Source: Naegleria gruberi (Eukaryota). Taken from it: DNA of 64,000 nucleotides. The notes beneath the pieces were generated by a model. It was not told the DNA's origin. It worked only from the letters and a program-made list of their open reading frames with translations, and made no database searches. Positions within the stretch are counted from its first letter, which is position 1; each line of letters opens with the position of its first letter. The position numbers were made by a program, and so were the translations under genes. The stretch is from assembly GCA_000004985.1 (NCBI GenBank), contig GG738872.1. One strand, written 5' to 3'. Below are positions 1-64,000 of this stretch, in pieces.

Positions 1-367
1 ACCCAAACCCAAACCCAAACCCAAACCCAAACCCAAACCCAAACCCAAACCCAAACCCAAACCCAAACCCAAACCCAAACCCAAACCCAAACCCAAACCC
101 AAACCCAAACCCAAACCCAAACCCAAACCCAAACCCAAACCCAAACCCAAACCCAAACCCAAACCCAAACCCAAACCCAAACCCAAACCCAAACCCAAAC
201 CCAAACCCAAACCCAAACCCAAACCCAAACCCAAACCCAAACCCAAACCCAAACCCAAACCCAAACCCAAACCCAAACCCAAACCCAAACCCAAACCCAA
301 ACCCAAACCCAAACCCAAACCCAAACCCAAACCCAAACCCAAACCCAAACCCAAACCCAAACCCAAA
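1..367. repeat. Terminal telomeric repeat array (CCCAAA)n, about 61 perfect units; G-strand TTTGGG runs 5'->3' toward the left end. The window starts inside the array.
   Basis: Read directly: a perfect hexamer ACCCAA repeated without interruption from base 1 to about 367. Confidence 0.95.
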
Positions 368-474
368 AACCCAAACCTAAAAACCCAAACCCAAACCCAA
401 ACCTAAAAACCCAAACCTAAAAACCCAAACCTAAAAACCCAAACCTAAAAACCCAAACCTAAAAACCTAAAAAA
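368..474. repeat. Subtelomeric degenerate telomere-variant repeats (about CCCAAACCTAAAAA x5-6, also CCCAAAAA)
   Basis: Read directly: CCCAAA units alternate with CCTAAAAA variants and then end abruptly at TATTTAAG. Confidence 0.85.
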
Positions 475-1168
475 TATTTAAGTCCAGACCCAATGTTTCA
501 AAGTTCAAACCCTAGCCCAATTTATTGATTGTTATATCATTCGATTGTAAATGATGAGTAGAACAATGTATTATATTTAGTTTTTCAATTTATAAAATAT
601 TAACTTTGTAAATAATGTAAGATTAAAAATTTGTAAAATGAAACCATAGGAAGAATGATAATTTCAAAATCCTTTAGTGAGATTATATAGTAAATATCAT
701 CATTAACAACATTTATAATCACTTTCATATCAAATTTCAAAAGTTCAAGTCTGTAGATATAAAAGTATTGAGTGAAAAGGGAAGTAGTGAGGTACAATAG
801 GTCAACTATAACTTTTGAGTTTCTCATCAAAACATATTAAATCCTGACATGAAAATGTTCCATTTGATTAGTAAACATCGAATATCAAATTTATTTTAAC
901 TTTCATATTTAAAGATTTCTTCCCTCAATCACACATATGGTCAACTTGTATGAAAAGGTGGAAATCTTGAAAAAGGACCACCTATTGAAACTTTACCATC
1001 ATGATGTAGATGGTCTATAATGATGTACAATTCAATTTCATATCATAAGAATCAGAAATGGTACCATGGGAATGTAAATGTTGATTTTATAAAGTTGACT
1101 TTAAGGAAAGACAAGTCAGACCAACTCTATCAAATATATCACTTCAATCAATAAATTATATATGAAAA

Positions 1169-4100
1169 NNNNNNNNNNNNNNNNNNNNNNNNNNNNNNNN
1201 NNNNNNNNNNNNNNNNNNNNNNNNNNNNNNNNNNNNNNNNNNNNNNNNNNNNNNNNNNNNNNNNNNNNNNNNNNNNNNNNNNNNNNNNNNNNNNNNNNNN
1301 NNNNNNNNNNNNNNNNNNNNNNNNNNNNNNNNNNNNNNNNNNNNNNNNNNNNNNNNNNNNNNNNNNNNNNNNNNNNNNNNNNNNNNNNNNNNNNNNNNNN
1401 NNNNNNNNNNNNNNNNNNNNNNNNNNNNNNNNNNNNNNNNNNNNNNNNNNNNNNNNNNNNNNNNNNNNNNNNNNNNNNNNNNNNNNNNNNNNNNNNNNNN
1501 NNNNNNNNNNNNNNNNNNNNNNNNNNNNNNNNNNNNNNNNNNNNNNNNNNNNNNNNNNNNNNNNNNNNNNNNNNNNNNNNNNNNNNNNNNNNNNNNNNNN
1601 NNNNNNNNNNNNNNNNNNNNNNNNNNNNNNNNNNNNNNNNNNNNNNNNNNNNNNNNNNNNNNNNNNNNNNNNNNNNNNNNNNNNNNNNNNNNNNNNNNNN
1701 NNNNNNNNNNNNNNNNNNNNNNNNNNNNNNNNNNNNNNNNNNNNNNNNNNNNNNNNNNNNNNNNNNNNNNNNNNNNNNNNNNNNNNNNNNNNNNNNNNNN
1801 NNNNNNNNNNNNNNNNNNNNNNNNNNNNNNNNNNNNNNNNNNNNNNNNNNNNNNNNNNNNNNNNNNNNNNNNNNNNNNNNNNNNNNNNNNNNNNNNNNNN
1901 NNNNNNNNNNNNNNNNNNNNNNNNNNNNNNNNNNNNNNNNNNNNNNNNNNNNNNNNNNNNNNNNNNNNNNNNNNNNNNNNNNNNNNNNNNNNNNNNNNNN
2001 NNNNNNNNNNNNNNNNNNNNNNNNNNNNNNNNNNNNNNNNNNNNNNNNNNNNNNNNNNNNNNNNNNNNNNNNNNNNNNNNNNNNNNNNNNNNNNNNNNNN
2101 NNNNNNNNNNNNNNNNNNNNNNNNNNNNNNNNNNNNNNNNNNNNNNNNNNNNNNNNNNNNNNNNNNNNNNNNNNNNNNNNNNNNNNNNNNNNNNNNNNNN
2201 NNNNNNNNNNNNNNNNNNNNNNNNNNNNNNNNNNNNNNNNNNNNNNNNNNNNNNNNNNNNNNNNNNNNNNNNNNNNNNNNNNNNNNNNNNNNNNNNNNNN
2301 NNNNNNNNNNNNNNNNNNNNNNNNNNNNNNNNNNNNNNNNNNNNNNNNNNNNNNNNNNNNNNNNNNNNNNNNNNNNNNNNNNNNNNNNNNNNNNNNNNNN
2401 NNNNNNNNNNNNNNNNNNNNNNNNNNNNNNNNNNNNNNNNNNNNNNNNNNNNNNNNNNNNNNNNNNNNNNNNNNNNNNNNNNNNNNNNNNNNNNNNNNNN
2501 NNNNNNNNNNNNNNNNNNNNNNNNNNNNNNNNNNNNNNNNNNNNNNNNNNNNNNNNNNNNNNNNNNNNNNNNNNNNNNNNNNNNNNNNNNNNNNNNNNNN
2601 NNNNNNNNNNNNNNNNNNNNNNNNNNNNNNNNNNNNNNNNNNNNNNNNNNNNNNNNNNNNNNNNNNNNNNNNNNNNNNNNNNNNNNNNNNNNNNNNNNNN
2701 NNNNNNNNNNNNNNNNNNNNNNNNNNNNNNNNNNNNNNNNNNNNNNNNNNNNNNNNNNNNNNNNNNNNNNNNNNNNNNNNNNNNNNNNNNNNNNNNNNNN
2801 NNNNNNNNNNNNNNNNNNNNNNNNNNNNNNNNNNNNNNNNNNNNNNNNNNNNNNNNNNNNNNNNNNNNNNNNNNNNNNNNNNNNNNNNNNNNNNNNNNNN
2901 NNNNNNNNNNNNNNNNNNNNNNNNNNNNNNNNNNNNNNNNNNNNNNNNNNNNNNNNNNNNNNNNNNNNNNNNNNNNNNNNNNNNNNNNNNNNNNNNNNNN
3001 NNNNNNNNNNNNNNNNNNNNNNNNNNNNNNNNNNNNNNNNNNNNNNNNNNNNNNNNNNNNNNNNNNNNNNNNNNNNNNNNNNNNNNNNNNNNNNNNNNNN
3101 NNNNNNNNNNNNNNNNNNNNNNNNNNNNNNNNNNNNNNNNNNNNNNNNNNNNNNNNNNNNNNNNNNNNNNNNNNNNNNNNNNNNNNNNNNNNNNNNNNNN
3201 NNNNNNNNNNNNNNNNNNNNNNNNNNNNNNNNNNNNNNNNNNNNNNNNNNNNNNNNNNNNNNNNNNNNNNNNNNNNNNNNNNNNNNNNNNNNNNNNNNNN
3301 NNNNNNNNNNNNNNNNNNNNNNNNNNNNNNNNNNNNNNNNNNNNNNNNNNNNNNNNNNNNNNNNNNNNNNNNNNNNNNNNNNNNNNNNNNNNNNNNNNNN
3401 NNNNNNNNNNNNNNNNNNNNNNNNNNNNNNNNNNNNNNNNNNNNNNNNNNNNNNNNNNNNNNNNNNNNNNNNNNNNNNNNNNNNNNNNNNNNNNNNNNNN
3501 NNNNNNNNNNNNNNNNNNNNNNNNNNNNNNNNNNNNNNNNNNNNNNNNNNNNNNNNNNNNNNNNNNNNNNNNNNNNNNNNNNNNNNNNNNNNNNNNNNNN
3601 NNNNNNNNNNNNNNNNNNNNNNNNNNNNNNNNNNNNNNNNNNNNNNNNNNNNNNNNNNNNNNNNNNNNNNNNNNNNNNNNNNNNNNNNNNNNNNNNNNNN
3701 NNNNNNNNNNNNNNNNNNNNNNNNNNNNNNNNNNNNNNNNNNNNNNNNNNNNNNNNNNNNNNNNNNNNNNNNNNNNNNNNNNNNNNNNNNNNNNNNNNNN
3801 NNNNNNNNNNNNNNNNNNNNNNNNNNNNNNNNNNNNNNNNNNNNNNNNNNNNNNNNNNNNNNNNNNNNNNNNNNNNNNNNNNNNNNNNNNNNNNNNNNNN
3901 NNNNNNNNNNNNNNNNNNNNNNNNNNNNNNNNNNNNNNNNNNNNNNNNNNNNNNNNNNNNNNNNNNNNNNNNNNNNNNNNNNNNNNNNNNNNNNNNNNNN
4001 NNNNNNNNNNNNNNNNNNNNNNNNNNNNNNNNNNNNNNNNNNNNNNNNNNNNNNNNNNNNNNNNNNNNNNNNNNNNNNNNNNNNNNNNNNNNNNNNNNNN

Positions 4101-5508
4101 NNNNNNNNNNNNNNNNNNNNNNNNNNNNNNNNNNNNNNNNNNNNNNNNNNNNNNNNNNNNNNNNNNNNNNNNNNNNNNNNNNNNNNNNNNNNNNNNNNNN
4201 NNNNNNNNNNNNNNNNNNNNNNNNNNNNNNNNNNNNNNNNNNNNNNNNNNNNNNNNNNNNNNNNNNNNNNNNNNNNNNNNNNNNNNNNNNNNNNNNNNNN
4301 NNNNNNNNNNNNNNNNNNNNNNNNNNNNNNNNNNNNNNNNNNNNNNNNNNNNNNNNNNNNNNNNNNNNNNNNNNNNNNNNNNNNNNNNNNNNNNNNNNNN
4401 NNNNNNNNNNNNNNNNNNNNNNNNNNNNNNNNNNNNNNNNNNNNNNNNNNNNNNNNNNNNNNNNNNNNNNNNNNNNNNNNNNNNNNNNNNNNNNNNNNNN
4501 NNNNNNNNNNNNNNNNNNNNNNNNNNNNNNNNNNNNNNNNNNNNNNNNNNNNNNNNNNNNNNNNNNNNNNNNNNNNNNNNNNNNNNNNNNNNNNNNNNNN
4601 NNNNNNNNNNNNNNNNNNNNNNNNNNNNNNNNNNNNNNNNNNNNNNNNNNNNNNNNNNNNNNNNNNNNNNNNNNNNNNNNNNNNNNNNNNNNNNNNNNNN
4701 NNNNNNNNNNNNNNNNNNNNNNNNNNNNNNNNNNNNNNNNNNNNNNNNNNNNNNNNNNNNNNNNNNNNNNNNNNNNNNNNNNNNNNNNNNNNNNNNNNNN
4801 NNNNNNNNNNNNNNNNNNNNNNNNNNNNNNNNNNNNNNNNNNNNNNNNNNNNNNNNNNNNNNNNNNNNNNNNNNNNNNNNNNNNNNNNNNNNNNNNNNNN
4901 NNNNNNNNNNNNNNNNNNNNNNNNNNNNNNNNNNNNNNNNNNNNNNNNNNNNNNNNNNNNNNNNNNNNNNNNNNNNNNNNNNNNNNNNNNNNNNNNNNNN
5001 NNNNNNNNNNNNNNNNNNNNNNNNNNNNNNNNNNNNNNNNNNNNNNNNNNNNNNNNNNNNNNNNNNNNNNNNNNNNNNNNNNNNNNNNNNNNNNNNNNNN
5101 NNNNNNNNNNNNNNNNNNNNNNNNNNNNNNNNNNNNNNNNNNNNNNNNNNNNNNNNNNNNNNNNNNNNNNNNNNNNNNNNNNNNNNNNNNNNNNNNNNNN
5201 NNNNNNNNNNNNNNNNNNNNNNNNNNNNNNNNNNNNNNNNNNNNNNNNNNNNNNNNNNNNNNNNNNNNNNNNNNNNNNNNNNNNNNNNNNNNNNNNNNNN
5301 NNNNNNNNNNNNNNNNNNNNNNNNNNNNNNNNNNNNNNNNNNNNNNNNNNNNNNNNNNNNNNNNNNNNNNNNNNNNNNNNNNNNNNNNNNNNNNNNNNNN
5401 NNNNNNNNNNNNNNNNNNNNNNNNNNNNNNNNNNNNNNNNNNNNNNNNNNNNNNNNNNNNNNNNNNNNNNNNNNNNNNNNNNNNNNNNNNNNNNNNNNNN
5501 NNNNNNNN
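1169..5508. other. Assembly gap (run of N, about 4.3 kb)
   Basis: Continuous n characters. ORF-track entries 1148..5923(-) and 1162..5517(+) are artefacts of translating N. Confidence 0.99.
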
Positions 5509-5872
5509 ACTTTCTAATTTCTCTCAAAGCAACAGTACCTGGCTTATATCTATGTGGCTTTTTAGGAGTACGTGTCTTGCTAATAGTTGATGGTTGTTTT
5601 ATAGCTTTTCTTGGTGCTTTGCCTCCAGTTGATTTTCTTGTTGTTTTTCTTCTTGCTAAAATAGCAGCTTCGGAAGTATTTTTACTTTTTCTAGTATTTC
5701 CTTCGGCTAAATCGGAAGTATTGGAAGAAGAAGGAACATCTGCAGATGAAAAATTTGCAACCACATCAGAAGCGACAGTAGATGAAGAGTTTGTGGTATC
5801 AGATACCATTGAATCATCAGTAGTTTCAGTAATAGAAGAATGAGAAGTAGTATTTCCAGTGATGAGAGTCAT
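5509..5872 (-). CDS. Histone H3 variant with an about 73-aa Ser/Thr/Asp-rich N-terminal extension. It is partial: the histone-fold region is lost in the gap.
   Basis: - Start codon: a true ATG at 5872 (MTLITGNTT...).
- After the extension, the sequence reads [21 protein letters not shown]...[17 protein letters not shown].
- This matches the canonical H3 tail and alphaN region: [18 protein letters not shown]...[19 protein letters not shown].
- The frame stays open into the N run at 5509. Confidence 0.75.
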
Positions 5873-5998
5873 TTTTTTAATTTTGAAAAGGTTATTCGGA
5901 GCATCAATAATTTGTACTCTCACAAAATAACTCTTTCAAATTTTGACCATCTAAAATAATTTCTAAAAAATATTAACCAACCGACAGAACTCTCAACA

Positions 5999-6478
5999 AT
6001 GCCAAAACGATCAGTTACTAAAATCATACCAATGTATGAAAGTATCTACGATTTACCAGTTGTCATGGTTTGTATGAAAGGAGAGAAAATCTCCGATGAA
6101 GCTTTTATTAATCATTTGTATTTTCATTCGAGTGTCTTTTATCCAACCGTTAATGATTGTACCAAAACCATCAACACAATCATGCACGAACTTGAAAATG
6201 TTATAGCAATTAATGATGATTTTATTATTGATGAAATTCCAAATCCTATGGATTTAAAAGAAAAGCTCCAACTCTCAAGAAAAGCAAATAGATTAGCTAT
6301 TTATTCATTAAAGACAATGATTATGATGGAATCAAAGATGTTTAATGCTTTGTTTCAAAAGAAACCATCTATGAATCAATTAAACAAGGCTCACAAATTC
6401 CAAAATGTAATTCATTTGGAAATTGATGAAGAAGATGTTTCCGAAAATGAAATGACCATTTGGAAAAATAAAGAATAA
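5999..6478 (+). CDS. Hypothetical 159-aa protein with no recognisable domain
   Basis: ATG-initiated ORF between the H3 variant and the recombinase ORF. No motif recognised. Could be part of the same element or spurious. Confidence 0.25.
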   Translation: MPKRSVTKIIPMYESIYDLPVVMVCMKGEKISDEAFINHLYFHSSVFYPTVNDCTKTINTIMHELENVIAINDDFIIDEIPNPMDLKEKLQLSRKANRLAIYSLKTMIMMESKMFNALFQKKPSMNQLNKAHKFQNVIHLEIDEEDVSENEMTIWKNKE

Positions 6479-6537
6479 TTTTATTAATATAAATTAATAT
6501 CCTTAATAAATATTGTTTATTAATTAATTATATAAAA

Positions 6538-9303
6538 TTAATCATCAATATAGTCATCTAAAGGGTATATATAATCATTAAAGTAACGTAAAACCATACT
6601 TTCATCAACAAAGTTATCGAAAGGTTCCCATGTTGATTGTTTGTAACCATAACCTTGCCATTTTACAAGGTAATTGAAATATTTTGGTAATAAAAGATCA
6701 GAATCAATATCTATATCTTTTTCGATTAATTGATGGTCTAAAATCTCATCAACTACAAATATATCATCTGTTTGAGTATCTTGTAAATCTGAAGAATCAG
6801 CTGAAGAATCATCTGACATATCTGCCCATCTCCTTTTGGTACCTCCTTTCTTTTCCTTCTTGGATCTAAAAGAGGAACATTTCTTATATTCTTCTGGTGT
6901 CATTTTAAATTCAGAGAAGAACTTTTGCAAATCTTCAGGATTTAATGGGATGGTTACACCATCAAACCAATGATGATCTTTCAAATAACGATTCACATGT
7001 GAAACCAAATCTTCAAAAAACACATCCCTTTCTGAACTATTCCAATAACTATTTAGTAATATCTTGAATTTTGTAATAACCCGACTTTTTACCTTCCAAT
7101 AATTTTTGTTGAATTGTTTTTTATCTTCCTCTGTAACAATTTCAAGATCTGAAAATGCCATAAGAGATCTATAGATAGATCCCATGAAATTAGTAGTTTC
7201 TGTTAATGCAACCGTCTTTCCAAAAAGAAACTTCAGTTTCGGTATGTTGTCAATTAGCCAAGTCTTGCATTTGAAATCAACTCTTGTTTGTGGAAGTGAT
7301 TTTCTTTGAGAAATTATATTCTTGTTTGTTTGAGGAATATTCATAAATCCAACGCTCTCATCAATACATTCATCTCTCATAAATAGATATTTGAAAGGTA
7401 CGCAACCATTAGGATTGGATTTTCTAGATGTTATATATGAAGATGGTGACAATTCAACATTCAAAATATTATGAAAAGTAGTTTCCAATGTATCAGATGA
7501 TGAAAATCCATAATCTTGAATAGATCCTTGAACATATTGAAATATCATCTGCCGATGATGTACAGTATCTGCAAGGTACCTCTCTGGTAGTTGGTTGAAT
7601 ATTTTGAAAGCATATCTTTCATATGATTTAATTGAGCGCTTACTGACATGTCCTAGCATGAATGAAATTGCACTCTTTGTTTGCTCTTGCACAATATGGT
7701 TTCGAATAATATCAACCAACATGTTTTCTACCACAATACCAGATCTACCAGCACGTGCACAATACATGACATTTAAAATTCTCTTGGTGATATTTCTAAT
7801 ATATTCTGATATTCCATTTGAACAACATTGAGATTTAGATTGTTTTTTGAAAAATAAAAATTCTTTCACTACATCATTCTTAAATGTGAATTTACCATCT
7901 GAAATGAATTTTTCCCAATTAGAATTAAAGTTGGCAAATATCTCAGAACGAGTGTACCACAAATAATATAATAAAATGAATGATGAACAGAGAGTATGAT
8001 TCTGCTTTCCAAATATTGACACATTCCTTGATGAAGTGGTTGTACGCTTGTCTTTCTTCACTTCCATAGAAGTGTGAATAACGAACCATTTATCATCATT
8101 AAGATAATATTCAACTTTTTGAAATTTTACATCTTCAAGTCTTATCCAAATAAGAGAATCTCCTCTCATTCCAGTAGCTCGAATAACATGCATGATGGCA
8201 ACATCAGTAAGATCTTCAACTTTTGTCAAATCAGCAGCATAGGTAACTTTGTAGACCTCAGAAAACATCATTGGAGCAACTTTGTACACTTCACACCCAT
8301 ATAATCGAATCAAGCCCATTGTTGTTTGTTGAATAGCTTCCTTAAATAGAATGACTGGACTTTCACCGAATTTAGGATGTCTTTTTATGAATTTGTTCAA
8401 TCCATACACAAAGCACCCTTTCATTGTCTTATGCGAAAAACCACTAGCTCGACTGAATATCAAAAATCTAAGGTAGGTTATCTTTTCAATAGGGAATGGT
8501 TTCGGTTGAATCTTTGACCACGCTGTTTTGCCTTTGATTTGTTCTTTCCAAAACGACACATAGACAATTCCTGAATAAGCTTCAAATTGTCTAGTATTGA
8601 TATGCTTATGAAGCTTCATTACAGTGACAACCTTGGAAATATCTTCATCCAAATCATCAACAATTGTTAAATCTAAATTTGAATCAATTTCCTCATTGAA
8701 CTCTGGTCGAATAACAGCAGATTTCTTTTTTTTTGGAGTATAGCTTGCCACAAGGAGATCTTCAACATCATAATCAATTAAGCTAGCTTCCAAATTGTCA
8801 TTGATCTCTTCTAACATCTTTTCCTTCTCTTTCGGTGATGATGATTCTACATTACGAATAAGGGATTCTTTTCGAATTTCTTCATCAGTCATTTCGGGAG
8901 GGTTATCCATCTTGTTCATTCTTTCAATCTCTTGTAAAATATCTGACACAACATCCTTTTGATGCATATAAGGCTGTATCATTGTGTCTAAATCTTTAAT
9001 TGATTGAGCAACACCAATAAAATTGTTATTATGATTTAATAATGCCATTATGTGATGAAATGACTGCATAGTAAACTCAGCATCCAAACAATAAGTAACT
9101 CCGTTATAATCAACATTGATTGATTTGGAGCCAATATACTCCTTGTTGTTTAGCAAATCATTCATTTGATAAACTCGCGATGATGAGTTCTTTGATACTA
9201 AGGCGCTCTCATCCTGTTGAGTTGGTGGGAGTTCACCGGTTGGTGAATGGTTGTTGTTGGTGCAATCACTTAAATGAGAGCTTGTAGATGATGATGGAAG
9301 CAT
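6538..9303 (-). CDS. Tyrosine-recombinase-like protein (Crypton/DIRS-type YR core) with a C-terminal chromodomain, 921 aa
   Basis: - Start codon: a true ATG at 9303.
- YR box I-like segment: HVIRATGMRGDSLIWIRLEDV.
- YR box II-like segment: YCARAGRSGIVVENMLVDIIRNH...LGHVSKRSIKSYERY (LGH ... catalytic Tyr pattern).
- C-terminal segment DIFVVDEILDHQLIEK...YFNYLVKWQGYGYKQSTWEPFDNF...LRYF fits the chromodomain consensus (YxVExIL...YLVKWKGY...TWEP.N).
- No RT/RNaseH motifs are present in this ORF. Confidence 0.65.
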   Translation of the reverse strand: MLPSSSTSSHLSDCTNNNHSPTGELPPTQQDESALVSKNSSSRVYQMNDLLNNKEYIGSKSINVDYNGVTYCLDAEFTMQSFHHIMALLNHNNNFIGVAQSIKDLDTMIQPYMHQKDVVSDILQEIERMNKMDNPPEMTDEEIRKESLIRNVESSSPKEKEKMLEEINDNLEASLIDYDVEDLLVASYTPKKKKSAVIRPEFNEEIDSNLDLTIVDDLDEDISKVVTVMKLHKHINTRQFEAYSGIVYVSFWKEQIKGKTAWSKIQPKPFPIEKITYLRFLIFSRASGFSHKTMKGCFVYGLNKFIKRHPKFGESPVILFKEAIQQTTMGLIRLYGCEVYKVAPMMFSEVYKVTYAADLTKVEDLTDVAIMHVIRATGMRGDSLIWIRLEDVKFQKVEYYLNDDKWFVIHTSMEVKKDKRTTTSSRNVSIFGKQNHTLCSSFILLYYLWYTRSEIFANFNSNWEKFISDGKFTFKNDVVKEFLFFKKQSKSQCCSNGISEYIRNITKRILNVMYCARAGRSGIVVENMLVDIIRNHIVQEQTKSAISFMLGHVSKRSIKSYERYAFKIFNQLPERYLADTVHHRQMIFQYVQGSIQDYGFSSSDTLETTFHNILNVELSPSSYITSRKSNPNGCVPFKYLFMRDECIDESVGFMNIPQTNKNIISQRKSLPQTRVDFKCKTWLIDNIPKLKFLFGKTVALTETTNFMGSIYRSLMAFSDLEIVTEEDKKQFNKNYWKVKSRVITKFKILLNSYWNSSERDVFFEDLVSHVNRYLKDHHWFDGVTIPLNPEDLQKFFSEFKMTPEEYKKCSSFRSKKEKKGGTKRRWADMSDDSSADSSDLQDTQTDDIFVVDEILDHQLIEKDIDIDSDLLLPKYFNYLVKWQGYGYKQSTWEPFDNFVDESMVLRYFNDYIYPLDDYIDD

Positions 9304-9393
9304 TTTTTTGAGAGAAAATCCCCGAAATTTCCATTAAGGCAACTTTACAAAGTGAGCCCTCTTTGAGTATTCATAAATATAGGCAATTATCGT

Positions 9394-9420
9394 GCAAGAA
9401 GGCCTTTGTGGCCTTCCTGC
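9394..9420. repeat. Imperfect palindrome / hairpin: GCAAGAAGGCC - TTTGT - GGCCTTCCTGC (10 of 11 positions pair)
   Basis: Read directly. Sits about 90-120 bp upstream of the ATG of the recombinase ORF (minus strand). Confidence 0.6.
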
Positions 9421-9705
9421 ATCAATATCTCATCCAAGTAATAATATTTATATATATAAAATTGGCAAACAGCATTCAATTTATTCAAATATTGATGTAG
9501 ACAGGTAAAAATGTCAATAATGTCATTTTTTTTACCTTACTGAAAAATGACCTGTTTTTGAAAAGCTCCCATTCAATGAGTTCAGTGAATTAGAACTGAA
9601 TTTCTGTACGATAATGTAGTAATTGAAGTCTATTACGATATCTGAAAAATTCAATATCCCAATATTTAAACAACAAATCTGGGTAATGTAATTAGCCTGC
9701 AGTCT

Positions 9706-9731
9706 CCCAAACCCAAACCCAAACCCAAACC
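9706..9731. repeat. Interstitial telomeric repeat, (CCCAAA)x4.3, same orientation as the terminal array
   Basis: Read directly: cccaaacccaaacccaaacccaaacc. It is immediately followed, in frame, by homology to the receptor cyclase-like family. Confidence 0.9.
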
Positions 9732-10238
9732 TATTGCTCGCCTATTAGAAGAACACTATGGAACTAGTTTGAATATTAAATGCAATACCAAGTATTTAAT
9801 TTCATCAGAAACTGATTACATTTCAATTTACAGATTATATACAGATACTGATGTTGATTGGTAAGTAACCTAAACGAGTTAGATATAATAATTGTTCAAA
9901 ATAGGTTGTTTGTGTTAGCAGTTCCTCAATGGAATTACATTAGGTCAATTGTTATTGCTGTAATTTGTGCTATTGTTGGTGCCACATTCATTGTCACAAC
10001 AGGTGTAGCCATTTCCATCTTCATTTCAGTCAGATTAGTGAAACCATTTTACAATTTGATTGATTTATTCGAAAGTGTCTCTCATATGGATTTGGATAAT
10101 TTAGAAATTCATGATTCCAAATTTACAGAAGTGAAACAGTTACAAACTCATTTCAAAACCATGACAGACAGAATCAAACTTTACAGAGCTTTCATACCAT
10201 CACATTTACAAGTAATTTTGTCTCATTCATTTTATTAA
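9732..10238 (+). pseudogene. Truncated relic of a receptor-type cyclase-homology family gene: only the juxtamembrane/TM/linker portion, in 2 exons (9732..9860 and 9905..10238, with a 44-nt GTAAGT...TAG intron)
   Basis: - The fragment translates as ...LEEHYGTSLNIKCNTKYLISSETDYISIYRLYTDTDVDW|LFVLAVPQWNYIRS...VKPFYNLIDLFESVSHMDLD...RIKLYRAFIPSHLQ.
- It matches the paralog at 14687..15973: LDHYSNDWTKITCNEMQVLERSGQYISIYRLCTSSKIDWILVLSVPQWNY...VKPFYNLIELFESVANMDLD...RIKLYKSFIPAHLL.
- It also matches the paralog at 53385..55883.
- The N-terminal ectodomain exons are missing, and there is no room downstream for the cyclase domain. Confidence 0.6.
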
Positions 10239-10547
10239 TGTTACTAAGCTCTCTCTCCATATTTGAATTGCCAGCTTGTAGTATTAAGCGGAGAGAATCT
10301 CCCGTTTAGAATAAGAAACGGCCTGAATCCCGTTCATCCCGTTGCCCGTCTCACCGTTTATTTGTATCAACTCATACTGCTACATATTTCATATTGCATT
10401 GATTCAAATCCAATTTCAGAACAAAAACGAATGTATTTGATAGAATTTGTAAAGAGTTCTTGTTATTTTGGGGTTAGTCTTTGATTCCTCTGTATTCAAA
10501 ATGCACCATTGAGAGAAAACGGAAGCTTGTGTAATAAAAGGTTCATT

Positions 10548-13500
10548 CTACCAATTACTGTTGTTTATTAAGNNNNNNNNNNNNNNNNNNNNNNNNNNNN
10601 NNNNNNNNNNNNNNNNNNNNNNNNNNNNNNNNNNNNNNNNNNNNNNNNNNNNNNNNNNNNNNNNNNNNNNNNNNNNNNNNNNNNNNNNNNNNNNNNNNNN
10701 NNNNNNNNNNNNNNNNNNNNNNNNNNNNNNNNNNNNNNNNNNNNNNNNNNNNNNNNNNNNNNNNNNNNNNNNNNNNNNNNNNNNNNNNNNNNNNNNNNNN
10801 NNNNNNNCATTATTTGTAATGACAGAGGTAATGACTAATGATATCAAAGTAATACAAGCAGGTAATAAAAGTGTTGGCATGTTCATCAATCTCAAAATCT
10901 CAGTCAATGCCTCAGCAACTCCACTTTGAGTAATTGCTGCCGCAATTCCAAAAGATGCTCCAACCAATGTCACTAATCTCCATTCCACACAATCAACTGC
11001 TCTCGTTGGTGTTATCAATCCAAATGCAACGACTGCACAGAATGTCACAAGTGTACATTGAACCATTGGAAATCCAGCAATGGCGCATCCAATCATTGCT
11101 AAAAAGAATGGGAAAATCCAATGTTCCCACCACCACAAATCTAAAATGATTTTAGTGAAGGGAATTCTGAATAGAAATGGTTTTTGTTTGAATTGGTTGT
11201 AATCTGGTGAGATTTCGTTAAATCTTGTAATGAGATAGAAATCCTTTGAATTGTCATGATTATTATGGTAGAAAACACTTTTACCCAAAATTAGAATAGT
11301 ATCACCACAATATACTGTTTTGCAATTGACGTGTGAATCCTTATCGTTGGTTTCTTTAGTATCAATTGAGGAGGAACCAACTTGTCTGATGGCTAATACT
11401 TTGACTTGATATCTTCTTTCGAATTCCAAATAAGTTTCTCCTAAACATGGATTTGAAGCTCCAATAACAACCTGGAAGAATTCAGGTTCATTTTCTTGAA
11501 TTTCAGATTGATTAGTTTTAGATTTTTCATTGGAGAGAGCTGCATCTCCATAATTCTTCTTGATATTATGATGTAATTGATTAGTGACTGGATTTTCAGC
11601 TTGTGGTGATGTTGTTGGTGAATCAATTAAATGGTCTTGAGATGTTGAAGAAGCCACGCAACTGCTCTGTGAAATTCTTCCTTCTTCCATTGGAGATTCA
11701 ACACTCAAAAAGGAAGTAGTGCTTTGACCTGTTGCCATTTTAGGTTCTTCTTTTTGGTTGACTGATTCAGAACTTTCAAAAGTTGATTTTTCAATTTCAG
11801 AACCATCATACACAAGTGAATGCAAACGTAAAATTAATTGAGGAGCTCCTTGGAAAACCAAAATATCAGAACTTTCCAATTTTAGATCTAAAGGAACTGG
11901 TGAAATTTTTTCAAGCCCAGCAACAGTTTCGTTTGTTGCTGGAATAATTGTATTCGAAGAAGTAGAGCTATTTGAAGAGTTTGTGGATTGCTCTGGACTT
12001 TCCTTAGGTTCTTCTACCTTAATTTCAATAGATTCTCCATTGGAAATTACATTTGGTTCGCTTGAAGTTGTTGGTTGACTTGAAGATTGTACACTGCTCA
12101 ATTCAACTTGATTGGTTGATTTCTTTTCTCTCAAAATTTCAATCAAATCCAAGTTGCCTATTCCCAACTCTGACATGGCTTTGACTTTGGTCTTTCCATT
12201 CAAAGTTTCAAATAATGTTTTACCTTTCGAATACTTTGGTTGAGAAGCCAAATATTCCATCTTGACAATGGTAACGAAAGTTTCCGAATGTTCTCTCACA
12301 ACTTCTCTTGCACGTTCCTTTTTACTTTTATGAGCAAAAGTAACCTTTGAAGCATTAAACTTTGAAGTCACTCCTTCATTAGGAACAATCCACAATGTAT
12401 AAGTGCAACAATAAATAATTGTAATGAAACATAAAATGGCGCCAACATAAACAAACTCATAAAAGGATAAAGGAGTGTAACCATATTGAGTATAGATACC
12501 ATTTGCAACAATACTTGCTGAAGTTCCAATATATGTCAACAATCCACCTCCATTTGTTGCGAATAAAAGTGACATGAGAAATTTGGTATGTGAAAGTTTG
12601 TGTGTCCTTGCCCATTCCATAATGATAGGAATTCCTGTGGCCACAACTGGAGTATTCGATACAAATGCACTAAAAATGGTAAAAACAAAACAAATTCTTA
12701 AAGTTGGTGGTATGAGTGAAATAAAATTGAGAAATTTGTTTTTGGAATTTTTGAATTTCAATGGGGAACCAAATAAAAGTCTGGCAAATTTCAAAACTAG
12801 GGTATTTTCACTTAATGGTTTGACGATTGGGAAGAGGAGAGCAACGATGAGAGTACCAGTGTTGGAAAAACCACTTAAGGCATCTGTAACACTGACAATA
12901 CCTGCCAGATTAAAAATGACAAGTGTCATAACCACAATAAAGTAAGGTCTCCAAAGAGAAACAACCAGACAGACTAGCATTAGGATGACCATGCATAGTA
13001 CGAACCATAATTTCCATGAATTCCATGAAAATGCAACTACAGGTGACGTGGATCCACAAATATTATTGATGGATGAGCTTGTTAACACTGTATCTATGCT
13101 CACAGATTGATTCAGCTGTTGAATGGTAGTAAAGTTGTAGTTTAGATTCTTAGAAGGAACTTGTGCTTGTAAATCGTTGAAAGCATTCACCAATTCTTGA
13201 CTAAACATTCCACTTTCAATCTTGTTTCTAATATCAGCAAGGTCGAGTTTGACTAGAAACCATTGAATTGCATAGGAATTTGTAAACAACTCTGGAATAT
13301 CCAAGTATTTGGTAGAATTCATGAATGCATTCTTACTTGTCGTTCCATTTATATGAAAAACCATCTTTTCATATGTCAAATCCATTCCACTTTTTGTTTG
13401 AATGACAGAAATTGGATATTCTTGAAGGAGAGAAGTTCTGGAAGGAAGAAAGAGTGAATTTTGATATTTTGTGGAAAGTAAGTTATTATGGATGATTCTA

Positions 13501-13964
13501 AAATAGTAAAAACTTAGTGTTTCGTTCGTTTCGTGCAAACTTTCGACATGTTCATCAAATAGAAACTTCCAAGAAATTGTTCCTTGTCCGTGTTCATAAC
13601 TCAATGAAACATAACTAATGGTAGTGCTTGCATTTATGGTAGAACTCTTATAATTCGTATCGTCATTCGAATAGTAAACACTCTCGGATATATTTTTGGT
13701 AAACTCGGTGGAAAATTGATAAATTTGACCATTTACAAATGCAGATGAAGTAGAAATACAATTATCCAATCGAATAGGATGATTTAGCAAGTTTGCAAGT
13801 GATAAAATGATGAAAATGCTTGAAATGCAAGCAAATACGAAACTGTGGAGTTTCATCTTTTTTTCTTTCGAATTGTTAGATGAGAAGGAAGAGATTCGTC
13901 CTGTTGAAATGCAAAAGGGCACAACTGTGGCCATGCTGGACTCGTTTTCTATACTATTTGGCAT
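10548..13964 (-). CDS. Anion permease of the CitMHS / ArsB-NhaD (SLC13-like) superfamily. Two permease halves are separated by a cytoplasmic loop with two TrkA-C (RCK_C) domains, and there is an about 330-aa N-terminal ectodomain after a signal anchor.
   Basis: - Start codon: a true ATG at 13964.
- First multi-TM block: CMVILMLVCLV...GIPIIMEWARTHKLSHTKF...ATNGGGLLTYIGTSASIV.
- TrkA-C-like segment: FFQVVIGASNPCLGETYLEFERRYQVKVLAIRQ...CGDTILILGKS.
- Second TM block: WWEHWIFPFFLAMIGCAIAG...VTLVGASFGIAAAITQSGVAEAL.
- The C-terminus is interrupted by the N gap, so the 3' end is uncertain. Confidence 0.6.
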   Translation of the reverse strand: MPNSIENESSMATVVPFCISTGRISSFSSNNSKEKKMKLHSFVFACISSIFIILSLANLLNHPIRLDNCISTSSAFVNGQIYQFSTEFTKNISESVYYSNDDTNYKSSTINASTTISYVSLSYEHGQGTISWKFLFDEHVESLHETNETLSFYYFRIIHNNLLSTKYQNSLFLPSRTSLLQEYPISVIQTKSGMDLTYEKMVFHINGTTSKNAFMNSTKYLDIPELFTNSYAIQWFLVKLDLADIRNKIESGMFSQELVNAFNDLQAQVPSKNLNYNFTTIQQLNQSVSIDTVLTSSSINNICGSTSPVVAFSWNSWKLWFVLCMVILMLVCLVVSLWRPYFIVVMTLVIFNLAGIVSVTDALSGFSNTGTLIVALLFPIVKPLSENTLVLKFARLLFGSPLKFKNSKNKFLNFISLIPPTLRICFVFTIFSAFVSNTPVVATGIPIIMEWARTHKLSHTKFLMSLLFATNGGGLLTYIGTSASIVANGIYTQYGYTPLSFYEFVYVGAILCFITIIYCCTYTLWIVPNEGVTSKFNASKVTFAHKSKKERAREVVREHSETFVTIVKMEYLASQPKYSKGKTLFETLNGKTKVKAMSELGIGNLDLIEILREKKSTNQVELSSVQSSSQPTTSSEPNVISNGESIEIKVEEPKESPEQSTNSSNSSTSSNTIIPATNETVAGLEKISPVPLDLKLESSDILVFQGAPQLILRLHSLVYDGSEIEKSTFESSESVNQKEEPKMATGQSTTSFLSVESPMEEGRISQSSCVASSTSQDHLIDSPTTSPQAENPVTNQLHHNIKKNYGDAALSNEKSKTNQSEIQENEPEFFQVVIGASNPCLGETYLEFERRYQVKVLAIRQVGSSSIDTKETNDKDSHVNCKTVYCGDTILILGKSVFYHNNHDNSKDFYLITRFNEISPDYNQFKQKPFLFRIPFTKIILDLWWWEHWIFPFFLAMIGCAIAGFPMVQCTLVTFCAVVAFGLITPTRAVDCVEWRLVTLVGASFGIAAAITQSGVAEALTEILRLMNMPTLLLPACITLISLVITSVITNNXXXXXXXXXXXXXXXXXXXXXXXXXXXXXXXXXXXXXXXXXXXXXXXXXXXXXXXXXXXXXXXXXXXXXXXXXXXXXXXLINNSNW
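10573..10807. other. Assembly gap (235 N)
   Basis: Run of n. It interrupts the 3' end of the transporter gene. Confidence 0.99.
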
Positions 13965-14686
13965 GTTGGTTCGATCTTTCGAATATAAATTATAATTATT
14001 AATTTTCGGATAGTGCGGAACTTGAAAAGGAAAGCATCAAGGATATTGTAAAGTTAATTCCTTTCGACCTTTGGCAATAAAATTATTCAACTCCGCAATC
14101 ACACTTTCTATTAGGTCAAAGTCTTTCGAATAACAAAAAGAAAAACTATTAGAAACCAGCAGAAACTATTCGTCTTGTTTTTTTACAACTTAACTCTTCC
14201 CATTGACTTCCGCCCAGTGATGATGAGTAATTGTGTTCACTCTTCAAATCGTTCCCAAAACAAATTTGCAATCCAACAAACGAATTTGGCCATGGAAAGT
14301 CATTAGAATAGGCAGCCATAAAAGAATGCAATGAAAAATCTGGTTTATTCGTTCACATATGGACTCGTTCACAAATTTCGTTGTGGGAATTGAATCTACA
14401 TTTTTGGAATGAAAAAAATGCTAGACGATACTTTTGAAGAATCCTTTCGAATAGTTCTTGTTGGAATTACATGAAACACAATTACATTTTGCTTTCACAT
14501 TGTCTTAGTAAATGAAGTGTAGGTCCATCATGTGGATTTTGTTGATAGAAAGTTTGAAGAATCGAATAAGCTTGTTTGTAATCTTGTTGTAGGAATAATC
14601 TGGATGCTTGTAGATAATCATGCCATTGAGATTGTTTGTTCTTTTCTTGGAGTTCGTACATCCACTTTGTTTTTGAATCAGTTTAA

Positions 14687-17128
14687 TCAACACATTCGAA
14701 ATTTAACACAAAAAGTTATTGGAAAGGTCAAAAACAGAAAAGGACTTACCTCATCGTCGTTCACTTTCAAAGAAGATCCCAATTCATAGATATTTGTTAG
14801 CACGCCAGTATTTGGAGTCTTGTATTCGTCAGTTTTTCCATTGAGCGAGTTTAAATTAGTTTCGTCTAGTAATTCTTTGGAATCTACATATCTGATTTGG
14901 AACAATTGTTCACATTTTTCCTTAATCTTCTCACTTACTACAATACTAACATTCAGTTGAATTGCAATTTGAGTCAATTGATCCAAATTTTGTTTGGCGC
15001 TCGAAATTATTGTAAAGTTTTTCAATTCGTTCGTTCCAATATTTCCACAATAGGAAGATTGTGATAAAACTGCAATTTTAAATGACATTAAATCCAATAA
15101 TTGTGAATTCTTCTTGAAACTGTTTAATAAGGTTGAGGCAGCGACAACTCCTTTTTCTTCATGATTCGTCTGATTATTCGAAGAGTTAAACGAAATGGTG
15201 ATTGATTCATTTTCAAAGTTTCCAACGTTTCCTGTCAAACTTCTACTCACACTATTAATCTGTTCAAAAATATCTGACATTAGCTCAATAGTTTCGTTTG
15301 GATTCATATTTTGCAACCATTCAGTAAATCCATTAAAATGAATCTGGACGAAAGTTACCTTCTTCTGTTCCATATACAAGGAAAACTTGCTTCTATCATT
15401 CTTATATACTTTCCTTGAGGATCTTGCTTTATGAGAAATTCCTTTACTGGAATTAGAACTTCCCACTGATTGAGTTTCCTGACTTGACATGTTGTGCGAA
15501 GATCCTCCGTAGACTTTAGTTCTGGAATTCTTTCGGAAAGATTCGTCTACTTCACTGTCTGATTCTTGGATACCATCTACATTTTCAATTTCTGAAAGTA
15601 AGTGAGCTGGAATAAAACTCTTGTAAAGTTTGATTCGGTTGACCATGGAAATGAAATGTCCTTGTAATTGTTTCACTTCTGAGAATGAACTTGGAATAAT
15701 GTGAAGTTGATCCAAATCCATATTAGCAACACTTTCGAATAACTCTATCAAATTATAAAACGGCTTGACAACTTTTAAGGAAACAACAACTCCCAAGACT
15801 AAACCAACCGAAATGATGAGAACACTACCAATCAATGAGCAGATAATTGCAAAAATTGTCGATCCTAAATAATTCCATTGAGGGACACTCAACACTAATA
15901 TCCAATCAATTTTTGAGCTAGTACACAATCTATATATGGAAATGTATTGTCCACTACGTTCGAGAACTTGCATTTCATTGCAAGTTATTTTAGTCCAATC
16001 ATTCGAATAATGATCAAGAATAGCTTGAGAAATTGCGTTGATTTTGGTATCTGAAACATCGGTTGGTGTTTTTCTATCTAATGATCCATCTGATTTCCAA
16101 TCTGAAATTGTAACTTCCTCTCTGTCAACTATTTCCCATAAACTTTACAATAAAAATTTATGTAACTTACCTGCAATCAAATAAGCAGTTTCAGTTTCCA
16201 CAATAAATCCTAAAGATCCAGTAATGGATGCAATTCTTTCTTTCAAAAAGTCTGAAATCGATGACACTGTCAAATCATTTGCTTGATAATAGTGAAAATT
16301 GTGTCCGTTAGGAAGAGGAAGTTTCTTATTTACGACACAATTCATGGAAGTGATGAATGTGTATTGAGGCATTGAAATGTCAGCATAACTCAATGTAAAA
16401 ACTTGTTGACCTGGATTAGCATCACAGACCTCAACGAGATAGCTCACATCGAATGGCTTGTTGGTTTCGTCTGGATTAGAATTTCTAACACACTGTTCGT
16501 GATTGGTAATGTTGTCGCAATAATAGATTAATTGAGCTGTTGATGTGATATTAAAAGTGGCCAAATAATCTCCCCACTCAATTGATCCAAAGCATGTTTT
16601 ATCTGTACCTCCCACATATGAGGAAATTGTAATTCCCTTCAAATGTTTTTGAGATGACTAATGGCAATTTGAAGGTATTTCATTAATTTTCATGAATTTT
16701 TCATATTTTGAATATGAGAATAGGAATCAATAAACTTTGCTTACCTTGTAGCCTGCAAACATAATCCTCTCCAAATAATCGAAATTTCCATACGAATAAT
16801 CATCAGTTGCCAATTGTTGTTTAATGGCCTCATTCAATACATTAACTTCTTTGAGTGTTTGCTCTGCATATTTGACAATGGTTGAAAACTCTTCGTCTCT
16901 CACTGTTGATGATAAACTGACAACTGTTGGAGAAAAACTTGCCAACCAAATGGCAGATAGGATCAAAACACTGAGGAAGAGTAAACCAGATACCATGACA
17001 ATCATACAAAATTTGATGGAAGTTCCCTTAGTTGAGCCTCCTGTGTAGGAACTTGTTTCTTGATTCTTATCCATTATGGCTTGTTTATCCTCTTGTGAGG
17101 TTGGTGTTACCTTGTTCTTTAATTTCAT
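14687..17128 (-). CDS. Receptor-type cyclase-homology (pseudo-cyclase) protein, about 760 aa, 3 exons. Exon 1 is 16745..17128. Exon 2 is 16171..16636. Exon 3 is 14690..16128, or 14690..16089 with an alternative in-frame acceptor.
   Basis: - Start codon: ATG at 17128.
- Intron 1 donor: AAG|GTAAGC. Intron 1 acceptor: tttgaag|GGAATT.
- Intron 2 donor: GCAG|GTAAGT. Intron 2 acceptor: gggaaatag|TTGAC.
- Architecture: N-terminal cytosolic stretch, signal-anchor TM, ectodomain, second TM (ILVLSVPQWNY...), HAMP-like linker, then a class III nucleotidyl-cyclase-like domain.
- Cyclase-like motifs: VTFVQIHFNGFTEW ... GNVGNFENESITISF ... FKIAVLSQSSYCGNIGTNELKNFTIISSAKQNL.
- The canonical metal-binding Asp residues are replaced: D->H/Q in the first motif, and IGD->FEN in the second.
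- Paralogous to the gene at 53385..55883. Confidence 0.6.
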
Positions 17129-17533
17129 GAATGTGCGCTTATGTTTGTATTATATACCTAATGATGTTTTTAGAGTTTCCTCAGTAAATTTGTAAATTGT
17201 CTGATGCTAGTGTAGATGTTTGGAAATTTCTTTTGATTTGAATTTGCTCTCCTGTAGGAATGTTGATGCCCATCAACACGAAATAAACTCTTAAGTCACA
17301 ATGTATTTCTTATTTGCGTTCGAGTTGTTGCAAAAGGTTTAAAGCATTAATAGGTATTGATTGACTGTTGGTGATACCTGTTGATTGCGAGCGAAAACTA
17401 TTTTGCTGCGAAGCATAATGCATACTTTTAATGATGGTGTGTTTATTATTGGTTATAAATAAGAGGAGGGTTATTGTAGTGGGTAGGCGGGGAATAAAAA
17501 AGGGATTATACAAAAAAGGAGATGTGTAACTAA

Positions 17534-20500
17534 TTAATCTGATTCGCTGTAATATGGAGAGGCATAGGATGGTGTTGATCTAGCACCAGTCTTGTAGGCA
17601 AATCTAGAGTTATTGCTGTGAGTGAAAGGACGATTGGATCTGATAACATCTCTTTCTTGATTTCCAATAAGAGTATTATTCATAATGTCCATTCCAGAAC
17701 GAGCTTGGGCAGATGGTCTTTTAATGGTTGGTCTTTGGACACCAGAGTTCATTGATCCATAAACCACAAAGCCCAAAACTGCAATAATAAGAGAAAGGAT
17801 GATATAAGTCAAATAACCAGCAGATTCATCTTCGGTATTGTCAGTGTGGACGTGTTCTCTGACTGGTTGACGGGCTTCATTGGATACAAATCTAACAGTA
17901 ATAGGAGTAGTAGTGAGAGTGTATGACTTGGCATTTTCACCAAAGTTGACCTTGACAGACAAGTTAATATCTTGTGTTGACAAGTGCTTCAATTCACCGT
18001 TAAGGAAAGAGTCACGTCTTGGTTTGATTAAACATTCATACTTATCACCAACTTTTTCAGTTCCAACAACTTCCAACCAGCTTTGAGTAGATTCACATTG
18101 TACATTATAATTACGTCTTACTCTGGAATCGTGTGGGAATTTGACTTCTTGACTTGTGTTATCCAAAAGATGGAGTGGAATACGGGTTGGTACTTGTTTC
18201 ACTGGATCAACACCAGAACTAAGTTCAATACTTGAAAGGGAAATCTTAGCTTGAGCAATTCTGACAATGTTAACTTGGATTTGGGTGGTAGTTCTTCCTG
18301 ATTTAAGAGTAACAGTTGCTGAACCAACCTTGTGAGCAGTTCCTACACCGTTCAAATCAACACTAATAACACTAGAATCAGAGCTTTCCCATTTACCAGC
18401 CTTTTCAGAAACAAAAGTAACAGAGTCACCAACGTGAAGTTTGGCAGTTGAGGAGAGTGTGTCAACAACACTTGAAACAACGCTAATTCTGCAATAATAT
18501 GGTTGCTTCAATTCTGGAGCACTCAATTCAACAGTTGTATTACCAAGAGAATTAGAGTAGACAACAATGGCTTCCTTTTGAGCATCAACCTTTACACTAA
18601 CAATATCATGAATATTCATACGGACGTTAATATCAATACCACTAACAGAAGCAAACTTTTCACCGCGAATACCAAGAGCAGAGAGTGGAATTTCAAACTC
18701 ACTACCAATTGGGACTTGGAAGTCATAATCAAATGATTTAGTTTGGAGTTCACTCAAAGACATTGCCAAATAGTGTGGATTTTGAACAGCAACCTTTTGA
18801 GCAACAGTTTGACCGGTGGAAATTTCTTCAACAATAACAACAGAGATACCCTCAGATTCACGAGTAACAATATCACCGTTCTTACTGACAGCAATAAGAT
18901 TATCATATTCATCAGTCTTGGCAATAGTGTATTTTTGAACTGATAAATTATCCTTATTAGTTCTCAAACGGAAAGTAGCAGATCTTGGAGCAAGAATGAG
19001 ATCCTTGTGTGGGAAATCTAATAATTTCAACTTGTCATCAACTTGAATATCAGACTTGGTTGTATGGTGCCAGCTTGAAAGTTGTGGATGTTGGAATGAG
19101 GCACTAGCTGAGATTTGAGTCTTACCAATCTTAGAGCCAGTAATAAAAACAGAGTGACCAGTTTGGCTTTGTGGATAATTGATAATTGAAACTTCTTGTT
19201 CAGCAGAAGAGACAGAGACTTGGAAGAATGGAGATTGCATAAAGAGAGGAGACAAGAGTTGCTTATTATCATAGAGACCATAAACAGGTACAGGGATATG
19301 ATGTCCTTCAAAAACAAAGAGTGGTTGTGGAAGTTTGATACCTACAAGTTGAACAACACGAACTGGAACAGTCTTTCTAGCATAAACAACTGAATTCTTG
19401 ATGAGACTAATCTTTTCGACAACAAGTAATTGTTCACCATAAGTAACACCAGTAACAATTCCTCTAGCATCAACAGAGGCAAACTTGTGATCTTCCTTAA
19501 ACTTGAAAATTGTAGCAATACTTGGTGTTTCAATTGGTCCTCCAGTAACCTTAACTTGGAATTTAGCACCTGGAATCAAGACAAGCTCTGGTGGATTAAC
19601 TCTCATTGGTTCATAAACATTGACCATAAATGGAACACTATAAACTCTTCTTCCATCACTATTAAGAACACTAGCAACAAGTTTAACAACACCAACTCTT
19701 CTACCAGTCAAAACATATTCATCTGGATTAGATTCAGATTGTTTGAGTGAGATTGTGTTTGGAGTGTCAACTTCAATAGAAGTTTGCATGGCATAGTGTT
19801 GAGAAGCTGGGAAATTGGCACCAGTTTCATCGGAAACGCTCAATTTAACAGTAACATAATTGTCAACTTCGACAAATCTTTCACCATCTAAACCAACATG
19901 GTGAGCATCAGCAACTTTAACAAAACTACTAGCAGCTGGGCTGAGTTTGGAGAAGGTATCAAAAACATCAACTCTAACATAACCTGGAACAAGACCAACA
20001 AGTTCAGCAGTTGAACCCTTTGGAGCCAATGTTGCTACGTCAGTATTGTTATGAGAAAAGTCATATCTACCAGAACCACCTGTAGCTTGGAGAGTGAGAC
20101 TAACTTTACGATTTCTGAATAAAAGATAACTAGCAGGATTGAGGTAAATATTTGGAGCAATTCTGAGTTCAATTTCATCCTCTAATGGTTTAGAGAATGC
20201 TGCAATAGCTGAATTCATGATAGAATAAGAGACGTACTTCTTGACTTCATCCTTATTATATCCAATAATTTGTCCTCTCAAGTTTACAGAACCTTCCTTT
20301 TCATAAATATCCAACAATCTGTGTCCTGGATATACTTCCTTATTGGAAATTTTGGCAATATCATGGTGACTGAGTTCCCATTCATCTTGTAAAGTGGAGG
20401 TGGTAACGAAGAGATTTTCTTCACTGTCATAGGCGTTCATTACAGCTGGAACAGTTTGATTATTTCTAACACTGTAAACTCTAATAATGTGAGAGGAAAT

Positions 20501-23342
20501 TAAACCCAATTCCAATTTGGTCTTTGGATCAAGTGGAACAACCTTGATACTTTCTGGTTTTTGACAAGAGTAGTGAATATCAAGTTTGGTCAATGTTGGA
20601 AGAGCATCTTCAGCAGGAATATTGTGCTTAATTTCAACTGTCAAAATTTGCTTTCCAAAATCAAGACATGTAATAGAGAAGCTTCTCTTTCTGTACATGT
20701 CAGAAGCTCTGCTCTTTGAAACCTTGAGACGGTCTGGATCTTCAGTAACAATATTATCGACAATGACAGATTCTCCCTTAACGTAGCTATCCCATGGTTG
20801 TGGACCACCTTCAACACTCAATGAAGCAGTAGCACCCAAAGGAATGAGGAATACCTTGTATTTCTTTGGTGATGGTTCAGTGACAGCAAGTGGTGGGAAT
20901 ACAGCAACATTGGTCTTTTCTTGAATCTTTCCATTTTGATAACGGATCTTGACAGATGTGAAACCTTCTGAAATGGCATTAAGATAAATTTCAGCATCTA
21001 AATTCTTAGAAGATTTGCAAGATTGAGAGATAATATTGTAAACATTGGTATCAACAATGTTCCATTCAAAATTGAGACTAGAAATATTGTGGAAAACATT
21101 TCCATCAACATCTAAACCTTTAGCACGCAAACAGAGTGATTGAGATGGTACAACTTCTCTAGTACCCTTTTCAAAAACTAAACTATGCAATGGTGAAACA
21201 GAAACGGCACGAGCATCACCATTGTACAAGTTTTGTTGATCGAAAACAATGACATCAGCTTTACCATCCTTCTTGGCAACAAGAAGACCCAAAACAGAGT
21301 TGGCTTCCTTTTGAGATCTAATATCGAATGGTGAGACAGAAGGAGAAGATGAAGTCCATGAAAGCAAGCCACTTCCACCTTGAGCACTAAGAATAAACAT
21401 TTGTTCAACATTTCTATCACTTGGTAAATAAATAACTTCATCAGGAATATCAATCTTAACTCTAGGAAGGATAGAGATGGACTTGGTATGAGTGAGTTCA
21501 ATTTCGTCATTGTGTCCTGGGAAAATGTCAGAAGACAAGTCAGCAGTCTTCAATGTTACTCTCAAAACAACATCAGACAACTTTTTAGCTCTGACAACAA
21601 ACAAGTCTTCATTGGCAGATCTTTCAAGAATAGTGATTGGTTCACTGTCACTTGATTCAATTTCAAATTTAAATTTGAGATTCTCGGTAATATAAATCTT
21701 TTGATATTGTTGATCGAATAAATCAATCTTGACTTCATAGTCATTATCCAAAACGAGACTGGTATGTTCAGTATTGAGAGAATTCTTGAAATTTCTAACA
21801 ATATAATCATATCCTCTATAGAGTTGGAGTTTCTTAGGAGAAATATTAATCTTGATGAATGCTGGTTTGACAACATGAACGAGAGCAGTGGCTCTATTCA
21901 AAGCAAATGTAACATCCTCAACATTTACATTGGTATCACCGAGATCGAATGCCTTGAAAATACCCTTAGTTTTTTCAACTTCACCAACAGTACCATTACT
22001 TGATGACCAAGTATATTTGGCATCTGGCATGGCAATTTCCATTTGTGACTTTCCATTTTGTTTAATGAAGAGTTTGAATGGAATGACTGCACCTGGGATA
22101 ACTCTCAATTCAGTGTCTGGCTGTAATAAAAAGCTATCGACAACAGAAATAACAACACTATCTTGTAATACTTGAATTTCTCCTGTTGTTGTTCTGAGAG
22201 AGACGGATACCAAAACTTCACCAGATAACAATCCTCTAGCAACAATAACATCATGACTTCCGACACTTCTCTTGATTCTCTTCTTTTCATCAAAGAAATG
22301 AACAGATTCATCATTAATATCAATTAATTCAATGTTGCCTCTGTTGTTGTTAATATTATTATTATCATTAATAAAATTATTAAATGATGACAATGAAGTA
22401 CCATCAAAATTGAATAGATAGTAAAATATTTAGAAATACTATAAAAACTACTAATACATACTGCTTCTTTGAGGTCTTTAAACCTTCTTGTTTCCAAATA
22501 AAACTCAAACCTGTCAATGAGCTGAAAAGATTTCCTTCATTATCAAAGGCGTCAACTTGCAATGTTTCAAGTTCTCCAATAGTAAGCTTTCTCACAGTAG
22601 TTTGCAATTTAATCTTGTCAATAGAGGAGATGAAAACTTCACAACTAGCTGATGGAGATGATGATGTTTGAAGGGATGGTGGATATTTAGATGCTTTGAC
22701 AATAGCAACTCTGGTATTTGTGTTATGACCTTTTGGAATGACCTGTTGTTGTTGTTGTTGTTGTATAATATTATTATATTTCACACAACATTGTTATTAA
22801 TATTATTGTATTCCACACATTTTTGTCATCATCATAATATAATAATTTAATAATTGAAATTAAAATTCCATCAATTCGATCCATTAACAAATACTTACTT
22901 GAATTTCTTGAGAGCAACTAATAATTCTAGAATCATCAGAGGAAGAAGTCTCGATATTATCAACAGGAACCAATGATACTAAATCAGGATGGAGAGTACT
23001 CCAATAAAAACAATTTTGTTTGTCATCCTCGTTCAATCCTACAGTGTTGGCTTTCAATGTAATACCATCACTGTTCCATGTTATCAAAGCACTAACTCTG
23101 TTTAATAAAATTGGGGAATTTTTAGATGTTTCATGTTGGTAGGAAGGACGAGCGAGTGCTAAAAAGATGAGTGAAACAATAAAAATTACTACGAATGATG
23201 GCTTAACAAGAGATGATTTGGTTTGTCTTCTTGTAGCAGCAGCTATTAAATTCTCGCATTCATGATGTTTTGTATTCAATGTGGATTTTGACGAGTGCGA
23301 GAACCACATTTTTTTTCGAGGTTTTTTTGTTGAAGGTGGCAT
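17534..23342 (-). CDS. Large type I membrane glycoprotein, about 1,860 aa. It has Ig-like/BIG2-type repeats, a single C-terminal TM and a short cytosolic tail. Architecture and size resemble nuclear pore membrane glycoprotein gp210 (NUP210/Pom152-like). Three exons: 22900..23342, 22462..22742, 17537..22340.
   Basis: - Start codon: ATG at 23342 (an alternative start is the Met 11 codons downstream).
- Intron 1 donor: CAA|GTAAGT. Intron 1 acceptor: caacaacag|GTCATT.
- Intron 2 donor: AAGCA|GTATGT. Intron 2 acceptor: aacaacag|AGGCAAC (about 120 nt, Asn-codon-rich).
- C-terminus: GYLTYIILSLIIAVLGFVVYG, then a roughly 75-aa basic/Ser-rich tail.
- The gp210 identity is inferred from architecture, not from a recognised signature. 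Confidence 0.5.
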
Positions 23343-23478
23343 TTTTTAGATGCAACGAGTATAAAGCAAAAAGAGCGCGGCAATCACACTGTCAAATAAA
23401 AACAACTTTTCAACATAATGTAAATTACCACTCTGCAAACCAATAATAACAATCGTCACACAGGTTCAAGTCAACAAA

Positions 23479-24810
23479 TTATGCTTTATAATATAATTGT
23501 TGATTCATCTCGGTAGAATTGTCAAGTCCTTTCTTCATTGATCTCTTCATACAAAAATCGGTGAACAAGACAAGATAAACCAACACTGACAATACAATAA
23601 CAATTAATAACAGGAAGGCAATGATGGATACTGTTGGAGCGAGGATCAGAAGATAATTGACAGTCTCTGGATTTTTAACGAATTTCATCTTGATTTCTAC
23701 ACAACCCTTGCCTGAAATTCCCATGTAGAAAGTTTCTTCATCATCATGTCCATTGTAGAGGTAGGCAATTTCTGGACTCTTATCCTCAAATTCAATTTCA
23801 TTTTCATAATCAACAAATTCAGAGTCTCTGTAGAGAAGTGGTTTACCAATATTCATGTAAACATCAAATTCTTCACCTTCGTCCTTCTTGATGGAAAGAT
23901 AGGTTTGGCCTGGTACTTTGATGGAGAAGAGTTTTGGAACACCTTCAGACAAGCAAGCTTCAACTTCAACTTTCTTCTCTGCCTTGATATTGGAAACTTC
24001 TTCATATTGAACAAAGAAATATTCAGCAACTAAATACATATCATAATTGAAGAGTTTGTCATTCTTGAGAGCACATCTTGTTATTTCATCAACAGTACAA
24101 TCAACGACGAGGTAATTTTCAACACTTCCTCTCACTCTTGAGGGAATAATCATTGAGTTGCCAGTGATATAATCCTTGATGAGACAAGAGAAGGAACTAG
24201 AATTGACAAAAACCTTCTCACCTAAACTATCAACAAGTTCAACTTTTCTACTTCCCAGTGGTGTGAAAACATCTTCAGGAAGACGGAAAGTAAATTTGGT
24301 ATTGACTGGTTCGGTCACTACTGTCTTGGTTGCAACAGCAATGACAGGGTCCAATACAACAGTACTATTGATTGCTTTTGTGCTATTGGTTGAATTGTTC
24401 ATAAAACCATCAGAAATTACTGTTGCATTATTAGTACAATTCACACTTTCTGTGCAATTCAAAACTGGAGGAATCACTTGTTGTTGCCCGATAAAGTTCA
24501 AGCTCTTAATGATGGCATATTTGGAGGCAAGAGAACGTTCCAATGAATTGGAGCCTACTGTCATCATGAATTGAATTACTCTAGAATCGAGGCAAGTTGC
24601 GTTGAAACCAATATCAAAAGCACTCCTCGAATCTGTGTATGGTGGAAGACAGAATGTAAATGTTGGAAGAGCTCCGTTAGTTTGATTGGCTCCAATAGGA
24701 TTGAATTGAATTAATTGATTCATTGGAGAAAATACAGCCGCTGCTGGACTGGTCAAACAACAAACAAGTAAGGCGGTAATGGCTAACAGCAAGATATCGA
24801 CAACCTTCAT
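23479..24810 (-). CDS. Hypothetical type I membrane glycoprotein, 443 aa. It has a signal peptide, an N-glycosylation-site-rich ectodomain, a single TM and a short tail.
   Basis: Start codon is ATG at 24810. Signal peptide: MKVVDILLLAITALLVCCLTSPAAA. Many NxS/T sites. TM: LLILAPTVSIIAFLLLIVIVLSVLVYLVLF. No family recognised. Confidence 0.5.
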   Translation of the reverse strand: MKVVDILLLAITALLVCCLTSPAAAVFSPMNQLIQFNPIGANQTNGALPTFTFCLPPYTDSRSAFDIGFNATCLDSRVIQFMMTVGSNSLERSLASKYAIIKSLNFIGQQQVIPPVLNCTESVNCTNNATVISDGFMNNSTNSTKAINSTVVLDPVIAVATKTVVTEPVNTKFTFRLPEDVFTPLGSRKVELVDSLGEKVFVNSSSFSCLIKDYITGNSMIIPSRVRGSVENYLVVDCTVDEITRCALKNDKLFNYDMYLVAEYFFVQYEEVSNIKAEKKVEVEACLSEGVPKLFSIKVPGQTYLSIKKDEGEEFDVYMNIGKPLLYRDSEFVDYENEIEFEDKSPEIAYLYNGHDDEETFYMGISGKGCVEIKMKFVKNPETVNYLLILAPTVSIIAFLLLIVIVLSVLVYLVLFTDFCMKRSMKKGLDNSTEMNQQLYYKA

Positions 24811-25494
24811 GATAATTTAATAGAGGAAGAAGAGGAGGTGCAGTTCACACTTTTTGTCGTTTTTTAATGCTTGATATTGTGTAAACTTGTCTATCAAGAA
24901 AACCACAGCTTAGGAGCACTTCGTAATTCCCCACCATGTTAGGGAAAATTTCACGAAAACGACAATTTTCTTGAGGAGTCTCAACAGAATGGATAAGCTC
25001 TATTAAGGTCATGTAAAAGGACCAGAGTCAGTTAAATAATATGATTAAATATTTGAATAATTTATTGAAATGATAGGTTCTATTAGTAGTGGAATAATTG
25101 AAATAGTAATATTTAAACTACTCAAAGTGTATAATTGTTATTTATTTCTAACACTTGAGAATCAATTCTTCCTTAATTGAATCAAACCCTCTTTTGTCAA
25201 AACACCAAAGGTGATTATCAATAACTCTTAGTGGTCTAATTGTGTGATGGCCATGAGAGAACACCTTGAAACTACCAATGTTGCGCTACGTACCGTCACA
25301 CTACTTATTAAAATCGTAATAGAAAAATTATTAGAAGATTAAATATTGCGTTTTACCCAAACATCTCGATACCATCATTTATAGGAACAGGCCAAAAGGA
25401 AAAAATTCCTCCTCTTCTCCTGCACTATTTTCTTTAATACCAAATCAACAACATCTAGAAATTTTAGATATTTTGCTTAATTATCTTCGATTGA

Positions 25495-28400
25495 ATGGTC
25501 GGAACAAGAACAAAGAAGGAGCTGCTTGAATCATCAATGCAGAATTTATCTAGTTTTATTGCAGAGGCAGTACAGAGAGAGGAATCAACAAATACCTCTC
25601 TTATTCAAAACATGGTTCAACCAACAACAAGAACGTCATCTTTGCCAACATCACCACTCTCTACAACATCAAACAATAATCAACTTGCATCAAATTCTAC
25701 AATACCATCGTCATCATCATCAGCACATGTTTCCTTCAATACTCCGGATACCATAGAAAATATTTGCAAAAACCAATCATCTTCCAATAGGTTCAATAAT
25801 AATAATTTGATTATTAATACATCCATGATGGCGATGATGAATAACGAATATAATAACCAACCATCAACATCCACTCCAACAAGTCTTAAAGTAAGAACTA
25901 TTTCACCTCTCCACGATTCTCCACCTCCTTCATCCTCTAATTTTAGCAATAATAATAATATGGAAATGATAACAGCAAGTAGTAGAGGGTCGTACTCTAG
26001 AAGACAATCACCTTATGATCCATTTGCTCAACAATTATCTCTCTCACAATATACCTTACAATCATCAAAGAGTGTAAATACAAGCGTTAATAATAATAAT
26101 AATAATATGAATAACAACAACAACAATTCAATAAGGGATGAGAATGAACATCATCACCATCATCACCACCATCATGATCCATCGAAATGGGAACGAAAAC
26201 TGTTAGAAATTACCAGAGTAGCGTTCGTATCCATGCTAGGCTCCAAGAATAAGAGATTAAGCGAATGGACCTTGATGAATCAAATTTCGGAATCCTTAAC
26301 AGACATTACATCGAGTCAATTTTGCATCATTTTGAAAGCAGTTAATCCTCCTTCCCAACAACAAGAATCAAATTACAATACTAATTCACCAACTCATTCT
26401 CCTTCACCAACCACTAACAATCCACCAGATGTCAGTAATGATGTGCATTTACAAGTTATTGGAATTTATGGTATTGAAACAGAGGCTGCCAAATTGTTTG
26501 TAGCTCCATATAGACACAAGGTTCCAACAAGTGGACCTCATTCAATATTTGCCCATTGTTACAATAGACAACAAATTATTATTAATAATTTGAGTTCTAC
26601 AACTAATTTACCACCAGGACATCTTCCAATTTCCAACTCGATATGTGTTCCAATATGTTATGGAAAGGAATGTATCGGTGTAGTTTTACTATCTAATAGA
26701 TTTTCAGGATACAGAGAGGATATGGAAAAATCACTGGTCGCTTGGGCCCAATCCCTTGGTCAAATGTTGAAAATGTATGCTGTACTCTTTGAGAATGAAA
26801 CTGGCCAATCATTCTTTGACACATCTAATATCAACATGCCCCCTGTGACTGTAAATCCATATGGAAGCAAATTCAGGAGAGAGTATGGAGATTCACCAAT
26901 TTCTTGCATGCCTGGAAGACTTCCTCATCCTTTCGATTTCAATGCAAACCACATAAGAAGAGCATCCATTTCAAATATTCAAATCTCAAAACCTGCAGCT
27001 TATTTAGGAAAATTAGGAAAGTCTAAAAGCAGTGGGAATGTCTTTACTGTAAATGATAGAGTTAGTAGAAATAGTTCATTTAGCAGTGTTTGTAATGACA
27101 ATGATTCCGAAAGTGGTGAATGTAAAAAATCATTACGTATTGATGTTAGTAATGATGTTGATGGAATGGATCAAGACGAAAGAAGAGTCCCAAATAGAAA
27201 TTTTTCCGCTAGTCCTTGTAGTAGTGTTAGTAGCGTTTCAGATAGTCATGGTGAAGAGTATCAAGATCCAATTTCGCTATTTGAAGAAATTGAAAATGAA
27301 ATGCTAAAGTCGGCAGAGTTATCTCTGGCTCTATTTAAGGCAGTTCAAGACAGTATTTTAATTCTCGATCAAAATCTCAATATTACTACTATGAATCCAA
27401 GTGCAAAAAAATTCTTTGGTGTTTCTACTAATCAATCTCCGAATACTAGTATTCCCTATATGGGTAATGGATCTCAGATCATTTCAGTCAGAGATTTGAT
27501 TCCAGACAATTCTACTCAACATTTGAATTGGTCTGAAGTTTGTAAACCTAATGGAGTTAGTTGGTATAGAGGTAAGGCTCTGGCCAAATGTAGAAATAAT
27601 AACAACTTTGACAATAACAGGACAGCATCCGGTTTACTCATGGCCTCACACTCACCATCGACAACAGTAACAAACTATGTGGAACTTCTTTCAAATACAC
27701 CCCTCTCACCAAATACATCTGCAGGAACAATTTCTCCTACAGGAGTAGAGGATCATTCTATGAATAGGAAACAAGATTCCAGTCAAGATTTTAGTAGACT
27801 TGTACCAATTGCAATTTCTGTAACAAGTTTCTTTTTCAAGGAGGAGATTTACTTTTCTGTGACTGTAACTGATGAATCATCAAAGGAAGACATGAAAGAC
27901 AAGATGAAGTTTATCGCCTTCTTGAGCCACGAGTTGAGAAATCCAATTCAAGTGATTGTTTCAGGAGTTCAATGCCTAGTTGACATTTTCAAAGATAACG
28001 AAGATTCGGATGATATGGATAATGGAAAATCAATTATTAAGAGTATTTCATCATCTTCAGATTTCATTTCACACATTATCAATGACATGATTGATTTAAC
28101 AAAGTTGGAATCTGGTCACATGAAAGTAATTGAGTCATCATTTAATATTAGAGAGAAGGTAGAGCAAATAGTGGAAATGTTGAAAATTTATCAAGTAGAC
28201 AAGAATATTGACATCTCTTACCAAATAGATGACGCTGTTCCTCAAAATTTGTACTCTGATGCTACAAAACTTCAACAAATCATTCTAAACATAATGTCAA
28301 ACTCATGTAAATATACCAAGAGTGGAAGTGTTCGACTTGTATGCTCTTATGAAAACTTAACAGAAGATAACAAACCAAAAAAGAATATCATTTTCAAGAT

Positions 28401-29058
28401 TCAAGATACAGGTGTAGGAATTGAGAAGGAAGAAATCCCAAAGATTTTCAGAATTTACAGAAGACTGCACAGAAAGCAGCATGAAGTTTCTGGAAGTGGC
28501 ATAGGTCTTGCATTGTCTAAGCTTTTGTCAGACATATTGGGATGTACAATTAGAGTTGATTCTGAAAAGAATATAGGTACCACTTTCACAGTCATTGTCC
28601 CTCACCGATTGAATCCTAATGTACCGGAAACAGATCAAGAGCAACAGTTGCAAGAAGTGAAGAAACCTTCCCAAGAAATACCAATAGAGGAATTATTAAA
28701 AGATAAGAGAGCACTAGTCGTAGATGATAATGAGCTTATTAGAAAGCTTGTGAAGAATATGCTCAAAATGTGTAAATGTGAAGAAGCAGAAAATGGTCTA
28801 GAAGCTTTAAAGAAGTGTGAAGAACATGAATTTGATTTTATCATTTTAGATATTATCATGCCTCTAATTGATGGTTTTGAGGCAGCCAAAATTTTGAGAA
28901 ACGAACGTAAAGTCAAGACTCCAATTCTTGCATTGACAGGAAATTCACTGCAGGAAGAAATTGATGCCCTTCTTAAAATTGGTGTCAATAAGGTAATGAT
29001 CAAACCGATCAAAAGATTAGAACTATTCTCTGAATTGAGAGATGTACTAACTGAATAA
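25495..29058 (+). CDS. Hybrid sensor histidine kinase, 1,187 aa. It has an N-terminal low-complexity region (poly-N, His9), a GAF-like domain, a PAS-like domain, HisKA, HATPase_c and a C-terminal receiver domain.
   Basis: - Start codon: ATG at 25495.
- HisKA H-box: FIAFLSHELRNPIQ.
- N-box: LQQIILNIMSNSCKYT.
- G-boxes: IQDTGVGIEKEE ... GSGIGLALSKLL.
- Receiver domain: ALVVDDNELIRKLVKNMLK...FDFIILDIIMPLIDGFEA...ILALTGNSLQEEIDALLKIGVNKVMIKP. Confidence 0.85.
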   Translation: MVGTRTKKELLESSMQNLSSFIAEAVQREESTNTSLIQNMVQPTTRTSSLPTSPLSTTSNNNQLASNSTIPSSSSSAHVSFNTPDTIENICKNQSSSNRFNNNNLIINTSMMAMMNNEYNNQPSTSTPTSLKVRTISPLHDSPPPSSSNFSNNNNMEMITASSRGSYSRRQSPYDPFAQQLSLSQYTLQSSKSVNTSVNNNNNNMNNNNNNSIRDENEHHHHHHHHHDPSKWERKLLEITRVAFVSMLGSKNKRLSEWTLMNQISESLTDITSSQFCIILKAVNPPSQQQESNYNTNSPTHSPSPTTNNPPDVSNDVHLQVIGIYGIETEAAKLFVAPYRHKVPTSGPHSIFAHCYNRQQIIINNLSSTTNLPPGHLPISNSICVPICYGKECIGVVLLSNRFSGYREDMEKSLVAWAQSLGQMLKMYAVLFENETGQSFFDTSNINMPPVTVNPYGSKFRREYGDSPISCMPGRLPHPFDFNANHIRRASISNIQISKPAAYLGKLGKSKSSGNVFTVNDRVSRNSSFSSVCNDNDSESGECKKSLRIDVSNDVDGMDQDERRVPNRNFSASPCSSVSSVSDSHGEEYQDPISLFEEIENEMLKSAELSLALFKAVQDSILILDQNLNITTMNPSAKKFFGVSTNQSPNTSIPYMGNGSQIISVRDLIPDNSTQHLNWSEVCKPNGVSWYRGKALAKCRNNNNFDNNRTASGLLMASHSPSTTVTNYVELLSNTPLSPNTSAGTISPTGVEDHSMNRKQDSSQDFSRLVPIAISVTSFFFKEEIYFSVTVTDESSKEDMKDKMKFIAFLSHELRNPIQVIVSGVQCLVDIFKDNEDSDDMDNGKSIIKSISSSSDFISHIINDMIDLTKLESGHMKVIESSFNIREKVEQIVEMLKIYQVDKNIDISYQIDDAVPQNLYSDATKLQQIILNIMSNSCKYTKSGSVRLVCSYENLTEDNKPKKNIIFKIQDTGVGIEKEEIPKIFRIYRRLHRKQHEVSGSGIGLALSKLLSDILGCTIRVDSEKNIGTTFTVIVPHRLNPNVPETDQEQQLQEVKKPSQEIPIEELLKDKRALVVDDNELIRKLVKNMLKMCKCEEAENGLEALKKCEEHEFDFIILDIIMPLIDGFEAAKILRNERKVKTPILALTGNSLQEEIDALLKIGVNKVMIKPIKRLELFSELRDVLTE

Positions 29059-29219
29059 ACATAATCCTAACTTTATCTCAATTGAAGATGATTGAATTTT
29101 TAGATATTATAGTGCTATGTATTTCCAGCAAAGAGTTGTATGAATGTCACATTTTATATTGTGAATAGAAGAGCTTCTTTTTGTAGTAGATTTATCTTTC
29201 AGAAAATATAGTTGTTGGT

Positions 29220-29339
29220 GGCTACGGCCATATCACGATGAATGCACCTCATCCCGTCCGATTTGAGAAGTTAAGCATCGTCGAGCCACATCAGTACTGA
29301 GGTTGGAGACAACTTGGGAACCTGTGGTGCTGTAGTCTT
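29220..29339 (+). rRNA. 5S ribosomal RNA (solitary copy)
   Basis: - Sequence: GGCTACGGCCATATCACGATGAATGCACCTCATCCCGTCCGATTTGAGAAGTTAAGCATCG...GGTTGGAGACAACTTGGGAACCTGTGGTGCTGTAGTCTT.
- It matches the 5S consensus blocks: CTACGGCCATACCAC, CCCGTCCGATCTG, AAGTTAAGC and GGGAGACC...GGGAA...GGTGCTGTAGGCTT.
- Helix I pairs 5' GGCTACGGC with 3' GCTGTAGTC.
- Length is about 120 nt. Confidence 0.85.
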
Positions 29340-29342
29340 TTT
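29338..29342 (+). terminator. Pol III terminator T-run (TTTTT) at the 3' end of the 5S gene
   Basis: Read directly: gtagtcTTTTTg. Confidence 0.6.
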
Positions 29343-29820
29343 GTCTTATTGAACATCATTACTAAACCCTTTCCCATTGAGTATTGAGTGAATGGAAACG
29401 AATCAGATGAATAATCTTTATCATTGACATAGAATTTTAGCTCCTTACTGGGTATTCCAATTTGAAATTTCGATTTCACATCCAAATCCCAAAACGAAAC
29501 TGCACTAATCAACACAAATTTGTGCAGTGTTCTCTTAATATCCTCATCCAGATCAAGTTTAAAATGTTGTAACACTCCCTGAAATAATTTACAAGGACTG
29601 TAAAAACTAAAATCAATTTCACCTCCCTTATGTCTTTTCCTTTCTACCACTTCCGACCTATGCCATGGTGGAAATATTGAGAATTGATTATTTTGACAAG
29701 ACAATTTATTTTAACTCAATTTGTAAACTATTTAAAATTGATGAATCAATATTGAACTAAAAGTACAATATAAAACAGATAACGATTAAAATGGTTAGAT
29801 TTTCATTTAGATTGCGTTTT

Positions 29821-32800
29821 CTATTTGAAATAAGTGAGAGAAAGCAATTGTGATGCAGATGGTCTTTGTTTTGCATCTTTTTCTAACATTTTCAAAACTA
29901 TTCGAATCAATTCTTCAGAATATTCATTGTGTGTTGTTTCCTTCATTTGATTCGTCAAAATTTTAAGTGCATTCTCGGCTTGATTTCCCATTAGCAAGTT
30001 ACCAATCGATGTTGCTAGATCGTTGGTCATGATTTGATAGATTGAAATTCCCAAAGAGAAGATATCCGTGTTAAATGAATATGAACTTCCAAGTGCAACT
30101 TCAGGACTCATATCTGAAAGGTTTCGTTTAAAATTTTAGAATAAACAACTCTCAACTTACAGAAAGGAGTTCCTGCATAGGACTGACCCGACATTTCTTG
30201 ATACTTTTTAGCCAATCCAAAATCTGCCAATACAATTTCAATACTGTCACTTGACAGTTTCTTGATAAAAATATTAGTTGGCTTAATATCTCTGTGAATA
30301 ATTTCCATTTCTTCGTGAACGTATTTCAATGCGCTCAACATTTGTTTCAAAATTTGCTTTACAATCTCTTCCCCACAATTTTCTTGTTTCAATTTTGATA
30401 AATCTCCCAATTCATAAAAATCCATGTCAATAATCAACAAATTATCATTCGTAATGAAATAGTCATTAATTTTGATAATATTTGGATGTTTGGTATTACT
30501 TAATTGAGATGCTTCTTTCATAATTGTGTTCAAATCTGTCAATGATTCGAATTTAACAGTCTTGATTGCTTTCAATTTGTTTGTTTTTAAATCTCGCACT
30601 TTGTAAACACTTCCAAAAGCTCCTTGTCCAATTCTTGAAATATCACCATATCTGGAAAATGGATTCGATTGATCAGAGCCAGAAGATGATGAGATAATCA
30701 TTGAACTAATAGAAAGGAAGGTACTTTCCCAAAGTTCACCCTTTCTAGTTTCCAATTCAGCTATTTCACAATCCTCATGCTTTTTCTTCTTCTTTACCAA
30801 ACACATGAATATTACAACAATGAAAATTATCAATGCAAGAAGCAAAATCAAGACGAATACAACAACTATTGGTACGACAATGGCAATGATCAACCCAGTT
30901 GCTGTAAAATCCTGACTTTTCTGAATTTCACAAAACTCTCCTTCAAATCCACTCTTACATTGACAAATGTTAAAATCAGAACATTGTCCATTTCCATTAC
31001 AAACAGTTTCAGATATTGCTAATGTTCCATTACAAGTCAATTTGGAATCGCATGTATTATTCCAAGAATTATAGATGGAGTTTTCATCACGACAATAGGG
31101 ACTAACCTTTCGAATATAAGAATTGCCATCAATGAGAAAGATTTCTCCACTACTTTCGTCATAGTCAACTTGTCTTGAGAACAAAGTAAACATTGAATAG
31201 GTTCCAAATCCATCTCCATTGAATTTTGAGGCTTTAGATCTTGAACCAGCAATATCCAACAGTAATCCGCTTTGTTTCGAATACATTCGAATAATACAAG
31301 TACCAACACCATCCAAAATAATGATATCTCCATTCTTTTTCACATGGAAAGCAGAAGGATTGTCTAAGGATGATTGAAGTGCTGGAATTCCATCTCCTGA
31401 ATATCCTACTTGGAAATTACCAACTAGAGTTCTCAAATAAAAAGTAGTTTCGGATAACTTTTCGATTCGTCTAATGGATTCTGGCGTACAAAAATAGAAA
31501 TAACCATCTTGGTAGAGAAGATTTGTTATTTGTCCTGTACTTGTTTCGTTACTAATTATTCCATCAGAAGAAATTGGAATTCTATTTGAGAATGCAAATT
31601 CTAATGAAATTAATTGACTTTTCAGATTATATCTAATTATGGAAAAAGGTGTGGATAACAGTAAATCACCATTTGTATCATCAATGGTCATTCCAGTTAC
31701 AGTGTTAAATGCTGGACAAGGCGAATCAGTTCCCTTTACACCAATCAAAAACGAACCACACGACTTTCCAATAATTTTTTCGAAACTCATAGTTTCCGGG
31801 TCGATTCGAATAATTCTACAAATGTCCTTAATATAGATTTTTCCATCAAACTTGGAAAAGATTCCATAATTCCTAACCACATTTGGCAATATATTCAATG
31901 TTAAATAGGGTGTATCTATTGGAGCATTTTGGTTTGTAAACATTGAAGTACTGAGAGAGATTGACTTTCCACTAGTTTCGTCAAATTTCTTCAAAGTTCT
32001 ATTATCAATAAAGTAGATGATCTTCCTTGTTGAATCTCTCATTAAAATAAATGGGTTTAAAGTTCTGCTACTTGGGGTTATTCCAGCAATGGTTGCAATT
32101 TTTCTATTCGAAATTTCACTAATGTGAAAAAGATTCGTCACAATAATGCTCGAGTTTTGTCTGATAGCTGAAGGGAAATATCTTTTAAACGAGTTTCGTA
32201 TTGAATTTGAAATAAATTGAACACTTACAGAGCAGAATTTTCTATTGGAATATTCTCACCATTGAATCCAGTAATATGGAAGGGTTGAATATTATTCGAA
32301 ACATTGACTTGTAGGCCAGAAATTTTCTTCAGTGAACAGTTTTCCAATTGAAAATCATAGAGTTGACCTGCATTCCAAAAAAATAGAGCATTTTTACCAT
32401 TCTTGGAAATTCCATTAAAAGGAAAAGTTGTTGGAATTGGAATAGTAATAACTGACGTTGATCCATTCTTAAAATCGAGATATTCGTACAGAGTATTCAC
32501 AGCATTCGAATAGGAAAATATTGAATTACAATTAGGATATCTTAAATTTGGAAAAATACTAATTCCATCATTCCCTTTTTCTATAATTGGTAAAGTATAC
32601 AAAACAGTTGAATTTTGAACAGCTAGTACAAAATTAGGAGCATTTCTAACAAAAATTGTCGAATTGTCAAACGAATCTCCAACTGCAGCCAACAAGGAAG
32701 AAGAAATATATGGCGCGGTAGAAAATACAAATTTCAAAATTTGATTTTCCAAATTGAAATTGTAAATTCGACCACTATCACTATAAATTAATAAATCACC

Positions 32801-34157
32801 ATTTCCAATATAAAATGCATTTAACATATGGAGAGAAATACGTTGTGGAATATTGGCACTGTACTTGGGAACAGTTTCTGGTTGACAGCCCAAAACTGTT
32901 TGTAACTTTCCATTCGAAACCTTTCGTAAGTAATAGTAACTGTCAACAAAGTACAACTCATTATTGTGGTAGAATGGGAAAGAAGGAGTTCCTGTTGAAT
33001 ACATTTGGAATGGAGAAATATTTTCACCTTTTGGGTGAATAACTATTCCACCAGATAATGTGGAAACCATTTTGCTTTGTAAATCAATCTTTCTAATACA
33101 TCTATTCGATTTATCTGCCACTATTACTGTATTTTGAGTGACAATCAAAGACGATGGTTCATAAAACTTGGTATTTGAAGAATCGTATAATTGATTATCG
33201 CCACTGTATCCCTCTGAACCTCCAACTAAAATTTGACTTTGGGCAGAATTCACTAATTTCATTTGTACGAAATTATTAGTTTGAGATGAAGTGTAAATTT
33301 CACCTCCATTAGTAACATAGACACCATATCTTTGAATTGGTTATTAATTACACCATTCAATTATTCACTTACAAATTAGATTGAGCCACTCCTCCATCCA
33401 CAATTCTATAATTTCCATTTTCGTCAATTGACTTGAGTCTTTCTGCATCTGTGAAATAGACAATATCCTTATTTCCATTAGAAATAACGAATATATTCTT
33501 TGGAGATTGTAATTTCAAAAGCTTGGCATCTACACCATCATAATCACCATTTAAATAACCACCTCCTCCAATGACAGTAATTTGTAATGTTGAAATTTCG
33601 TATTTTTTGATTAAATTATTATCTGTATCTGAAATATAAACAAATCCATTCACAGAAACATAAACACCTCTTGGATTATTAAACGTATGTGCGATAGATG
33701 ATGTTGTTCTTGTTCTATTCGAAACTATTCTAATCCTGTTGTTGAGTGAATCAGCAATAAACAAATCACCATTTAATGGATTCACAGATACAGCTGTTGG
33801 TGTATCCAACAAAGTACCCACAGCCTTCAATCCATCTCCATTATATCCACTCGTTACATATCCAGCATAAACCTCTACCAATGACATTGTGTTAAAAATC
33901 CTAAAAACTAAATGTCTCTCAGCATCCGAAACAAATAAATCACCATTCAAACCGAGACACATTCCAGTGGGGGATAACATGTAGGCATATTTTGCCTCCT
34001 CCACTCTTTCTAAAGTATTGTAAAAACCATCCAGTGTTTGTATGTAATAATTGGGAGGTGTCGATAAGGAAGATACTGTTGAAAGATTAGTCAAGAATCC
34101 AACAATGACAACAAGAAGAAGATAAAAGTAAGTGAGCGGTAAAGGTCTGGTCAACAT
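29821..34157 (-). CDS. Receptor Ser/Thr protein kinase, about 1,390 aa, 4 exons. Exon 1 is 33373..34157. Exon 2 is 32229..33319. Exon 3 is 30161..32181. Exon 4 is 29824..30113 plus the stop codon. It has a signal peptide, about 18 NHL-type beta-propeller repeats, a Cys-rich EGF-like module, a TM and a kinase domain.
   Basis: - Introns and splice sites:
  - Intron 1 donor: TT|GTAAGT. Acceptor: ccaattcaaag| (43 nt).
  - Intron 2 donor: CT|GTAAGT. Acceptor: gtttaaaag| (47 nt).
  - Intron 3 donor: TTCT|GTAAGT. Acceptor: cctttcag| (47 nt), which splits AGTPF|YMSPEV.
- NHL-like repeats: GDGxxA...L..P.G....NGDL[FI][IV][AS]D.
- Cys-rich module: CNGTLAISETVCNGNGQCSDFNICQCKSGFEGEFC.
- TM: LIIAIVVPIVVVFVLILLLALIIFIVVIF.
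- Kinase motifs: GQGAFGSVYKV, AIK, HRDIKPTNIF, DFG, SPE.
- Start Met: the one preceding the hydrophobic signal MLTRPLPLTYFYLLLVVIVG. An upstream in-frame ATG at 34337 is an alternative. Confidence 0.7.
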
Positions 34158-34978
34158 GTTGGTGCTTATTTTTTTTGAGCATAATTTCAAGGTATTATGT
34201 GTTAGTACTATCTTTCCTGAATAGGCAGGTGAATTGTGTTGCGCTATACGTAAACAATGAGCAATGTTGGCAGTCTGGTCATTTTGAGTGTAACACAAAC
34301 AACAAAATTTCCATGTTTTTTCTGAATAAGCACACATCTCATAGTTTACAATAAGGTGAAAATAAAAAAAATTAAATCAAAAAGAAAAGTTGAAGAGGGT
34401 TTTCAATTGAAAACCTTATCCTTGTTGATCATCATAACTATTGTTCAATTGTGTACCATTACAGTAATATATTACTAATACAAAATGTTATATATTGTTT
34501 TAAGAAGAAAAATTCAAGGAAATATATATGTTGATGTGTAAAATAGAATAGATGGAAATTTTCAAGAAAGAACCAATATAAATTTTATATTAAAATTATA
34601 ATAAAACAATATTGAATATTTAAGCCGAGCTGTTTCACTTTTACTTTCTTTTTTACCAATATTTACAATCCCTCATTTACACAAATAGAGAATCTTCAAA
34701 ATACTTTAATATAAAATAAATTTACCAAAAAACCACTTTCTAAACTACCACCTTCTGTACTGGCACCTCAGTAATCTATCTCAGGAGTCCCTCAACTCCC
34801 AGCACCAATCAACAGCTCACAGGAGTTGAACATCATAATTTATGCATTTGCACGATATTTTCGCGTTTTACCTCCCTAAATTTCTCCTCATAGAAGGTAA
34901 AAGAGAGCAAATCAATTTTGAAGCAAATTTCACAAGAAAAAAAAACTCGCGAATCATCAAACTCACAAACACTTTGAA

Positions 34979-36291
34979 ATGTCTATTAATTCCTCGTATT
35001 CGGCAGCAGCAAATCCAGTGGTGGTGGACACAGTGCAAGAGCATGTGGTGGACACACATGGAAAGACAATTATTCAACAATATCATTATCATTATTACAA
35101 TACAGATCCAGCCACCGATGTTAATACTCAACCAAAATCTCAACCTGATGCTATTCCTTCTGTAGTACAACCAACACCAACCAAGACACAGCCAATTCCA
35201 AAAATGGCACAATCAAGATTTCTCACTCCTGCCCAAGTGATTGATAAGTTAAAACTGGATGGTGTGAGAAAATCCAAACTCACCCTCGATCAGACCATTA
35301 TTCTTTCTCTCTTTGCTGGTGTTTTCAAAGGAATTGCTGGTTCAATTTCAATGATAATTGGCGGGAATAATCCTGAAATGCAGAAAAATAATCCTGGAGC
35401 TCAACAGTTAATGTTTGGAATGTAAGTTTTGAAAATTTATGTAATTTTGATGGAATTTGAATGGTGAATGATATGAAAATTGATTGTTTTGTTAATTTGA
35501 TATTGAAATATTTCGAATAATTGTTGAACTAAAGTGTCTTTCCAATAGGATTGACTTTAACCATCATGATGGGTGCTGAACTCTTTACAGGAAACTGCAT
35601 GGTTCTAGTTTTGGGTTTACTCTCTAGAAAATGGGCTACCAAAAAGTTTATCAAACACTATTATCACTTCTCCAAGAATATTCTCCTTTCGTTTACTTTC
35701 AACATGATTGGTGCCTTTCTAGTTTCGTATTTCTTTGTCTACCAAACTCATTTAATGTCTCCAAATGATCCAGATGCCCCCTATTGGATCAAATATGCAA
35801 TGAAACTTGCAGAAACGAAATGTTCCAAAACTTTCGGCTCTTTAGTCTTGAGTGGAATTATTTGTAACATGTTAGTGACCATGTCCATCTTTATAGCCAA
35901 TGCAGCAACCAGTATTGAAGCAAAGATTATTGGATTGTGGCCTGGAATTACTGTTTTCGTTGCATGTGGTTGGGATCACTCAGTTTCGAATAGTTTCTTC
36001 ATTCCACTTGGAATGCTGTATGGAGCTAATGTTTCAGTTTCTGATTTCTTGATTGGAAACTTACTTCCAGTCACAATTGGTAATATCATTGGTGGAAGTT
36101 TTGTAATTGCTGGTCTAATGTACTTTGTAAATGATTTTCGTGCAAAGAATAAGAAACTTGTATTCGAAAGTATTTCCAAGATTTGGAAACGAACTAAACA
36201 AGCTTCACAATCTGTTAATTCCTTTGCCATGAGTCGTTCCATTAGTGAAACTGAACTTGAAAATTCTAATGAAAAAGAAACTTTAATATGA
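34979..36291 (+). CDS. Formate/nitrite transporter (FNT family), about 400 aa, 2 exons: 34979..35421 and 35535..36291
   Basis: - Start codon: ATG at 34979.
- Intron 35422..35534 (113 nt): donor AT|GTAAGT, acceptor ctaaag|T.
- The spliced product reads ...ILSLFAGVFKGIAGS...QQLMFGIVFPIGLTLTIMMGAELFTGN, which matches FNT signature 1 (G-x-ELFTGN) and the preceding F-P-x-GL motif.
- The remaining TMs follow.
- An N-terminal extension of about 80 aa precedes the first TM. Confidence 0.75.
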
Positions 36292-36449
36292 AATTTATTT
36301 TTTAATATTTTTTTTTTTAATTGTTTGAAAGAATTGAGAATGGAAAAAACGTTATCTTGTCAACTGGATTGGGAAAATGGATTTTATTTTTGAACATTTG
36401 ATGTCTGACGTTTATACACCCGACATGTTGTATTTTCAAAGCAAAAAAA

Positions 36450-38179
36450 ATGTTAATATTTCTATTCTCCCTGCTCGTTGTCATTCTCGGAGGTCTTTTT
36501 GTCAAACTTTCAACTTCTTTGAAAAAATCATCATCAACAGCTGACAGCAAAAAAACTCAAAATTCTGACAAGAATGATACACCTCAAATTACAACAAACA
36601 AGAGAGAATCAAGTGATGAATCATTCCTAGTCAACAAGGAAGAATTCCAAAAAGTATTTAAAAATGTTTCTTCCAATTTCTTTAAGAATATTTCTGAACA
36701 AATTTCTAAAAACAAAGAAGTGTTGAATTTAATGCATAATTCTGCCAAAATGCCAAGTATGAAGGAATTGATATCAACAATCAAGGGAAAGAGTGAATCC
36801 AATGTTGTTATTTTAGCAGAAGAAGAACAAGCATTGACAGAAATTGGTGATGATGAAGAGACAGTTGACATTGCTACAACTCCAATCATGTCAGATGATG
36901 AGGAAGATGAGGAAGATTTTAGAAAATCAATTTCTACTCCAATTGCTCAAGATGATTCTCCTCCTTCACAAGAAACTGTCCTAAATAAGATGAATGAAAA
37001 GAGAAAGAATATTCTTGCTGAAATTTTGAGTACTGAAGAATATTACGTTAAGGGATTGTTAATTCTTGATTTTGTTTACAAGAAACAAATTGAACAAAAG
37101 AAAATTGTCGATCCAAAAGTTTTAAAAACAATTTTCCAAGATGTTGACCTCGTGTTAAATGTCAATCAACAATTTTTGACTGAATTGAGAAAGATTTATG
37201 AAAAGGAAAGAAATTTGGAAAGATCTTTACAAGATAGAAAGAATAACTTTTCAAGTTTGGGTGAATTATTGAACAGTTATGCACACAGCTTTAAATTATA
37301 CTCTACTTACATTGCTGGTTATAAGAAGGCATCAGCTGCTTTATCTGAAGAAAAGAAAAAGAATAAGAAATTGACTCAATTCTTGGATGGATTGAAACAA
37401 TTGTTGAAGGATCAAGGTGAGAGAATTACTCAATTGGAAAGTTATCTTGTTACTCCAGTTCAAAGAATTCGTAAGTTTTTCATTTCTCTTTTAGTCATTA
37501 ATTATTGATTGACTAATTCACATATGTTTACTAATTGACTCGTGTGAAAATGTGAAAACTCATTGAAAAAACAGCTCGTTACAGATTATTATTAGAAGAT
37601 TTGTACAAAAACACTCCAAATGATGACACTGCAAAGGGACGTCTTGAAGAAGCTCTTGAATTGATTAAAAAGATTGCTCTCTATGTTAATGATGCCGAAG
37701 TCAAAGTTGAAAACATTCAAGTTACTTCACACATGGTTCACAAATTGAAATTGAAAGGTTTCATCAAACCATCAAGATATCTCATTAATTATTGGGCTGA
37801 AGAAAACGATTCTCCAATCCAATGCAGAGCCAATACCTCCAGTAAGATTAACAATTGCGAATTGTACATTTTCAGTGATATTATTGTCTTGCATAAGAGG
37901 TTTGACAGTTTCTTGACCTCAAAGATTGAATTGTTGTTAACTAGAAAGGGAACTAAGCAATCAAGCAAATTGATTGTTAAGGAAGTTCAAATTAATAATG
38001 GATCAAAGAATGGAACCAATGATTTGGATATTAACATCAAGTGGATTTATGAAAATAACTCAACCAAACAATTGACATTTATTGCCAAATCTGCTGACGA
38101 TTTGAAGAAGCTTGAAAGCTCCATTCGTACTGCCATTAATGGATCTTCAACCAATAGTATTTCCCTCTTTAAAAAGTAA
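36450..38179 (+). CDS. RhoGEF (Dbl-homology domain followed by a PH-like domain) with an N-terminal hydrophobic segment, about 540 aa, 2 exons: 36450..37470 and 37575..38179
   Basis: - Start codon: ATG at 36450.
- Intron 37471..37574 (104 nt): donor ATTC|GTAAGT, acceptor aaaaaacag|CTCG.
- Splicing creates the canonical DH motif QRIPRYRLLLEDLYKNT.
- Upstream DH helices: ILAEILSTEEYYVKGLLILDFVYKKQ. Confidence 0.75.
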
Positions 38180-38645
38180 TTTGTTCAGAGTTGATTTCCA
38201 TAAACATTTTTTAATTTCAAATTTCACTAAAAACTGTTAGATCATTCAGCACCACCTTGTATTAATTTTCATCCGAAGCAAATTCTAATCAACTTGTCCT
38301 GAAAAATAATTGTTTCAATTCGACTTTTGATTTAAAAATCTTTAAAACCTTATGATCACCTTCTTTCATTTGTTGAAGGTTTTTGACATGATTCCTTAAT
38401 ACGATCAGTAACACTTCTTCCAATCAACTTGTTTGATCTCTAATATTAAGTTGACCTTTTAATTATGATATAAAAATAGTTTTCAATCAATTTAATGATC
38501 ATCTCACAATCAAAAGTTAGTATTAGAAGCGAATCAATTTCAACACAAAAAAAATAGCAAAAACATATTCCATAGGACTATTTTAACATCAAAACATTAT
38601 CATCAATATATTTAAATATAATATTAAAAATATAATATTACAATA

Positions 38646-40451
38646 ATGGTATTAGATACATCAAATCCACCAGTTATTATAAACGGAGCTCATACTTTGG
38701 TTGGATGTTTGACAGCATTGGCAATTGCTAGACAATTTAATCAGAGAGTAGTTTTGGTTTCGACTCATTCCGAAGCCTTGCTTGTCAATGAAGCAATTTT
38801 AATTAATTCAAAGAGTGCTGAGAAATTATGTACTCTATTGGAAACCCCACTTTTGCAAAAGGTGGTTCAATGTAGGAATATAGAGGGATATGCAGTGCAT
38901 GATCTGGAGAGAGGTGATTGTCTGATTGAGTTTGATAGTCACAGCTTGTACAAGGCAGTGATGGATAAATTGACTACTAAATATTTGGACATGGTAAAGA
39001 TTGTGTTTGGTATTGGAGAACCATCTGTGCATTTCCAAGTCATTCCACAAGTTTCAACTCTGAAAGTGCCCATTCTGAAGTTTGTGAATAAGGAGGGCAT
39101 GACAGAGGAAATCATTTCCAAGTTTTTATTCGATTGTGAGAGAAAGAGTTTTGTGGTAGCATCCATGTTGCACCATTCGAGCTCTGGTTTAAATCTCAAA
39201 CAATCTTCATCGAGTTACATGTATCAACAATTGGATATTCCTGAAAATTTGTATCCGTTCAAGGAGAGCAAATATCAAGTTAGAATTCAAGAAAATACTA
39301 CCATGATGATCGTTCCAAAATTCCTATCCAATCAATTCTCCACAACATTCTTCTTCAAGATTGATCCACAACTCCAATACGATCAACAGATGGTTGCATT
39401 GAAAATGTTGGAATTTTTAAAGAGTGAATTTCCATTCACCTTTTCATTGGTAACACTTGAGAATATCTATTCGTGGTTTTCCAGCCATTTGGAAACAATA
39501 CAGGATTATCAAGTTACTGCCTCCACTACTGAATGTATTGGATTTCTCAATCAATCAAGGATACCACATTTTGGAGATTATCAATTTATGGAGGTTTTCA
39601 AATTTATCAAAAATCTCGAAAGTTTGGGCATTCCAACAACCAAAAAGATTCCTGCTGAGGATATCAAAAAGTCTATGACTATTCTTGAGATTGACCAATT
39701 CAATAGTGTGAAGGCCATTGAGAGAACATTACATGATTATCAAGTAATGAAAAATACAATGTGGAGATTTACAGGACCTGTGTGGAACTTTTTGAAAATT
39801 CCTGTCATTACTGCCAAACAACACTTGATTGATGTATTTGGAAGAGAAACATCAAGAATGACCACAGCTCAAAAATGGAGGTACAGATTCATCTATGGCC
39901 TATCGGCAATTTTGCTCTATAAGGGTGCAAGTAATTGGTATCATGATAGAAAAGTGGCCAATGATATCATTCGCAAGATTGGAACTGAGAATGAATTGTG
40001 TAAGAAATTGATCAGAAGATGTGTTTCAGGAGATTGTGGCTCCAAAACTGTCAGTCTTATGTTACAGCATGATGAAGGATTGAACTTTTTAGAAATTAAC
40101 ACACTGGTTAATCTCTTAAAAGATTCCAGTAGTAGAGTGGAATTTTTGACACAGTTGGTCTTATCAGGAAATATCAAACAATTAAGTGGCACACAGTTAT
40201 CTTCTCTTTTGAAATCGGCTAACCAATTCATGGAAGATGACAAATATGAATTATTACTCAAATTGTATCCATATGCACAGGTTTCACAACATGAAATTCC
40301 GTTAATAGTTTCCAATTTTGATTTTTTAAAGTATCAAGACAAAGCTAGGGAACTGTTACAACCTGGTTCAAGTAATCAATCACAATCATCGGGGGGTGGT
40401 GTACTTGCTCTTGCTGTTTTAAGTGTATTCTTCATGTTGGGATTGTTGTAA
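38646..40451 (+). CDS. Hypothetical 601-aa protein with a C-terminal hydrophobic anchor (GGGVLALAVLSVFFMLGLL)
   Basis: ATG at 38646, long uninterrupted ORF. No domain recognised. Confidence 0.45.
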   Translation: MVLDTSNPPVIINGAHTLVGCLTALAIARQFNQRVVLVSTHSEALLVNEAILINSKSAEKLCTLLETPLLQKVVQCRNIEGYAVHDLERGDCLIEFDSHSLYKAVMDKLTTKYLDMVKIVFGIGEPSVHFQVIPQVSTLKVPILKFVNKEGMTEEIISKFLFDCERKSFVVASMLHHSSSGLNLKQSSSSYMYQQLDIPENLYPFKESKYQVRIQENTTMMIVPKFLSNQFSTTFFFKIDPQLQYDQQMVALKMLEFLKSEFPFTFSLVTLENIYSWFSSHLETIQDYQVTASTTECIGFLNQSRIPHFGDYQFMEVFKFIKNLESLGIPTTKKIPAEDIKKSMTILEIDQFNSVKAIERTLHDYQVMKNTMWRFTGPVWNFLKIPVITAKQHLIDVFGRETSRMTTAQKWRYRFIYGLSAILLYKGASNWYHDRKVANDIIRKIGTENELCKKLIRRCVSGDCGSKTVSLMLQHDEGLNFLEINTLVNLLKDSSSRVEFLTQLVLSGNIKQLSGTQLSSLLKSANQFMEDDKYELLLKLYPYAQVSQHEIPLIVSNFDFLKYQDKARELLQPGSSNQSQSSGGGVLALAVLSVFFMLGLL

Positions 40452-41533
40452 AATAAAAGATATATATTTTCCAAATAATTCTTAAATCAATTATTCCTCT
40501 TATTGTTTTAATAAAAAGAAGAAGGAATGATGTAAAAAGTATTGCAATATTAACTAGCTAATGGGTATTTCTGGTATACCTCGATCAGCAACGATATATT
40601 GACGACCTATATTCAAATTAATGGTGCGCTGCAGCCTAAAACAATGGAGCAGAGACGGGGACTTGAAATTGTTGAGTAACATCCATCGTAGAATAATTCC
40701 GTTCACGATCAAATTATTTGCAAAATTCTTACGATTATGGTGCTACCATTTTTTTAAAAATATTAATAAAAATAATTATCTAGAAGATATTCAACACAAA
40801 GATTCGTCAACTAATTTACTTCAAGAAATTAGAATATCTTTTAAAAAATCATCTTTTTGACATCATGGTTGACAATAATACCATCATTAAATAAGCGCCT
40901 ATAATAATTGTTTTGGCGCAAATTCCTAATAAGGTCGCTTTGTTTTTGTACAATTCAACAAAAAGAGTCTTATTTTTGTCTTCAACAAAGCACAACATCA
41001 AAGCAAGCTTAACCAAGAGATTCACAAGAACTAATGGAGGCTCTTTGAAAAATAAATCAAAAAAAAACATCAATTTGGTTTTTGCTTGAGACACAACGGT
41101 TCAGAGTTTTATTTAGCCAAATTCCTATCTATCAATAATCTAGAAAATCGATCTGATTATTTTTCGGAATTGTCTTTTACTAGTGATTAGTAATAATAGA
41201 AAGTCTTAAGCTAAAAGCTCCGAAGAGTAAGTAGAGTCATATTTAATGTTTCTGACATTTGGTTCTGTATGAATACAATCTTGATGGTGCACTATGCTAC
41301 TTTTGTGATACTACTGTTTTAAATAACAAATCTGATCATCATTGTTGTATACAAATATATTTGTATTCAATTTAATAATACTGTGGATCACAACTTTTTG
41401 TATTGGACGGATTACTATTCCAATTTTATACAATCACCTTTTATTAATCTACCAACAACACTTCTTACAACAATCACTGTGTATTCTTATACTCATCAAC
41501 ACTCGAAAAAACCAAAACAACAACAACAAAACG

Positions 41534-44500
41534 ATGCAACCAATAGAAAATATGTTCTCTGGTCTCCTAGATTCGAGTAACAAACAAAACGAGGACTCCT
41601 CCAATGAAGTCACTTCAGTGGACAGTCCCTCAAAATCTAAAAAAGTGTCTGGTATTAGACGTGCTGCTTCAATTCAAGTCGGATTGAGTGATTTCGAATT
41701 GAGTGGTACTAATGTGCCTAATCCAGAATCTATTTCTTTAACACATTTGAGTAAATATGCTATCACTCTGGCTGGTATGCACGAAGTAGTAGAAGAAAAG
41801 AAGGAATTTGTCAAGCTTATCAAGAGATTAGACGAAACAGCCAGTATTATTACTCAAGCACACGATATTATTTATGAGGCAATTATGCAAAATCGTCGTA
41901 TTACTAGTAGTGATGAATGGTTGGTCGATAATTTTTGGATGATCAAGGAACAAATCCACATGACAAAAAAACACTTGCCACTAGGATATGAAAAGGAAAT
42001 GCCAAAGTTGAATAATACAAAATGTGCAGGTTATCCACGTATTTATGGTATTATTTGGGAATTGATTAACTTGGTAAATGGTCAAGTAACAGAAGAGAAT
42101 ATTTTCCAATTTGTCAAATCTTATCAATCTGTCAAACCATTGACAATTGGTGAATGTTGGGGTATTGGTGTTATGCTTCGTTTAGGTCTTTTAGAAAATA
42201 TTAGACGTGTTGCTGATGGTATTATTAGCAGAAGACAAGATTGTAACCTGGCTGATGCTTGGGCAGATCGTTTATTAACTAGTGCTGAAAAGAGTAGTCG
42301 TGATGTTGTTCAAATTCTGTATCAATTATCACAAAGTGAACCTATTATTACAAATGCTTTCGTCTTACAAATTAGTCAACGTTTACAAGGTTCTGATCCT
42401 GTTCTTTCAATTGTAAATACATGGTTAGAACAACAATTGAGTATTAAGGGTATTGATATCGATCAAATTTTCAGAATGCAAAAGCAAGCTAACTCTTCTA
42501 ATCAAGTTACAATGTCATATTCTATTAACTCTTTGAGATTAATTAACAATTTTAATTGGAAAGAGTTTGTTGAAAAATTGAGTCATATGGATGTTATTCT
42601 TCGTAAGGATCCTTCTGGTATTTATTCATATCAAAATTTCCATACCAGAGATAGATGTAGACACGCTATTGAAAGAATTGCAAAGAGATTCAAGATTGAT
42701 GAAAAGCAAGTTGCCAACAAGGCACTTTCCCTAGCAAAGGAAAATCATGAAGTTTTACAGTCATGTGTTTTAGGATCACCAAGAAGAACAAGGTCTGGTA
42801 GTGATGCTGAACCTCCAAGCTCTCCTGGATCCTCTCCTACTGCTCTCTCACCTCGTAGTGCTAGTAATGTTATTAGGAATATGAATCCAGATCAAATGTA
42901 TGACATGAAACTTATTCGTAGAAAAGCTTGTATTACCTATTGGTTGCTTGAAGATGAAGGTATTAAGGAATTGCATAGAGCTTTAGGTTTTAGAATGAGT
43001 CGTTTACCATTTTCATTTGATTTAAGATTCCCAAGCTTTATTACTTCAATTATTTTCTGGACTTGCTTATTTGCTATTGCTTACATTTTCATGACAAAAC
43101 ATTCTTACCAAACACAATTTGATAGATATCTTCCATTTAGTGGAGTGGAAAGTTTGAAATTATATTTTGTTTATGAAAAGTATCTTGCCTTGGTTTTATT
43201 GTATATATCAGTTTTATTTGTAGGAAGTCAACTTGCTGTTAGTTTGACTAACATGACTTTTGTTAGACTCAAATATCCAGCATCGTTGCCATCTATGGAT
43301 TTCAGTACAACAGGTATTCCTGATGAACACAGATCTATTGTTGTAGTACCAACAATGATAACAAGTTCAGATGGTATTAATGAATTATTGTCAGATTTAC
43401 AAGGTAGATATCTTATTAACAGGGACAAGAATATTGTGTTTGGTTTAATTACTGATTTTGGAGATTCAAAGACTGAAACTACTGAAAAAGATGATGCTCT
43501 CGTCAAGCAAGTTGTTGATGGTATCAATGAATTGAACAAAATGTACACAAGAACTCCTGAAGAACAAAGATACTCCAAGACAACTTTCTTCCTCTTCCAC
43601 AGAAAGAGATTGTACAATCCAGTTGAAAAAGTTTTCATGGGTTGGGAACGTAAGAGAGGTAAATTGGCTGAATTCAATACATTTATTTTACATGGTGAAA
43701 AGGGAAGTTTCAGTCATATTATTGGTGATACTACCAATTTGAATACTGTCAAACACGTCATTACATTGGATACTGATACCATGTTACCTTCAGATGCTGC
43801 TCGTGGTTTGGTTGAAATTGCTGCTCACGTTTTGAACGAACCTGTTATTGATAATCAAACTAAACGTGTTACTCATGGTTATGGTTTGCTTCAACCTCGT
43901 GTTAGTAATGGTTTTACTGGTTCTACTAAGTCACTCTATGCTTATATGCACAGTATGGATTCTGGTTTGGATCCTTATACTAGAGAAGTTAGTGATGTTT
44001 ATCAAGATACTTTTGGTGAAGGTTCATTCATTGGAAAGGGTTTGTACAATGTTGAAACTTTTGAAACTGTTTGTGGCGAAAAGTTCCCAGAAAATAGAAT
44101 TCTCAGTCACGATTTGATTGAAGGTTGTTTTGTCAGATCTGGATTGACTTCTGGTATTGAAGTTATTGAAGATTATCCATCAAGTTATGGTGTTGAAGCC
44201 TCTAGAAGACATCGTTGGATTAGAGGTGACTGGCAAATTGCTAGTTATGCTTTCAGTCCTTTCATCTTGACTGCCAAGGGTTATGAAAAGAATACCTTGT
44301 CTGCATTGCATAGATGGAAGATTTTCGACAATTTGAGAAGATCTCTCGTTCCAGCTGCTATGACTTATTTGATTATGAGTACTGCTTTGTTCACTTCCTA
44401 TCACTCCAAGTTGCCATTCGTTGCTGTTCTCGCTGTTCTTTCAATTTATCTCATTCCAACAACAATCAATACTATTATTGATGTTGTCAAGAAACCTGAA

Positions 44501-47500
44501 GATGCTACTTGGCAAGAGCACTTTAAGAGAATCCGTTTCAATCTCTTACGTACTTTTGTTGATATTTATGTTGAATTGGTATTCACTCCTTTCGAAGCTT
44601 ACAACAATATTGATGCTATTATTCGTTGTTTATTCAGATTGTATGTTAGTGGTAAAGGTCTTTTGGAATGGACAACCTTCCAATCTGCTAGTAGTATTTA
44701 CAAGACTAATTTGTTCTTGGCCATGTCTAGATTGTTGTGGTTCCCAGTCTTGTTGACTACCTCTATTATTGCTTACATTGTCATTCAACATAATACTGCT
44801 GTTGCTTATAATGAATGGCAAACGTATGGTTTCACTAGAAGACCATTCATGTTGGCCAGTAATCTTATTACCATTATTCTCATGTTTGCCAGTTGGATTC
44901 TTTCACCATTCATTGCCTACTACTTGAGTAAGCCATTGAAGAAGAATCTCTTTGAGAGAGAAAATTTCAATGACCTCACCAAGGATGACAAGGTCTTCTT
45001 GCATGTCTTGTCTCGTAGAACTTGGAGATTCTTTGAAACATTTGTCAGAAAGGAAGATAACTATCTCCCACTCGATAACTACCAAGATTTCCCAAAGCCA
45101 ATGCTTGCTCGTAGAACCAGTCCAACTAATATTGGTCTTGCTTTGCTTGCCAATTTGGGTGGTCACGACTTTGGTTATATTACTAATAATGAATGTGTCA
45201 CTCGTATTCACAATACTTTGTCTACACTTTCCAACATGGATCGTTATAAGGGACATTTCTACAATTGGTATGATACTCAAGATTTAAGACCATTGTGGCC
45301 TAAATACATCAGTGCTGTTGACAGTGGTAACTTGGTTGGTCACTTACTCATTTTGAAGGCAGGTTTGGTTGAATTGAGCGACAACGTTCCAATTATTAAT
45401 ACTGATACTTATGTTTCTGGTTTGAGAGACAACTTGTACAGTATGCAATTCATCCTCAAAGAAGTTGAAAAGACAACCGATACTGACGAAGAAGAACTCG
45501 TTTACTTTGACATTAATGAAATCAAGCCAATGATTGAAGACTTGCACACCAAGTTGGATAACAAACCAACTAAGATTTCCAAATTGATTCGTTGGTACAC
45601 TGAAATTAAGGCCAGTTCCAAGAAATTGGAAGAAAGCTTGAATGAATCCCTCAACAAGCTTATTGAAGCCAGTAAGGATGACAGTCAAGCAGATATTGAA
45701 TGGCTCGCTGAAGACATTGAAGAAAGGTGTGAAAAGCAACTCTTATTCTATTCTCAATCATTCGTTCATCTAGTCTCTGAAATTGCTCAAGAATTGAATG
45801 AATTGGTTCCATTCTCCAAGCATTGGGATTTGCCTGAGGAATTAGTTTCACCTCCAAGCTCATTGGCTGGACTTTTAGAAAATGAAGCTATCACTCAATT
45901 CACTCAACAATTCAACAAGATGAATATTGAACAATTGACTCTCAGAGGTATTCTTGGTGTCAAGGAACAATTAGGTATTTCAAAGGTTAGTAAGGTATTG
46001 GGAAGCCTTAAAGTTACTGGTTCAACCTCTAATTTATCATCTGGACCAAAGGGAGTTGAAGCTTTGAAACGTTGGGTTACAGAATTGGAAGAATCCATTG
46101 TCAATGCTGAAAGTGAAGCCAAGAAGCGTTGTAACAAGTTGAAACGTCTCATCAATACTACTGATGATTTGATCAAGCAAGACTTTAGCTTCTTGTATAA
46201 TCCATCTCGTGATTTGCTTGTCATTGGTTACAATGTTGAATCTGACAGAATTGATCAAGCTCACTACGACATGTTCTGTTCTGAAGCTCGTCTTATCAGT
46301 TACGTTGGTATTGCTTTGGGCTATTTCCCAGTTAAACATTGGTTCTCCATGAGTCGTCTTATTACCACTCAAGGTACTCACCCAGCATTATTGTCATGGT
46401 CTGGTTCTGCCTTTGAATATTTGTTGCCACTCAACGTTATGCCAAATATTCCAGGTACTCTCCTCGATTCTACCTACCATGCTGTCGTCTTACGTCAAAT
46501 TGAATATGGTAAACAAAAGAATATTCCTTGGGGTATGAGTGAAAGTGCTTACAATTTGATGGATGCTAATCTTGTTTATCAATATGGTCCATTTGGTGTT
46601 CCAGGTTTGGGTTTGAAGAGAGGTTTGTCTAATGACTTGGTTGTTGCACCATATGCTACTGTTATGAGTTTGATGGTTCTTCCAAAACAAGCCACCAAGA
46701 ACTTGAGACGTTTGAACGAAATGAATTTCTTGGGTTGTTATGGTATGATTGAATCTGTTGACTTTACTCCTCACAGATTGAGAGGTAATATTGATGCTCA
46801 ACCAATCAAATCTTTCTTTGCTCACCACCAAGGTATGTCATTCCTCAGTTTGTTGTACTGTTTGAAGGCACAACCAATGCAAAGAAGATTTATGGCTGTT
46901 CCAGAATTTGCTGCCAACGTTTTGTTGCTTCAAGAAAAGATTCCAACAGTTCCACACATTTCCAATCCAAATGAAAAGGAAACAGAACGTTGGAAGAATG
47001 TTGGCTACAATCTCCCTTGTGCTAACAGACAATTCCAAGGTTTACACACCTATCCAGAAGTTCACATGCTCAGTAATCACGCCTTGCACGTAATGTTAAC
47101 TGTTAACGGTGGTGGTTACATTAAATATGAAGATATGAGTGTTACCAGATGGAGAGAAGATGCCACTCTTGATGGTTATGGTGTTTTGATTTATTTCAGA
47201 GATATGCAAGATAAGACTGATGTCTGGTCTGCTACATCCACACCAATCAAGGCCTCTAATGATAGTAATTATTCAGTCACTTTCAGTCAAGCTCGTGCTG
47301 AATTTAGAAGAAAACACAAGGGAATGACCACAGAAACAATTGTTACAGTTTCTCCATTGGATAATGTTGAAGTTAGACGTGTTAAATTTACCAATAATAC
47401 TAACAAGACAAAGGAAATTGAATTTACCAGTTATGGTGAAGTTGTTTTGAATCAAGGACGTGCTGATGCTGCTCACAGAGCCTTCTCTAACTTGTTTGTC

Positions 47501-50500
47501 GGTACTGAAATTCTTCATCAACAAAATGCCATCCTCTTCTACAGAAAGCAAAGAGATCCAAAAGACAAGAAGGTCTTTGGTTTCCACATTTTATTCGTTC
47601 ACGAACCAAAGAATATTATTGCCGAATCAACCTTTGAAACTGATAGAAGTAGTTTCTTAGGTAGAGGTTATACCATGCAAAGACCAAAGGCTCTCTCTGA
47701 CGACCTTGGTCCACTCTCAAATACTTCTGGTTTCCCTCTTGATCCAATCTTTGCTATTCGTCAATGTTTGAGAATCAAGCCAGGTAGAACTGTTCACATT
47801 GATTATATTACTGGTGTTGCTTTCTCCAAGGAAGACGCTATCAGTGTTATTAAGAAGTATCAAAGCAAGAAGACAACTAACCACGTTGTTAACTTTGCTT
47901 GGGTTGCCTCTGAAAAGCTTTGCTTCCGTTTGGGTATTACTGAAATTGAAGCTCAATTGTTCTCAAAGTTGGCTGGTTGTATCCTCTATTCTAATCCACG
48001 TTATCGTGCTCCACCTGGTCTTATTACCAAGAATAAGAATAATCAATCTGGTTTGTGGAAGTTTGGTATTTCTGGTGATATTCCACTCATTTTGGTTCGT
48101 GTTTGCGATCTTGAACAATCATTCTTTATGCAACAAGTTCTCCAAGCTCACGCTTATTGTAGATGCAAGGGTGTTAAATTTGATTTGGTTATTTGGAACG
48201 ATGAAACAACTCACTATCGTGACTTGCTCAATCAAACTCTCCATCATATCATGTCCCACATTCCAGGTTCAACTGATTTATTGCATCAACCTGGTGGTAT
48301 TCACCCTGTTAGAGGTGACAGTTTGACCTCATTTGAAACTGTCTTGTTGTACTCTGTTGCTCGTGTCGTTTTATCTGACAATGGTGGTAGCTTAACAGAT
48401 CAAATTAACAGAACTTCCAAGAAGGGATACGTTGTTCCTCCATTCCGTGTTATTACTCAACCTCGTGTCATTAAGGATACAATGAATACAGTTCCAAAGT
48501 TGCATGAAAGAGACCTCATTTTGAGAAACGATGTTGGTGGTTTCGATGCTAAGCGTAAGGAATATGTCATGATGTTGGGCAAGAATCATGTTACTCCAAA
48601 GCCATGGTGTAACGTTTTGGCTAACGATAGATTTGGTTCAGTCATCTCTGAAAAGGGTAGTGCTTACTCATTCTTCACTAATGCTCACGAATACAGATTG
48701 ACTCCATTTAACAATGATGCTGTCCTCGATAACTCTGGTGAAGCATTCTATATTAGAGATGAAAGCACTGGTCAATACTGGTCACCAATGCCTCAACCTG
48801 TACCAATTGATAGAGATGATTACTATTACATTTGTAGACATGGTATTGGTTACAGTACTTGGGAACATTTCCATGATGGTATTCATACTGAAACTACCAC
48901 ATTTGTTCCACAAAATGAACCTGTCAAGATTATCTTGATCCGTGTAACTAACAATAGTGGTTTTGATAGAAACTTGACTGTTACTGGTTTTGTTGAATGG
49001 GTTTTGGGTGAATTGAGAGAATTGAATGCTCCACACATTATTACTGATGTTGAAAGAACTGACAATAGTACAGCTGTTATTGCTAGAAATAACTTCCATA
49101 TTCAATTGTCTCACTTTGTTGGTTTTATGTCCGTTATTGGTCACAAGGAAGGTACAATTACTGGTGATAGAAATGAATTTATTGGAAGTAATGGTACTCT
49201 TGATAGACCTCAAGCTATGAAACAACAATACCTCTCAGGAAATGTTGGTGCTGCTTTCGATCCATGTGCTGCTATTCAAGTTCCAATCACTGTCGAAGAT
49301 GGTAAAGTTGTTGAAGTTGCATTCATGATTGGTGCCAACTATTCTAGAGATGGTGCTAAGGATGTCATTTCTCGTATTCGTAGTAACCTCATTGTTAGAC
49401 AATTATTGAACAGTGTTAAGGCCTTCTGGCACTATAATCTCAACACTATTCAAGTTGAAACTCCAAGCCCTGATTTGGATGTTTTGGCCAACGGTTGGTT
49501 GTTGTACCAAGTTTTGTCTTCTCGTATTTGGGGTAGATCTGGTTTCTATCAATCCAGTGGTGCTTTTGGTTTCAGAGATCAATTGCAAGATACTATGGCT
49601 GTTGCCTCTGTAATGCCTCAAATTTTGAGACAACAAATTCTCACCAATTGTGAACATCAATTTGAAAAAGGTGACGTATGCCATTGGTGGCACGACATTA
49701 CTAACAGTGGTGTCAGAACTACATTCAGTGACGACTACTTGTGGCTTCCACTCGCTGTTGCTCACTATTTGGAAATTACTGAAGATTACAAATTACTCCA
49801 CGAAAGAATTAGATTCTGTAAGCTCAGAGAAATTGAACCAGGTGAAGAATCAGTCTATGACAAGCTTGAATACACTGAAGAAACTGAAAGTATCTATGAA
49901 CATTGTAAGCGTGCATTGAAGTATGGTTTCAAATATGGTGCTCATGGACTTCCTCTTATGGGATGTGGTGACTGGAACGATGGTATGAATCTCGTTGGTA
50001 TTCATGGTAAAGGTGAAAGTGTTTGGTTGGCATTCTTCTTGTTCCACGTTTTGGAGAACTTTGAAAAGAATATCTTGGAAACTGAAATTAAGGATGATGA
50101 ATTCTTAGAAGAATGTAGAAAGAATCGTGAATACATCAAGGCCAACATTGAAGGACAAGCTTGGGATGGAGAATGGTATCGTAGAGCCTACTTTGATAGT
50201 GGTGAGCCTCTTGGTTCTAAGGAAAATTCTGAATGCCAAATTGACAGTTTGCCACAATCATGGGCTATTATCAGTGGTTGTGTTGATAAGAAGAGAGCTA
50301 AAATGGCCCTTACAAATGCCTATCAAAGGTTGGTCAGACATGACTTGAAGCTTATTCAATTGTTCGATCCACCACTCCAACATCAAGAACCATCTGCTGG
50401 TTACATTCAAGGTTATGCTCCTGGTGTCAGAGAAAATGGTGGTCAATATACCCATGCTTCTATTTGGTTTGCTTGGGCTTATTCCATTCTCAAGGATAAC

Positions 50501-50929
50501 AAGAAGGTTTGGGACTTGTTCGACATTTTGAATCCAATCAACCATGCCAAGACTAAGGAAGATGTTTGGAAATACAAGGTTGAACCATACGTTGTCACTG
50601 CTGATATTTACACATTGATGGATCACGAAGGTGAAGGTGGTTGGAGTTGGTTCACTGGTTCTGGTGGTTGGTTCTATAGATTAATCTTGGAAAGACTCAT
50701 TGGTATCAAGAAGCAAGGTAACTCTCTCAAATTCGATCCATGTCCAAAGGAAGATTGGAAGAAGTATAACATTAATTATCAACATGGCAAGACTGCTTAC
50801 CAAATTCAAGTTACAAGATCTGAAGAAAATGTCATGATTGTTGATGGTGTTAAGAGAGCTGATCCAACTCGTATTCCACTTGTTGATGACGGAAAGACTC
50901 ACAAGGTTGAAATTTATTACAAGTATTAA
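41534..50929 (+). CDS. Cyclic beta-1,2-glucan synthase-like giant enzyme (Cgs/NdvB/ChvB homolog), 3,131 aa and intronless. It has an N-terminal multi-TM GT84-type glycosyltransferase region, a central domain, and a C-terminal GH94 (cellobiose-phosphorylase-like) domain.
   Basis: - Start: the first ATG, at 41534 (MQPIENMF...). The ORF-track start at 41342 is a TTG.
- GT region motifs: FLFHRKRLYNPVEKVFMGWERKRGKLAEFN, DTDTMLPSDAARGLV (DxD), GLLQPRV, RRHRWIRGDWQIA.
- Flanking TM clusters are present.
- C-terminal GH94-type motifs: WGRSGFYQSSGAFGFRDQLQDTM ... GGWSWFTGSGGWFYRLILERLIGIK.
- Size and order match bacterial Cgs proteins of about 2,800-2,900 aa. Confidence 0.7.
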   Translation: MQPIENMFSGLLDSSNKQNEDSSNEVTSVDSPSKSKKVSGIRRAASIQVGLSDFELSGTNVPNPESISLTHLSKYAITLAGMHEVVEEKKEFVKLIKRLDETASIITQAHDIIYEAIMQNRRITSSDEWLVDNFWMIKEQIHMTKKHLPLGYEKEMPKLNNTKCAGYPRIYGIIWELINLVNGQVTEENIFQFVKSYQSVKPLTIGECWGIGVMLRLGLLENIRRVADGIISRRQDCNLADAWADRLLTSAEKSSRDVVQILYQLSQSEPIITNAFVLQISQRLQGSDPVLSIVNTWLEQQLSIKGIDIDQIFRMQKQANSSNQVTMSYSINSLRLINNFNWKEFVEKLSHMDVILRKDPSGIYSYQNFHTRDRCRHAIERIAKRFKIDEKQVANKALSLAKENHEVLQSCVLGSPRRTRSGSDAEPPSSPGSSPTALSPRSASNVIRNMNPDQMYDMKLIRRKACITYWLLEDEGIKELHRALGFRMSRLPFSFDLRFPSFITSIIFWTCLFAIAYIFMTKHSYQTQFDRYLPFSGVESLKLYFVYEKYLALVLLYISVLFVGSQLAVSLTNMTFVRLKYPASLPSMDFSTTGIPDEHRSIVVVPTMITSSDGINELLSDLQGRYLINRDKNIVFGLITDFGDSKTETTEKDDALVKQVVDGINELNKMYTRTPEEQRYSKTTFFLFHRKRLYNPVEKVFMGWERKRGKLAEFNTFILHGEKGSFSHIIGDTTNLNTVKHVITLDTDTMLPSDAARGLVEIAAHVLNEPVIDNQTKRVTHGYGLLQPRVSNGFTGSTKSLYAYMHSMDSGLDPYTREVSDVYQDTFGEGSFIGKGLYNVETFETVCGEKFPENRILSHDLIEGCFVRSGLTSGIEVIEDYPSSYGVEASRRHRWIRGDWQIASYAFSPFILTAKGYEKNTLSALHRWKIFDNLRRSLVPAAMTYLIMSTALFTSYHSKLPFVAVLAVLSIYLIPTTINTIIDVVKKPEDATWQEHFKRIRFNLLRTFVDIYVELVFTPFEAYNNIDAIIRCLFRLYVSGKGLLEWTTFQSASSIYKTNLFLAMSRLLWFPVLLTTSIIAYIVIQHNTAVAYNEWQTYGFTRRPFMLASNLITIILMFASWILSPFIAYYLSKPLKKNLFERENFNDLTKDDKVFLHVLSRRTWRFFETFVRKEDNYLPLDNYQDFPKPMLARRTSPTNIGLALLANLGGHDFGYITNNECVTRIHNTLSTLSNMDRYKGHFYNWYDTQDLRPLWPKYISAVDSGNLVGHLLILKAGLVELSDNVPIINTDTYVSGLRDNLYSMQFILKEVEKTTDTDEEELVYFDINEIKPMIEDLHTKLDNKPTKISKLIRWYTEIKASSKKLEESLNESLNKLIEASKDDSQADIEWLAEDIEERCEKQLLFYSQSFVHLVSEIAQELNELVPFSKHWDLPEELVSPPSSLAGLLENEAITQFTQQFNKMNIEQLTLRGILGVKEQLGISKVSKVLGSLKVTGSTSNLSSGPKGVEALKRWVTELEESIVNAESEAKKRCNKLKRLINTTDDLIKQDFSFLYNPSRDLLVIGYNVESDRIDQAHYDMFCSEARLISYVGIALGYFPVKHWFSMSRLITTQGTHPALLSWSGSAFEYLLPLNVMPNIPGTLLDSTYHAVVLRQIEYGKQKNIPWGMSESAYNLMDANLVYQYGPFGVPGLGLKRGLSNDLVVAPYATVMSLMVLPKQATKNLRRLNEMNFLGCYGMIESVDFTPHRLRGNIDAQPIKSFFAHHQGMSFLSLLYCLKAQPMQRRFMAVPEFAANVLLLQEKIPTVPHISNPNEKETERWKNVGYNLPCANRQFQGLHTYPEVHMLSNHALHVMLTVNGGGYIKYEDMSVTRWREDATLDGYGVLIYFRDMQDKTDVWSATSTPIKASNDSNYSVTFSQARAEFRRKHKGMTTETIVTVSPLDNVEVRRVKFTNNTNKTKEIEFTSYGEVVLNQGRADAAHRAFSNLFVGTEILHQQNAILFYRKQRDPKDKKVFGFHILFVHEPKNIIAESTFETDRSSFLGRGYTMQRPKALSDDLGPLSNTSGFPLDPIFAIRQCLRIKPGRTVHIDYITGVAFSKEDAISVIKKYQSKKTTNHVVNFAWVASEKLCFRLGITEIEAQLFSKLAGCILYSNPRYRAPPGLITKNKNNQSGLWKFGISGDIPLILVRVCDLEQSFFMQQVLQAHAYCRCKGVKFDLVIWNDETTHYRDLLNQTLHHIMSHIPGSTDLLHQPGGIHPVRGDSLTSFETVLLYSVARVVLSDNGGSLTDQINRTSKKGYVVPPFRVITQPRVIKDTMNTVPKLHERDLILRNDVGGFDAKRKEYVMMLGKNHVTPKPWCNVLANDRFGSVISEKGSAYSFFTNAHEYRLTPFNNDAVLDNSGEAFYIRDESTGQYWSPMPQPVPIDRDDYYYICRHGIGYSTWEHFHDGIHTETTTFVPQNEPVKIILIRVTNNSGFDRNLTVTGFVEWVLGELRELNAPHIITDVERTDNSTAVIARNNFHIQLSHFVGFMSVIGHKEGTITGDRNEFIGSNGTLDRPQAMKQQYLSGNVGAAFDPCAAIQVPITVEDGKVVEVAFMIGANYSRDGAKDVISRIRSNLIVRQLLNSVKAFWHYNLNTIQVETPSPDLDVLANGWLLYQVLSSRIWGRSGFYQSSGAFGFRDQLQDTMAVASVMPQILRQQILTNCEHQFEKGDVCHWWHDITNSGVRTTFSDDYLWLPLAVAHYLEITEDYKLLHERIRFCKLREIEPGEESVYDKLEYTEETESIYEHCKRALKYGFKYGAHGLPLMGCGDWNDGMNLVGIHGKGESVWLAFFLFHVLENFEKNILETEIKDDEFLEECRKNREYIKANIEGQAWDGEWYRRAYFDSGEPLGSKENSECQIDSLPQSWAIISGCVDKKRAKMALTNAYQRLVRHDLKLIQLFDPPLQHQEPSAGYIQGYAPGVRENGGQYTHASIWFAWAYSILKDNKKVWDLFDILNPINHAKTKEDVWKYKVEPYVVTADIYTLMDHEGEGGWSWFTGSGGWFYRLILERLIGIKKQGNSLKFDPCPKEDWKKYNINYQHGKTAYQIQVTRSEENVMIVDGVKRADPTRIPLVDDGKTHKVEIYYKY

Positions 50930-51084
50930 TTAATAAAGTTAAAATAAATTAATTTTAAATCTCTACCAACTTATTAGTTATCCTGATGTCTTTAATTTTA
51001 ACATTTACAGACATAGATGAATCAGATAAGGAATACCACAAGTTAGAATTAGCAAAATAGATTTTATACAATAATATTAATAAA

Positions 51085-52003
51085 TTAATCATCAGCAATA
51101 TAAACTTTCTTTCTGGAAAATATTTTGATGGCTTCGTCAATTTCTTGTAATTTCCTTTCCATATTATTTTTCTTTTGTTGTAAGAATTGAGTATCACACA
51201 ACATTGGAAGCTTATTGATGGCACCCTGCACTTCTCTCTTACTCTTCTCGAGTTCAGTAAGAGTTTCAAGTCTATCTTCTTCAGAAACTAATCTCATTCC
51301 AGGAGGACATTCATCCTTCTTCTTTTGTTCTTCCTTTTCTTTTTGTTCCTTTTCATGTTTGATTGCTTTTCTATCTTTAATGCTATGAATATTTAGCAAA
51401 GAAATTTCAAGATTTAAAAACTTACTATTGAGGCACTCTTCCAAAATCTTCTGGCTTTTCAAAGTCTTCCTTTACAGCTTTCGATGCCACTTTGGCTTCT
51501 CCCTTTTTAGCGATTGATTTCAAATCCTTGGTTGCGTTTTGTACAATATAATTTTTAGAGTCTCTATGTGTGACTGGTTCATTAAATTCCTCCTTCTTAG
51601 GAATTGGTGGTTTCTTCTCGTTGGCTAACATTTCCTTCTCCTTCTTTACTTCAAATGCAATTTCCTTCTTTTTAATATTTTGTTCGGTTATTCTCTCCCT
51701 ATTTGCACCTGATTTCAAATAATTTTCATTCACTGGATTCTCGGGAGTGTAATCTTGTGCTTTAATATCCTTCACCTTTGATTCAACCTCCTTGTATTTT
51801 TGTAGTTTAAATTCTTCCTTCTTGATAGCATCCTTTTCCTTCTTTAATTTATTTTCGTGTTCCTTTTCTTTAAGCGCTTTAAGATTTTGATGCATATGAT
51901 TTTTAGGTATGATACCTTGCTTTTCCTGTACTCCTCTGTATCCGTTCACAGGATGAAGAAAATTTGAAATTTGACTTGAATCCGAATGATGGTGTTTGAT
52001 CAT
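51085..52003 (-). CDS. Enkurin-domain protein (ciliary/flagellar), about 291 aa, 2 exons: 51426..52003 and 51088..51382 plus the stop codon
   Basis: - Start codon: ATG at 52003.
- Intron 51383..51425 (43 nt): donor CAATA|GTAAGT, acceptor attcatag|C.
- C-terminal domain: CPPGMRLVSEEDRLETLTELEKSKREVQGAINKLPMLCDTQFLQQKKNNMERKLQEIDEAIKIFSRK.
- This matches the enkurin consensus: PxGhxxhSeeERxxxLeeLxxSkxxlxxELxKLPxxxDTxxxxxRKxxLExKLxEIEeAIKxFS. Confidence 0.7.
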
Positions 52004-52236
52004 TTTTTTTTATAGTATGGTGGAAATGAATTGTAATTTTGGCGCCAAATGTTAGTTTGTAGTTATTCTTGGCGGGAAATTCTACTTCTCTTTCAGAAAA
52101 GGATATTAATATTCTAATCCTAGAAAATATGAGATTGAGATTGAAAATTATTAAATAATAGTCTGTGATTGATTCTTGTCTGTTCTTTGCAGTACTTTAT
52201 CTATCTCTTTCAAGAGAGATAGAAAACAAAATTGTT

Positions 52237-52800
52237 CTACTGTCTCTTTTTGCCAGTCATGAGGAATTGAGTAATAAATCTTACCAAGGAAAGAAATGAG
52301 TTTTCCTTATTGGATCTAATTGAATTTTTTGCTAATTTATCACCAATTCCTAAAATTGAGGTCGAGAGAGGTATTATGAGTCCAATATGTAGTAAGACAG
52401 TAACTAGATGAAGAAAGTTGTTGAAATGAAAAACTCTCTTCATCAAGGTACCAGCACTCGAAGAAATATCCCAAGCATGGTTTGGATTGACCAGAGTTCT
52501 ATTCGGATGCATGTTTTGTTCCAATAATACGACCCACTGTTCTTCATCCTTTTCATTCATTTCGGAATTAGATGGCTTTTGCCTCTTTTTTAATTCATTC
52601 ACATAATAATAGGGAGGGCCTCCCAAATGATCATATCGGAGTGAATGATAAGCTAATTGTTGAAGAGGATCAACCAAGTCAATATCCTTGTTATAATTCG
52701 GAGGAACATATCGTTCACCCAAACTACTTCCACCTCCAAATTCCCTCCTCAAATCCCAATACATCTCCTCCAATTTATTATTGGATTTCCTTTGCATCAT
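52237..52800 (-). CDS. Hypothetical small protein with a C-terminal hydrophobic segment. A 3' intron is possible (GTAAGA donor after ...SFLSL).
   Basis: The first ATG is at 52800; the ORF-track start at 52845 is a TTG. No domain recognised. The model is uncertain. Confidence 0.3.
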   Translation of the reverse strand: MMQRKSNNKLEEMYWDLRREFGGGSSLGERYVPPNYNKDIDLVDPLQQLAYHSLRYDHLGGPPYYYVNELKKRQKPSNSEMNEKDEEQWVVLLEQNMHPNRTLVNPNHAWDISSSAGTLMKRVFHFNNFLHLVTVLLHIGLIIPLSTSILGIGDKLAKNSIRSNKENSFLSLVRFITQFLMTGKKRQ

Positions 52801-53384
52801 TTTCAAATTAATAATTAATTTTGACTGGTACTGATGACAATCCAAAATATTAAATAGTATTTTCTACCTCCGAAAAATAGTTCATTCACCTTCTGTATAT
52901 TATTATCAGACTACCATCAACAATCCAAGAAGCGACAACTTTGTTTGTGGGAAGAAATTGGACTCTTTGTGAACGTTATTTTTTTCGCTGTGTGCGTAAC
53001 GATTTGGTTTTCGCGGGCAATTTGTTACGAATTGTTACCAAAAGTACAAGTAAAATTCTCTCCAAAAAAAACTTTCTCTCTTTCACCCACTACGGCAGTT
53101 AAGAGCTCTTCAAATACAACAACAATAGCAAGAGAACATTATTTTTGACTGGTCCACTTTAAAACCTGTGTACAAACAACAAGGAACAGTGTGCTGCATC
53201 AAGGTCGCATCAGAAAAACTTGTTTTACTAGGCGAAAGGTTTTGAAATTTACAGTCATTATCATCAAGTACCGGTAATAAGGTCGAAAATTGCTCTCATC
53301 AACATCATCATCATCTATTTATTGGACAATTTGTAGATAATCCATCATTAATTTGATTGGATATGAATATAATATAATACAACA

Positions 53385-55883
53385 ATGGAAGATAAATCTG
53401 CAATACATAACGATAACTATCAGGGGAGTGCTGTCGTTCTTGCTCGACTCAACAAACGGTCTTCTTCTATTGTTATTGGACATCAATCTAGTGATGACGA
53501 CATATCGATAGATGCAGAAGAGAATAGAAATAGCTCTCCCTTTTATAAATCTGTAAAGTTTTCGCTCTTAATGTTGGTAGGAGCTTCAGTACTACTCACA
53601 GTTGTACTTTTAACATTAATATGGATACCAACTTTTAGTTCTAGTATTTATACCCTAAGTGAAGCCAATAGGCTCAAAGAATTTAACTCTATAGTTTCCT
53701 TTGTTTCACAAACTGTGCGAGAGATTGTGATGGTTTCAGAGTCAAGTAAAAATTTGCTCAAATATGACTTTAATGTATCAGATGTGTCTGTAGTCGAACG
53801 AGCCATGTACCAAATTTATAAGAGCGAACAAAAATTTCACAAAGGCTTAACCTATTCGACCTACATTGGTGATTCATTTGGCAATTTGGTTGGCATTGTT
53901 GACTTGAATGGAAAGCACATGTTTGTACTTGTAGATAGTAACAACACGCAGTTATTTGAGTGTGTAGATATTTGGAAAAATGATTTGTGTGTTAGATCGC
54001 AAACACCCAACACCAGTGCACCAAGATTGGACATGAGTGTTGTTGTGGAGAGAGGGACCTTATTCTTAAACTCGCCCTCCTTCACTCTAAGCTATGTAGA
54101 TTCAAGGTTTCCCTACACTGTCTATATTACATTAGTGAATAGTGTGAGTAAGGCTGAAGATGCTTCCCTAGGAATTCCCTTTTCATTTTATTTTGGTTAT
54201 GATATCTCAACGACACGAATTTCGAACTATCTCAATAGTGAATCCTCAGATATACCCAACTCATTGGCCTACATTCTAGAGTCATCAACAGGCAATATTA
54301 TTTCCAGTAGTTTCAATGATTTTTACTATGGAACACCAAATGCTAGATCCTCAATTACTAATTTCCCAGGTGGAGGAAGAAATAAGTATATTGCGGAGAC
54401 TATTCTCGGCAACTTGAATTCAAACATTAGAAATCTGAGGTGTGGTGAGCAGTTGTTTCTCTCACCAGGTGATGAATACATAACAGCCCACAGAATTTGC
54501 CTCGAAGAGAACATTGATTGGATTATTGTTTTTGCAGTGAAACAATGGACCTATGTTTCTACAATGGTTGTGGCAATTGTGGTTGCTCTTGTTGCAAGTA
54601 CAGTTGTTACAATTATTGGATTCATCATTGGAATTTTCTTTTCTTTGAAAATGGTGGAGCCATTCGACTCTCTCATTGCAATGGTCAGGTCCGTCTCTTA
54701 TATGGACTTTGCTCTTCCAAAGATTGAACCATCCTTCTTCTCTGAATTGTCAGATTTACAACAAAACTTTTTACTCATGATTAGTAAAATTAAGAGCTAC
54801 AGAGCCTTCATTCCAAGTCACCTTCTTTCAGAATTGGATGCTCCTAATGAGAAGGCTCTTGTGGAGGATATTCAAAATAAGAAACCATCTGGAAATTTGG
54901 TGAGAAGACTCTCCTCTTCAAAGAGATTATCTCAGGGAGCACTAAGGAAGACTATGGTATTTGCACAGAAGGATAGATTTGCTCTCGGATTGGAAGACAG
55001 ATGTATCAGCCAAGTCTGTATTTACATTCAAGGATTCAAAACAATAACAGAAGATTGTGATTTGAAAGACATTGTCTTTTTATTGGGAGAAATTTATGAT
55101 TCCCTTATAAAGACAAGCAAAACCACAGGAGGTCAAATTGGATTATTCGAAAATAACTTGGTAACCATGTCTTGGAACGCAACAAAGGATCAACCAAAAC
55201 ATGAACTTAAGGCACTAAGCACAGCAACCTCATTCTTACAAAAAATTAACATTATCAAAGAAACCAGATGGAGATCGTATGAAGTCTTCAGAACATTCCC
55301 AAAACTCTTAGAGAATATTCATTTTAGAGTATCAGTTTCATCCCAATTGTGTCAGTGTGGTAATATTGGTACTGAAGAATTTAAGAGTTTTACAATCCTA
55401 GGAAGTATACAAAAGAACCTTTTCAGTCTTGTAAATATTGCAAAACAATTCAATCTTGGAGTGTTAGTGACTGAAGATATTCACTCTGCATGTGTAACAA
55501 ATTTTACAATGAGATATATTGAAAATGTAGACCTCGCTGTAGATGTAAGAAGGGCAAGAAATAATTTTGCAGAACCTCTCAAACAAAAAAGCACAAAACT
55601 ATATGAAGTTGGAGAAAGTACAGCTGTTAATATTGATGAGTGGATGTACGAGCTTCAAGAAAAGGAAAAGAAGGAAAGGTGGTTAAATTACAATAGAGCT
55701 ACCTTGTCCTTCTTTGAAAAGGATTACAATGAAGCAATTACATTAATGGATGAATTTTTGAAAAAGTTTCCAGATGATTTACCAGCACTTCACTTTAAAG
55801 CAAAATGTTATTCATACTTGGGAAACATCTCTCATGTTGAATCTCTAGAGGTATTAAGAAAGAACAGTTTCAAAGATAAATAA
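53385..55883 (+). CDS. Receptor-type cyclase-homology (pseudo-cyclase) protein, 832 aa, single exon. Paralog of the gene at 14687..17128. Carries C-terminal TPR-like helices.
   Basis: - Start codon: ATG at 53385.
- Architecture: N-terminal TM anchor (FSLLMLVGASVLLTVVLLTLIWI), ectodomain, second TM (AVKQWTYVSTMVVAIVVALVASTVVTIIGFIIGIFF), linker (MVEPFDSLIAMVRSVSYMDF...KIKSYRAFIPSHLLSEL), then a cyclase-like domain.
- Cyclase-like motifs: VCIYIQGFKTITE ... GGQIGLFENNLVTMSW ... FRVSVSSQLCQCGNIGTEEFKSFTILGSIQKNLFSL.
- The Asp-to-Q and IGD-to-FEN substitutions are the same as in the paralog. Confidence 0.65.
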   Translation: MEDKSAIHNDNYQGSAVVLARLNKRSSSIVIGHQSSDDDISIDAEENRNSSPFYKSVKFSLLMLVGASVLLTVVLLTLIWIPTFSSSIYTLSEANRLKEFNSIVSFVSQTVREIVMVSESSKNLLKYDFNVSDVSVVERAMYQIYKSEQKFHKGLTYSTYIGDSFGNLVGIVDLNGKHMFVLVDSNNTQLFECVDIWKNDLCVRSQTPNTSAPRLDMSVVVERGTLFLNSPSFTLSYVDSRFPYTVYITLVNSVSKAEDASLGIPFSFYFGYDISTTRISNYLNSESSDIPNSLAYILESSTGNIISSSFNDFYYGTPNARSSITNFPGGGRNKYIAETILGNLNSNIRNLRCGEQLFLSPGDEYITAHRICLEENIDWIIVFAVKQWTYVSTMVVAIVVALVASTVVTIIGFIIGIFFSLKMVEPFDSLIAMVRSVSYMDFALPKIEPSFFSELSDLQQNFLLMISKIKSYRAFIPSHLLSELDAPNEKALVEDIQNKKPSGNLVRRLSSSKRLSQGALRKTMVFAQKDRFALGLEDRCISQVCIYIQGFKTITEDCDLKDIVFLLGEIYDSLIKTSKTTGGQIGLFENNLVTMSWNATKDQPKHELKALSTATSFLQKINIIKETRWRSYEVFRTFPKLLENIHFRVSVSSQLCQCGNIGTEEFKSFTILGSIQKNLFSLVNIAKQFNLGVLVTEDIHSACVTNFTMRYIENVDLAVDVRRARNNFAEPLKQKSTKLYEVGESTAVNIDEWMYELQEKEKKERWLNYNRATLSFFEKDYNEAITLMDEFLKKFPDDLPALHFKAKCYSYLGNISHVESLEVLRKNSFKDK

Positions 55884-55979
55884 CATACTACTACTAGGTT
55901 GACAGCTAAAGAATCTGATGTGCAACAAATCAACAAGTGATTTGTGAAAATAAACAATAAGGATCTCACATCATAAAAA

Positions 55980-58820
55980 ATGGGTAAACATCAAGACAGC
56001 ACTGCATCATCTGCTCCCAATAATCTGTCTTCCAGTTGGAAGATTTGTATGGTGTTGATTTTCTCCGTTATTTTATTTAATTTATTACATGGTGTGAAAT
56101 CTTCATCCGATCCAACAACTACCACCACAATTACTGCCAATGATTTTATTAGAACAATAGCAACAGAACAATATGATCGAACATTGTTACCTACTAGAAG
56201 AAATCAAGCAAGTGTCATGTCTCTGATGCTTCCTAAATTCATTAACATTCAACCATCAGGTCTTCAAAATTCCTTTCCCTATAAACTCTTCCTCTACAGA
56301 GAGAATGAACAACAAGACTCAACACAGGAACAACAACAGAAGGTTAGATTGGATGGTTTTCCACTCTTGTTCATTCCACAGGCACAACATGGATCCTATG
56401 CAGATGCCAAATCACTTGCATCAACTTTATATGAATTGAATGGACATTCAGAATATAGAAAAGAGGTCTATACTCAAGCTAGTTATATTCATCAAATGAC
56501 CAATGACATGACCTCTTCCAATAGATTTGGTTTCAATGACACCAATGATAAATCATCAGAAGAAAAGAATGATGAAGGTCAATTGATTGGATTTGATGTT
56601 TTCACAATTGACTTTAATGATGGAGAATGGAGTAATTTTCACAGTGGACTTCAAAAGAGACAAGAGGAATACATTAAACAAATTGTAGAGTTTATTCTAA
56701 AGGGACTTTATAAGGGATATCACAACAAGTTAATGATTGTTTCGTATAATAGTGAGCATGGATTTGAGAAAGTTTCGGATAGTGTTTATTTGGCTGTTAC
56801 AATTCAAGCTGGAAATGGAAAGATTTTGTGGAATATGCCAGGAAAGGAAAAGAAGGAAGTTAAAATTCCTGAAATGATTAACATTTTGGGAACTAGTACC
56901 ATTCCACATATTTTCTCAAATATGGACAAGTCTGCAATGAGATGGACTAAACAATTGCAACAAGTTTTGGCAAGTATTTTGCTTAGTATTGGAAATTCAG
57001 GTGCCAATTCTGAACATGGCAATTTGGACATGTCTGTAGAGGATAGAGATTTGATCATTTCACAATATCTTTCTCTCAAAACCAATTCAATTCCAGATTC
57101 TCTCTTGTGGGACGACTATGCAGCCAAGAGAGAAAATGTTAAGAAGGTTACACTCGGTAATAAGGAAATTGTCGAGTTGAGTCTTGGAAAGATTGAAACT
57201 GTTAAATTTGGAAATCAAAAGGTCTTGTATTACATGTTGAATACTGATGCTTTGCAAGAGGAGGTCAATACCATCTATATTTTCACAAACTTCTTCAGAC
57301 ACGAAGTGGATATCTTTATGAGCGAGGACCATAAAGTGGGTGGAGAAGATAATGGACCTACTGTCGTCTCTAAATCAATTTTCAAACTCTACAAGCAACA
57401 AATTACAATGTTGCCTTACTTGGAAACTGATGAAGATCATTTGGAAAGATACAATTCCAATCAACAAGTTGCCAAGGTCATGATTAAGATTCCTAATATT
57501 AAGGATCAAGTTGCTAAGAGAAAGATTTATGTGAGACTCACTAGTTTGTATACCAATGAAGAATTATCAATGGGAGCTGAGGAATCCTATCCGGATCGTT
57601 ACTTGGTTGCCTCTTCTCATCCAGGAACATGGAAGGAAACATCAAAGAACTTTATCAAACCGCATGTCATTGAGAATACTAGTGATTTATCTGTTGATTT
57701 CTGGAAGAGCGGTGTTAGTGTTAAATCTCCAAGTCCATACATTGTTTTGACTCATTTACCATTGACCTACTCTTACAAAATGTCAGTGATTAATACTCAC
57801 TGCTCTGATTTGTATCCAGTTGTGCAATTCCATTATGGTAGCATGTTTGAGTTTGAATCTCAATATATTCCATTGAGATATTGTGGAGAAAATATCATTG
57901 ATCTTCAATTCCTCAATTTGACTGACATTTCCGATAGAAATGATGAGAAATTGAAGGGAATTGCCGTCTACTTTTTGAATACCAATGAAAATCAAACAGA
58001 ATTTGAAGTGAGCTTCAAGGTAGATTTGGAAGAATCTTTCATTCACACCATTACCACTCAACATCTTCACACATTGGCTTGTGATATCTTTGTCATTGTT
58101 GTCATATTGCTTGCTTTCGAACATTTGAAATTGTCTCCAATTGTCTCATCCATTCTAATGCTCATTTTGTGTCCAGCAATTGCCTTCTTGCAATATCTCA
58201 CTATGGGTAAAGTTTTATACATTACCGACATGAGCTTGATTAATTTGAGTGTTTGCTTGATTTATTCATGGGTTGCTGTCTTGTTGGTCATTCTTGCATT
58301 GAGAATTATCACTCTAGTTTTTGGAGTGGCTGCAAAACTCATTCCTTCCTCTTTTGTAATGGCCATTTCTGTTGCTCTCTTCACAGCAAGTTTTGCTTTT
58401 GATCCAGCTCTTCCTTTCACTCTCTTGACATTCATTTATATTTTCAAACATTCATCTCAATCAAACATGACAAGTGTCTTGTACATGTTAGTTTCCTTAG
58501 TATTAATGGGTCCAAGTACTTTTGCTTTTATTAAGGAATGGAATTATTGGATTGAATTGAAGAAACCAACACAAACCATCTTTTCAGTTTTACCTGCATC
58601 TGTCTTGACAAGAGTTTGCTCACCAATCATGTTGATTCCATTCTATTTGAATGCATTGGAATTGAGATGGTTAAAGGTGAAATCATTTGGAAATTTGGTT
58701 GGCTTGTTGACTTTATTGAGTGGAATTTTGTTGGCAATTGTGGCCAAGATTGAAACGTATTATATTATTCCAGTGTTGGCATTTGTTGTCATTTTGAATG
58801 TTGTTTCGACCAGAAATTAA
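55980..58820 (+). CDS. Hypothetical multi-pass membrane protein, 946 aa: N-terminal signal anchor, an about 650-aa lumenal/extracellular domain, then about 7-8 C-terminal TMs
   Basis: ATG at 55980. Hydrophobic blocks start at LACDIFVIVVILLAF and run to the C-terminus. No family signature recognised. Confidence 0.45.
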   Translation: MGKHQDSTASSAPNNLSSSWKICMVLIFSVILFNLLHGVKSSSDPTTTTTITANDFIRTIATEQYDRTLLPTRRNQASVMSLMLPKFINIQPSGLQNSFPYKLFLYRENEQQDSTQEQQQKVRLDGFPLLFIPQAQHGSYADAKSLASTLYELNGHSEYRKEVYTQASYIHQMTNDMTSSNRFGFNDTNDKSSEEKNDEGQLIGFDVFTIDFNDGEWSNFHSGLQKRQEEYIKQIVEFILKGLYKGYHNKLMIVSYNSEHGFEKVSDSVYLAVTIQAGNGKILWNMPGKEKKEVKIPEMINILGTSTIPHIFSNMDKSAMRWTKQLQQVLASILLSIGNSGANSEHGNLDMSVEDRDLIISQYLSLKTNSIPDSLLWDDYAAKRENVKKVTLGNKEIVELSLGKIETVKFGNQKVLYYMLNTDALQEEVNTIYIFTNFFRHEVDIFMSEDHKVGGEDNGPTVVSKSIFKLYKQQITMLPYLETDEDHLERYNSNQQVAKVMIKIPNIKDQVAKRKIYVRLTSLYTNEELSMGAEESYPDRYLVASSHPGTWKETSKNFIKPHVIENTSDLSVDFWKSGVSVKSPSPYIVLTHLPLTYSYKMSVINTHCSDLYPVVQFHYGSMFEFESQYIPLRYCGENIIDLQFLNLTDISDRNDEKLKGIAVYFLNTNENQTEFEVSFKVDLEESFIHTITTQHLHTLACDIFVIVVILLAFEHLKLSPIVSSILMLILCPAIAFLQYLTMGKVLYITDMSLINLSVCLIYSWVAVLLVILALRIITLVFGVAAKLIPSSFVMAISVALFTASFAFDPALPFTLLTFIYIFKHSSQSNMTSVLYMLVSLVLMGPSTFAFIKEWNYWIELKKPTQTIFSVLPASVLTRVCSPIMLIPFYLNALELRWLKVKSFGNLVGLLTLLSGILLAIVAKIETYYIIPVLAFVVILNVVSTRN

Positions 58821-58896
58821 TAATGAAATAAAAATCTTAATTTTTTTAAGGATTATTAGAATCGATAATGTTATTATTTCAATCAACTAATTACGT

Positions 58897-59619
58897 TTAT
58901 TGAGAAGCAGATGATGAATTTGATGATGAATTATTAGCAGCAACTTCAGAAGAAAGTAATTGATCGAACCAATAATCATTGACAACTCTCTTTGATTTGG
59001 TCAACAAGGTTTGCAATTCTTTCAAGCTCTCTACTTGCTCGTCAATTAATCTTTGAAGGTACCCAGTTAATGCAAAGTCCTTTTGTTGTTCAGCTCTGTG
59101 ATACAAGTGTGAAATTTTATCATAAACCATTCTTTCAGTTTCGATTGCCAATTCGAACCCTTTAGTAGCCATATGTAATTGACCAGTACTATCACTTGAA
59201 TCAAAAACGTCTGCAAACTCAGGTGGTGCATTGATCACAGTGAATTTAACCTTTCCTCCTCTAGAATTTTGATAATTAATCAAAGATTGAGCATGTGTTC
59301 TTTCTTCACTTGCCTGGTTGTGGAAATAACTTGCAACACCTGGCAAGGCAATAGTTGGCTGAGCAAAATAAGTTGCCAATGCTGTGTAAAAGTAACTAGC
59401 ATTCAATTCATGATTAATTTGTTCATTGACAAGTTTTTCACATTCAACAGTGTAATTGTAACGAATCTTGTTGAGAGTTGGATTAGAATTGTCGAGTTGG
59501 AAGGATTGGGAGTGGAAAGAACGAAGGGATGTTGTTGATGAGAAAAAGTTGGTTGTATGGGTGTTTCTGATTGACTTCGTGGTCAATTGGGTGAGAATTC
59601 GTCTAGTGTTGTTGATCAT
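58897..59619 (-). CDS. Ferritin with an about 50-aa N-terminal presequence (organelle-targeting-like), 240 aa
   Basis: - Start codon: ATG at 59619.
- Core: NYTVECEKLVNEQINHELNASYFYTALATYF...LPGVASYFHNQASEERTHAQSLINYQNSRGGKV.
- It matches the ferritin ferroxidase-centre region: E..VN..IN.EL.ASY.Y....YF......L.G...FF...A.EE..HA..L...QN.RGG.
- The N-terminus MINNTRRILTQLTTKSIRNTHTTNFFSSTTSLRSF is rich in Arg/Ser/Thr and lacks acidic residues. Confidence 0.8.
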   Translation of the reverse strand: MINNTRRILTQLTTKSIRNTHTTNFFSSTTSLRSFHSQSFQLDNSNPTLNKIRYNYTVECEKLVNEQINHELNASYFYTALATYFAQPTIALPGVASYFHNQASEERTHAQSLINYQNSRGGKVKFTVINAPPEFADVFDSSDSTGQLHMATKGFELAIETERMVYDKISHLYHRAEQQKDFALTGYLQRLIDEQVESLKELQTLLTKSKRVVNDYWFDQLLSSEVAANNSSSNSSSASQ

Positions 59620-59927
59620 TTTTTTTGTTAGTTTTGATCTCTGTCAATCAAGGATGTTGCAAAGATGACGACATCTTTGAGGATCACTTTACAATGTATA
59701 CCTTTAGAAAATTTTGAATGTGAATATTTAAATTTACTTAAATATTATTTTAATTAACTTAATCAGCAAATTAATTTTGTGAATCTTCATAGAATTATCA
59801 AAATAAATTGTAAATCCAAATCATCATTGAAGGATATTCCAAGTTAGTTGAATTCCAAACCAAACCACCCATACTGTAAGGTAAAACTATTTCACTTTTG
59901 AACAATAGATTGTTCAAAATGGTACTT

Positions 59928-61820
59928 TTACACTCTATTTTCTGGAACTACATTGTGATGACGAATGAGCAATTTGGTAGGTGAAGAAACAATGGCAATA
60001 TTATTGGGTGATCTTGGAGCAGAGACAGAATCTCTTGTCTTGTAAAATTTCTCAGTTTCCAAAGTCTCCAACAATGGGATAAACACAAAGTAAACAATAA
60101 TTAAAAAGCAAACTAATACATCGCAACAAATAAAATTCACAACGTTGAAAAAGCGAACCAGAACATCATAAAGTAATGAGGTTGGCTCTACATTAATGGA
60201 TTGAATGATAGTAAAGAGAACCTCACCACTTTTCCCGAATATTCCAAAAACTGTGAAAAAGCATGTAATGATGATTTGACATGCCAGAACTTTCCTCTTT
60301 AACCTCTTGTTAATTAACTTTCTATAGAGCTTGACACTGTAAAAGTTAAAGGTAATGAAAAATGAAAAATAGAAGGAAATGTAAATAAGGAGAGAACTCA
60401 ATGGAAATGCACAATAACCTCCATATCGTGTCAAGTGACTATAAATAAACTCTAATTTGTGATGTTGAATATTATAGCTTAACACTACATCAACAATAAT
60501 TGAAGCTATTTGAAGAATAGTAAAGAATGAAGTTAGAATGAGTGTACGTATGAAAATGTTGGTGTTTTCCTTTCTGACATTGATGGTAAGATGGGTTCTT
60601 TGGAATTCTTGGACGGACGGTGCATTATTCTTGATAAAGCTTTGCCCATGGTCTCTAGATCTTGGTGATATTTGGATTGGTTCCTCCTTATTACTGCTTG
60701 AATCACTTCGAGGAGATTTGTGAGAGTGTGATTCGGATTTTCTTCTAGAATGATTTCTATCAGAGGTAGATGGTGGCCTTTCTACAATATTTTTACTCGC
60801 AGAGCTAGATCTAAGTAGGGGTTTTACAGACCCATCATCTATTGTAACACCAGTCAAGTGATTATTCTCAGGCAAGTCAAGTTTAGATTCCTCATCAACG
60901 ACAACATCCACCACAGAGGTAGACCTAGCAAGTTTTGGTTTCTTATCTTTTAACTCTTCATCTTCTGCTGCAGTTGTTGTGGTAGCAGCAGCTATTGAAA
61001 CCTTGCTTTTAGGTACTGTTTTTGTAAAGTGAGTATCAGTTTTCTTACTAGGAGTGAGTGTATGACTAAGGATGAATAGCACTGAACATGTAGCAAGTAC
61101 AAATCCGAAAAATTCGAAAGGTTGTATTATTCTACATGCAATGTTATTAGAAATACTGGAAGAGTCATAACTGGTATTTGGATTCTTAATTTCAGTCCAC
61201 CAAGGTTGTTGAAACAGTAATACTAGAATACCAAAGAAGGAATGCACAATAGCACCCAGAAGAGCAATAACTCTCGAAGGCCACAATGATAAGAAATAAT
61301 TCTTTCTATTTCTTATCAGTACAATTAGAGTAATCAGGTAAAAGAGCAAGGTGAGTGTACAAATACTAACTCCCACATATTCCAGCACTGAATCAACTGT
61401 TTGCATACTCTCCGATGCTTCCTTATCATCTGTTATATTGAAAGGTATTGATAAATCCTGTTTTGAAGTTGGAAAATAATTGAAAATGTTAGAAGTTGTT
61501 GTAGTTATTAAATTATCATGTTGATGTGAAGATGAAGAAGAAGATGAAAATATCGAAAATACTGATTCTAATGATGATTGATCTTGTTGTATTAAATTAT
61601 TTAAATTAGCAGCAATATGGTTGTATGAAGAAGAACCCGACGAGAATGAACTCTCTAATTCCTTCTGCCTATAATCACTCTTTGTTATCCACGGTGATAC
61701 TGATGATGATGATGATAAGAAGTCCTTCAGAGATGATACTGCCCCCACCACTGAAGATGATGCCGATAGAAAATCACCAACGGCTTGCCTCAGCAGCAGC
61801 AACATTGTACTATCAGCCAT
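59928..61820 (-). CDS. Putative seven-transmembrane receptor-like protein with a long Ser-rich third cytosolic loop, about 630 aa
   Basis: The first ATG is at 61820 (MADSTMLLLL); the ORF-track start at 61853 is a TTG. Seven hydrophobic helices were counted by eye. An about 190-aa S/T/R-rich loop sits between helices 3 and 4. Confidence 0.45.
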   Translation of the reverse strand: MADSTMLLLLRQAVGDFLSASSSVVGAVSSLKDFLSSSSSVSPWITKSDYRQKELESSFSSGSSSYNHIAANLNNLIQQDQSSLESVFSIFSSSSSSSHQHDNLITTTTSNIFNYFPTSKQDLSIPFNITDDKEASESMQTVDSVLEYVGVSICTLTLLFYLITLIVLIRNRKNYFLSLWPSRVIALLGAIVHSFFGILVLLFQQPWWTEIKNPNTSYDSSSISNNIACRIIQPFEFFGFVLATCSVLFILSHTLTPSKKTDTHFTKTVPKSKVSIAAATTTTAAEDEELKDKKPKLARSTSVVDVVVDEESKLDLPENNHLTGVTIDDGSVKPLLRSSSASKNIVERPPSTSDRNHSRRKSESHSHKSPRSDSSSNKEEPIQISPRSRDHGQSFIKNNAPSVQEFQRTHLTINVRKENTNIFIRTLILTSFFTILQIASIIVDVVLSYNIQHHKLEFIYSHLTRYGGYCAFPLSSLLIYISFYFSFFITFNFYSVKLYRKLINKRLKRKVLACQIIITCFFTVFGIFGKSGEVLFTIIQSINVEPTSLLYDVLVRFFNVVNFICCDVLVCFLIIVYFVFIPLLETLETEKFYKTRDSVSAPRSPNNIAIVSSPTKLLIRHHNVVPENRV

Positions 61821-62213
61821 TTTTCTTTTCTTTTTGGCGCCAATTACTACCAAAATGTAACTGCTTTCTCCAAAATGTTCAACTAGCCGTTATCGAGTTT
61901 TTCTCCTATAGCTAAAACGAACGTTTAACTTTAAGGATATAAGAAAATATATTCACAGCTGAATGATCACACCTTTGCAAAGTGTTATTAGATGAAGGTT
62001 CATTATTTTATAAAAGGATCAAGAAGTGAATCAACTCTAAATTGGCTCTGGTCTTTTTCAAGCGAATATCCCCACAATATTATCAAAAGAAGATTGAAGA
62101 TAAGAATAAATTCATAACAATAACCAATAGATAGCACAATCCATTGGCCACACATAATGAACCTTGATCAAGTGAGTGCCGAAGAAGAAATTTCTTAACA
62201 ACAATAAGAAAAA

Positions 62214-63851
62214 ATGTTAGAACAAGTAACAACAGCAACAACATCGGTCGTTGGCAATAATAATACTATTAATAATAATAGCACTGGCAACAATGATCCA
62301 TCATCAAAGTCTACGAATGATGGGAGTGGTTTTACATTTGTTGGGCGATTTAATTTTAAAGTGAGAGCAGAAAGACAACATCACCACCATCATCACCATC
62401 ATCATCACAATCAACAAGAAGAAATTTGTAATCAGCATCATCAACATACAGAACAATGTGTTGGTCATCATCAACATGATAATTGTTGTGAGCATAAGAA
62501 TGGTGGTGAAGAAGAAATTCATTCCGATCAAAGTTGTTCTTCTGCCAAGCAAGAATGTAAACATGAACATCATCACCACCATCACCATCATCATCACGAT
62601 TATAAAACATTGAGTGTTTTGGTGATGGGCCATGCAACTGGTTCAATTTCATTGTTTGCTCAGGGAGCATCAAGCTTGCATACTGAAGAGAATGTTTCCA
62701 AATTTCCAATTTCTAACATTTTAAAGATGGAATCGAATATTATTTCTGATATTGATCAAGAGTATATTACAACTGCTATTACTAAAAAGAAGAATACCAT
62801 TAATTCGCAAAACTTTATTGTTACAAGTTCTGGTAATGGTGTGAAATTCTGGAAGATTGAAGCAAAGGAAAAACAGGGAATTATTGGATTTAAATTTACA
62901 TTGCTATTGGAAAGCGTACTTTCTAATTCAAAGATTGTTTCCCTACATAATTCACACGATTTAATTATTGCTATTGCTGAGAATGGAACAGTTGGTGTGT
63001 GGAAAATTAACATTGACGGACAAGTAGTTAAACTATCCCTCTATAATTTTGGAAGAATTCACAAAGTGGTGAGTGTTTGCTCTAGTAGAAAGGATAGAGT
63101 GAGGCCAAACGCAATTCTTGCCTATAGTTATTTGGCTGTGGCATTCTCTGATGGTATGATTGGAATTTACGAGCCAGATTATGATATTTTGAGAAATGAT
63201 ATTTCAAAAATTGGTGTAACTGAAGAGTACAATTCATTGAGGTATCAATTAGAGAATGTCATGACTCTCAGAATGATCATTCATGCCTTTGAGAACTTTA
63301 CTTGGAGTGGAGAGAATTTATCATTTGAGAAACCATTCAATGTTAGTAATGATGGTAAAACCTACGAGTTGTGCAATATTACTCTCCCTGAAAATAATGA
63401 ACAATTATACACTCTTATCAAACGAGATGGTGATTATGTGATAAAGGTTTTCAACTCGGCCACCTATGGTAAACATAGTACAGTTACAGAATTTACCACA
63501 GAAGCCATGGCTGAAGGAGTGCATTCTAACATTTTTGATATTAGAATTATAGGAGGTTTATTAGTTGTTTCGAGTGGAGACCTTGTCGAAGTTTATAATG
63601 CACAGAGCAAGAGTAGTAAATGGTGCTCTCTATTAAGCTACGAGGAGGAAGATACTCAGGAGTGTGATTTTGGAGTGCAAAGTATCTCATTTGATGGTAA
63701 GAGAGCTCTTCTCTTAGGTTGTACAGATTCACGTATTCGTGGTATTGTTTTGGATGTTCAACATCAACAACTTTTAGGGATGAATCATATTGATAATGAT
63801 TCACACGATTTGGAAACTTTTGAAGTGGATTTACCAACAACAATGAATTAA
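62214..63851 (+). CDS. His-rich protein, 545 aa: two His10 tracts plus a Cys/His cluster at the N-terminus, then a WD/beta-propeller-like region
   Basis: ATG at 62214. His tracts: RQHHHHHHHHHHNQQEEICNQHHQHTEQCVGHHQHDNCCEHK ... HEHHHHHHHHHHD. Later, repeated segments: GVKFWKIEAK ... GTVGVWKINIDGQ. Confidence 0.5.
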   Translation: MLEQVTTATTSVVGNNNTINNNSTGNNDPSSKSTNDGSGFTFVGRFNFKVRAERQHHHHHHHHHHNQQEEICNQHHQHTEQCVGHHQHDNCCEHKNGGEEEIHSDQSCSSAKQECKHEHHHHHHHHHHDYKTLSVLVMGHATGSISLFAQGASSLHTEENVSKFPISNILKMESNIISDIDQEYITTAITKKKNTINSQNFIVTSSGNGVKFWKIEAKEKQGIIGFKFTLLLESVLSNSKIVSLHNSHDLIIAIAENGTVGVWKINIDGQVVKLSLYNFGRIHKVVSVCSSRKDRVRPNAILAYSYLAVAFSDGMIGIYEPDYDILRNDISKIGVTEEYNSLRYQLENVMTLRMIIHAFENFTWSGENLSFEKPFNVSNDGKTYELCNITLPENNEQLYTLIKRDGDYVIKVFNSATYGKHSTVTEFTTEAMAEGVHSNIFDIRIIGGLLVVSSGDLVEVYNAQSKSSKWCSLLSYEEEDTQECDFGVQSISFDGKRALLLGCTDSRIRGIVLDVQHQQLLGMNHIDNDSHDLETFEVDLPTTMN

Positions 63852-64000
63852 ATAAATAAATTGTTTTTGTTCTCATTTAATGCATGGCTTGGATTTCTAT
63901 ATCAGAAAGGCATGGTATTCCATTCGAAATCTTCTTTAGAATGGCGTAGGTAAAAAGGAAGTGTGACTTGTCGTCATTTGCAAGGTAAGCAATTGAGTAA

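What the first reader, a model, noticed from the sequence alone, without database searches (positions are those of the whole stretch)
475..9705. Telomere-flanked 9.2 kb block encoding a tyrosine recombinase-chromodomain fusion and an H3 variant: candidate telomere-targeted mobile element
**Observation.** The block lies between the terminal array and the interstitial repeat. It contains:
- a 921-aa ORF with Crypton/DIRS-like YR motifs (ATGMRGDSLIWIRLEDV; ...RNH...LGHVSKRSIKSYERY) fused to a bona fide chromodomain;
- a histone H3-tail gene;
- a small unknown ORF.

**Why it stands out.**
- A YR recombinase joined to a chromodomain (a methyl-lysine histone reader) is not a described element class that I know of.
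- Telomere-repeat flanks on both sides would fit an element that inserts into, or is captured by, telomeric repeats.
- An alternative is a non-mobile subtelomeric duplication.
- The 4.3 kb gap could hide further element genes, for example RT/RNaseH if the element is DIRS-like.
Basis: partly seen in the sequence, partly recalled or inferred. Interest (0 to 1): 0.8.

Follow-up and report, generated by a model that had tools for sequence, protein, structure and literature searches.

The report
Telomere-end tyrosine recombinase gene family
The last genes before this Naegleria gruberi chromosome end include a true tyrosine recombinase fused to a chromodomain, and its relatives sit next to the telomere in four amoeba species, which points to an undescribed DNA element (or gene family) specialised for chromosome ends.

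Summary
The window is a Naegleria gruberi scaffold end. A (CCCAAA)n array covers 1-463 and a perfect 26-nt interstitial repeat lies at 9706-9731. Between them are an H3-variant 5' part, an orphan 159-aa ORF and a 921-aa ORF (XP_002676414).

The main new result concerns location. This is a family found only in heteroloboseans (N. gruberi, N. lovaniensis, N. fowleri, Willaertia magna, environmental relatives). Eleven of 13 loci lie at a (TTTGGG)n chromosome end, nearly always with the gene's 3' end facing the telomere. In three species the homology between different chromosome ends starts exactly at a short interstitial telomere repeat.

Best reading (about 0.55): a Crypton/Starship-like DNA element without reverse transcriptase that targets telomere repeats. 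Mobility is not shown, and N. gruberi has one annotated copy. The main rival is a subtelomeric family spread by end-copying.

The YR-chromodomain architecture is not new: it is described for Kirc in the fungal Starship Enterprise.

The parts
1..463 (+). Terminal telomere array (CCCAAA)n, i.e. the TTTGGG G-strand running outward; the left chromosome end
   Evidence: TRF finds 75 copies with 92% matches. A pattern search gives 61 hits against 0 expected. TTTGGG is the reported N. gruberi telomere candidate.
360..474 (+). Degenerate base of the array: 14-nt variant repeats CCCAAACCTAAAAA
   Evidence: Direct-repeat family D2, spacing 14; sequence read directly.
475..1168 (.). Distal unique segment of the block. 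It has no convincing ORF and no similarity to the proximal end or to other loci
1169..5508 (.). Assembly gap (4340 N); content unknown. It must hold the histone-fold part of the H3 variant
5510..5872 (-). 5' part (121 aa) of an H3 variant: a ~73-aa Ser/Thr-rich extension followed by an H3 tail ([17 protein letters not shown]...[18 protein letters not shown]). It is cut by the gap
   Evidence: Pfam Histone E=9e-4 on the fragment. 56% identity to H3 residues 5-54. A W. magna relative of the YR also has an adjacent H3 variant (L003 2607-3086, Pfam Histone 7e-30).
5999..6478 (+). Orphan 159-aa ORF (XP_002676322), divergent from the H3 variant gene
   Evidence: No Pfam hit. The only hit among 5.8 billion proteins is itself. 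It shares only a 12-aa N-terminal motif with the ORF in the equivalent position in W. magna (E=0.015).
6538..9303 (-). 921-aa tyrosine recombinase-chromodomain protein (XP_002676414). It is intronless and its 3' end points to the telomere
7546..8643 (-). YR core (aa 221-586): core-binding domain plus catalytic domain. Conserved residues are R380, K417/K419, R517, R520, H552 and Y561
6598..6759 (-). C-terminal chromodomain (aa 849-902). Aromatic positions F849, W882 and Y885 are retained. A 12-residue insert lies between the first two strands
   Evidence: Pfam Chromo E=4.7e-10, above cutoff. PDB hits to CBX2/4/6/7/8 and HP1.
9304..9705 (.). 402-bp non-coding proximal end of the block, upstream of the YR start codon
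   Evidence: Sequence. No repeat shared with the distal end.
9706..9731 (+). Interstitial telomere repeat (CCCAAA)4.3, same orientation as the terminal array; the proximal boundary of the block
   Evidence: Equivalent boundary repeats occur in N. fowleri (L008 7000-7015, L009 8897-8912) and W. magna (L007 7770-7783, L003 4380-4399).
9732..10210 (+). Chromosomal flank, not part of the block: a relic of a receptor-cyclase-like gene whose homology to the intact paralogue (14687-16021, minus strand) starts within 10 nt of the interstitial repeat
   Evidence: Inverted repeats I1/I2. tblastx 35-55% aa identity from 9742 to 10208.

Best explanation
The 9.2-kb block is one copy of a telomere-specific DNA element without reverse transcriptase. 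Its only constant gene is a divergent tyrosine recombinase.

**Proposed mechanism (inferred)**
1. The recombinase joins an excised, probably circular, form of the element to the chromosome by recombination within TTTGGG repeats.
2. The integrated element therefore always ends up between a short proximal interstitial repeat and the terminal array.
3. Its orientation is fixed because the repeat is asymmetric.

**Features of the N. gruberi lineage**
- The recombinase has gained a C-terminal chromodomain. By analogy with chromoviral integrases and the Starship captain Kirc, this would tether it to methyl-lysine-marked subtelomeric chromatin.
- The H3 variant and the 159-aa ORF are carried genes or neighbours.

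**What is shown**
- The YR fold and catalytic residues.
- The chromodomain.
- Telomere adjacency and orientation across species.
- ITS-bounded blocks.
- Past purifying selection, together with decayed copies.

**What is inferred**
- Catalytic activity.
- A circular intermediate.
- Telomere repeats as the recombination site.
- The role of the chromodomain.
For: **1. The protein is a YR.**
- Model pLDDT 86.
- R-K-(R)-R-H/W-Y is conserved in an 11-sequence alignment that is only 19-45% identical to the query. It includes the diagnostic His/Trp alternation before the tyrosine.

**2. The family sits at telomeres.**
- A profile search of 1.84 billion proteins finds the core only in heteroloboseans and environmental relatives.
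- Nine loci carry a (TTTGGG)n array 0.085-7.9 kb downstream of the gene: the window, L002, L004, L006, L007, L008, L009, L011 and L012/L013.
- L005 has an ITS followed by pre-telomeric sequence. L003 is at a contig end with an inward ITS.
- The product of positional probabilities for the 10 genome copies is about 1e-21.
- The gene's 3' end faces the telomere in 10 of 11 loci.

**3. Block boundaries fall on interstitial repeats.**
- The two N. fowleri ends are unrelated up to GGGTTTGGGTTTGGG and 93-99% identical beyond it.
- W. magna L007 and L003 share an ITS plus about 170 bp of homologous block start.
- In the window the ITS abuts a truncated gene relic, so it was once a real chromosome end.

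**4. Host flanks are not syntenic.** Only the YR is shared among loci.

**5. Intact and dead copies coexist.**
- N. fowleri copies are truncated by the telomere inside the catalytic domain.
- Several W. magna copies are split into fragments.
- N. lovaniensis versus N. fowleri gives dN/dS of about 0.1.

**6. No reverse transcriptase in relatives.** No RT/RNase H lies next to complete copies.

**7. Precedents exist.**
- TATE is a YR retroelement inserted at a fixed position in Leishmania telomeric hexamers (PMC6681497).
- Kirc is a YR with a C-terminal chromodomain (PMC8092012).
Against: - N. gruberi has only one annotated copy of the YR and of ORF159.
- There are no near-identical dispersed copies, no empty-site/filled-site pair and no circle junction.
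- Paralogues are deeply diverged (19-50% aa). Homology between W. magna copies is mostly limited to the coding region, which looks more like an old gene family than a recently active transposon.
- The NJ tree roughly follows taxonomy (Naegleria-type versus Willaertia-type), consistent with vertical descent.
- Six of the 11 telomere-associated loci (L002, L004, L005, L006, L011, L012/L013) show no proximal ITS in the sequence held upstream of the gene: up to 10 kb in the five genome loci, only about 0.8 kb in L012/L013.
- W. magna L005 shows that plain telomere-repeat-mediated end copying happens. It could generate ITS-bounded blocks without any recombinase.
- The two N. fowleri ITS have identical length, which a crossover at a random position in a telomere would not predict.
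- The telomere contig in the window is joined across a 4.3-kb gap.
- The only close relative that also shows the C-terminal chromodomain-like motif (P0002; Pfam does not call it) sits on a 7.9-kb contig without telomere repeats.
Confidence: 0.55

Rival explanations
1. This is a subtelomeric gene family, not a transposon. The YR gene is a resident of chromosome ends, possibly domesticated, for example for recombination between ends. It spreads passively when short or broken telomeres copy another end by break-induced replication primed on telomere repeats. That process leaves interstitial repeats at the junctions. The 9.2-kb block is then a subtelomeric duplication or healing product.
For: - Deep divergence of paralogues and a tree that follows taxonomy.
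- Homology between paralogous loci is confined to the coding sequence.
- Purifying selection, dN/dS about 0.1.
- Single annotated copy in N. gruberi.
- Direct evidence of end-copying at a telomere-like tract in W. magna: L005 distal 573 bp is 99.3% identical to L006.
- The ITS in the window abuts a broken gene relic, i.e. a healed break.
- Analogy from general knowledge: yeast Y' elements and fungal telomere-linked helicase genes are bounded by interstitial telomere repeats.
Against: - Passive copying does not explain why a site-specific recombinase, rather than any other gene, is the one constant terminal gene across four species with otherwise unrelated flanks.
- It does not explain why the catalytic residues stay conserved.
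- N. fowleri apparently tolerates having only telomere-truncated copies in the annotated assembly, which argues against an essential host function.
- A targeting-type chromodomain fused to a recombinase is otherwise a mobile-element feature.
Confidence: 0.3
2. This is a DIRS/TATE-like tyrosine-recombinase retrotransposon whose RT/RNase H genes are hidden in the 4.3-kb gap.
For: - TATE in the related Euglenozoa is telomere-inserted and encodes YR plus RT/RH.
- One N. fowleri end has an RT/RNase H ORF next to the YR: L008 7722-9554.
- The gap is large enough.
Against: - The L008 RT/RH is a 5'-truncated 1.9-kb insertion on the opposite strand. It is absent from the otherwise identical end L009.
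- No RT/RH is found in any other locus or in the window.
- ITS-to-telomere blocks of 2.75 kb (L009) and 4.8 kb (L007) have no room for RT.
- Complete copies in W. magna, N. lovaniensis and environmental contigs have no adjacent RT.
- No split or inverted terminal repeats.
Confidence: 0.07
3. This is a scaffolding artefact or coincidence. The telomere contig (1-1168) is wrongly joined, and the interstitial repeat is a chance microsatellite next to an ordinary gene.
For: The telomere and the genes are joined only across an N gap.
Against: - The 26-nt perfect repeat has zero expectation.
- Independent assemblies of three other species and two metagenomes put relatives next to TTTGGG arrays on contiguous sequence.
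Confidence: 0.03

Closest known systems
TATE (telomere-associated transposable element) of Leishmania braziliensis and other kinetoplastids; VIPER-like YR retroelements
   Same: - Encodes a tyrosine recombinase.
- Found at telomeres, inserted at a fixed position in the telomeric hexamer, sometimes in tandem (PMC6681497).
- The host belongs to Discoba, as does Naegleria (general knowledge).
   Different: - TATE has Gag-like and RT/RNase H ORFs. The heterolobosean loci have none.
- No sequence relationship was tested here.
Cryptons (YR-only DNA transposons of fungi, oomycetes, diatoms and animals)
   Same: - YR is the only constant gene.
- No RT and no long terminal repeats.
- Proposed circle-integration mechanism with short identical sequences at both junctions (general knowledge: Goodwin et al. 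2003; Kojima & Jurka 2011).
   Different: - No match at E<=1 to any Pfam family other than Chromo and a sub-threshold Phage_integrase hit. By recall, Pfam's DUF3435 covers many Crypton/Starship YRs, and it is not among the matches.
- Cryptons are dispersed, not telomere-restricted.
- Copy number and defined termini are not shown here.
Starship elements and their captain YRs, especially Kirc of Enterprise (Podospora anserina)
   Same: [quoted passage not shown]
- The captain is the first gene at one edge and reads into the element, followed by cargo.
- In the window the YR starts 402 bp from the boundary repeat and reads into the block, followed by other genes.
   Different: - Starships are fungal, 15-700 kb, and defined by DUF3435 captains.
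- No central zinc finger was detected here.
- The target here would be telomere repeats.
- The chromodomain occurs only in the P0001/P0002 branch of this family.
Subtelomeric Y' elements of budding yeast and telomere-linked helicase genes of fungi
   Same: - A terminal coding block separated from the chromosome by interstitial telomere repeats.
- Variable presence at ends and spread by recombination between ends (general knowledge).
   Different: They encode helicases, not a site-specific recombinase.
Chromoviruses (Ty3/gypsy with chromodomain integrase) and Maverick/Polinton integrases
   Same: A C-terminal chromodomain on the DNA-joining enzyme is thought to direct integration to heterochromatin (Gao et al. 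2008, cited).
   Different: Their enzyme is a DDE integrase, not a YR.
Cre / Xer / lambda-Int type tyrosine recombinases
   Same: - Catalytic Arg, Lys, Arg, His/Trp and Tyr in the expected secondary-structure elements.
   Different: - 10-16% identity.
- The first His of the HxxR box is Arg.
- There are long N- and C-terminal extensions.
- No Pfam model passes its threshold.

Membership tests
Tyrosine recombinase superfamily | Two-domain fold: helical core-binding domain plus catalytic domain with a beta-hairpin | tested here: met
   [not shown]
Tyrosine recombinase superfamily | Catalytic residues R-K-H-R-H/W-Y | tested here: met
   - R380, K417/K419, R517, G522 and Y561 are invariant.
- R520 is nearly invariant.
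- H552 alternates with Trp in relatives.
- One deviation: Arg (R517) replaces the first His.
Tyrosine recombinase superfamily | Sequence HMM match above curated threshold (Pfam Phage_integrase or a related model) | tested here: not met
   - Phage_integrase 17.1 bits against a cutoff of 27.1.
- Best in family: NDC10_II 23.9 against 26.3.
- No member of 17 passes.
- A PDB profile sequence search found nothing.
Tyrosine recombinase superfamily | DNA cleavage and strand exchange through a 3'-phosphotyrosine intermediate | not testable with these tools
   Needs biochemistry.
Crypton DNA transposons | YR as the only enzyme; no RT/RNase H | tested here: inconclusive
   Met in related loci. In the window the 4.3-kb gap is unread.
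Crypton DNA transposons | Several copies per genome with definable termini and short identical sequences at both junctions | tested here: inconclusive
   - One annotated copy in N. gruberi.
- Six in W. magna and two in N. fowleri, all at telomeres.
- Junction sequences are telomere repeats.
- A proximal ITS is seen in 5 of 11 loci.
Crypton DNA transposons | YR groups with known Crypton YRs | not tested
   No reference Crypton sequences were available. No Pfam family beyond Chromo and sub-threshold Phage_integrase matches at E<=1.
DIRS/TATE-like YR retrotransposons | RT and RNase H encoded with the YR | tested here: not met
   - None in the readable part of the block or next to any relative.
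- The one RT/RH (L008) is a secondary insertion.
- The gap remains unread.
DIRS/TATE-like YR retrotransposons | Inverted or split direct terminal repeats | tested here: not met
   No repeats between the block ends beyond chance.
Starship elements | DUF3435-type captain YR as first gene at one edge, reading inward, followed by cargo | tested here: inconclusive
   Position and orientation fit: the YR start is 402 bp from the ITS and the gene reads into the block. No Pfam family other than Chromo and sub-threshold Phage_integrase matches, so no DUF3435 match.
Chromodomain | Pfam Chromo above the gathering score, with aromatic cage residues | tested here: met
   - 39.7 bits against 25.1.
- CBX/HP1 PDB hits.
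- Methyl-lysine binding was not tested.
Histone H3 | H3 tail and histone fold | tested here: inconclusive
   The tail and the alpha-N start are present: 56% identity to H3 residues 5-54. The histone fold lies in the gap.
Telomere-specific mobile elements (functional class) | Copies confined to chromosome ends, in fixed orientation, bounded by telomere repeats | tested here: met
   11 of 13 loci are at TTTGGG ends and 10 of 11 share the same orientation. ITS boundaries occur in three species.
Telomere-specific mobile elements (functional class) | Demonstrated movement: polymorphic or new insertions, or intermediates | not testable with these tools
   No population data or read data were available.

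The most novel reading that the evidence does not exclude
Vahlkampfiid amoebae carry a previously unrecognised class of DNA element that uses a tyrosine recombinase to integrate specifically into telomere repeats, so that it forms the terminal gene block of many chromosomes. In the N. gruberi lineage the recombinase reads histone methylation through its chromodomain, and the element carries its own H3 variant. Such an element could shape, or have been co-opted into, the chromatin and maintenance of chromosome ends, as HeT-A/TART have in Drosophila but through a DNA-level mechanism.
Probability: 0.15. Interest if true: 0.9.

Novelty: new variant of a known kind. Interest (0 to 1): 0.7.

Why it matters
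- **Known telomere-specific elements are retroelements.** Examples are HeT-A/TART, SART/TRAS, the Penelope-like Athena/Terminons, and TATE. An element without reverse transcriptase that uses site-specific recombination on telomere repeats would be a different route to the same niche.
- **It would extend the known range of such elements.** Crypton/Starship-like elements would reach Heterolobosea, including a second, independent YR-chromodomain fusion.
- **It gives a marker.** The family marks chromosome ends in Naegleria and Willaertia genomes, including the pathogen N. fowleri.
- **It is testable.** Does a recombinase that recognises TTTGGG repeats exist, and does it take part in subtelomere turnover?
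- **The H3 association is unexplained.** The recombinase sits next to an H3 variant in two genera, and this is worth following up.

Tried and rejected
- **Sequence searches against solved structures.** The single protein matched only chromodomain proteins. The family profile matched nothing. The fold search was needed to establish the YR.
- **Word-indexed protein search.** It found only one relative. With the family profile it returned only two fragments. The exhaustive HMMER search was what revealed the family.
- **The search for related loci.** With the 2-sequence alignment there was no relative in JGI metagenome contigs or IMG/VR viral contigs. There is thus no sign of a viral origin at that sensitivity.
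- **AFDB fold library.** Unavailable.
- **Looking up the window protein's own contigs to close the gap.** Not on record.
- **Full-length structure model.** Poor outside the YR core (pLDDT 58), so nothing was learnt about aa 1-220 or 587-848.
- **Terminal repeats and extra copies.** No terminal inverted or direct repeats and no second copy of the block in the window.
- **RNA genes.** No Rfam family or tRNA in 1-20000.
- **ORF159 versus the W. magna ORF in the equivalent position.** Only a 12-aa motif is shared (E=0.015). This is not accepted as homology.
- **Tet/JBP link.** It is seen next to P0002 in L001 but is absent from every other locus and from the window.
- **Literature searches.** Searches on Naegleria with Crypton, tyrosine recombinase or subtelomere found no prior description.

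Full report
**1. What is in the window**

The 921-aa ORF is 100% identical to a predicted protein of Naegleria gruberi (XP_002676414, NAEGRDRAFT_68309) on a 413-kb scaffold.
- The left end carries 75 copies of ACCCAA at 1-463. These decay into a 14-nt variant up to about 474.
- TTTGGG is the candidate telomere repeat reported for N. gruberi (PMC3622300).
- The only other telomere-like tract in the 64 kb is a perfect (CCCAAA)4.3 at 9706-9731, in the same orientation. Shuffles expect none.
- Between the two repeats lie:
  - a 0.7-kb unique segment;
  - a 4340-N gap;
  - the 5' 121 codons of an H3 variant at 5510-5872(-), with a ~73-aa Ser/Thr-rich extension and then an H3 tail 56% identical to H3 residues 5-54;
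  - an orphan 159-aa ORF at 5999-6478(+), XP_002676322, with no relative found;
  - the 921-aa ORF at 6538-9303(-).
One caveat applies: the telomere contig is joined to the genes only by scaffolding.

**2. The chromosomal side of the interstitial repeat**

- From 9742 to 10208 the sequence is a relic of a receptor-cyclase-like gene. It is 35-55% identical at protein level to the intact paralogue on the other strand at 14687-16021.
- The homology starts within 10 nt of the repeat and stops after about 470 bp.
- The interstitial repeat therefore marks a former break that was capped by a telomere. The block lies distal to that old end.

**3. Is the ORF a tyrosine recombinase?**

- Sequence models do not establish it.
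  - Pfam Phage_integrase scores 17 bits against a cutoff of 27.
  - No member of the family passes any YR model; the best is NDC10_II at 24 bits.
  - A family profile finds nothing in PDB sequences.
- Structure does establish it.
  - An AlphaFold2 model of aa 221-586, built on an 11-sequence alignment, has pLDDT 86 and pTM 0.71.
  - Type IB topoisomerases score about 11 and Flp 9.5.
  - The ALOG domain scores 8.7, the Crypton-derived QRICH1 8.4, Ndc10 7.8 and protelomerases 6.3.
  - Viral-structure hits are integrases.
- The alignment agrees.
  - R380 (GxRGDS), K417/K419 (KDK after the beta-hairpin), R517 and R520 (RSxRSG) and Y561 (Y.R) are invariant or nearly so.
  - H552 alternates with Trp, as in Cre and Flp versus lambda Int.
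  - The one departure from the classical set is Arg in place of the first His.
- Activity itself is untested.

**4. The chromodomain**

- It is genuine: Pfam E=4.7e-10, above cutoff, with CBX and HP1 PDB hits.
- It occurs only in P0001 and, in diverged form, in its closest relative P0002.
- The architecture is not new. Kirc, the captain recombinase of the Enterprise Starship, has a YR with core-binding domain, a zinc finger and a C-terminal chromodomain (PMC8092012).

**5. The family and where it lives**

- An exhaustive profile search of 1.84 billion proteins found about 35 proteins sharing the core. Those whose source was looked up come from:
  - N. lovaniensis (XP_044547223);
  - N. fowleri (two loci with the same 520-aa product);
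  - Willaertia magna (six paralogues);
  - metagenome or SRA assemblies.
- The DNA around them shows a consistent pattern. The table gives the distance from the stop codon to the (TTTGGG)n array.

| Locus | Organism | Distance to array |
|---|---|---|
| L008, L009 | N. fowleri | 85 bp |
| L007 | W. magna | 0.26 kb |
| L006 | W. magna | 0.5 kb |
| L004 | W. magna | 1.35 kb |
| L012/L013 | environmental | 2.0 kb |
| L002 | N. lovaniensis | 5.8 kb |
| window | N. gruberi | about 6.1 kb, including the gap |
| L011 | W. magna | 7.9 kb |

- L005 has an interstitial repeat followed by sequence 99.3% identical to the pre-telomeric end of L006.
- L003 lies 119 bp from a contig end and has an inward-facing interstitial repeat.
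- Only two short metagenome contigs (L001, L014) show no telomere repeat.
- For the ten copies in genome assemblies, the product of the chances of lying that close to a contig end is about 1e-21.
- The 3' end faces the telomere in 10 of 11 loci.
- Apart from the recombinase, no gene is shared among the loci, and the host genes inside the blocks' boundaries are unrelated.

**6. Block boundaries**

- In N. fowleri the two chromosome ends are unrelated up to the 15-nt GGGTTTGGGTTTGGG. Beyond it they are 93% and then 99.4% identical out to the telomere. One end has an extra 1.9-kb insertion carrying a truncated RT/RNase H ORF.
- In W. magna, L007 and L003 share an interstitial repeat and about 170 bp of homologous sequence after it.
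- The L003 block holds the recombinase, a divergent H3 variant (Pfam Histone 7e-30) and a small ORF divergent from it. This is the same gene set as in the window, with the recombinase on the other side and inverted.
- Homology of the two small ORFs is not established.
- Five of the 11 telomere-associated loci, in three species, show a proximal interstitial repeat. In the other six none was seen in the sequence held upstream of the gene: up to 10 kb in the five genome loci, only about 0.8 kb in L012/L013.

**7. State of the copies**

- The N. fowleri genes carry in-frame stops. They are cut by the telomere inside the catalytic domain and so lack RSxRSG, His and Tyr.
- Several W. magna copies are split into two to four ORF pieces.
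- N. gruberi, N. lovaniensis and three W. magna copies look intact.
- N. lovaniensis versus N. fowleri gives pN 0.19 and pS 0.70, so dN/dS is about 0.1. The protein was under selection until recently.
- A neighbour-joining tree separates a Naegleria-type group from a Willaertia-type group. The Naegleria-type group includes the chromodomain branch. W. magna paralogues are deep, at 25-71% identity.

**8. Interpretation**

The best fit is a telomere-specific element built around a tyrosine recombinase and lacking reverse transcriptase.
- Recombination between a repeat tract on an excised form and the chromosomal telomere would give the observed layout: chromosome, short repeat, block, terminal array.
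- It would also explain the fixed orientation, since the repeat is asymmetric.
- In the window the recombinase gene starts 402 bp from the boundary and reads into the block, as Starship captains do.
- The chromodomain would add chromatin-based tethering, as proposed for chromoviral integrases (cited).
- All steps beyond fold, residues, position and boundaries are inference.

The main rival is a resident subtelomeric family spread by repeat-primed end copying.
- Such copying demonstrably occurs in W. magna (L005/L006).
- It fits the deep divergence, the taxonomy-like tree and the single annotated N. gruberi copy.
- It does not explain why a conserved site-specific recombinase is the one constant terminal gene.

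A DIRS/TATE-like retroelement is unlikely, because relatives have no RT. The only RT seen is a secondary insertion.

**9. Comparison with known systems**

- The closest functional precedent is TATE of Leishmania. It is a YR retroelement inserted at a fixed position of telomeric hexamers (PMC6681497), but it has RT/RH.
- Cryptons share the YR-only design but are dispersed.
- Starships share the captain-plus-cargo layout, and in Kirc the chromodomain, but they are fungal.
- No Pfam family other than Chromo and a sub-threshold Phage_integrase hit matches here at E<=1.
- Yeast Y' elements share the ITS-bounded terminal-block structure but encode a helicase.
- No paper in the searchable library describes telomere-adjacent recombinase genes in Heterolobosea. 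This is absence of evidence in one library only.

**10. Verdict**

- The finding is a new variant of a known kind: a divergent YR family tied to chromosome ends, with one branch fused to a chromodomain.
- It deserves follow-up with long-read assemblies and biochemistry.

Noticed in passing
window 9732-10210 (+), compared with 14687-16021 (-): A relic of a receptor-type cyclase-like gene (transmembrane plus HAMP-like part) is truncated on both sides. Its homology to an intact neighbouring paralogue begins within 10 nt of the interstitial telomere repeat. This is a healed chromosome break.
   Followed up: yes
L008 (N. fowleri VFQX01000033) 7701-9596: A 1.9-kb insertion carries a 5'-truncated RT plus RNase H ORF (Pfam RNase_H 1e-13, RVT_1 1e-6). 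It lies in one of two otherwise 93-99% identical chromosome ends, so a retroelement has landed inside the terminal block.
   Followed up: partly
L008 11649-14191 and L009 11649-13298 (N. fowleri): Gene callers annotated 474-aa and 549-aa 'proteins' that are simply translated TTTGGG telomere arrays. These are annotation artefacts in the public record.
   Followed up: partly
L002 (N. lovaniensis PYSW02000027) 12023-13285 (-) and about 17600-17724: A pogo/Tc5-type DDE_1 transposase gene lies between the recombinase and the telomere. The base of that telomere consists of (TTTATTGGG)n variant repeats.
   Followed up: no
L001 5989-7074 (-) (metagenome contig k141_2014556): A Tet/JBP-type dioxygenase gene lies convergent with, and 1 kb downstream of, P0002, the closest relative of the window's recombinase, which shows a diverged chromodomain-like C-terminus. 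It is not seen at any other locus.
   Followed up: partly
L005 15333-15905 versus L006 12286-12858 (W. magna): The sequence distal to an interstitial repeat in one end is a 99.3% copy of another end. The copy starts at a TTTGGG-like tract inside the 3' end of that end's recombinase gene. This is evidence for repeat-primed copying between chromosome ends.
   Followed up: partly
L004 13823, L006 12854, L007 12616, L011 20319 (W. magna): In four ends with unrelated flanks the terminal array begins in the same register, '...C|TTGGGTTTGGG'. This suggests a fixed point of telomere addition or crossover.
   Followed up: no
L003 2607-3086 (-) (W. magna) and window 5510-5872 (-): An H3 variant gene sits next to the recombinase in two genera. 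The W. magna protein is CenH3-like in divergence (43% to H3, longer loop 1). The N. gruberi one keeps a near-canonical tail behind a long extension. The reason for the linkage is unknown.
   Followed up: partly
L014 about 4390-4471 (metagenome contig Ga0496810_07603): The contig carrying relative P0004 ends in a 12-nt tandem repeat (GAAGTTCTTGTA)n, 0.5 kb downstream of the gene, instead of TTTGGG. This could be a different terminal or subterminal repeat in that organism.
   Followed up: no
window 10573-10807: A second assembly gap (235 N) lies inside the 1138-aa transporter-like ORF at 10548-13964 (-).
   Followed up: no

Follow-up and report, generated by a model that had tools for sequence, protein, structure and literature searches.

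The telomeric end of a 413-kb (413,107-bp) scaffold of Naegleria gruberi carries an open reading frame that starts with an acidic, Ser/Thr-rich segment, continues into the tail of histone H3 and runs into an assembly gap, which raises the question of what kind of H3 gene is cut there. The stretch analysed, hereafter the window, is this scaffold end and comprises 64,000 nucleotides of contig GG738872.1 (assembly GCA_000004985.1). Four of its ORFs match N. gruberi proteins of this scaffold exactly. An earlier note on the window had described an H3 variant with a 73-aa N-terminal extension, and had considered a replication-independent or lineage-specific H3 variant, a centromeric H3 (CenH3) with an H3-like tail, or a histone gene carried on a putative element. 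The distal features of the window were the following.

1..470, plus strand: terminal telomere array (CCCAAA)n, perfect over 2-367, then degenerate CCTAAAAA/CCCAAA units to about 470
1169..5508: assembly gap of 4340 N, in which the predicted histone fold, stop codon and 3' end of the H3-variant gene are hidden
5509..5872, minus strand: 5' part of the H3-variant gene, with the ATG, 121 codons and the first base of codon 122
5510..5656, minus strand: H3 tail and alphaN helix, codons 73-121, with 68% identity to N. gruberi canonical H3
5657..5872, minus strand: N-terminal extension, codons 1-72, coding by codon score, acidic and Ser/Thr-rich by composition

The terminal array corresponds to TTTGGG, which has been published as candidate telomere repeat for N. 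gruberi (PMC3622300). About 0.7 kb of unique sequence separates the array from the N run, with no similarity between 440-1168 and the rest of the window, and the sequence is continuous from position 5509. With telomere repeats at the start of the window, the H3 gene is correctly placed at 5 kb from the end of the chromosome, provided that the gap size set by the scaffolder holds.

The H3-variant ORF lies on the minus strand, as had been claimed, with its ATG at 5872-5870 and 121 complete codons down to 5510, from where the frame is open into the gap. Base 5509, a T, opens codon 122 and borders directly on the N run. The nearest upstream in-frame stop was found 17 codons before the ATG at 5872, with no further ATG between the two. 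Human H3 matched the window with an E-value of 1.8e-12 (tblastn), and an exhaustive phmmer search with the fragment against 1.84e9 representative proteins returned 1461 H3 matches at E<=1e-3. The Pfam Histone model (PF00125) gave E=9e-4 and 19.9 bits, against a gathering cutoff of 26.4, with only model positions 2-44 of 122 present in the fragment. The tail motif K9-K18 was identical at all 11 residues, ARRKTT stood in place of ARTKQTA, and the alphaN helix was identical to that of N. gruberi canonical H3 at 18 of 18 residues. The codon after the alphaN match begins with T, compatible with Tyr or Phe. The description as an H3 variant with an N-terminal extension, cut by the gap, was thus borne out by 121 codons open into the N run and by H3 similarity beyond chance. 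The fragment probably comprises the 5' portion, between a third and a half, of a genuine protein-coding gene of N. gruberi that has gone unannotated.

Codon statistics, based on a table trained on 14 long ORFs from the window, were used to examine the extension. The extension scored +0.74 bit per codon in frame, above 95% of the true coding windows of the locus, vs -0.8 and -1.1 for the remaining frames of that strand; it is coding. Residues 1-73 contained 41% Ser+Thr, nine acidic (D/E) and three basic (K/R) residues, with a pI of 4.1. The acidic, Ser/Thr-rich character given to the extension was therefore retained, but not its length, as 72 residues precede the Ala aligned with A1 of H3. A further scenario held that the completed gene would be canonical H3, the extension being an upstream exon artefact. 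This was rejected, because no in-frame Met stands beside ARRK, the tail is unlike that of canonical H3, and none of the GT-AG spliced models gave a canonical M-ARRK start, all of them keeping at least 10 residues in front.

The extension had no homologue among 5.8e9 proteins (word-indexed search) or 1.84e9 representatives (exhaustive phmmer), only generic H3 being returned from collections that included the proteins of N. gruberi, N. fowleri, N. lovaniensis and Willaertia. Matches that appeared to cover the extension were rejected as canonical H3 with artefactual upstream ORFs or as tandem H3 fusions. The proteomes of other Naegleria yielded no orthologue (phmmer, 1.84e9 representatives), two degenerate DNA patterns designed on variant-specific peptides gave no match in JGI metagenomes, and scans of the IMG/VR viral collection found no second copy. 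Since no protein in the searched collections contains the fragment or its extension, the H3-variant gene is unannotated and the extension is an orphan.

The known H3 family of N. gruberi comprises canonical H3 in three gene copies (EFC36852, EFC42318, and EFC49702), the tail variant EFC37152, and three genes of the CenpA class, EFC47663, EFC48882, and EFC49963 (van Hooff 2017, Grau-Bove 2022 supplements). All five annotated H3-family proteins are encoded on other scaffolds and none overlaps the fragment, which is none of the five, CENP-A1 (EFC49963, XP_002682707.1) included. In the family alignment, the H3 part had 68% identity to canonical H3 EFC36852, 58% to EFC37152, 57% to EFC47663 and 26% to CENP-A1. 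The 68% identity to canonical H3, the identical last 18 residues and the KQPST motif common to both indicate descent of the H3 part from the H3 of Naegleria itself. KQPST is the motif of canonical H3 in Naegleria and Willaertia, and its 15 nt are identical in the fragment and in the canonical DNA. Judged by its sequence, the fragment is an H3 paralogue of Naegleria descent.

Compared with canonical N. gruberi H3, protein change was confined to two places, residues 3-7 and 19-35. The earlier note had stated that K4/Q5/A7 and the neighborhood of K27 were altered, which can now be sharpened to T3R, Q5T and loss of A7 in the first place, and in the second to the absence of nine residues (LASKAARKS, with K23, K27, and S28) and the presence of four extra ones before K36-K37. 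The canonical protein XP_002669596.1/EFC36852 (three gene copies) has the same 16-residue block around K9-K18 and the same 18-residue alphaN, but lacks the 72-residue extension and retains the K23/K27/S28 segment; at silent sites the two are separated by a pS of about 0.45. Comparison with the organism's canonical H3 genes, which had been proposed as a check, therefore places the fragment closest to Naegleria's own canonical H3, with synonymous-only divergence in the conserved blocks.

The DNA reference for this comparison was a pair of metagenome contigs (L002 and L003), not from strain NEG-M, whose encoded protein is identical to canonical N. gruberi H3. Over the 36 codons of unchanged residues, the codon alignment with the two contigs showed 11-12 synonymous and no non-synonymous differences (pS 0.43-0.47). 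If changes fell at random over the sites of these codons, the chance of all being silent would be about 1e-7, a figure that is overstated because the blocks were chosen for conservation; the synonymous-only argument is partly circular for the same reason, the blocks having been picked for identical residues. The heavily diverged silent sites beside untouched K9-K18, K36/K37 and alphaN imply an old duplication whose product has been under H3-like constraint. Read with this caution, the pattern still runs counter to neutral decay and argues for an old, selected paralogue over a pseudogene or an annotation artefact. DNA identity to canonical H3 over the last 54 nt of the fragment was 89-91%, which speaks against near-identical canonical fold DNA as the cause of the contig break at 5509. 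GC3 was 0.14 in the fragment vs 0.36-0.43 in canonical H3 genes, and this AT-rich codon usage suggests that the variant may be expressed at a low level and independently of replication, rather than serving bulk supply in S phase. Of the signature positions of replacement H3 (H3.3 type), residues 31 and 87-90, the surroundings of the first are rearranged in the fragment and the others fall within the gap.

The same low GC3 could also mark a dead or dying subtelomeric copy, either a pseudogene or a truly truncated fragment, that yields no functional protein. The gene is less than 10 kb from the chromosome end, in a block delimited by an interstitial telomere repeat, it is unannotated, and its extension has neither orthologue nor paralogue in the searched protein collections, all of which would suit decay. 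Such a copy would not be expected, however, to keep 121 codons intact in a genome of 33% G+C, where even some 90 stop-free codons arise by chance at about 1e-3 (base-composition estimate), nor to show such strong in-frame coding statistics or a complete lack of replacement changes across the H3-defining codons. Decay is thus an improbable explanation of the locus, and a selected H3 paralogue is preferred.

Whether this paralogue could be centromeric was considered from the CenpA-class genes. CENP-A1 was localised to nuclear foci, which coincide with CENP-C and are associated with spindle microtubules, and expression of the remaining two CenpA-class genes fell in mitosis or was not detectable (bioRxiv 10.64898/2026.08.18.745565). 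The CENP-A1 gene is located on a 1.0-Mb scaffold, and its product matched the fragment only weakly, at 11 of 21 residues in alphaN. Like the variant, CENP-A1 has before alphaN a long N-terminal region that is rich in Ser/Thr and bears acidic patches, but it lacks the H3 tail motif. EFC47663 (XP_002680407.1, "histone H3, partial"; CenpA or cenH3 according to van Hooff 2017 and Grau-Bove 2022) comes closer, sharing with the variant an H3-like KAPRK[A/S]IKQ tail segment and a GTVALREI alphaN, and as its annotated model has an incomplete N-terminus, an extension is possible there too. It is nevertheless another gene on another scaffold, with 13 of 18 identities in alphaN and 57% overall; its own fold is divergent, with a loop 1 two residues longer, whereas the fold of the variant lies in the gap. 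When the three CenpA-like sequences were joined as one query, mostly tandem-H3 proteins were returned, and CENP-A1 was recovered.

Long Ser/Thr-rich, acidic N-terminal regions proved usual among the H3 variants of N. gruberi, with about 135 residues ahead of alphaN in CENP-A1 and an extension of about 134 residues in the full-length form of the EFC48882 paralogue. As such extensions are the rule among these variants, having one is in itself no sign of a centromeric role. The full-length relative is a 282-aa protein on an ENA contig, at least 90% identical to the partial EFC48882; its additional N-terminal residues and a C-terminal extension imply that the annotated N. gruberi EFC48882 model is badly truncated.

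The fragment may then be read as a further, fourth CenH3/CENP-A-like paralogue of N. gruberi, centromeric in a particular life stage, or as a non-mitotic relative of CENP-A. The presence of three CenpA-class genes in the species, two of them down-regulated in mitosis or not detectably expressed, speaks for this reading, as do the long acidic Ser/Thr-rich extensions in this class, which are like that of the fragment. H3-like tails also occur there, as EFC47663, assigned to cenH3 in two studies, keeps KAPRKSIKQ where the fragment has KAPRKAIKQ, and a protein of the basidiomycete yeast Dioszegia, named H3-like centromeric protein in one database, keeps the H3-tail motif behind an extension. The fragment, however, retains all 18 canonical residues of alphaN vs 13 in EFC47663, matches CENP-A1 at barely half of the compared alphaN positions, and belongs to a species in which a localised CenH3 is already present. 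The usual marks of CenH3 are a divergent tail and fold, a lengthened loop 1 and the absence of the conserved alpha1 glutamine (quoted in PMC7052976). Under these a proximal tail that diverges from H3, to the point of not being alignable, would be expected, but the 49 fold-proximal residues of the fragment align at 68%, and it is the distal 72 that are unrelated. A CenH3 with an H3-like tail, as entertained in the earlier note, is accordingly the less likely reading, CENP-A1 having already been immunolocalised, lying on another scaffold and being only a weak match; we consider a fourth centromeric paralogue unlikely. The variant is most likely not the centromeric histone, so far as tail and alphaN allow this to be judged.

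The genes next to the H3 variant bear on whether it might belong to an element, and the features proximal to it were the following.

5873..5998, no strand: intergenic region of 126 bp between the divergent H3-variant and 159-aa genes, presumed to be a promoter region
5999..6478, plus strand: 159-aa orphan ORF, an exact match to XP_002676322.1, head-to-head with the H3 variant at a distance of 126 bp
6538..9303, minus strand: 921-aa ORF, an exact match to XP_002676414.1, whose C-terminus holds an HP1-type chromodomain; a further segment weakly resembles tyrosine recombinases
9706..9731, plus strand: interstitial telomere repeat (CCCAAA)4CC, oriented like the terminal array, with 0 matches expected by chance

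The 159-aa product had no Pfam match and was not histone-like, and its single-sequence AlphaFold2 model (pLDDT 39) was too poor to use. No divergent H4 partner or other histone gene was found in the window. The 921-aa protein matched the Pfam Chromo domain with E=4.7e-10, and its best PDB profile matches were HP1 chromodomains, and chromodomains only; the aromatic-cage residues (F/W/Y) appeared by eye to be in place. Its Phage_integrase match (residues 357-407, Pfam E=0.005) was below the cutoff, hhalign against Cre gave a probability of 0.3%, and the single-sequence AlphaFold2 model of the recombinase-like core (pLDDT 34) was again too poor. Among 5.8e9 proteins the 921-aa protein had a single homologue, with 32% identity, encoded at 1736-4909 (plus strand) of a 7.9-kb ENA metagenome contig (L001). 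The C-terminus of this homologue is chromodomain-like by alignment, although Pfam found no domain in it. Beside it, at 5989-7083 on the minus strand, L001 encodes a Tet/JBP dioxygenase; among solved structures, its best relatives are 4lt5 and 5cg8, Tet-like enzymes of Naegleria (E about 1e-5). An H3 gene is absent from L001.

The interstitial repeat is situated 9.7 kb from the chromosome end, about 400 bp beyond the start of the 921-aa gene, and forms the proximal edge of the block with the H3 gene. With telomere repeats on both sides, the H3 gene is contained in a telomere-bracketed subtelomeric block that occupies the distal 9 kb or so. Further inside, two genes in opposite orientation, at 9800-10250 (plus strand, apparently with introns) and 14687-15973 (minus strand), resemble each other closely over the segment VKPFYNLI[DE]LFESV..MDLD.L, and this resemblance suggests an inverted paralogue pair just inside the interstitial telomere repeat. 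A second assembly gap (10573-10807, 235 N) interrupts a CitMHS-family transporter gene at 10548-13964 (minus strand). A large intronless ORF at 17534-22393 (minus strand) encodes a NUP210-like nuclear pore protein with several matches to NUP210 Ig-like domains, and a 5S rRNA gene (29220-29338, plus strand; Rfam RF00001, 105 bits) is located just downstream of a hybrid histidine-kinase gene at 25495-29058.

The bracketed block invites the idea of a mobile or duplicative subtelomeric element at about 470-9705, with the H3 gene as its cargo, that also encodes the recombinase-like chromodomain protein and would insert into telomere repeats or spread between them, an idea compatible with the other readings. 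The CCCAAA repeats flank the block in one orientation, its G+C content is 31.7% vs 34.5% in the rest of the window, the 921-aa neighbor joins an HP1-type chromodomain to a weak Phage_integrase match, and the only homologue of this neighbor adjoins another chromatin gene, an arrangement on L001 that is suggestive of elements bearing chromatin genes. Several copies or recognizable ends, as a Crypton-like element should have, were seen neither among the annotated proteins, where the 921-aa neighbor is single-copy, nor within the window, where terminal repeats or a second copy were not found. Moreover, the recombinase assignment is not significant by Pfam or hhalign, L001 is without an H3 gene, the H3 part is clearly of host descent, and the 4.3-kb gap conceals the distal part of the block. 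We therefore regard carriage on an element as doubtful. More speculative still, and very improbable in our view, is that the block constitutes a telomere-targeting recombinase element with its own chromatin kit, made up of a K27-less H3 variant with a blocked N-terminus and the HP1-type chromodomain. Were it true, such an element would package or mark itself at chromosome ends, and that on L001, beside its Tet/JBP dioxygenase, would be a second example carrying chromatin genes.

Of the classes proposed for this locus, a lineage-specific or replication-independent H3 variant is best supported, as the fragment is nearest to canonical H3 and matches no annotated protein of the family. We favor, as the probable explanation, a functional, non-centromeric, lineage-specific Naegleria H3 variant whose histone fold would lie in the gap, although its subtelomeric position also fits young or decaying gene copies. 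A Naegleria-type H3 gene would have been duplicated long enough ago to accumulate about 45% silent-site divergence, an acidic Ser/Thr-rich extension of 72 residues would have come to stand ahead of A1, the surroundings of K4 would have been remodelled and the K23-K27-S28 segment lost, while selection may have preserved K9 to K18, K36/K37 and the entire alphaN helix. The free amino terminus at A1 of H3 anchors many H3K4 readers. In the variant this terminus would be absent unless the extension is cleaved, with K9/S10, K14, K18, and K36 presumably still available. If the histone fold follows within the gap, the variant may replace H3 in a subset of nucleosomes, where, with the N-terminus blocked and the K27 site missing, a different set of readers and writers would be able to act on the tail.

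Naegleria is among the few free-living Discoba used for reconstructing early eukaryotic chromatin and kinetochores. An enlarged H3 family in N. gruberi, with three canonical copies, one tail variant and three CenpA-class genes, was already known; what is new is a further H3 member missed by the published catalogues examined, because an assembly gap interrupts it. The variant is of unusual design, in that a near-canonical K9-K18 region and alphaN are combined with the lack of a K27 segment and with an extension that removes the free A1 terminus. If expressed, it would provide a natural experiment on the function of an H3 tail without K27 and a free N-terminus, and would have to be counted in histone proteomics and analyses of CENP-A paralogues in N. 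gruberi. The practical value of the finding is a correction of the annotation rather than a new principle.

Outside the H3 family of N. gruberi, three known systems can be compared with the locus. The layout of the telomere-bracketed subtelomeric block in the Naegleria window is comparable to that of the Y' elements of yeast. The H3V of Trypanosoma brucei, reportedly an H3 variant enriched at telomeres, is likewise a non-centromeric, lineage-specific H3 variant from the Discoba. The telomere link of H3V concerns the location of the protein, whereas in Naegleria only the gene is subtelomeric, and homology beyond the H3 family is not indicated. The H3.7 and H3.8 ("protein X", 21 kDa) of Stylonychia, a spirotrich ciliate, are also H3 paralogues enlarged beyond the normal size (PMC4122937). 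They belong to an unrelated lineage, are of independent origin and are tied to a nuclear dimorphism that Naegleria lacks, and no sequence similarity was found between the Naegleria extension and the enlarged ciliate H3s (phmmer). The resemblance lies in the enlargement of an H3 paralogue, which in Stylonychia, a protist with many H3 variants, serves specialised chromatin (PMC4122937).

Follow-up and report, generated by a model that had tools for sequence, protein, structure and literature searches.

A predicted Cre-like tyrosine recombinase with a chromodomain at a chromosome end of Naegleria gruberi, and its chromosome-end-associated family

The window analysed here, a stretch of 64,000 nucleotides from contig GG738872.1 of Naegleria gruberi, starts in a terminal telomere tract, and 6.1 kb from it lies a long ORF in which a tyrosine recombinase (YR) core is followed by a chromodomain (Table 1). 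A gene for a histone H3 variant is located between the two, and the original prediction was right in placing the fusion near a telomere and an H3-variant gene. The visible 5' part of this gene matches Pfam Histone with an E value of 9e-4, and the remainder lies under a 4.3-kb N run (positions 1169-5508). The short ORF next to it has no Pfam match; its homology with a likewise-placed ORF of the Willaertia magna locus L003 was considered and rejected, as the two have only a 12-residue motif in common (pairwise E 0.015). On the other side, 0.4 kb upstream of the recombinase ATG, there is a short interstitial telomere-repeat tract, the only one of its kind in the window, and we propose that it is the proximal boundary of a terminal block. 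The G+C content of the block (~29-34%) is not distinct from that elsewhere in the window (~31-39%).

Hallmarks of the DIRS, Ngaro and PAT elements were not found: the visible neighbouring ORFs have no reverse transcriptase (RT) or RNase H match in Pfam (the N run being unread), and positions 5500-12000 hold neither significant terminal repeats nor target-site duplications, only short direct and inverted repeats at chance level. No second copy of the gene was detected in the window (tblastn of the protein), and the gene is single-copy among the N. gruberi proteins, which counts against mobility in this species.

Table 1. Features of the N. gruberi chromosome end (positions in the window)
Feature	Position	Strand	Remarks
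Terminal telomere tract	1..470	+	perfect (CCCAAA)n to ~360, then variant units such as CCCAAACCTAAAAA
H3-variant gene, 5' part	5510..5872	-	76-aa N-terminal extension, then H3-like tail and alpha-N helix
159-aa ORF	5999..6478	+	unknown function; divergent from the H3-variant gene
Recombinase-chromodomain ORF	6538..9303	-	921 aa, stop codon included
Chromodomain, aa 849-902	6598..6759	-	Pfam Chromo; PDB CBX/HP1 matches; cage-column alignment
Aromatic-cage codons	F849 6757-6759; W882 6658-6660; Y885 6649-6651	-	placed by alignment columns
Middle region, aa 611-845, then acidic/Ser-rich linker	6769..7473	-	conserved only with P0002
Recombinase core, aa 195-610	7474..8721	-	core-binding helical domain ~aa 218-335; catalytic domain ~aa 347-575
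H552-to-Y561 codons	7621..7650	-	Y561 presumed nucleophile, invariant in A3; H/W in the preceding conserved column
R517-A-G-R520 codons, box II	7744..7755	-	Arg replaces His of canonical HxxR; family motif RS[LMC]RSG
K417-D418-K419 codons	8047..8055	-	beta-hairpin catalytic Lys candidate; family motif KDK/KEK; K417 and K419 invariant in A3
R380 codon, first catalytic Arg	8164..8166	-	family motif GLRGDS; invariant in A3
N-terminal region, aa 1-194	8722..9303	-	low-complexity save a small conserved element; low-confidence AF2 secondary structure
Interstitial telomere-repeat tract, (CCCAAA)x4.3	9706..9732	+	terminal-tract orientation; 0 matches expected by chance

The ORF runs uninterrupted through 921 codons, and a protein annotated as "predicted protein [Naegleria gruberi]" in NCBI and UniRef is 100% identical to its product (P0001). 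An ortholog-like protein, P0002, has the same architecture, with 32% identity over 85% of the length. A single ORF joins a complete two-domain YR core to a canonical C-terminal chromodomain, as had been predicted. In the full-length AF2 model the recombinase core alone is modelled, the N-terminal, middle and chromodomain regions having pLDDT values below 50. The N-terminal region contains a small conserved hairpin-plus-helix element at ~aa 61-89 (low confidence in the same model); motifs resembling it were seen by eye, unscored, in P0002, P0006, P0007 and an upstream exon of the N. lovaniensis gene. The middle region (Ng_mid), which matches L001 with an E value of 1.5e-10, has no Pfam match.

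The core has the YR fold with both of its domains, a helical core-binding domain and an integrase catalytic domain, and its best structural matches across both are the Cre and Xer-type tyrosine recombinases. Most family members share with Cre a tryptophan at the His/Trp-III position (the H552 column), while the identity of only ~13-14%, the arginine at His-II, the long N- and C-terminal extensions and the eukaryotic nuclear context set the protein apart from Cre and Xer. The family profile matches Tre (E 0.006) and Cre (E about 0.1) in the PDB. The Pfam profile Phage_integrase (PF00589), one of the checks suggested originally, aligns to aa 357-407 only and falls below threshold (E 0.005, 17.1 bits against a cut-off of 27.1); 4 of 22 relatives match it at E <= 0.01, at best with 1e-5.

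Catalytic residues were placed by sequence alignment and secondary structure, without three-dimensional superposition of side chains, using a 12-sequence core alignment of the family (A3). The resulting set is R380, K417/K419, R517-x-x-R520, H552 and Y561. Profile-to-PDB alignment puts R380 on R173 of Cre and the family motif RSlR on HvLR of XerA, and K417/K419 sit between strands 2 and 3 of the catalytic-domain sheet. The R-K-H-R-H-Y signature expected at the outset is found at all positions but one: the histidine in the second box is Arg517, giving R-K-R-R-H-Y. Arginine occupies this position in 10 of the 12 aligned sequences and in one further member outside the alignment, and histidine is found in the distant member P0036 (HSMR). 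Being nearly family-wide, the arginine is no private lesion. Type IB topoisomerases likewise have a basic residue, lysine, at the equivalent place. The paralogs have only 18-27% identity to the N. gruberi protein, yet R, K, R and Y never vary among them and R(H) and H/W hardly do, a pattern that argues for selection on catalysis. The ORF product is probably an active Cre-like tyrosine recombinase.

The chromodomain is well above its Pfam cut-off (Chromo PF00385, 39.7 bits against a curated 25.1, E 4.7e-10), and the segment originally pointed out, FVVDEILDHQLIEK...YLVKWQGYGYKQSTWEPFDNF, starts exactly where this match does, at aa 849. In the PDB it matches CBX6/8/4/2/7, HP1 and CHD1 (phmmer). 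The top matches are Polycomb-class CBX proteins and all are weak (E ~1e-4), so the assignment to chromodomains stands but "HP1-type" was too specific. All three named cage positions are aromatic: F849, W882 and Y885 fall on the Y24/W45/Y48 cage columns of HP1 when aligned to the chromodomains of HP1, Polycomb, CBX7 and Swi6, and the W and Y/W columns are also borne out by the HMMER alignment to CBX6. The TWEP motif is retained, the loop between strands 1 and 2 is lengthened by a 12-residue insertion, and P0002 keeps a Y/W/Y cage despite its low overall identity. Structure prediction, also proposed originally, gave a model of the recombinase core but not a confident one of the chromodomain. N. 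gruberi has heterochromatin marked with H3K9me3 and H3K27me3 (PMC12344493), which makes a methylated-H3 ligand plausible; the domain would then read methyl-lysine. Within the family the domain is limited to the N. gruberi/P0002 subgroup; a candidate remnant in N. lovaniensis (VTVEWGGFG) is not significant (E 0.54).

The original prediction called the fusion unusual, but it is not unprecedented. In the fungal Enterprise/Starship elements the DUF3435 YR, Kirc, carries a chromodomain at its C-terminus that is conserved in an alignment of 279 Kirc homologs (PMC8092012). The N. gruberi protein resembles this "Captain" in the order of YR core and chromodomain (PMC8092012), and its locus resembles a Starship in that the recombinase gene comes first in the unit, is transcribed inward and is accompanied by unrelated cargo genes. 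The family differs, however, in having no DUF3435 match (none in 22 members at E <= 0.01, nor in P0001 at E <= 1) and no zinc-finger region, in its heterolobosean instead of Pezizomycotina host, and in being bounded by telomere repeats rather than by a short target-site duplication. Kirc and the N. gruberi protein probably gained their chromodomains independently, since in the family only the P0001/P0002 subgroup has one. The integrases of Ty3/gypsy chromoviruses offer another likeness, a C-terminal chromodomain on the DNA-joining enzyme of a mobile element, thought to direct it to heterochromatin; the N. gruberi enzyme, however, is a tyrosine recombinase and not a DDE integrase, and there is no LTR retroelement. 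What is new here is the chromosome-end context; the YR-chromodomain fusion itself has the fungal precedent.

An exhaustive search among 1.84 billion representative sequences returned 37 matches, which constitute the family. All named members belong to N. gruberi, N. lovaniensis, N. fowleri or W. magna, and the others are on unassigned metagenome contigs. Other routes gave little: a word-indexed protein search started from the full protein recovered just that protein and P0002, one with the 12-sequence core alignment only P0003 and P0040, and a metagenome pattern scan with alignment A1 gave 302 pattern sites, none of them confirmed. W. magna has at least nine diverged subtelomeric paralogs. N. 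fowleri has two near-identical copies, both truncated and without R517, R520, H552 and Y561, so the gene is dispensable there. The distant relative P0036 is demonstrably mobile: the identical protein is encoded in a 4.6-kb unit present at no fewer than three sites in the genome, and every time the unit ends at a tRNA-Lys gene. No description of the family was found in the literature on Naegleria tyrosine recombinases and subtelomeres, chromodomain Cryptons, or subtelomeric YR transposons with telomere repeats. The recombinase family is specific to Naegleria and Willaertia and previously undescribed.

At all 11 loci examined, in four species, a telomere tract or contig end is close by, at a distance of 0.1-8.2 kb, and in 10 of them the gene is transcribed toward the end. 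Apart from N. gruberi, the distance is 5.6 kb to the end in N. lovaniensis, and at two ends in N. fowleri the gene breaks off 83 bp short of the telomere tract. Five W. magna loci are 1.3-7.9 kb from telomere repeats, a sixth is 3.4 kb from a contig end matching pre-telomere sequence and a seventh is 118 bp from a contig end that has no repeats. Six of the 11 loci (N. gruberi, both N. fowleri ends and W. magna L004, L006 and L016) have an interstitial telomere tract proximal to the gene and oriented like the telomere; at the other five (N. lovaniensis L002 and W. magna L003, L005, L014 and L015) the upstream sequence covered, up to 10 kb, shows none. Homology between chromosome ends begins exactly at the tract in N. 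fowleri (99.4% between the two ends) and in W. magna L004 (99.5% with L006). In L004, the block starts inside a gene that is full-length in L006, and such a variable start is better explained by break healing together with homologous or break-induced copying than by site-specific integration. W. magna ends are also mosaic, the recombinase being 28% identical and a distal 457-aa gene 88%, which is typical of ordinary subtelomere dynamics. Between genera, the recombinase alone is common to the loci. The family is strictly chromosome-end-associated, often with telomere-repeat boundaries. Neither the heterolobosean family nor this association had been noticed in the original prediction.

The arrangement recalls the Y' elements of yeast: a block between terminal and short interstitial tracts (so placed in N. 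gruberi, in N. fowleri and at the three tract-bearing W. magna loci) that is shared among several chromosome ends and whose ORF encodes a DNA enzyme and points to the end. This is an analogy and not homology, as Y' encodes a helicase and spreads by homologous recombination, whereas the N. gruberi block encodes a recombinase.

Our preferred reading, held tentatively and at slightly under an even chance, is that a subtelomeric block with telomere repeats at its boundaries has the Cre-like chromodomain recombinase as its signature gene. It draws on the conserved residues, the chromodomain match, the chromosome-end location with its tracts, the mobility of P0036 and the Kirc precedent. The block would run from chromosome-specific DNA through the short interstitial tract to the recombinase gene, further genes and the telomere; in N. 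gruberi the recombinase would be its first gene, read toward the end and followed by the 159-aa ORF and the H3 variant. The analysis shows the fold, the residues, the chromodomain match, the family and its place at chromosome ends; from these we infer catalysis, mobility, recombination at telomere repeats and binding of methyl-lysine. The enzyme would cut and rejoin DNA at or near telomere-repeat junctions, the block would thereby integrate into chromosome ends or exchange between them, and the chromodomain would tether the enzyme to subtelomeric chromatin marked with H3K9me3 or H3K27me3, confining its activity to chromosome ends. Such a block would be like a Crypton-type element in what it encodes, and like a yeast Y' element, or a Starship headed by its captain gene, in how it is laid out. 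Counted against this reading are the lack of element termini, the five tract-less loci, the decay in N. fowleri, the arginine at His-II, the sub-threshold Phage_integrase match, the low-confidence chromodomain model and the N run that hides part of the block.

Unlikely, though the most serious of the alternatives, is a domesticated, lineage-specific host factor for subtelomere or telomere biology that is copied passively with subtelomeric duplications and is not mobile; it could promote or resolve recombination at chromosome ends or solely bind DNA and chromatin. The single copy in N. gruberi, the conserved multigene order with mosaic divergence at W. magna ends and the H3 variant adjoining the gene in two genera (a diverged one is next to the W. 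magna member P0011) are in line with such a factor. Telomere-repeat homologous recombination can produce block starts at interstitial tracts, as in yeast Y' elements, and no recombinase would be needed for those seen here. Domesticated proteins with the YR fold do work at centromeres and telomeres, Ndc10/Cbf2 at the former and WOC at the latter (PMC3212892); DUF3504 proteins such as WOC/ZMYM and QRICH1 belong to this domesticated kind. Known domesticated Crypton-derived proteins, however, are without the catalytic residues (PMC3212892) that are kept here across deep paralogs. The truncation in N. fowleri, paralogs only 20-30% identical, the lack of orthologous flanking genes between genera and the mobility of P0036 also speak against a host factor.

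Rather unlikely as well is an undescribed class of mobile elements, Crypton- or Starship-like with cargo, in which the telomere repeat would be the attachment site of the YR. A circular intermediate with a telomere-repeat core would integrate into the terminal tract of a chromosome, leaving a short interstitial tract proximally and a telomerase-extendable tract distally; in N. gruberi, the enzyme would also be held at methylated H3 by its chromodomain, and the H3 variant would be cargo. Cryptons are DNA transposons reportedly described by Goodwin, Butler and Poulter in 2003. The family shares with them a eukaryotic element whose sole recognisable enzyme is a YR, no reverse transcriptase (in the visible block here), frequently no terminal repeats, and lineage-specific C-terminal domains appended to the recombinase. 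Weak matches to NDC10_II in 2 of 22 members are a further likeness, as Ndc10/Cbf2 is derived from CryptonF elements according to Kojima and Jurka (2011) (PMC3212892), whose Crypton survey reported none from Naegleria (PMC3212892). In contrast to Cryptons, the family is found strictly at chromosome ends and without multi-copy dispersed insertions, dispersed identical copies being seen only for P0036.

An ordinary Crypton-type transposon without telomere specificity, whose insertions elsewhere were purged and for which subtelomeres are a "safe harbour", is improbable. The chromodomain would then only bias integration toward heterochromatin, as in chromoviruses, where chromodomains steer integration there; Gao and colleagues are said to have reported this targeting in 2008. 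That subtelomeres offer a safe harbour is an idea found in the literature, and other elements do occur there, namely a pogo-like DDE_1 transposase at N. lovaniensis L002 and an RT/RNase H insertion at N. fowleri L011. But the placement of all 11 loci within 8.2 kb of an end and the common orientation of 10 of them are tighter than passive accumulation predicts, members lacking the chromodomain are equally terminal, and no element termini or target-site duplications can be defined around the N. gruberi gene.

Very little credence can be given to an integrated virus or virophage-like remnant with its own integrase and histone gene. Protist subtelomeres do harbour virophages and giant-virus fragments according to the literature, some virophages encode tyrosine recombinases, and in two genera an H3-like gene accompanies the recombinase. 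Histone genes are also known from some giant viruses. However, capsid, polymerase and packaging genes are absent from all loci, the base composition of the block is not distinct, and all family members are from heterolobosean genomes or unassigned metagenome contigs. A fold search of the viral library BFVD gave only generic phage integrases, none better than Cre, and on this ground the idea of a specific viral origin was rejected. An inactive relic or mis-annotated ORF, with a core killed by the His-to-Arg change, a chromodomain arisen by chance and no function, is highly improbable: the weak Phage_integrase match, the non-canonical residue, the chromodomain insertion with its low-confidence model and the truncated N. 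fowleri copies would suit it, but the uninterrupted reading frame, the full architecture with catalytic and cage residues conserved in P0002, the strong Chromo match and the spread of the arginine through the family contradict it.

If the preferred reading of a telomere-repeat-bounded block with a chromodomain recombinase is true, there have been at least three separate occasions on which an enzyme that joins DNA for a selfish or semi-selfish element gained a chromatin reader: in the DDE integrases of chromoviruses, in the captains of fungal Starships and in the discoban protist protein described here. Such repeated acquisition would point to a general way of directing integration into silent chromatin. 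A recombinase family resident at chromosome ends, together with its telomere-repeat junctions, is a concrete system for the building and exchange of subtelomeres, and it lets one ask whether a site-specific recombinase can target telomere repeats. These ideas are testable, as Naegleria is culturable, maps of H3K9me3 and H3K27me3 exist for N. gruberi and the truncated N. fowleri copies are natural controls.

The ORF at 6538-9303 (-) extends over 921 codons without interruption, and its product is 100% identical to an NCBI/UniRef entry, "predicted protein [Naegleria gruberi]", from a 413-kb contig. The protein is a genuine tyrosine recombinase (YR) with one non-canonical active-site residue. A Pfam Phage_integrase match was not borne out at the cut-off of 27.1 bits: aa 357-407 scored 17.1 bits, which for a single sequence is weak evidence. 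The predicted recombinase core is upheld, however, by structural and family comparisons. When 1.84 billion representative proteins were searched exhaustively with HMMER, with the aligned cores of the N. gruberi protein and its ortholog-like metagenomic relative P0002 as the query, 37 relatives came to light. The AlphaFold model of aa 195-610, built on a 12-sequence alignment of family cores (mean pLDDT 77.5, pTM 0.67), was compared with the PDB using Foldseek. Cre recombinase was the first match (E 4.2e-9, probability 1.0), with approximately 370-390 aligned columns spanning both domains, and it was followed by Tre, XerH, lambda integrase and Tn1549 integrase. The sequence-only family profile also detects Tre, Cre and XerA (E 0.006-0.1).

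The R-K-H-R-H-Y catalytic set named in the original prediction could be aligned except for His-II, which is Arg517 (see the table). R380, K417, K419, R520 and Y561 are invariant in the family alignment. Ten of the 12 core sequences in the alignment have Arg instead of the canonical His of the HxxR motif; the family RSlR aligns with XerA HvLR, and HSMR stands at these columns in the distant member P0036. Type IB topoisomerases carry Lys at the HxxR-His position and, by analogy, a basic residue at His-II need not abolish the chemistry.

The C-terminal chromodomain is also genuine, as judged from the sequence. Residues 849-902 match Pfam Chromo with 39.7 bits (E 4.7e-10; cut-off 25.1 bits), as had been predicted, and a PDB sequence search retrieved chromodomains alone (CBX6/8/4/2/7, HP1, CHD1, SUV39H1 and CDY; best E approximately 1e-4). 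When the protein is aligned with the chromodomains of HP1, Polycomb, CBX7, HP1-alpha and Swi6, F849, W882 and Y885 fall on the three aromatic-cage columns, and the cage assignment was thus right. The same alignment shows that the TWEP motif is retained and that strands 1 and 2 are separated by an extra 12-residue acidic insertion. In the full-length AlphaFold model the region has pLDDT below 50. The label "HP1-type" lacks specific support, since the closest sequences are Polycomb-class CBX proteins. N. gruberi heterochromatin is marked by H3K9me3 and H3K27me3, and 5mC coincides with these marks on silenced genes and young transposable elements (PMC12344493). A candidate ligand for the chromodomain therefore exists, and a role in binding H3K9me3/H3K27me3 is plausible. 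The neighboring H3 variant, which has R-K-S-T at the K9-equivalent position, is a second candidate ligand.

P0002 (1057 aa, encoded on a 7.9-kb metagenome contig) shares 32% identity with the N. gruberi protein across 85% of the length and approximately 44% in the recombinase core. The order of the parts is the same: N-terminal region, recombinase core, middle region, acidic linker and C-terminal chromo-like segment. This segment retains Y/W/Y and has SFIP where N. gruberi has TWEP; Pfam Chromo gave no match in P0002 at E 0.1. The P0002 gene is followed, 1.1 kb downstream, by a TET/JBP-type dioxygenase gene (L001 5989-7083 (-); Pfam Tet_JBP E 1e-7). The other 20 family members scanned all lack a chromodomain, and it is therefore a late addition within the family.

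The predicted fusion in a single ORF stands, but it is not categorically new, because fungi provide a precedent for the architecture. The Starship "captain" Kirc, a DUF3435 tyrosine recombinase from the Podospora Enterprise element, begins with a recombinase, continues with a zinc finger and ends in a chromodomain, and these parts are conserved across an alignment of 279 Kirc homologs (PMC8092012). Both proteins combine a recombinase with a C-terminal chromodomain. The Naegleria family, however, has no DUF3435 match, is restricted to another eukaryotic supergroup and has the chromodomain in one subgroup only, so that convergence is the best reading of the resemblance.

All named members of the family are heterolobosean (N. 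gruberi, N. lovaniensis, N. fowleri and Willaertia magna, the last with at least nine family genes). Genomic context was obtained for 11 loci, that is, for every member retrievable. The window itself is a chromosome end of N. gruberi, and the predicted proximity of the gene to the telomere holds. At 10 of the 11 loci the gene is transcribed toward the chromosome or contig end. With contigs of 80-720 kb, the chance of a random gene lying this near an end is a few percent or less per locus, and the joint chance calculated from contig sizes is below 1e-6, counting four independent lineages only. Only the recombinase is shared between the genera. In N. fowleri the catalytic half of the gene is deleted, since the telomere tract starts 83 bp past codon 520; the gene is cut off in this way on two chromosome ends, and the downstream annotations of 474- and 549-aa "genes" represent ORFs through telomere repeats.

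Features of the N. gruberi window, catalytic residues of the recombinase and distances of family genes from chromosome or contig ends
Feature	Position or distance	Strand	Remarks
Telomere tract (CCCAAA)n	1-470		variant units in innermost 110 bases
N run	1169-5508		conceals 4.3 kb of terminal block, including most of H3-variant gene
H3-variant gene, 5' part	5510-5872	(-)	visible tail and alpha-N helix match Pfam Histone, E 9e-4
159-aa ORF	5999-6478	(+)	no family match
N run	10573-10807		breaks CitMHS-type transporter gene 10548-13964 (-)
Arg-I	R380		family motif GLRGDS; aligned to Cre R173
Lys, beta-hairpin	K417/K419		motif KDK, between strands 2 and 3
His-II + Arg-II	R517-x-x-R520		family motif RSLRSG
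His/Trp-III	H552		most relatives have Trp here, like Cre
Tyr, presumed nucleophile	Y561		invariant
N. gruberi (window)	6.1 kb		to telomere tract
N. lovaniensis L002	5.6 kb		to TTTGGG tract at contig end
N. fowleri L011, L012	gene 10001-11563		first 520 codons left; telomere from 11646, 83 bp on
W. magna L004	6.5 kb		to telomere repeats
W. magna L006	6.9 kb; 7.5 kb		first repeats; main tract
W. magna L014	1.3 kb		to telomere repeats
W. magna L015	7.9 kb		to telomere repeats
W. magna L016	1.5 kb		to telomere repeats
W. magna L005	3.4 kb		to contig end, 99% identical to L006 pre-telomere sequence
W. magna L003	118 bp		to contig end without repeats

On the proximal side, a perfect interstitial tract of 26-27 nt, (CCCAAA)x4.3 at 9706-9732, precedes the recombinase start codon by 0.4 kb and is oriented like the terminal tract. 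It is unique inside the 64 kb window, where none is expected by chance. Short tracts (14-30 nt) in telomere orientation are found proximal to the gene at five other loci (L011, L012, L004, L006 and L016); no such tract was found at the remaining 5 of the 11 loci in up to 10 kb of upstream sequence. In N. fowleri, 99.4% homology between L011 and L012 starts exactly at GGGTTTGGGTTTGGG, and the sequences to the left of it are unrelated. Likewise, the 99.5% homology between W. magna L004 and L006 starts exactly at the tract, which in L004 truncates a gene that is 1150 aa in L006. In Naegleria the first gene distal to the tract is the recombinase. Blocks of this kind resemble yeast Y' elements in having one enzyme ORF between interstitial and terminal telomere tracts, and Starships in having the recombinase as the first, inward-facing gene, followed by cargo.

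The inner edges of the terminal tracts consist of variant repeats, CCCAAACCTAAAAA in N. gruberi (361-470) and TTTATTGGG in N. lovaniensis (L002 17590-17700), and the N. gruberi interstitial tract ends with CCCAAACCTA, which also occurs in the inner-edge variant repeats. Just proximal to the interstitial tract there is a fragment of a receptor-type cyclase-like gene (9858-10238 (+)). It comprises the TM segment and the adjoining region only, is truncated on both sides and is an inverted paralog (approximately 75% DNA identity) of the gene at 14687-15973 (-), which is intact. An old break of the chromosome at this site would fit these features.

An H3 variant gene near the recombinase, as predicted, is present. 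Its product has a 76-aa N-terminal extension and retains TRKS, and the N run cuts into the gene. In W. magna, too, a very diverged H3 variant of 159 aa is encoded (L003 2607-3086 (-)), immediately downstream of the gene for the family member P0011. In both species the H3 variant is divergently paired with a small ORF, and the orientation of the pair relative to the recombinase is inverted between them. It is unlikely that an H3-like gene beside the recombinase in two genera is a coincidence. Other mobile elements are also found at these ends. A pogo-like DDE_1 transposase (L002 12023-13285 (-)) lies between the N. lovaniensis recombinase and the telomere, and a 1.9-kb RT/RNase H insertion (L011 7722-9554 (-)) separates the interstitial tract from the recombinase at one N. 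fowleri end and is absent from the other. W. magna L004, L005 and L006 share a common order of 576/533-aa gene, 1150/976-aa gene, recombinase, 457/453-aa gene and telomere, and Pfam gave no match in the partner genes. A three-gene block is found on the upstream side of the recombinase in L005 and on its downstream side in L004; the recombinase of L006 is a chimeric or truncated copy of that in L004.

Mobility is favored by the conservation of catalytic residues in paralogs just 18-27% identical to the N. gruberi protein, by the truncation of the gene in N. fowleri, where it is dispensable, by the absence of synteny between the genera and by the presence of an identical protein, the 584-aa P0036, at no fewer than three sites in one metagenome. 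This distant relative is clearly mobile. The protein has the canonical HxxR, and the copies of the 4.6-kb unit that encodes it (L007-L010, approximately 7300-11900) are 98-99.7% identical. Each copy has a tRNA-Lys gene (CTT or TTT anticodon) at one end, and the other, left end has 12 nt (GTCGGTAGAGCG) that match the tRNA D-arm. The unit looks like a tRNA-targeting recombinase transposon of a eukaryotic host. Other observations are neutral or speak against mobility: the family gene is single-copy in N. gruberi, a repeat search did not define element termini around it, the W. magna L004 block begins inside a gene, and the W. magna ends are mosaic, with 28% identity in the recombinase and 88% in the distal 457-aa gene. 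All of the neutral points can be accounted for by break healing together with telomere-repeat-mediated homologous or break-induced copying, which can proceed with no recombinase. Movement of the telomere-bounded block that would be driven by the recombinase is therefore the best-supported mechanism, at no more than moderate confidence. Domestication of the recombinase family by the host is a serious rival. What is new here is a YR family of heteroloboseans that is strictly chromosome-end-associated and has telomere-repeat-bounded blocks; a chromodomain was gained in one branch of the family.

Follow-up and report, generated by a model that had tools for sequence, protein, structure and literature searches.

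A 26 nt tract of perfect telomere repeats, located inside the 64,000 nt stretch of Naegleria gruberi DNA analysed here (the window), is a genuine interstitial telomeric sequence (ITS) of the subtelomeric type. It probably marks where a telomere-associated element of Naegleria ends on its inner side, and at the same time forms part of a history in which a chromosome end was truncated and re-capped. This reading builds on direct observations, namely the tract and its orientation, its base-for-base junction with a truncated gene, the gene content of the DNA between tract and telomere and the same architecture at three ends in sister species (Table 1).

The interstitial telomeric tract

The tract consists of (CCCAAA)4CC, is 100% perfect and shares both unit and orientation with the terminal array at the start of the window, just as the earlier note had described; for N. 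gruberi, TTTGGG is the telomere unit proposed in the literature (PMC3622300). Only three runs of at least two units occur in the 64 kb, two of them within the terminal array (2–367 and 384–401) and the third being the tract, and 71 telomere 12-mers were found in the window against ~0.39 expected by chance. The tract has non-telomeric DNA on either side within contig 5509–10572 of the draft assembly, and ~9.2 kb of non-telomeric DNA separates it from the terminal array, so its repeats are not the chromosome terminus. Since this contig (5.06 kb) is situated between two scaffold gaps, one of 4340 N lying 4.2 kb distal of the tract and one of 235 N lying 840 bp proximal of it, both the figure of 9 kb and the connection to the remaining chromosome depend on scaffolding.

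No Rfam families or tRNAs were detected near the tract, a 25-mer beside the junction had no match in metagenome contigs, and exact-protein look-ups using the tyrosine recombinase (YR) described below, both its neighbours, the ORF of the gene fragment, paralog 2 and a PGAP1-like protein matched no contigs. In the literature searched, nothing was found on Naegleria chromosome ends beyond the proposed repeat unit.

Table 1. Features of the window from the telomere inwards, with positions counted from its first letter
Feature	Position	Strand	Remarks
Terminal telomere array	1–475	+	C-strand shown; perfect (CCCAAA)61 at 2–367, then variant CCCAAACCTAAAAA units to ~475
Telomere-adjacent unique DNA	476–1168		AT-rich (26% GC); end of first contig
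Scaffold gap	1169–5508		4340 N, within distal block
H3-variant gene, N-terminal part	5509–5872	-	~70-aa extension; runs into gap; Pfam Histone E 0.0011, below cut-off
159-aa ORF	5999–6478	+	divergent from H3-variant gene
921-aa intact gene, Crypton-like YR core	6538–9303	-	directed toward telomere; C-terminal HP1-type chromodomain (~849–902)
Non-coding 5' region of element	9304–9705	-	
Interstitial telomeric tract	9706–9731	+	(CCCAAA)4CC; probable proximal boundary of element
Exon A of decapitated receptor-cyclase paralog	9733–9860	+	IARLLEEHYG...DVDW; juxtamembrane ectodomain
Intron	9861–9904	+	44 nt, GT..AG; private to fragment
Exon B	9905–10211	+	transmembrane segment and membrane-proximal linker; ends ...AFIPSHLQ, where homology ends
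Unique non-coding DNA past fragment	10212–10572		without cyclase homology
Gap	10573–10807		235 N
CitMHS transporter gene	10808–13964	-	3'-incomplete
Paralog 1	14687–17128	-	intact, three exons; reference for fragment
Paralog 2	53385–55883	+	intact, 832 aa, intronless; C-terminus with divergent class III cyclase homology domain and TPR

A truncated, putative receptor-cyclase gene at the tract

On its proximal side the tract directly abuts a 145-codon, intron-bearing middle piece of a paralog of a putative receptor-type class III cyclase. The earlier note had aligned coding sequence from base 9732 residue for residue with two intact paralogs, and when this alignment was performed the homology held, extending to ~10211; exon B shows 55% identity over 101 aa to paralog 1 (E 2e-36, tblastn) and 45% identity over 99 aa to paralog 2 (E 9e-23, tblastn). 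Exon A is colinear with the paralogs from its first residue (I-A/S...HY...C...YISIYRL), with one 1-aa indel, and the in-frame codons of the fragment start at 9733, the P codon 9730–9732 spanning the junction. Taken alone, the first 27 aa of the fragment are of modest significance, their score being reached by 115 of 5000 shuffles. The 44-nt intron is absent in both paralogs, so that the fragment comes from a distinct member of the family.

The G-strand across the junction reads ...GCGAGCAATA/GGTTTGGG (the slash marking the junction). The unique sequence is cut short here when set against its intact homologues and carries the repeats directly, in the orientation that extends a centromere-proximal 3' end. 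At this position (...GCGAGCAATA/GG) at most 1–2 nt can be assigned as a possible seed complementary to the telomerase RNA template, and ACCAAA-like codons are found nearby in the paralogs. The description of the repeats as fused in frame turned out to be empty, as the frame meets a stop codon 10 codons before the tract without an ATG in between, and CCCAAA is stop-free in every frame.

The absence of the 5' exons and the cyclase domain was confirmed, a tblastn search revealing neither of these pieces elsewhere in the window. The fragment is also truncated at its 3' side, no cyclase-like ORF being found downstream of the end of homology, and the absent cyclase half (~1.2 kb) is too large for the 235-N gap. 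A word-indexed homologue search with the 145-aa fragment gave no matches. In PDB profile searches with four family members only class III adenylyl cyclases were matched (3r5g at 2.6e-5, 2w01 and 6fht), and Pfam Guanylate_cyc was undetected in the full-length members. Orthologues of paralog 2 in N. lovaniensis and N. fowleri are located 53–58 kb from contig ends, in the opposite orientation.

Genes of the distal block

The block probably forms an element that comprises a Crypton-like YR gene with an HP1-type chromodomain, an H3-variant gene and further DNA in the gap, and that ends in the terminal telomere. As the 4340-N gap lies inside the element, part of the element's DNA is hidden. Residues of the YR motifs were identified in the 921-aa protein (ATGMR380, K417/K419, R517xxR520, H552 and Y561) at positions that are conserved across 15 family members; the first position of R517xxR520 is R where the canonical constellation R-K-H-R-H/W-Y has H, and the position of H552 is occupied by W in other members of the family. 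Pfam searches of the family gave a score of 19.8 bits for Phage_integrase, below the cut-off of 27.1, and a match to NDC10_II at 2.6e-5 in two members. A PDB profile search of the YR core gave no match, the chromodomain being the sole part detected, and the AF2 model of the core has a pLDDT of 35. The chromodomain keeps the aromatic cage, as read directly from the sequence.

The YR family is restricted to Heterolobosea in the searches made, with no relatives found in scans of viral or metagenome contigs; a metagenomic contig (L001) shares only the YR gene with the window. Among the annotated proteins of N. gruberi the YR is single-copy, located at this scaffold end. A YR-linked gene with an H3 fold is also present in Willaertia magna, and the 159-aa ORF shows a weak N-terminal motif match (E 0.015) to the W. 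magna ORF in the same position. A Pfam search of the element genes (YR, H3 variant and 159-aa ORF) revealed no Y'-type helicase, and no terminal inverted or long terminal repeats were found between 476–1168 and 5509–9705. The 5' edge of the element harbours an imperfect inverted repeat formed by TCTGGG (9678–9683) and the first CCCAAA of the tract, with a 22-nt spacer. The regions 9304–9705, 10200–10572 and 476–1168 showed no homology to any compared locus.

The same architecture in sister species

Two ends of N. fowleri and one of N. lovaniensis, all of them true chromosome ends, carry homologues of the YR that are in each case transcribed toward the telomere; the assemblies are independent and based on long reads. 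These three ends have a common layout, consisting of unique DNA, a short G-strand tract, the 5' region of the element, the outward YR gene and the telomere. As with Y', only some ends bear the element, and in the window as well as in L006 (N. lovaniensis), L007 and L008 (N. fowleri) it is placed between a short internal tract and the terminal array. In N. lovaniensis the YR homologue is situated 5.8 kb from the terminal (TTTGGG)n array, and in N. fowleri the two copies are each 85 bp from arrays of ~1.6 and 2.5 kb; the same junction between gene and telomere was found in an independent Logan contig.

When comparing the two N. fowleri ends, the similarity starts exactly at GGG(TTTGGG)2 (L007 7000, L008 8897), and at the homologous position in N. 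lovaniensis a decayed tract (L006 8466–8485) is followed by the conserved 5' sequence of the element. The proximal tracts measure 15 nt at both N. fowleri ends, ~20 nt in the decayed N. lovaniensis tract and 26 nt in N. gruberi, and the four ends are non-orthologous, with proximal flanks that are unrelated to one another. This recurrence of the tract as the inner boundary in sister species is what points to the ITS being the conserved boundary of a telomere-associated element. The 5' region in N. gruberi has no clear nucleotide homology to its N. fowleri or N. lovaniensis counterpart. Inverted repeats with telomere-like arms are present at the 5' edge in N. fowleri (TTTGGGA-18-TCCCAAA) and in L001 (TCCAAACCC-25-GGGTTTGGA).

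In N. fowleri both copies are pseudogenes that break off 5 nt short of the terminal array, which gives a second truncation of coding sequence at a telomere in the genus. Since they share one truncation point at the telomere, they were probably duplicated between ends after inactivation of the YR. Their junction with the telomere is identical and lies in sequence of 99.4% identity, while the 5' 700 bp show 93% identity, a pattern consistent with recombination between chromosome ends. One of the N. fowleri ends also contains an unrelated, 5'-truncated reverse transcriptase (RT) insertion; no other RT was seen.

Origin of the arrangement

In the history that we favour, the chromosome end would have been truncated within the receptor-type cyclase paralog by breakage or erosion, after which the truncated end would have borne a small number of TTTGGG repeats, for which addition by telomerase is the simplest source, and the element with its telomere would have been placed distal to this short tract through the telomeric repeats themselves. 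For the last step, the short or new telomere most likely invaded the short tract preceding the same element on another chromosome end and copied the element to the end by break-induced replication (BIR), which is how yeast chromosome ends gain Y' elements. Against BIR speaks that the annotated proteome contains no second N. gruberi YR copy and thus no candidate donor, and against the history as a whole that the 5' region of the N. gruberi element lacks clear nucleotide homology to those of N. fowleri and N. lovaniensis, that the 3' truncation of the fragment needs a further, unexplained event and that two scaffold gaps interrupt the arrangement. Activity of telomerase at the break site is not distinguishable here from copying of a donor tract. 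A broken gene end joined directly to the short tract of a donor, by microhomology-primed BIR or by YR recombination at a telomere-like pseudo-site in the gene, would make all four repeats donor-derived without a telomerase step. The similar tract length across ends and the telomere-like ACCAAA/AAxAAx codons that the paralogs carry a few codons before the position of the junction, possibly serving as seed, agree with such a joining, but it is unlikely given that the homology stops no more than one codon short of the tract, so that microhomology could amount to 1–2 nt at most, and that no donor copy is known.

The healed chromosome break proposed in the earlier note is partly supported: the repeats sit base for base on the decapitated coding sequence in a fitting orientation, and N. 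fowleri provides the second truncation of this kind. It gives no account of the 3' truncation of the fragment, and the distal DNA, which the note took to be extra DNA joined later, proved to be no unrelated block but a telomere-associated YR element that has a short proximal tract at three other, non-orthologous ends. With the same boundary tract present there, the four repeats are not necessarily what is left of a complete healed telomere; recombination with a donor end may have brought the tract along, or it may have arisen when the element integrated into telomere repeats. That a random break was healed by telomerase, the telomere shrank to four repeats and the end was joined to an unrelated acentric terminal fragment carrying the recombinase/H3 block is therefore quite improbable, since a chance join would hardly find the same YR family that lies behind short tracts with unrelated flanks at three other ends, although the anatomy of the junction fits and both "fusions of neotelomeres" in cancer genomes (PMC11293586) and healing on coding sequence in Plasmodium (PMC5550746) are documented.

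A possible but rather less probable origin than the favoured history is active transposition specific for telomeres, in which the Crypton-type YR would insert a circular copy of the element into the TTTGGG repeats of the short or new telomere capping the truncated gene, so that four repeats would have stayed on the proximal side and the others on the distal side. In N. gruberi the YR has an intact ORF that keeps every conserved motif position, repeats of one orientation flank the element on both sides, and N. gruberi and N. fowleri agree in the phase at which the tract ends (...TTTGGG; ...TTGGG in N. lovaniensis). The aromatic cage of the chromodomain would suit targeting to heterochromatin, and crustacean nimaviruses carry YR elements specific for telomere repeats (PMC10871703). 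The telomere-like arms at the 5' edge in N. fowleri and L001 also favour transposition, but this observation was made post hoc, with an imperfect repeat in N. gruberi and the opposite arm order in L001. Further arguing against it, the proximal tracts are uniformly short, whereas insertion at random points of an array would make their length vary, two N. fowleri ends carry duplicates of the gene although these are inactive pseudogenes, on the distal side N. gruberi and N. lovaniensis show arrays of variant repeats at the junction rather than clean canonical ones, and both these genomes have a single copy.

That the tract is an artefact of assembly or cloning, a chimeric join of unrelated contigs or reads, is very improbable. 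The assembly is a draft with gaps near the tract, and the exact-protein look-ups gave no independent N. gruberi contig, but the tract is found inside a contig away from the gap, and the left block cannot have ended on its right side in CCCAAA as a telomere of its own, which excludes a misjoin through overlapping repeats. Its position and orientation relative to the YR are moreover matched in the independent N. fowleri and N. lovaniensis assemblies, and the chimera that the earlier note had named as refuting its reading is accordingly unlikely.

Three further candidates were dropped. Native expansion of a PK-coding microsatellite does not agree with the sequence upstream of the tract, which is the 5' region of the recombinase and unrelated to the gene family, and a head-to-head telomere fusion disagrees with the single orientation of the repeats. 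For a vector chimera (CTGCAG lies 4 nt from the tract) the match to a polylinker covers only 8 nt, and the sister-species architecture speaks against it.

Significance and relation to known elements

The locus would be a record of a terminal truncation in a gene followed by re-capping, together with a lineage-conserved, telomere-associated, protein-coding element. To our knowledge, the telomere-specific elements described so far are either retroelements or giant viral genomes. If the element is mobile by means of its own YR, it would represent a cellular DNA transposon of small size that targets telomere repeats specifically, with a chromodomain recombinase and an H3 variant linked to the chromatin of chromosome ends; if it has spread by recombination only, it would be a protist counterpart of the yeast Y' element, useful for questions of independent origin. 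Either way, chromosome ends in assemblies of Naegleria, the pathogen N. fowleri included, can be located and validated with the element as a marker. More tentatively, Heterolobosean amoebae might host an undescribed class of telomere-dwelling DNA elements with a Crypton-like YR fused to an HP1-type chromodomain and an H3 variant of their own, which would recognise an inverted repeat made of the host telomere unit, integrate into telomeric repeats or recombine with them and so re-cap truncated ends, the tract then being an attachment scar on a broken receptor gene.

In Saccharomyces cerevisiae, Y' elements encode a helicase and are associated with interstitial TG1-3 tracts between X and Y'. As with Y', whose biology has been summarised (PMC13177704, PMC11042809), a protein-coding element occupies some chromosome ends only, where it is located between a short internal tract and the terminal telomere, has apparently been copied between ends through the tract and presumably descends from a mobile element; unlike Y', it carries a YR, a chromodomain and an H3 variant instead of a helicase and is low-copy, at one or two ends per genome. 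Healing in Plasmodium falciparum (PMC5550746) likewise joins repeats to a truncated gene near an end while the proximal part of the gene is kept, but there the repeats are terminal, whereas here they comprise 26 nt and are internal, with ~9 kb of element beyond. Neotelomere fusions and arm fusions in cancer (PMC11293586) resemble the locus in having a short tract in neotelomere orientation, non-telomeric flanks and a disrupted gene; they differ in being somatic and sporadic with arbitrary partners, while the partner here is recurrent and lineage-conserved.

The MoTeR elements of Magnaporthe oryzae (PMC7367193) are mobile, reside in telomeres, have short interstitial tracts at their proximal borders and promote terminal truncations and copying from end to end, but are arrays of RT elements, whereas a YR is found here and no RT apart from the unrelated N. 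fowleri insertion. Endogenous nimaviruses of crustaceans (PMC10871703) are YR-encoding elements flanked by repeats of the host telomere unit, but are viral genomes of 200–360 kb with a different YR family, according to the authors not close to Cryptons. Multiple copies and short direct repeats at the ends are classic hallmarks of Cryptons. In contrast to Crypton transposons and Crypton-derived genes such as Ndc10/Gcr1 (PMC3212892; PMC3537659), the element has a C-terminal chromodomain, a linked H3 variant and a telomeric location; the likeness to them lies in a stand-alone eukaryotic YR without LTRs, TIRs or RT, two members of the family matching NDC10_II.

The interstitial tract and the truncated receptor gene

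The window begins with a perfect CCCAAA array, continued by CCCAAACCTAAAAA variant units to about position 475, in agreement with TTTGGG as the telomere unit proposed for Naegleria gruberi from genome data (PMC3622300). Runs of at least two CCCAAA units occur at just three places in the 64 kb; two lie within the terminal array and the third is an isolated tract, (CCCAAA)4CC, which has the orientation of the terminal array, as the earlier note had reported. The tract is internal to a 5.06-kb contig (5509-10572) with one of the two scaffold gaps of the window on either side, so that scaffolding is what links it outward to the terminal array and inward to the remaining chromosome. A misjoin through overlapping repeats was excluded by the orientation, since the own terminal telomere of the left block would read TTTGGG on its right and not CCCAAA. 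Within the contig, the position and orientation of the tract relative to the neighbouring tyrosine recombinase (YR) gene agree with long-read assemblies made independently for sister species; nanopore data are available for N. gruberi as well (PMC12695648).

The sequence adjoining the tract was compared by tblastn with the two intact, putative receptor-type cyclase paralogs in the window. Homology to the middle of both, as first proposed from inspection, holds on alignment (E 2e-36 with 55% identity over 101 aa for the paralog at 14687-17128(-), E 9e-23 for that at 53385-55883(+)), and the fragment is 74-80% similar to the former, inverted, paralog at the nucleotide level. Exon A is colinear with both paralogs and aligned from its first residue, so the homology extends up to the tract. 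The intron of the fragment is missing from both paralogs, which indicates that the fragment derives from a distinct family member rather than from recent copying of the neighbouring paralogs. No 5' exons and no cyclase-domain pieces of the family were found by tblastn elsewhere in the window, and their absence, also claimed before, thus stands. Homology stops at about 10211 and is followed by 360 bp of unique, non-coding sequence and, beyond the 235-N gap, by a convergent CitMHS transporter gene missing only about 33 or more C-terminal residues. With the gap size as stated, the ~1.2-kb cyclase half cannot fit in the gap, and the fragment is accordingly cut on both its 5' and 3' sides. The proposal that repeat and gene are "fused in frame" proved empty, because CCCAAA can be read through in every frame, and 10 codons upstream the frame is closed by a stop codon, with no ATG in between. 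A profile of four full-length family members matched only class III adenylyl cyclases in PDB (3r5g, 2.6e-5, then 2w01 and 6fht); Pfam detected no cyclase domain in the family members.

Features of the window and of related loci
Locus	Feature	Position	Strand	Remarks
Window	Perfect terminal array	2-367		CCCAAA x61
Window	Variant-repeat array	368-475		TTTTTAGGTTTGGG, 14-mer, about 6 copies
Window	Gap	1169-5508		4340 N
Window	H3 variant, N-terminal part	5872-5509	-	Enters gap
Window	159-aa ORF	5999-6478	+
Window	921-aa ORF (YR)	6538-9303	-	Start codon 402 nt from tract; transcribed telomere-ward
Window	Inverted repeat	9678-9711		TTTGGG-22-CCCAGA, imperfect
Window	Tract	9706-9731		(CCCAAA)4CC
Window	Exon A	9733-9860	+	In-frame codons, IARLLEEHYG...DVDW
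Window	Fragment intron	9861-9904	+	44 nt, GT..AG
Window	Exon B	9905-10211	+	LFVLAVPQWNY..., hydrophobic transmembrane stretch, then linker ending AFIPSHLQ
Window	Gap	10573-10807		235 N
L006, N. lovaniensis, PYSW02000027.1	YR	10001-11959		Terminal (TTTGGG)n from 17724 to contig end
L006	Inverted repeat	8481-8510		TTGGG-20-CCCAA
L006	Variant-repeat array	17594-17710		TTGGGTTTA, 9-mer, about 13 copies
L007, N. fowleri, VFQX01000033.1	YR	10001-11563		Array about 2.5 kb, begins 85 bp past gene
L008, N. fowleri, VFQX01000003.1	YR	10001-11563		Array about 1.6 kb, begins 85 bp past gene
L008	Inverted repeat	8906-8937		TTTGGGA-18-TCCCAAA
L009, N. fowleri, Logan contig, run SRR29240419	YR	138-1700		Gene/telomere junction as in L008, 100% identical
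L001, metagenomic	Inverted repeat	1488-1530		TCCAAACCC-25-GGGTTTGGA, arms in opposite order
L010, W. magna	Inverted repeat	7-46		AACTAAGGG-22-CCCTTAGTT, at contig end

The distal block and its recombinase

Three genes lie between the tract and the 4340-N gap. The C-terminus of the 921-aa protein is an HP1-type chromodomain (Pfam 4.7e-10; HP1/CBX matches in PDB), in which, by comparison with Drosophila HP1, we take F849, W882 and Y885 to be the aromatic-cage positions, and its core gives a weak Phage_integrase match. By exhaustive phmmer search the protein belongs to a small family, 13 representatives of which reach E 1e-10 or better; its members are from N. lovaniensis, N. fowleri, Willaertia magna (at least five proteins) and metagenomic sequences, and the 921-aa protein is the only annotated one in N. 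gruberi. The family alignment keeps the tyrosine-recombinase constellation (ATG(L/M)R...DS, a (K/R)K(D/E)K hairpin, RSxRSG, G(H/W) and YxR), and two members match the Pfam model NDC10_II, which stands for the Crypton-related recombinase fold found in Ndc10 (PMC3537659). On this motif evidence the 921-aa protein may be called Crypton-like, by motifs and not by fold. Its only close relative, with 32% identity and the same architecture, is found on a metagenomic contig (L001), where a Tet_JBP dioxygenase gene, another chromatin/DNA-modification gene near the family, is located about 1 kb downstream (5989-7074).

At a W. magna contig end (L010 1-3700, JBEGDK010000020.1) a family member begins about 50-120 bp from the end and is followed by a gene for a 159-aa H3-fold histone (Pfam 7e-30), which is accompanied by an unknown, divergent ORF. 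The trio of YR, H3 variant and divergent ORF is thus common to W. magna and N. gruberi (window 5509-6478), which suggests that YR and the H3 variant form a module conserved across genera.

YR homologues at chromosome ends of sister species

In N. lovaniensis and at all three N. fowleri loci the YR gene points telomere-ward as in the window. By a rough estimate from genome size and the number of chromosomes, 2-3% of randomly placed genes would fall within 10 kb of a telomere, and the position of YR near the telomere in three independent lineages is far beyond chance. The two N. fowleri ends become similar exactly at GGG(TTTGGG)2 (L007 7000-7014, L008 8897-8911); beyond it about 700 bp are 93% identical and the remainder to the telomere 99.4% identical. 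At the homologous position N. lovaniensis (L006 8466-8485) has a decayed tract, GGATGGGTTGATTTGTTGGG, and then sequence clearly homologous to the 5' region of the N. fowleri element. In N. gruberi and N. fowleri the tract stops in the phase ...TTTGGG, in N. lovaniensis in ...TTGGG, and the DNA proximal to it shows no relationship between any of L006, L007, L008 and the window. Non-orthologous ends hence share a recurrent unit of chromosome-unique flank, short G-strand tract, element 5' region, outward YR gene and telomere, in which the tract of the window holds the same place.

Both N. fowleri YR copies at L007 and L008 are pseudogenes with in-frame TAA codons, and their homology to the 652-aa N. 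lovaniensis protein ends 5 nt before the telomere, at residue about 373 (11540-11660 in both), so that both copies lack Box II and the catalytic Tyr. This junction, identical at both ends and in the independent Logan contig, is a second Naegleria case of telomere repeats directly on truncated coding sequence.

Of the two N. fowleri ends, L007 alone carries an insertion of 1.9 kb (7701-9596) inside the element; its opposite strand encodes a 5'-truncated RT and RNase H, much as in a non-LTR element. The last chromosome-unique gene before the tract in L007 is a large cyclase (1221-6806; PAS, TPR_TmcB, Guanylate_cyc), and genes of the cyclase family may be frequent close to the chromosome ends of Naegleria. 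In L006 a pogo/Tc5-type DDE_1 transposase gene (12023-13285) is inserted downstream of YR, and both are bracketed by a direct repeat of 300-400 bp with 86-96% identity (9136-9524 and 13931-14340), which may represent terminal repeats of the element or a partial tandem duplication. The variant-repeat arrays between element and canonical telomere repeats are species-specific, N. fowleri having none.

Proposed history of the chromosome end

The same truncation at both N. fowleri ends suggests that the distal part passed from one end to the other once the recombinase was already dead, and so speaks for end-copying by recombination. All proximal tracts are short, with 15 nt at each N. fowleri end, about 20 nt in the decayed N. 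lovaniensis tract and 26 nt in N. gruberi, and this uniform shortness fits a model in which the internal tract of a donor end is invaded by a short or newly seeded telomere, from which copying then proceeds outward. In yeast, chromosome ends gain Y' elements through such invasion and outward copying. The best account for the window, given its anatomy and the cross-species pattern, would then be a truncation of the chromosome end inside the receptor gene, a few TTTGGG repeats present on or added to the truncated end, and acquisition of the element with its telomere via those repeats. What the earlier note observed is thus borne out, and its reading of a break healed by telomerase, with about 9 kb later joined distally, finds support in part: the repeats do lie directly on the truncated gene, but the distal DNA is a recurrent chromosome-end element.

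The main rival is that YR itself integrates the element into telomere repeats. In favour of this, the N. gruberi YR gene is intact, telomere repeats flank both sides of the element, the junction phase is common to species, and YR elements specific for telomere repeats are known in crustacean nimaviruses (PMC10871703). Inverted repeats with telomere-like arms and spacers of 18-25 nt are also present at the 5' edge of the element, at several loci immediately before the YR gene, and could be a recombination site; they were, however, noticed post hoc. Integration by YR is further opposed by the uniform shortness of the proximal tracts, by the low copy number of the element and by the N. fowleri copies, which were already inactive when they spread.

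Every component of the locus is of a known kind; the novelty lies in their combination. Telomere healing on coding sequence is known in Plasmodium (PMC5550746), and neotelomere fusions (PMC11293586), telomere-dwelling mobile elements such as MoTeR (PMC7367193) and nimaviruses (PMC10871703), and Cryptons (PMC3212892) have likewise been described; the yeast Y' is, like the element of the window, a subtelomeric element bordered by interstitial telomeric sequence. The literature searched contains no description of a Heterolobosea-specific Crypton-like recombinase which, with a chromodomain and a linked H3 variant, is located at chromosome ends distal to a short telomeric tract and, in the window, caps a decapitated gene. 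The locus thereby makes it possible to ask by experiment how Naegleria repairs its chromosome ends, and whether there is a DNA transposon specific for telomeres.

Further inwards, no tRNA genes are found within the window and a 5S rRNA gene (29220-29338, Rfam 105 bits) is located about 29 kb from the telomere. The orthologs of the paralog at 53385-55883 in N. lovaniensis and N. fowleri (L002/L003) are 53-58 kb away from contig ends, about as far as in N. gruberi, but in opposite orientation relative to the end and with two extra genes between them and the PGAP1-like gene, which could reflect an inversion or be a coincidence.
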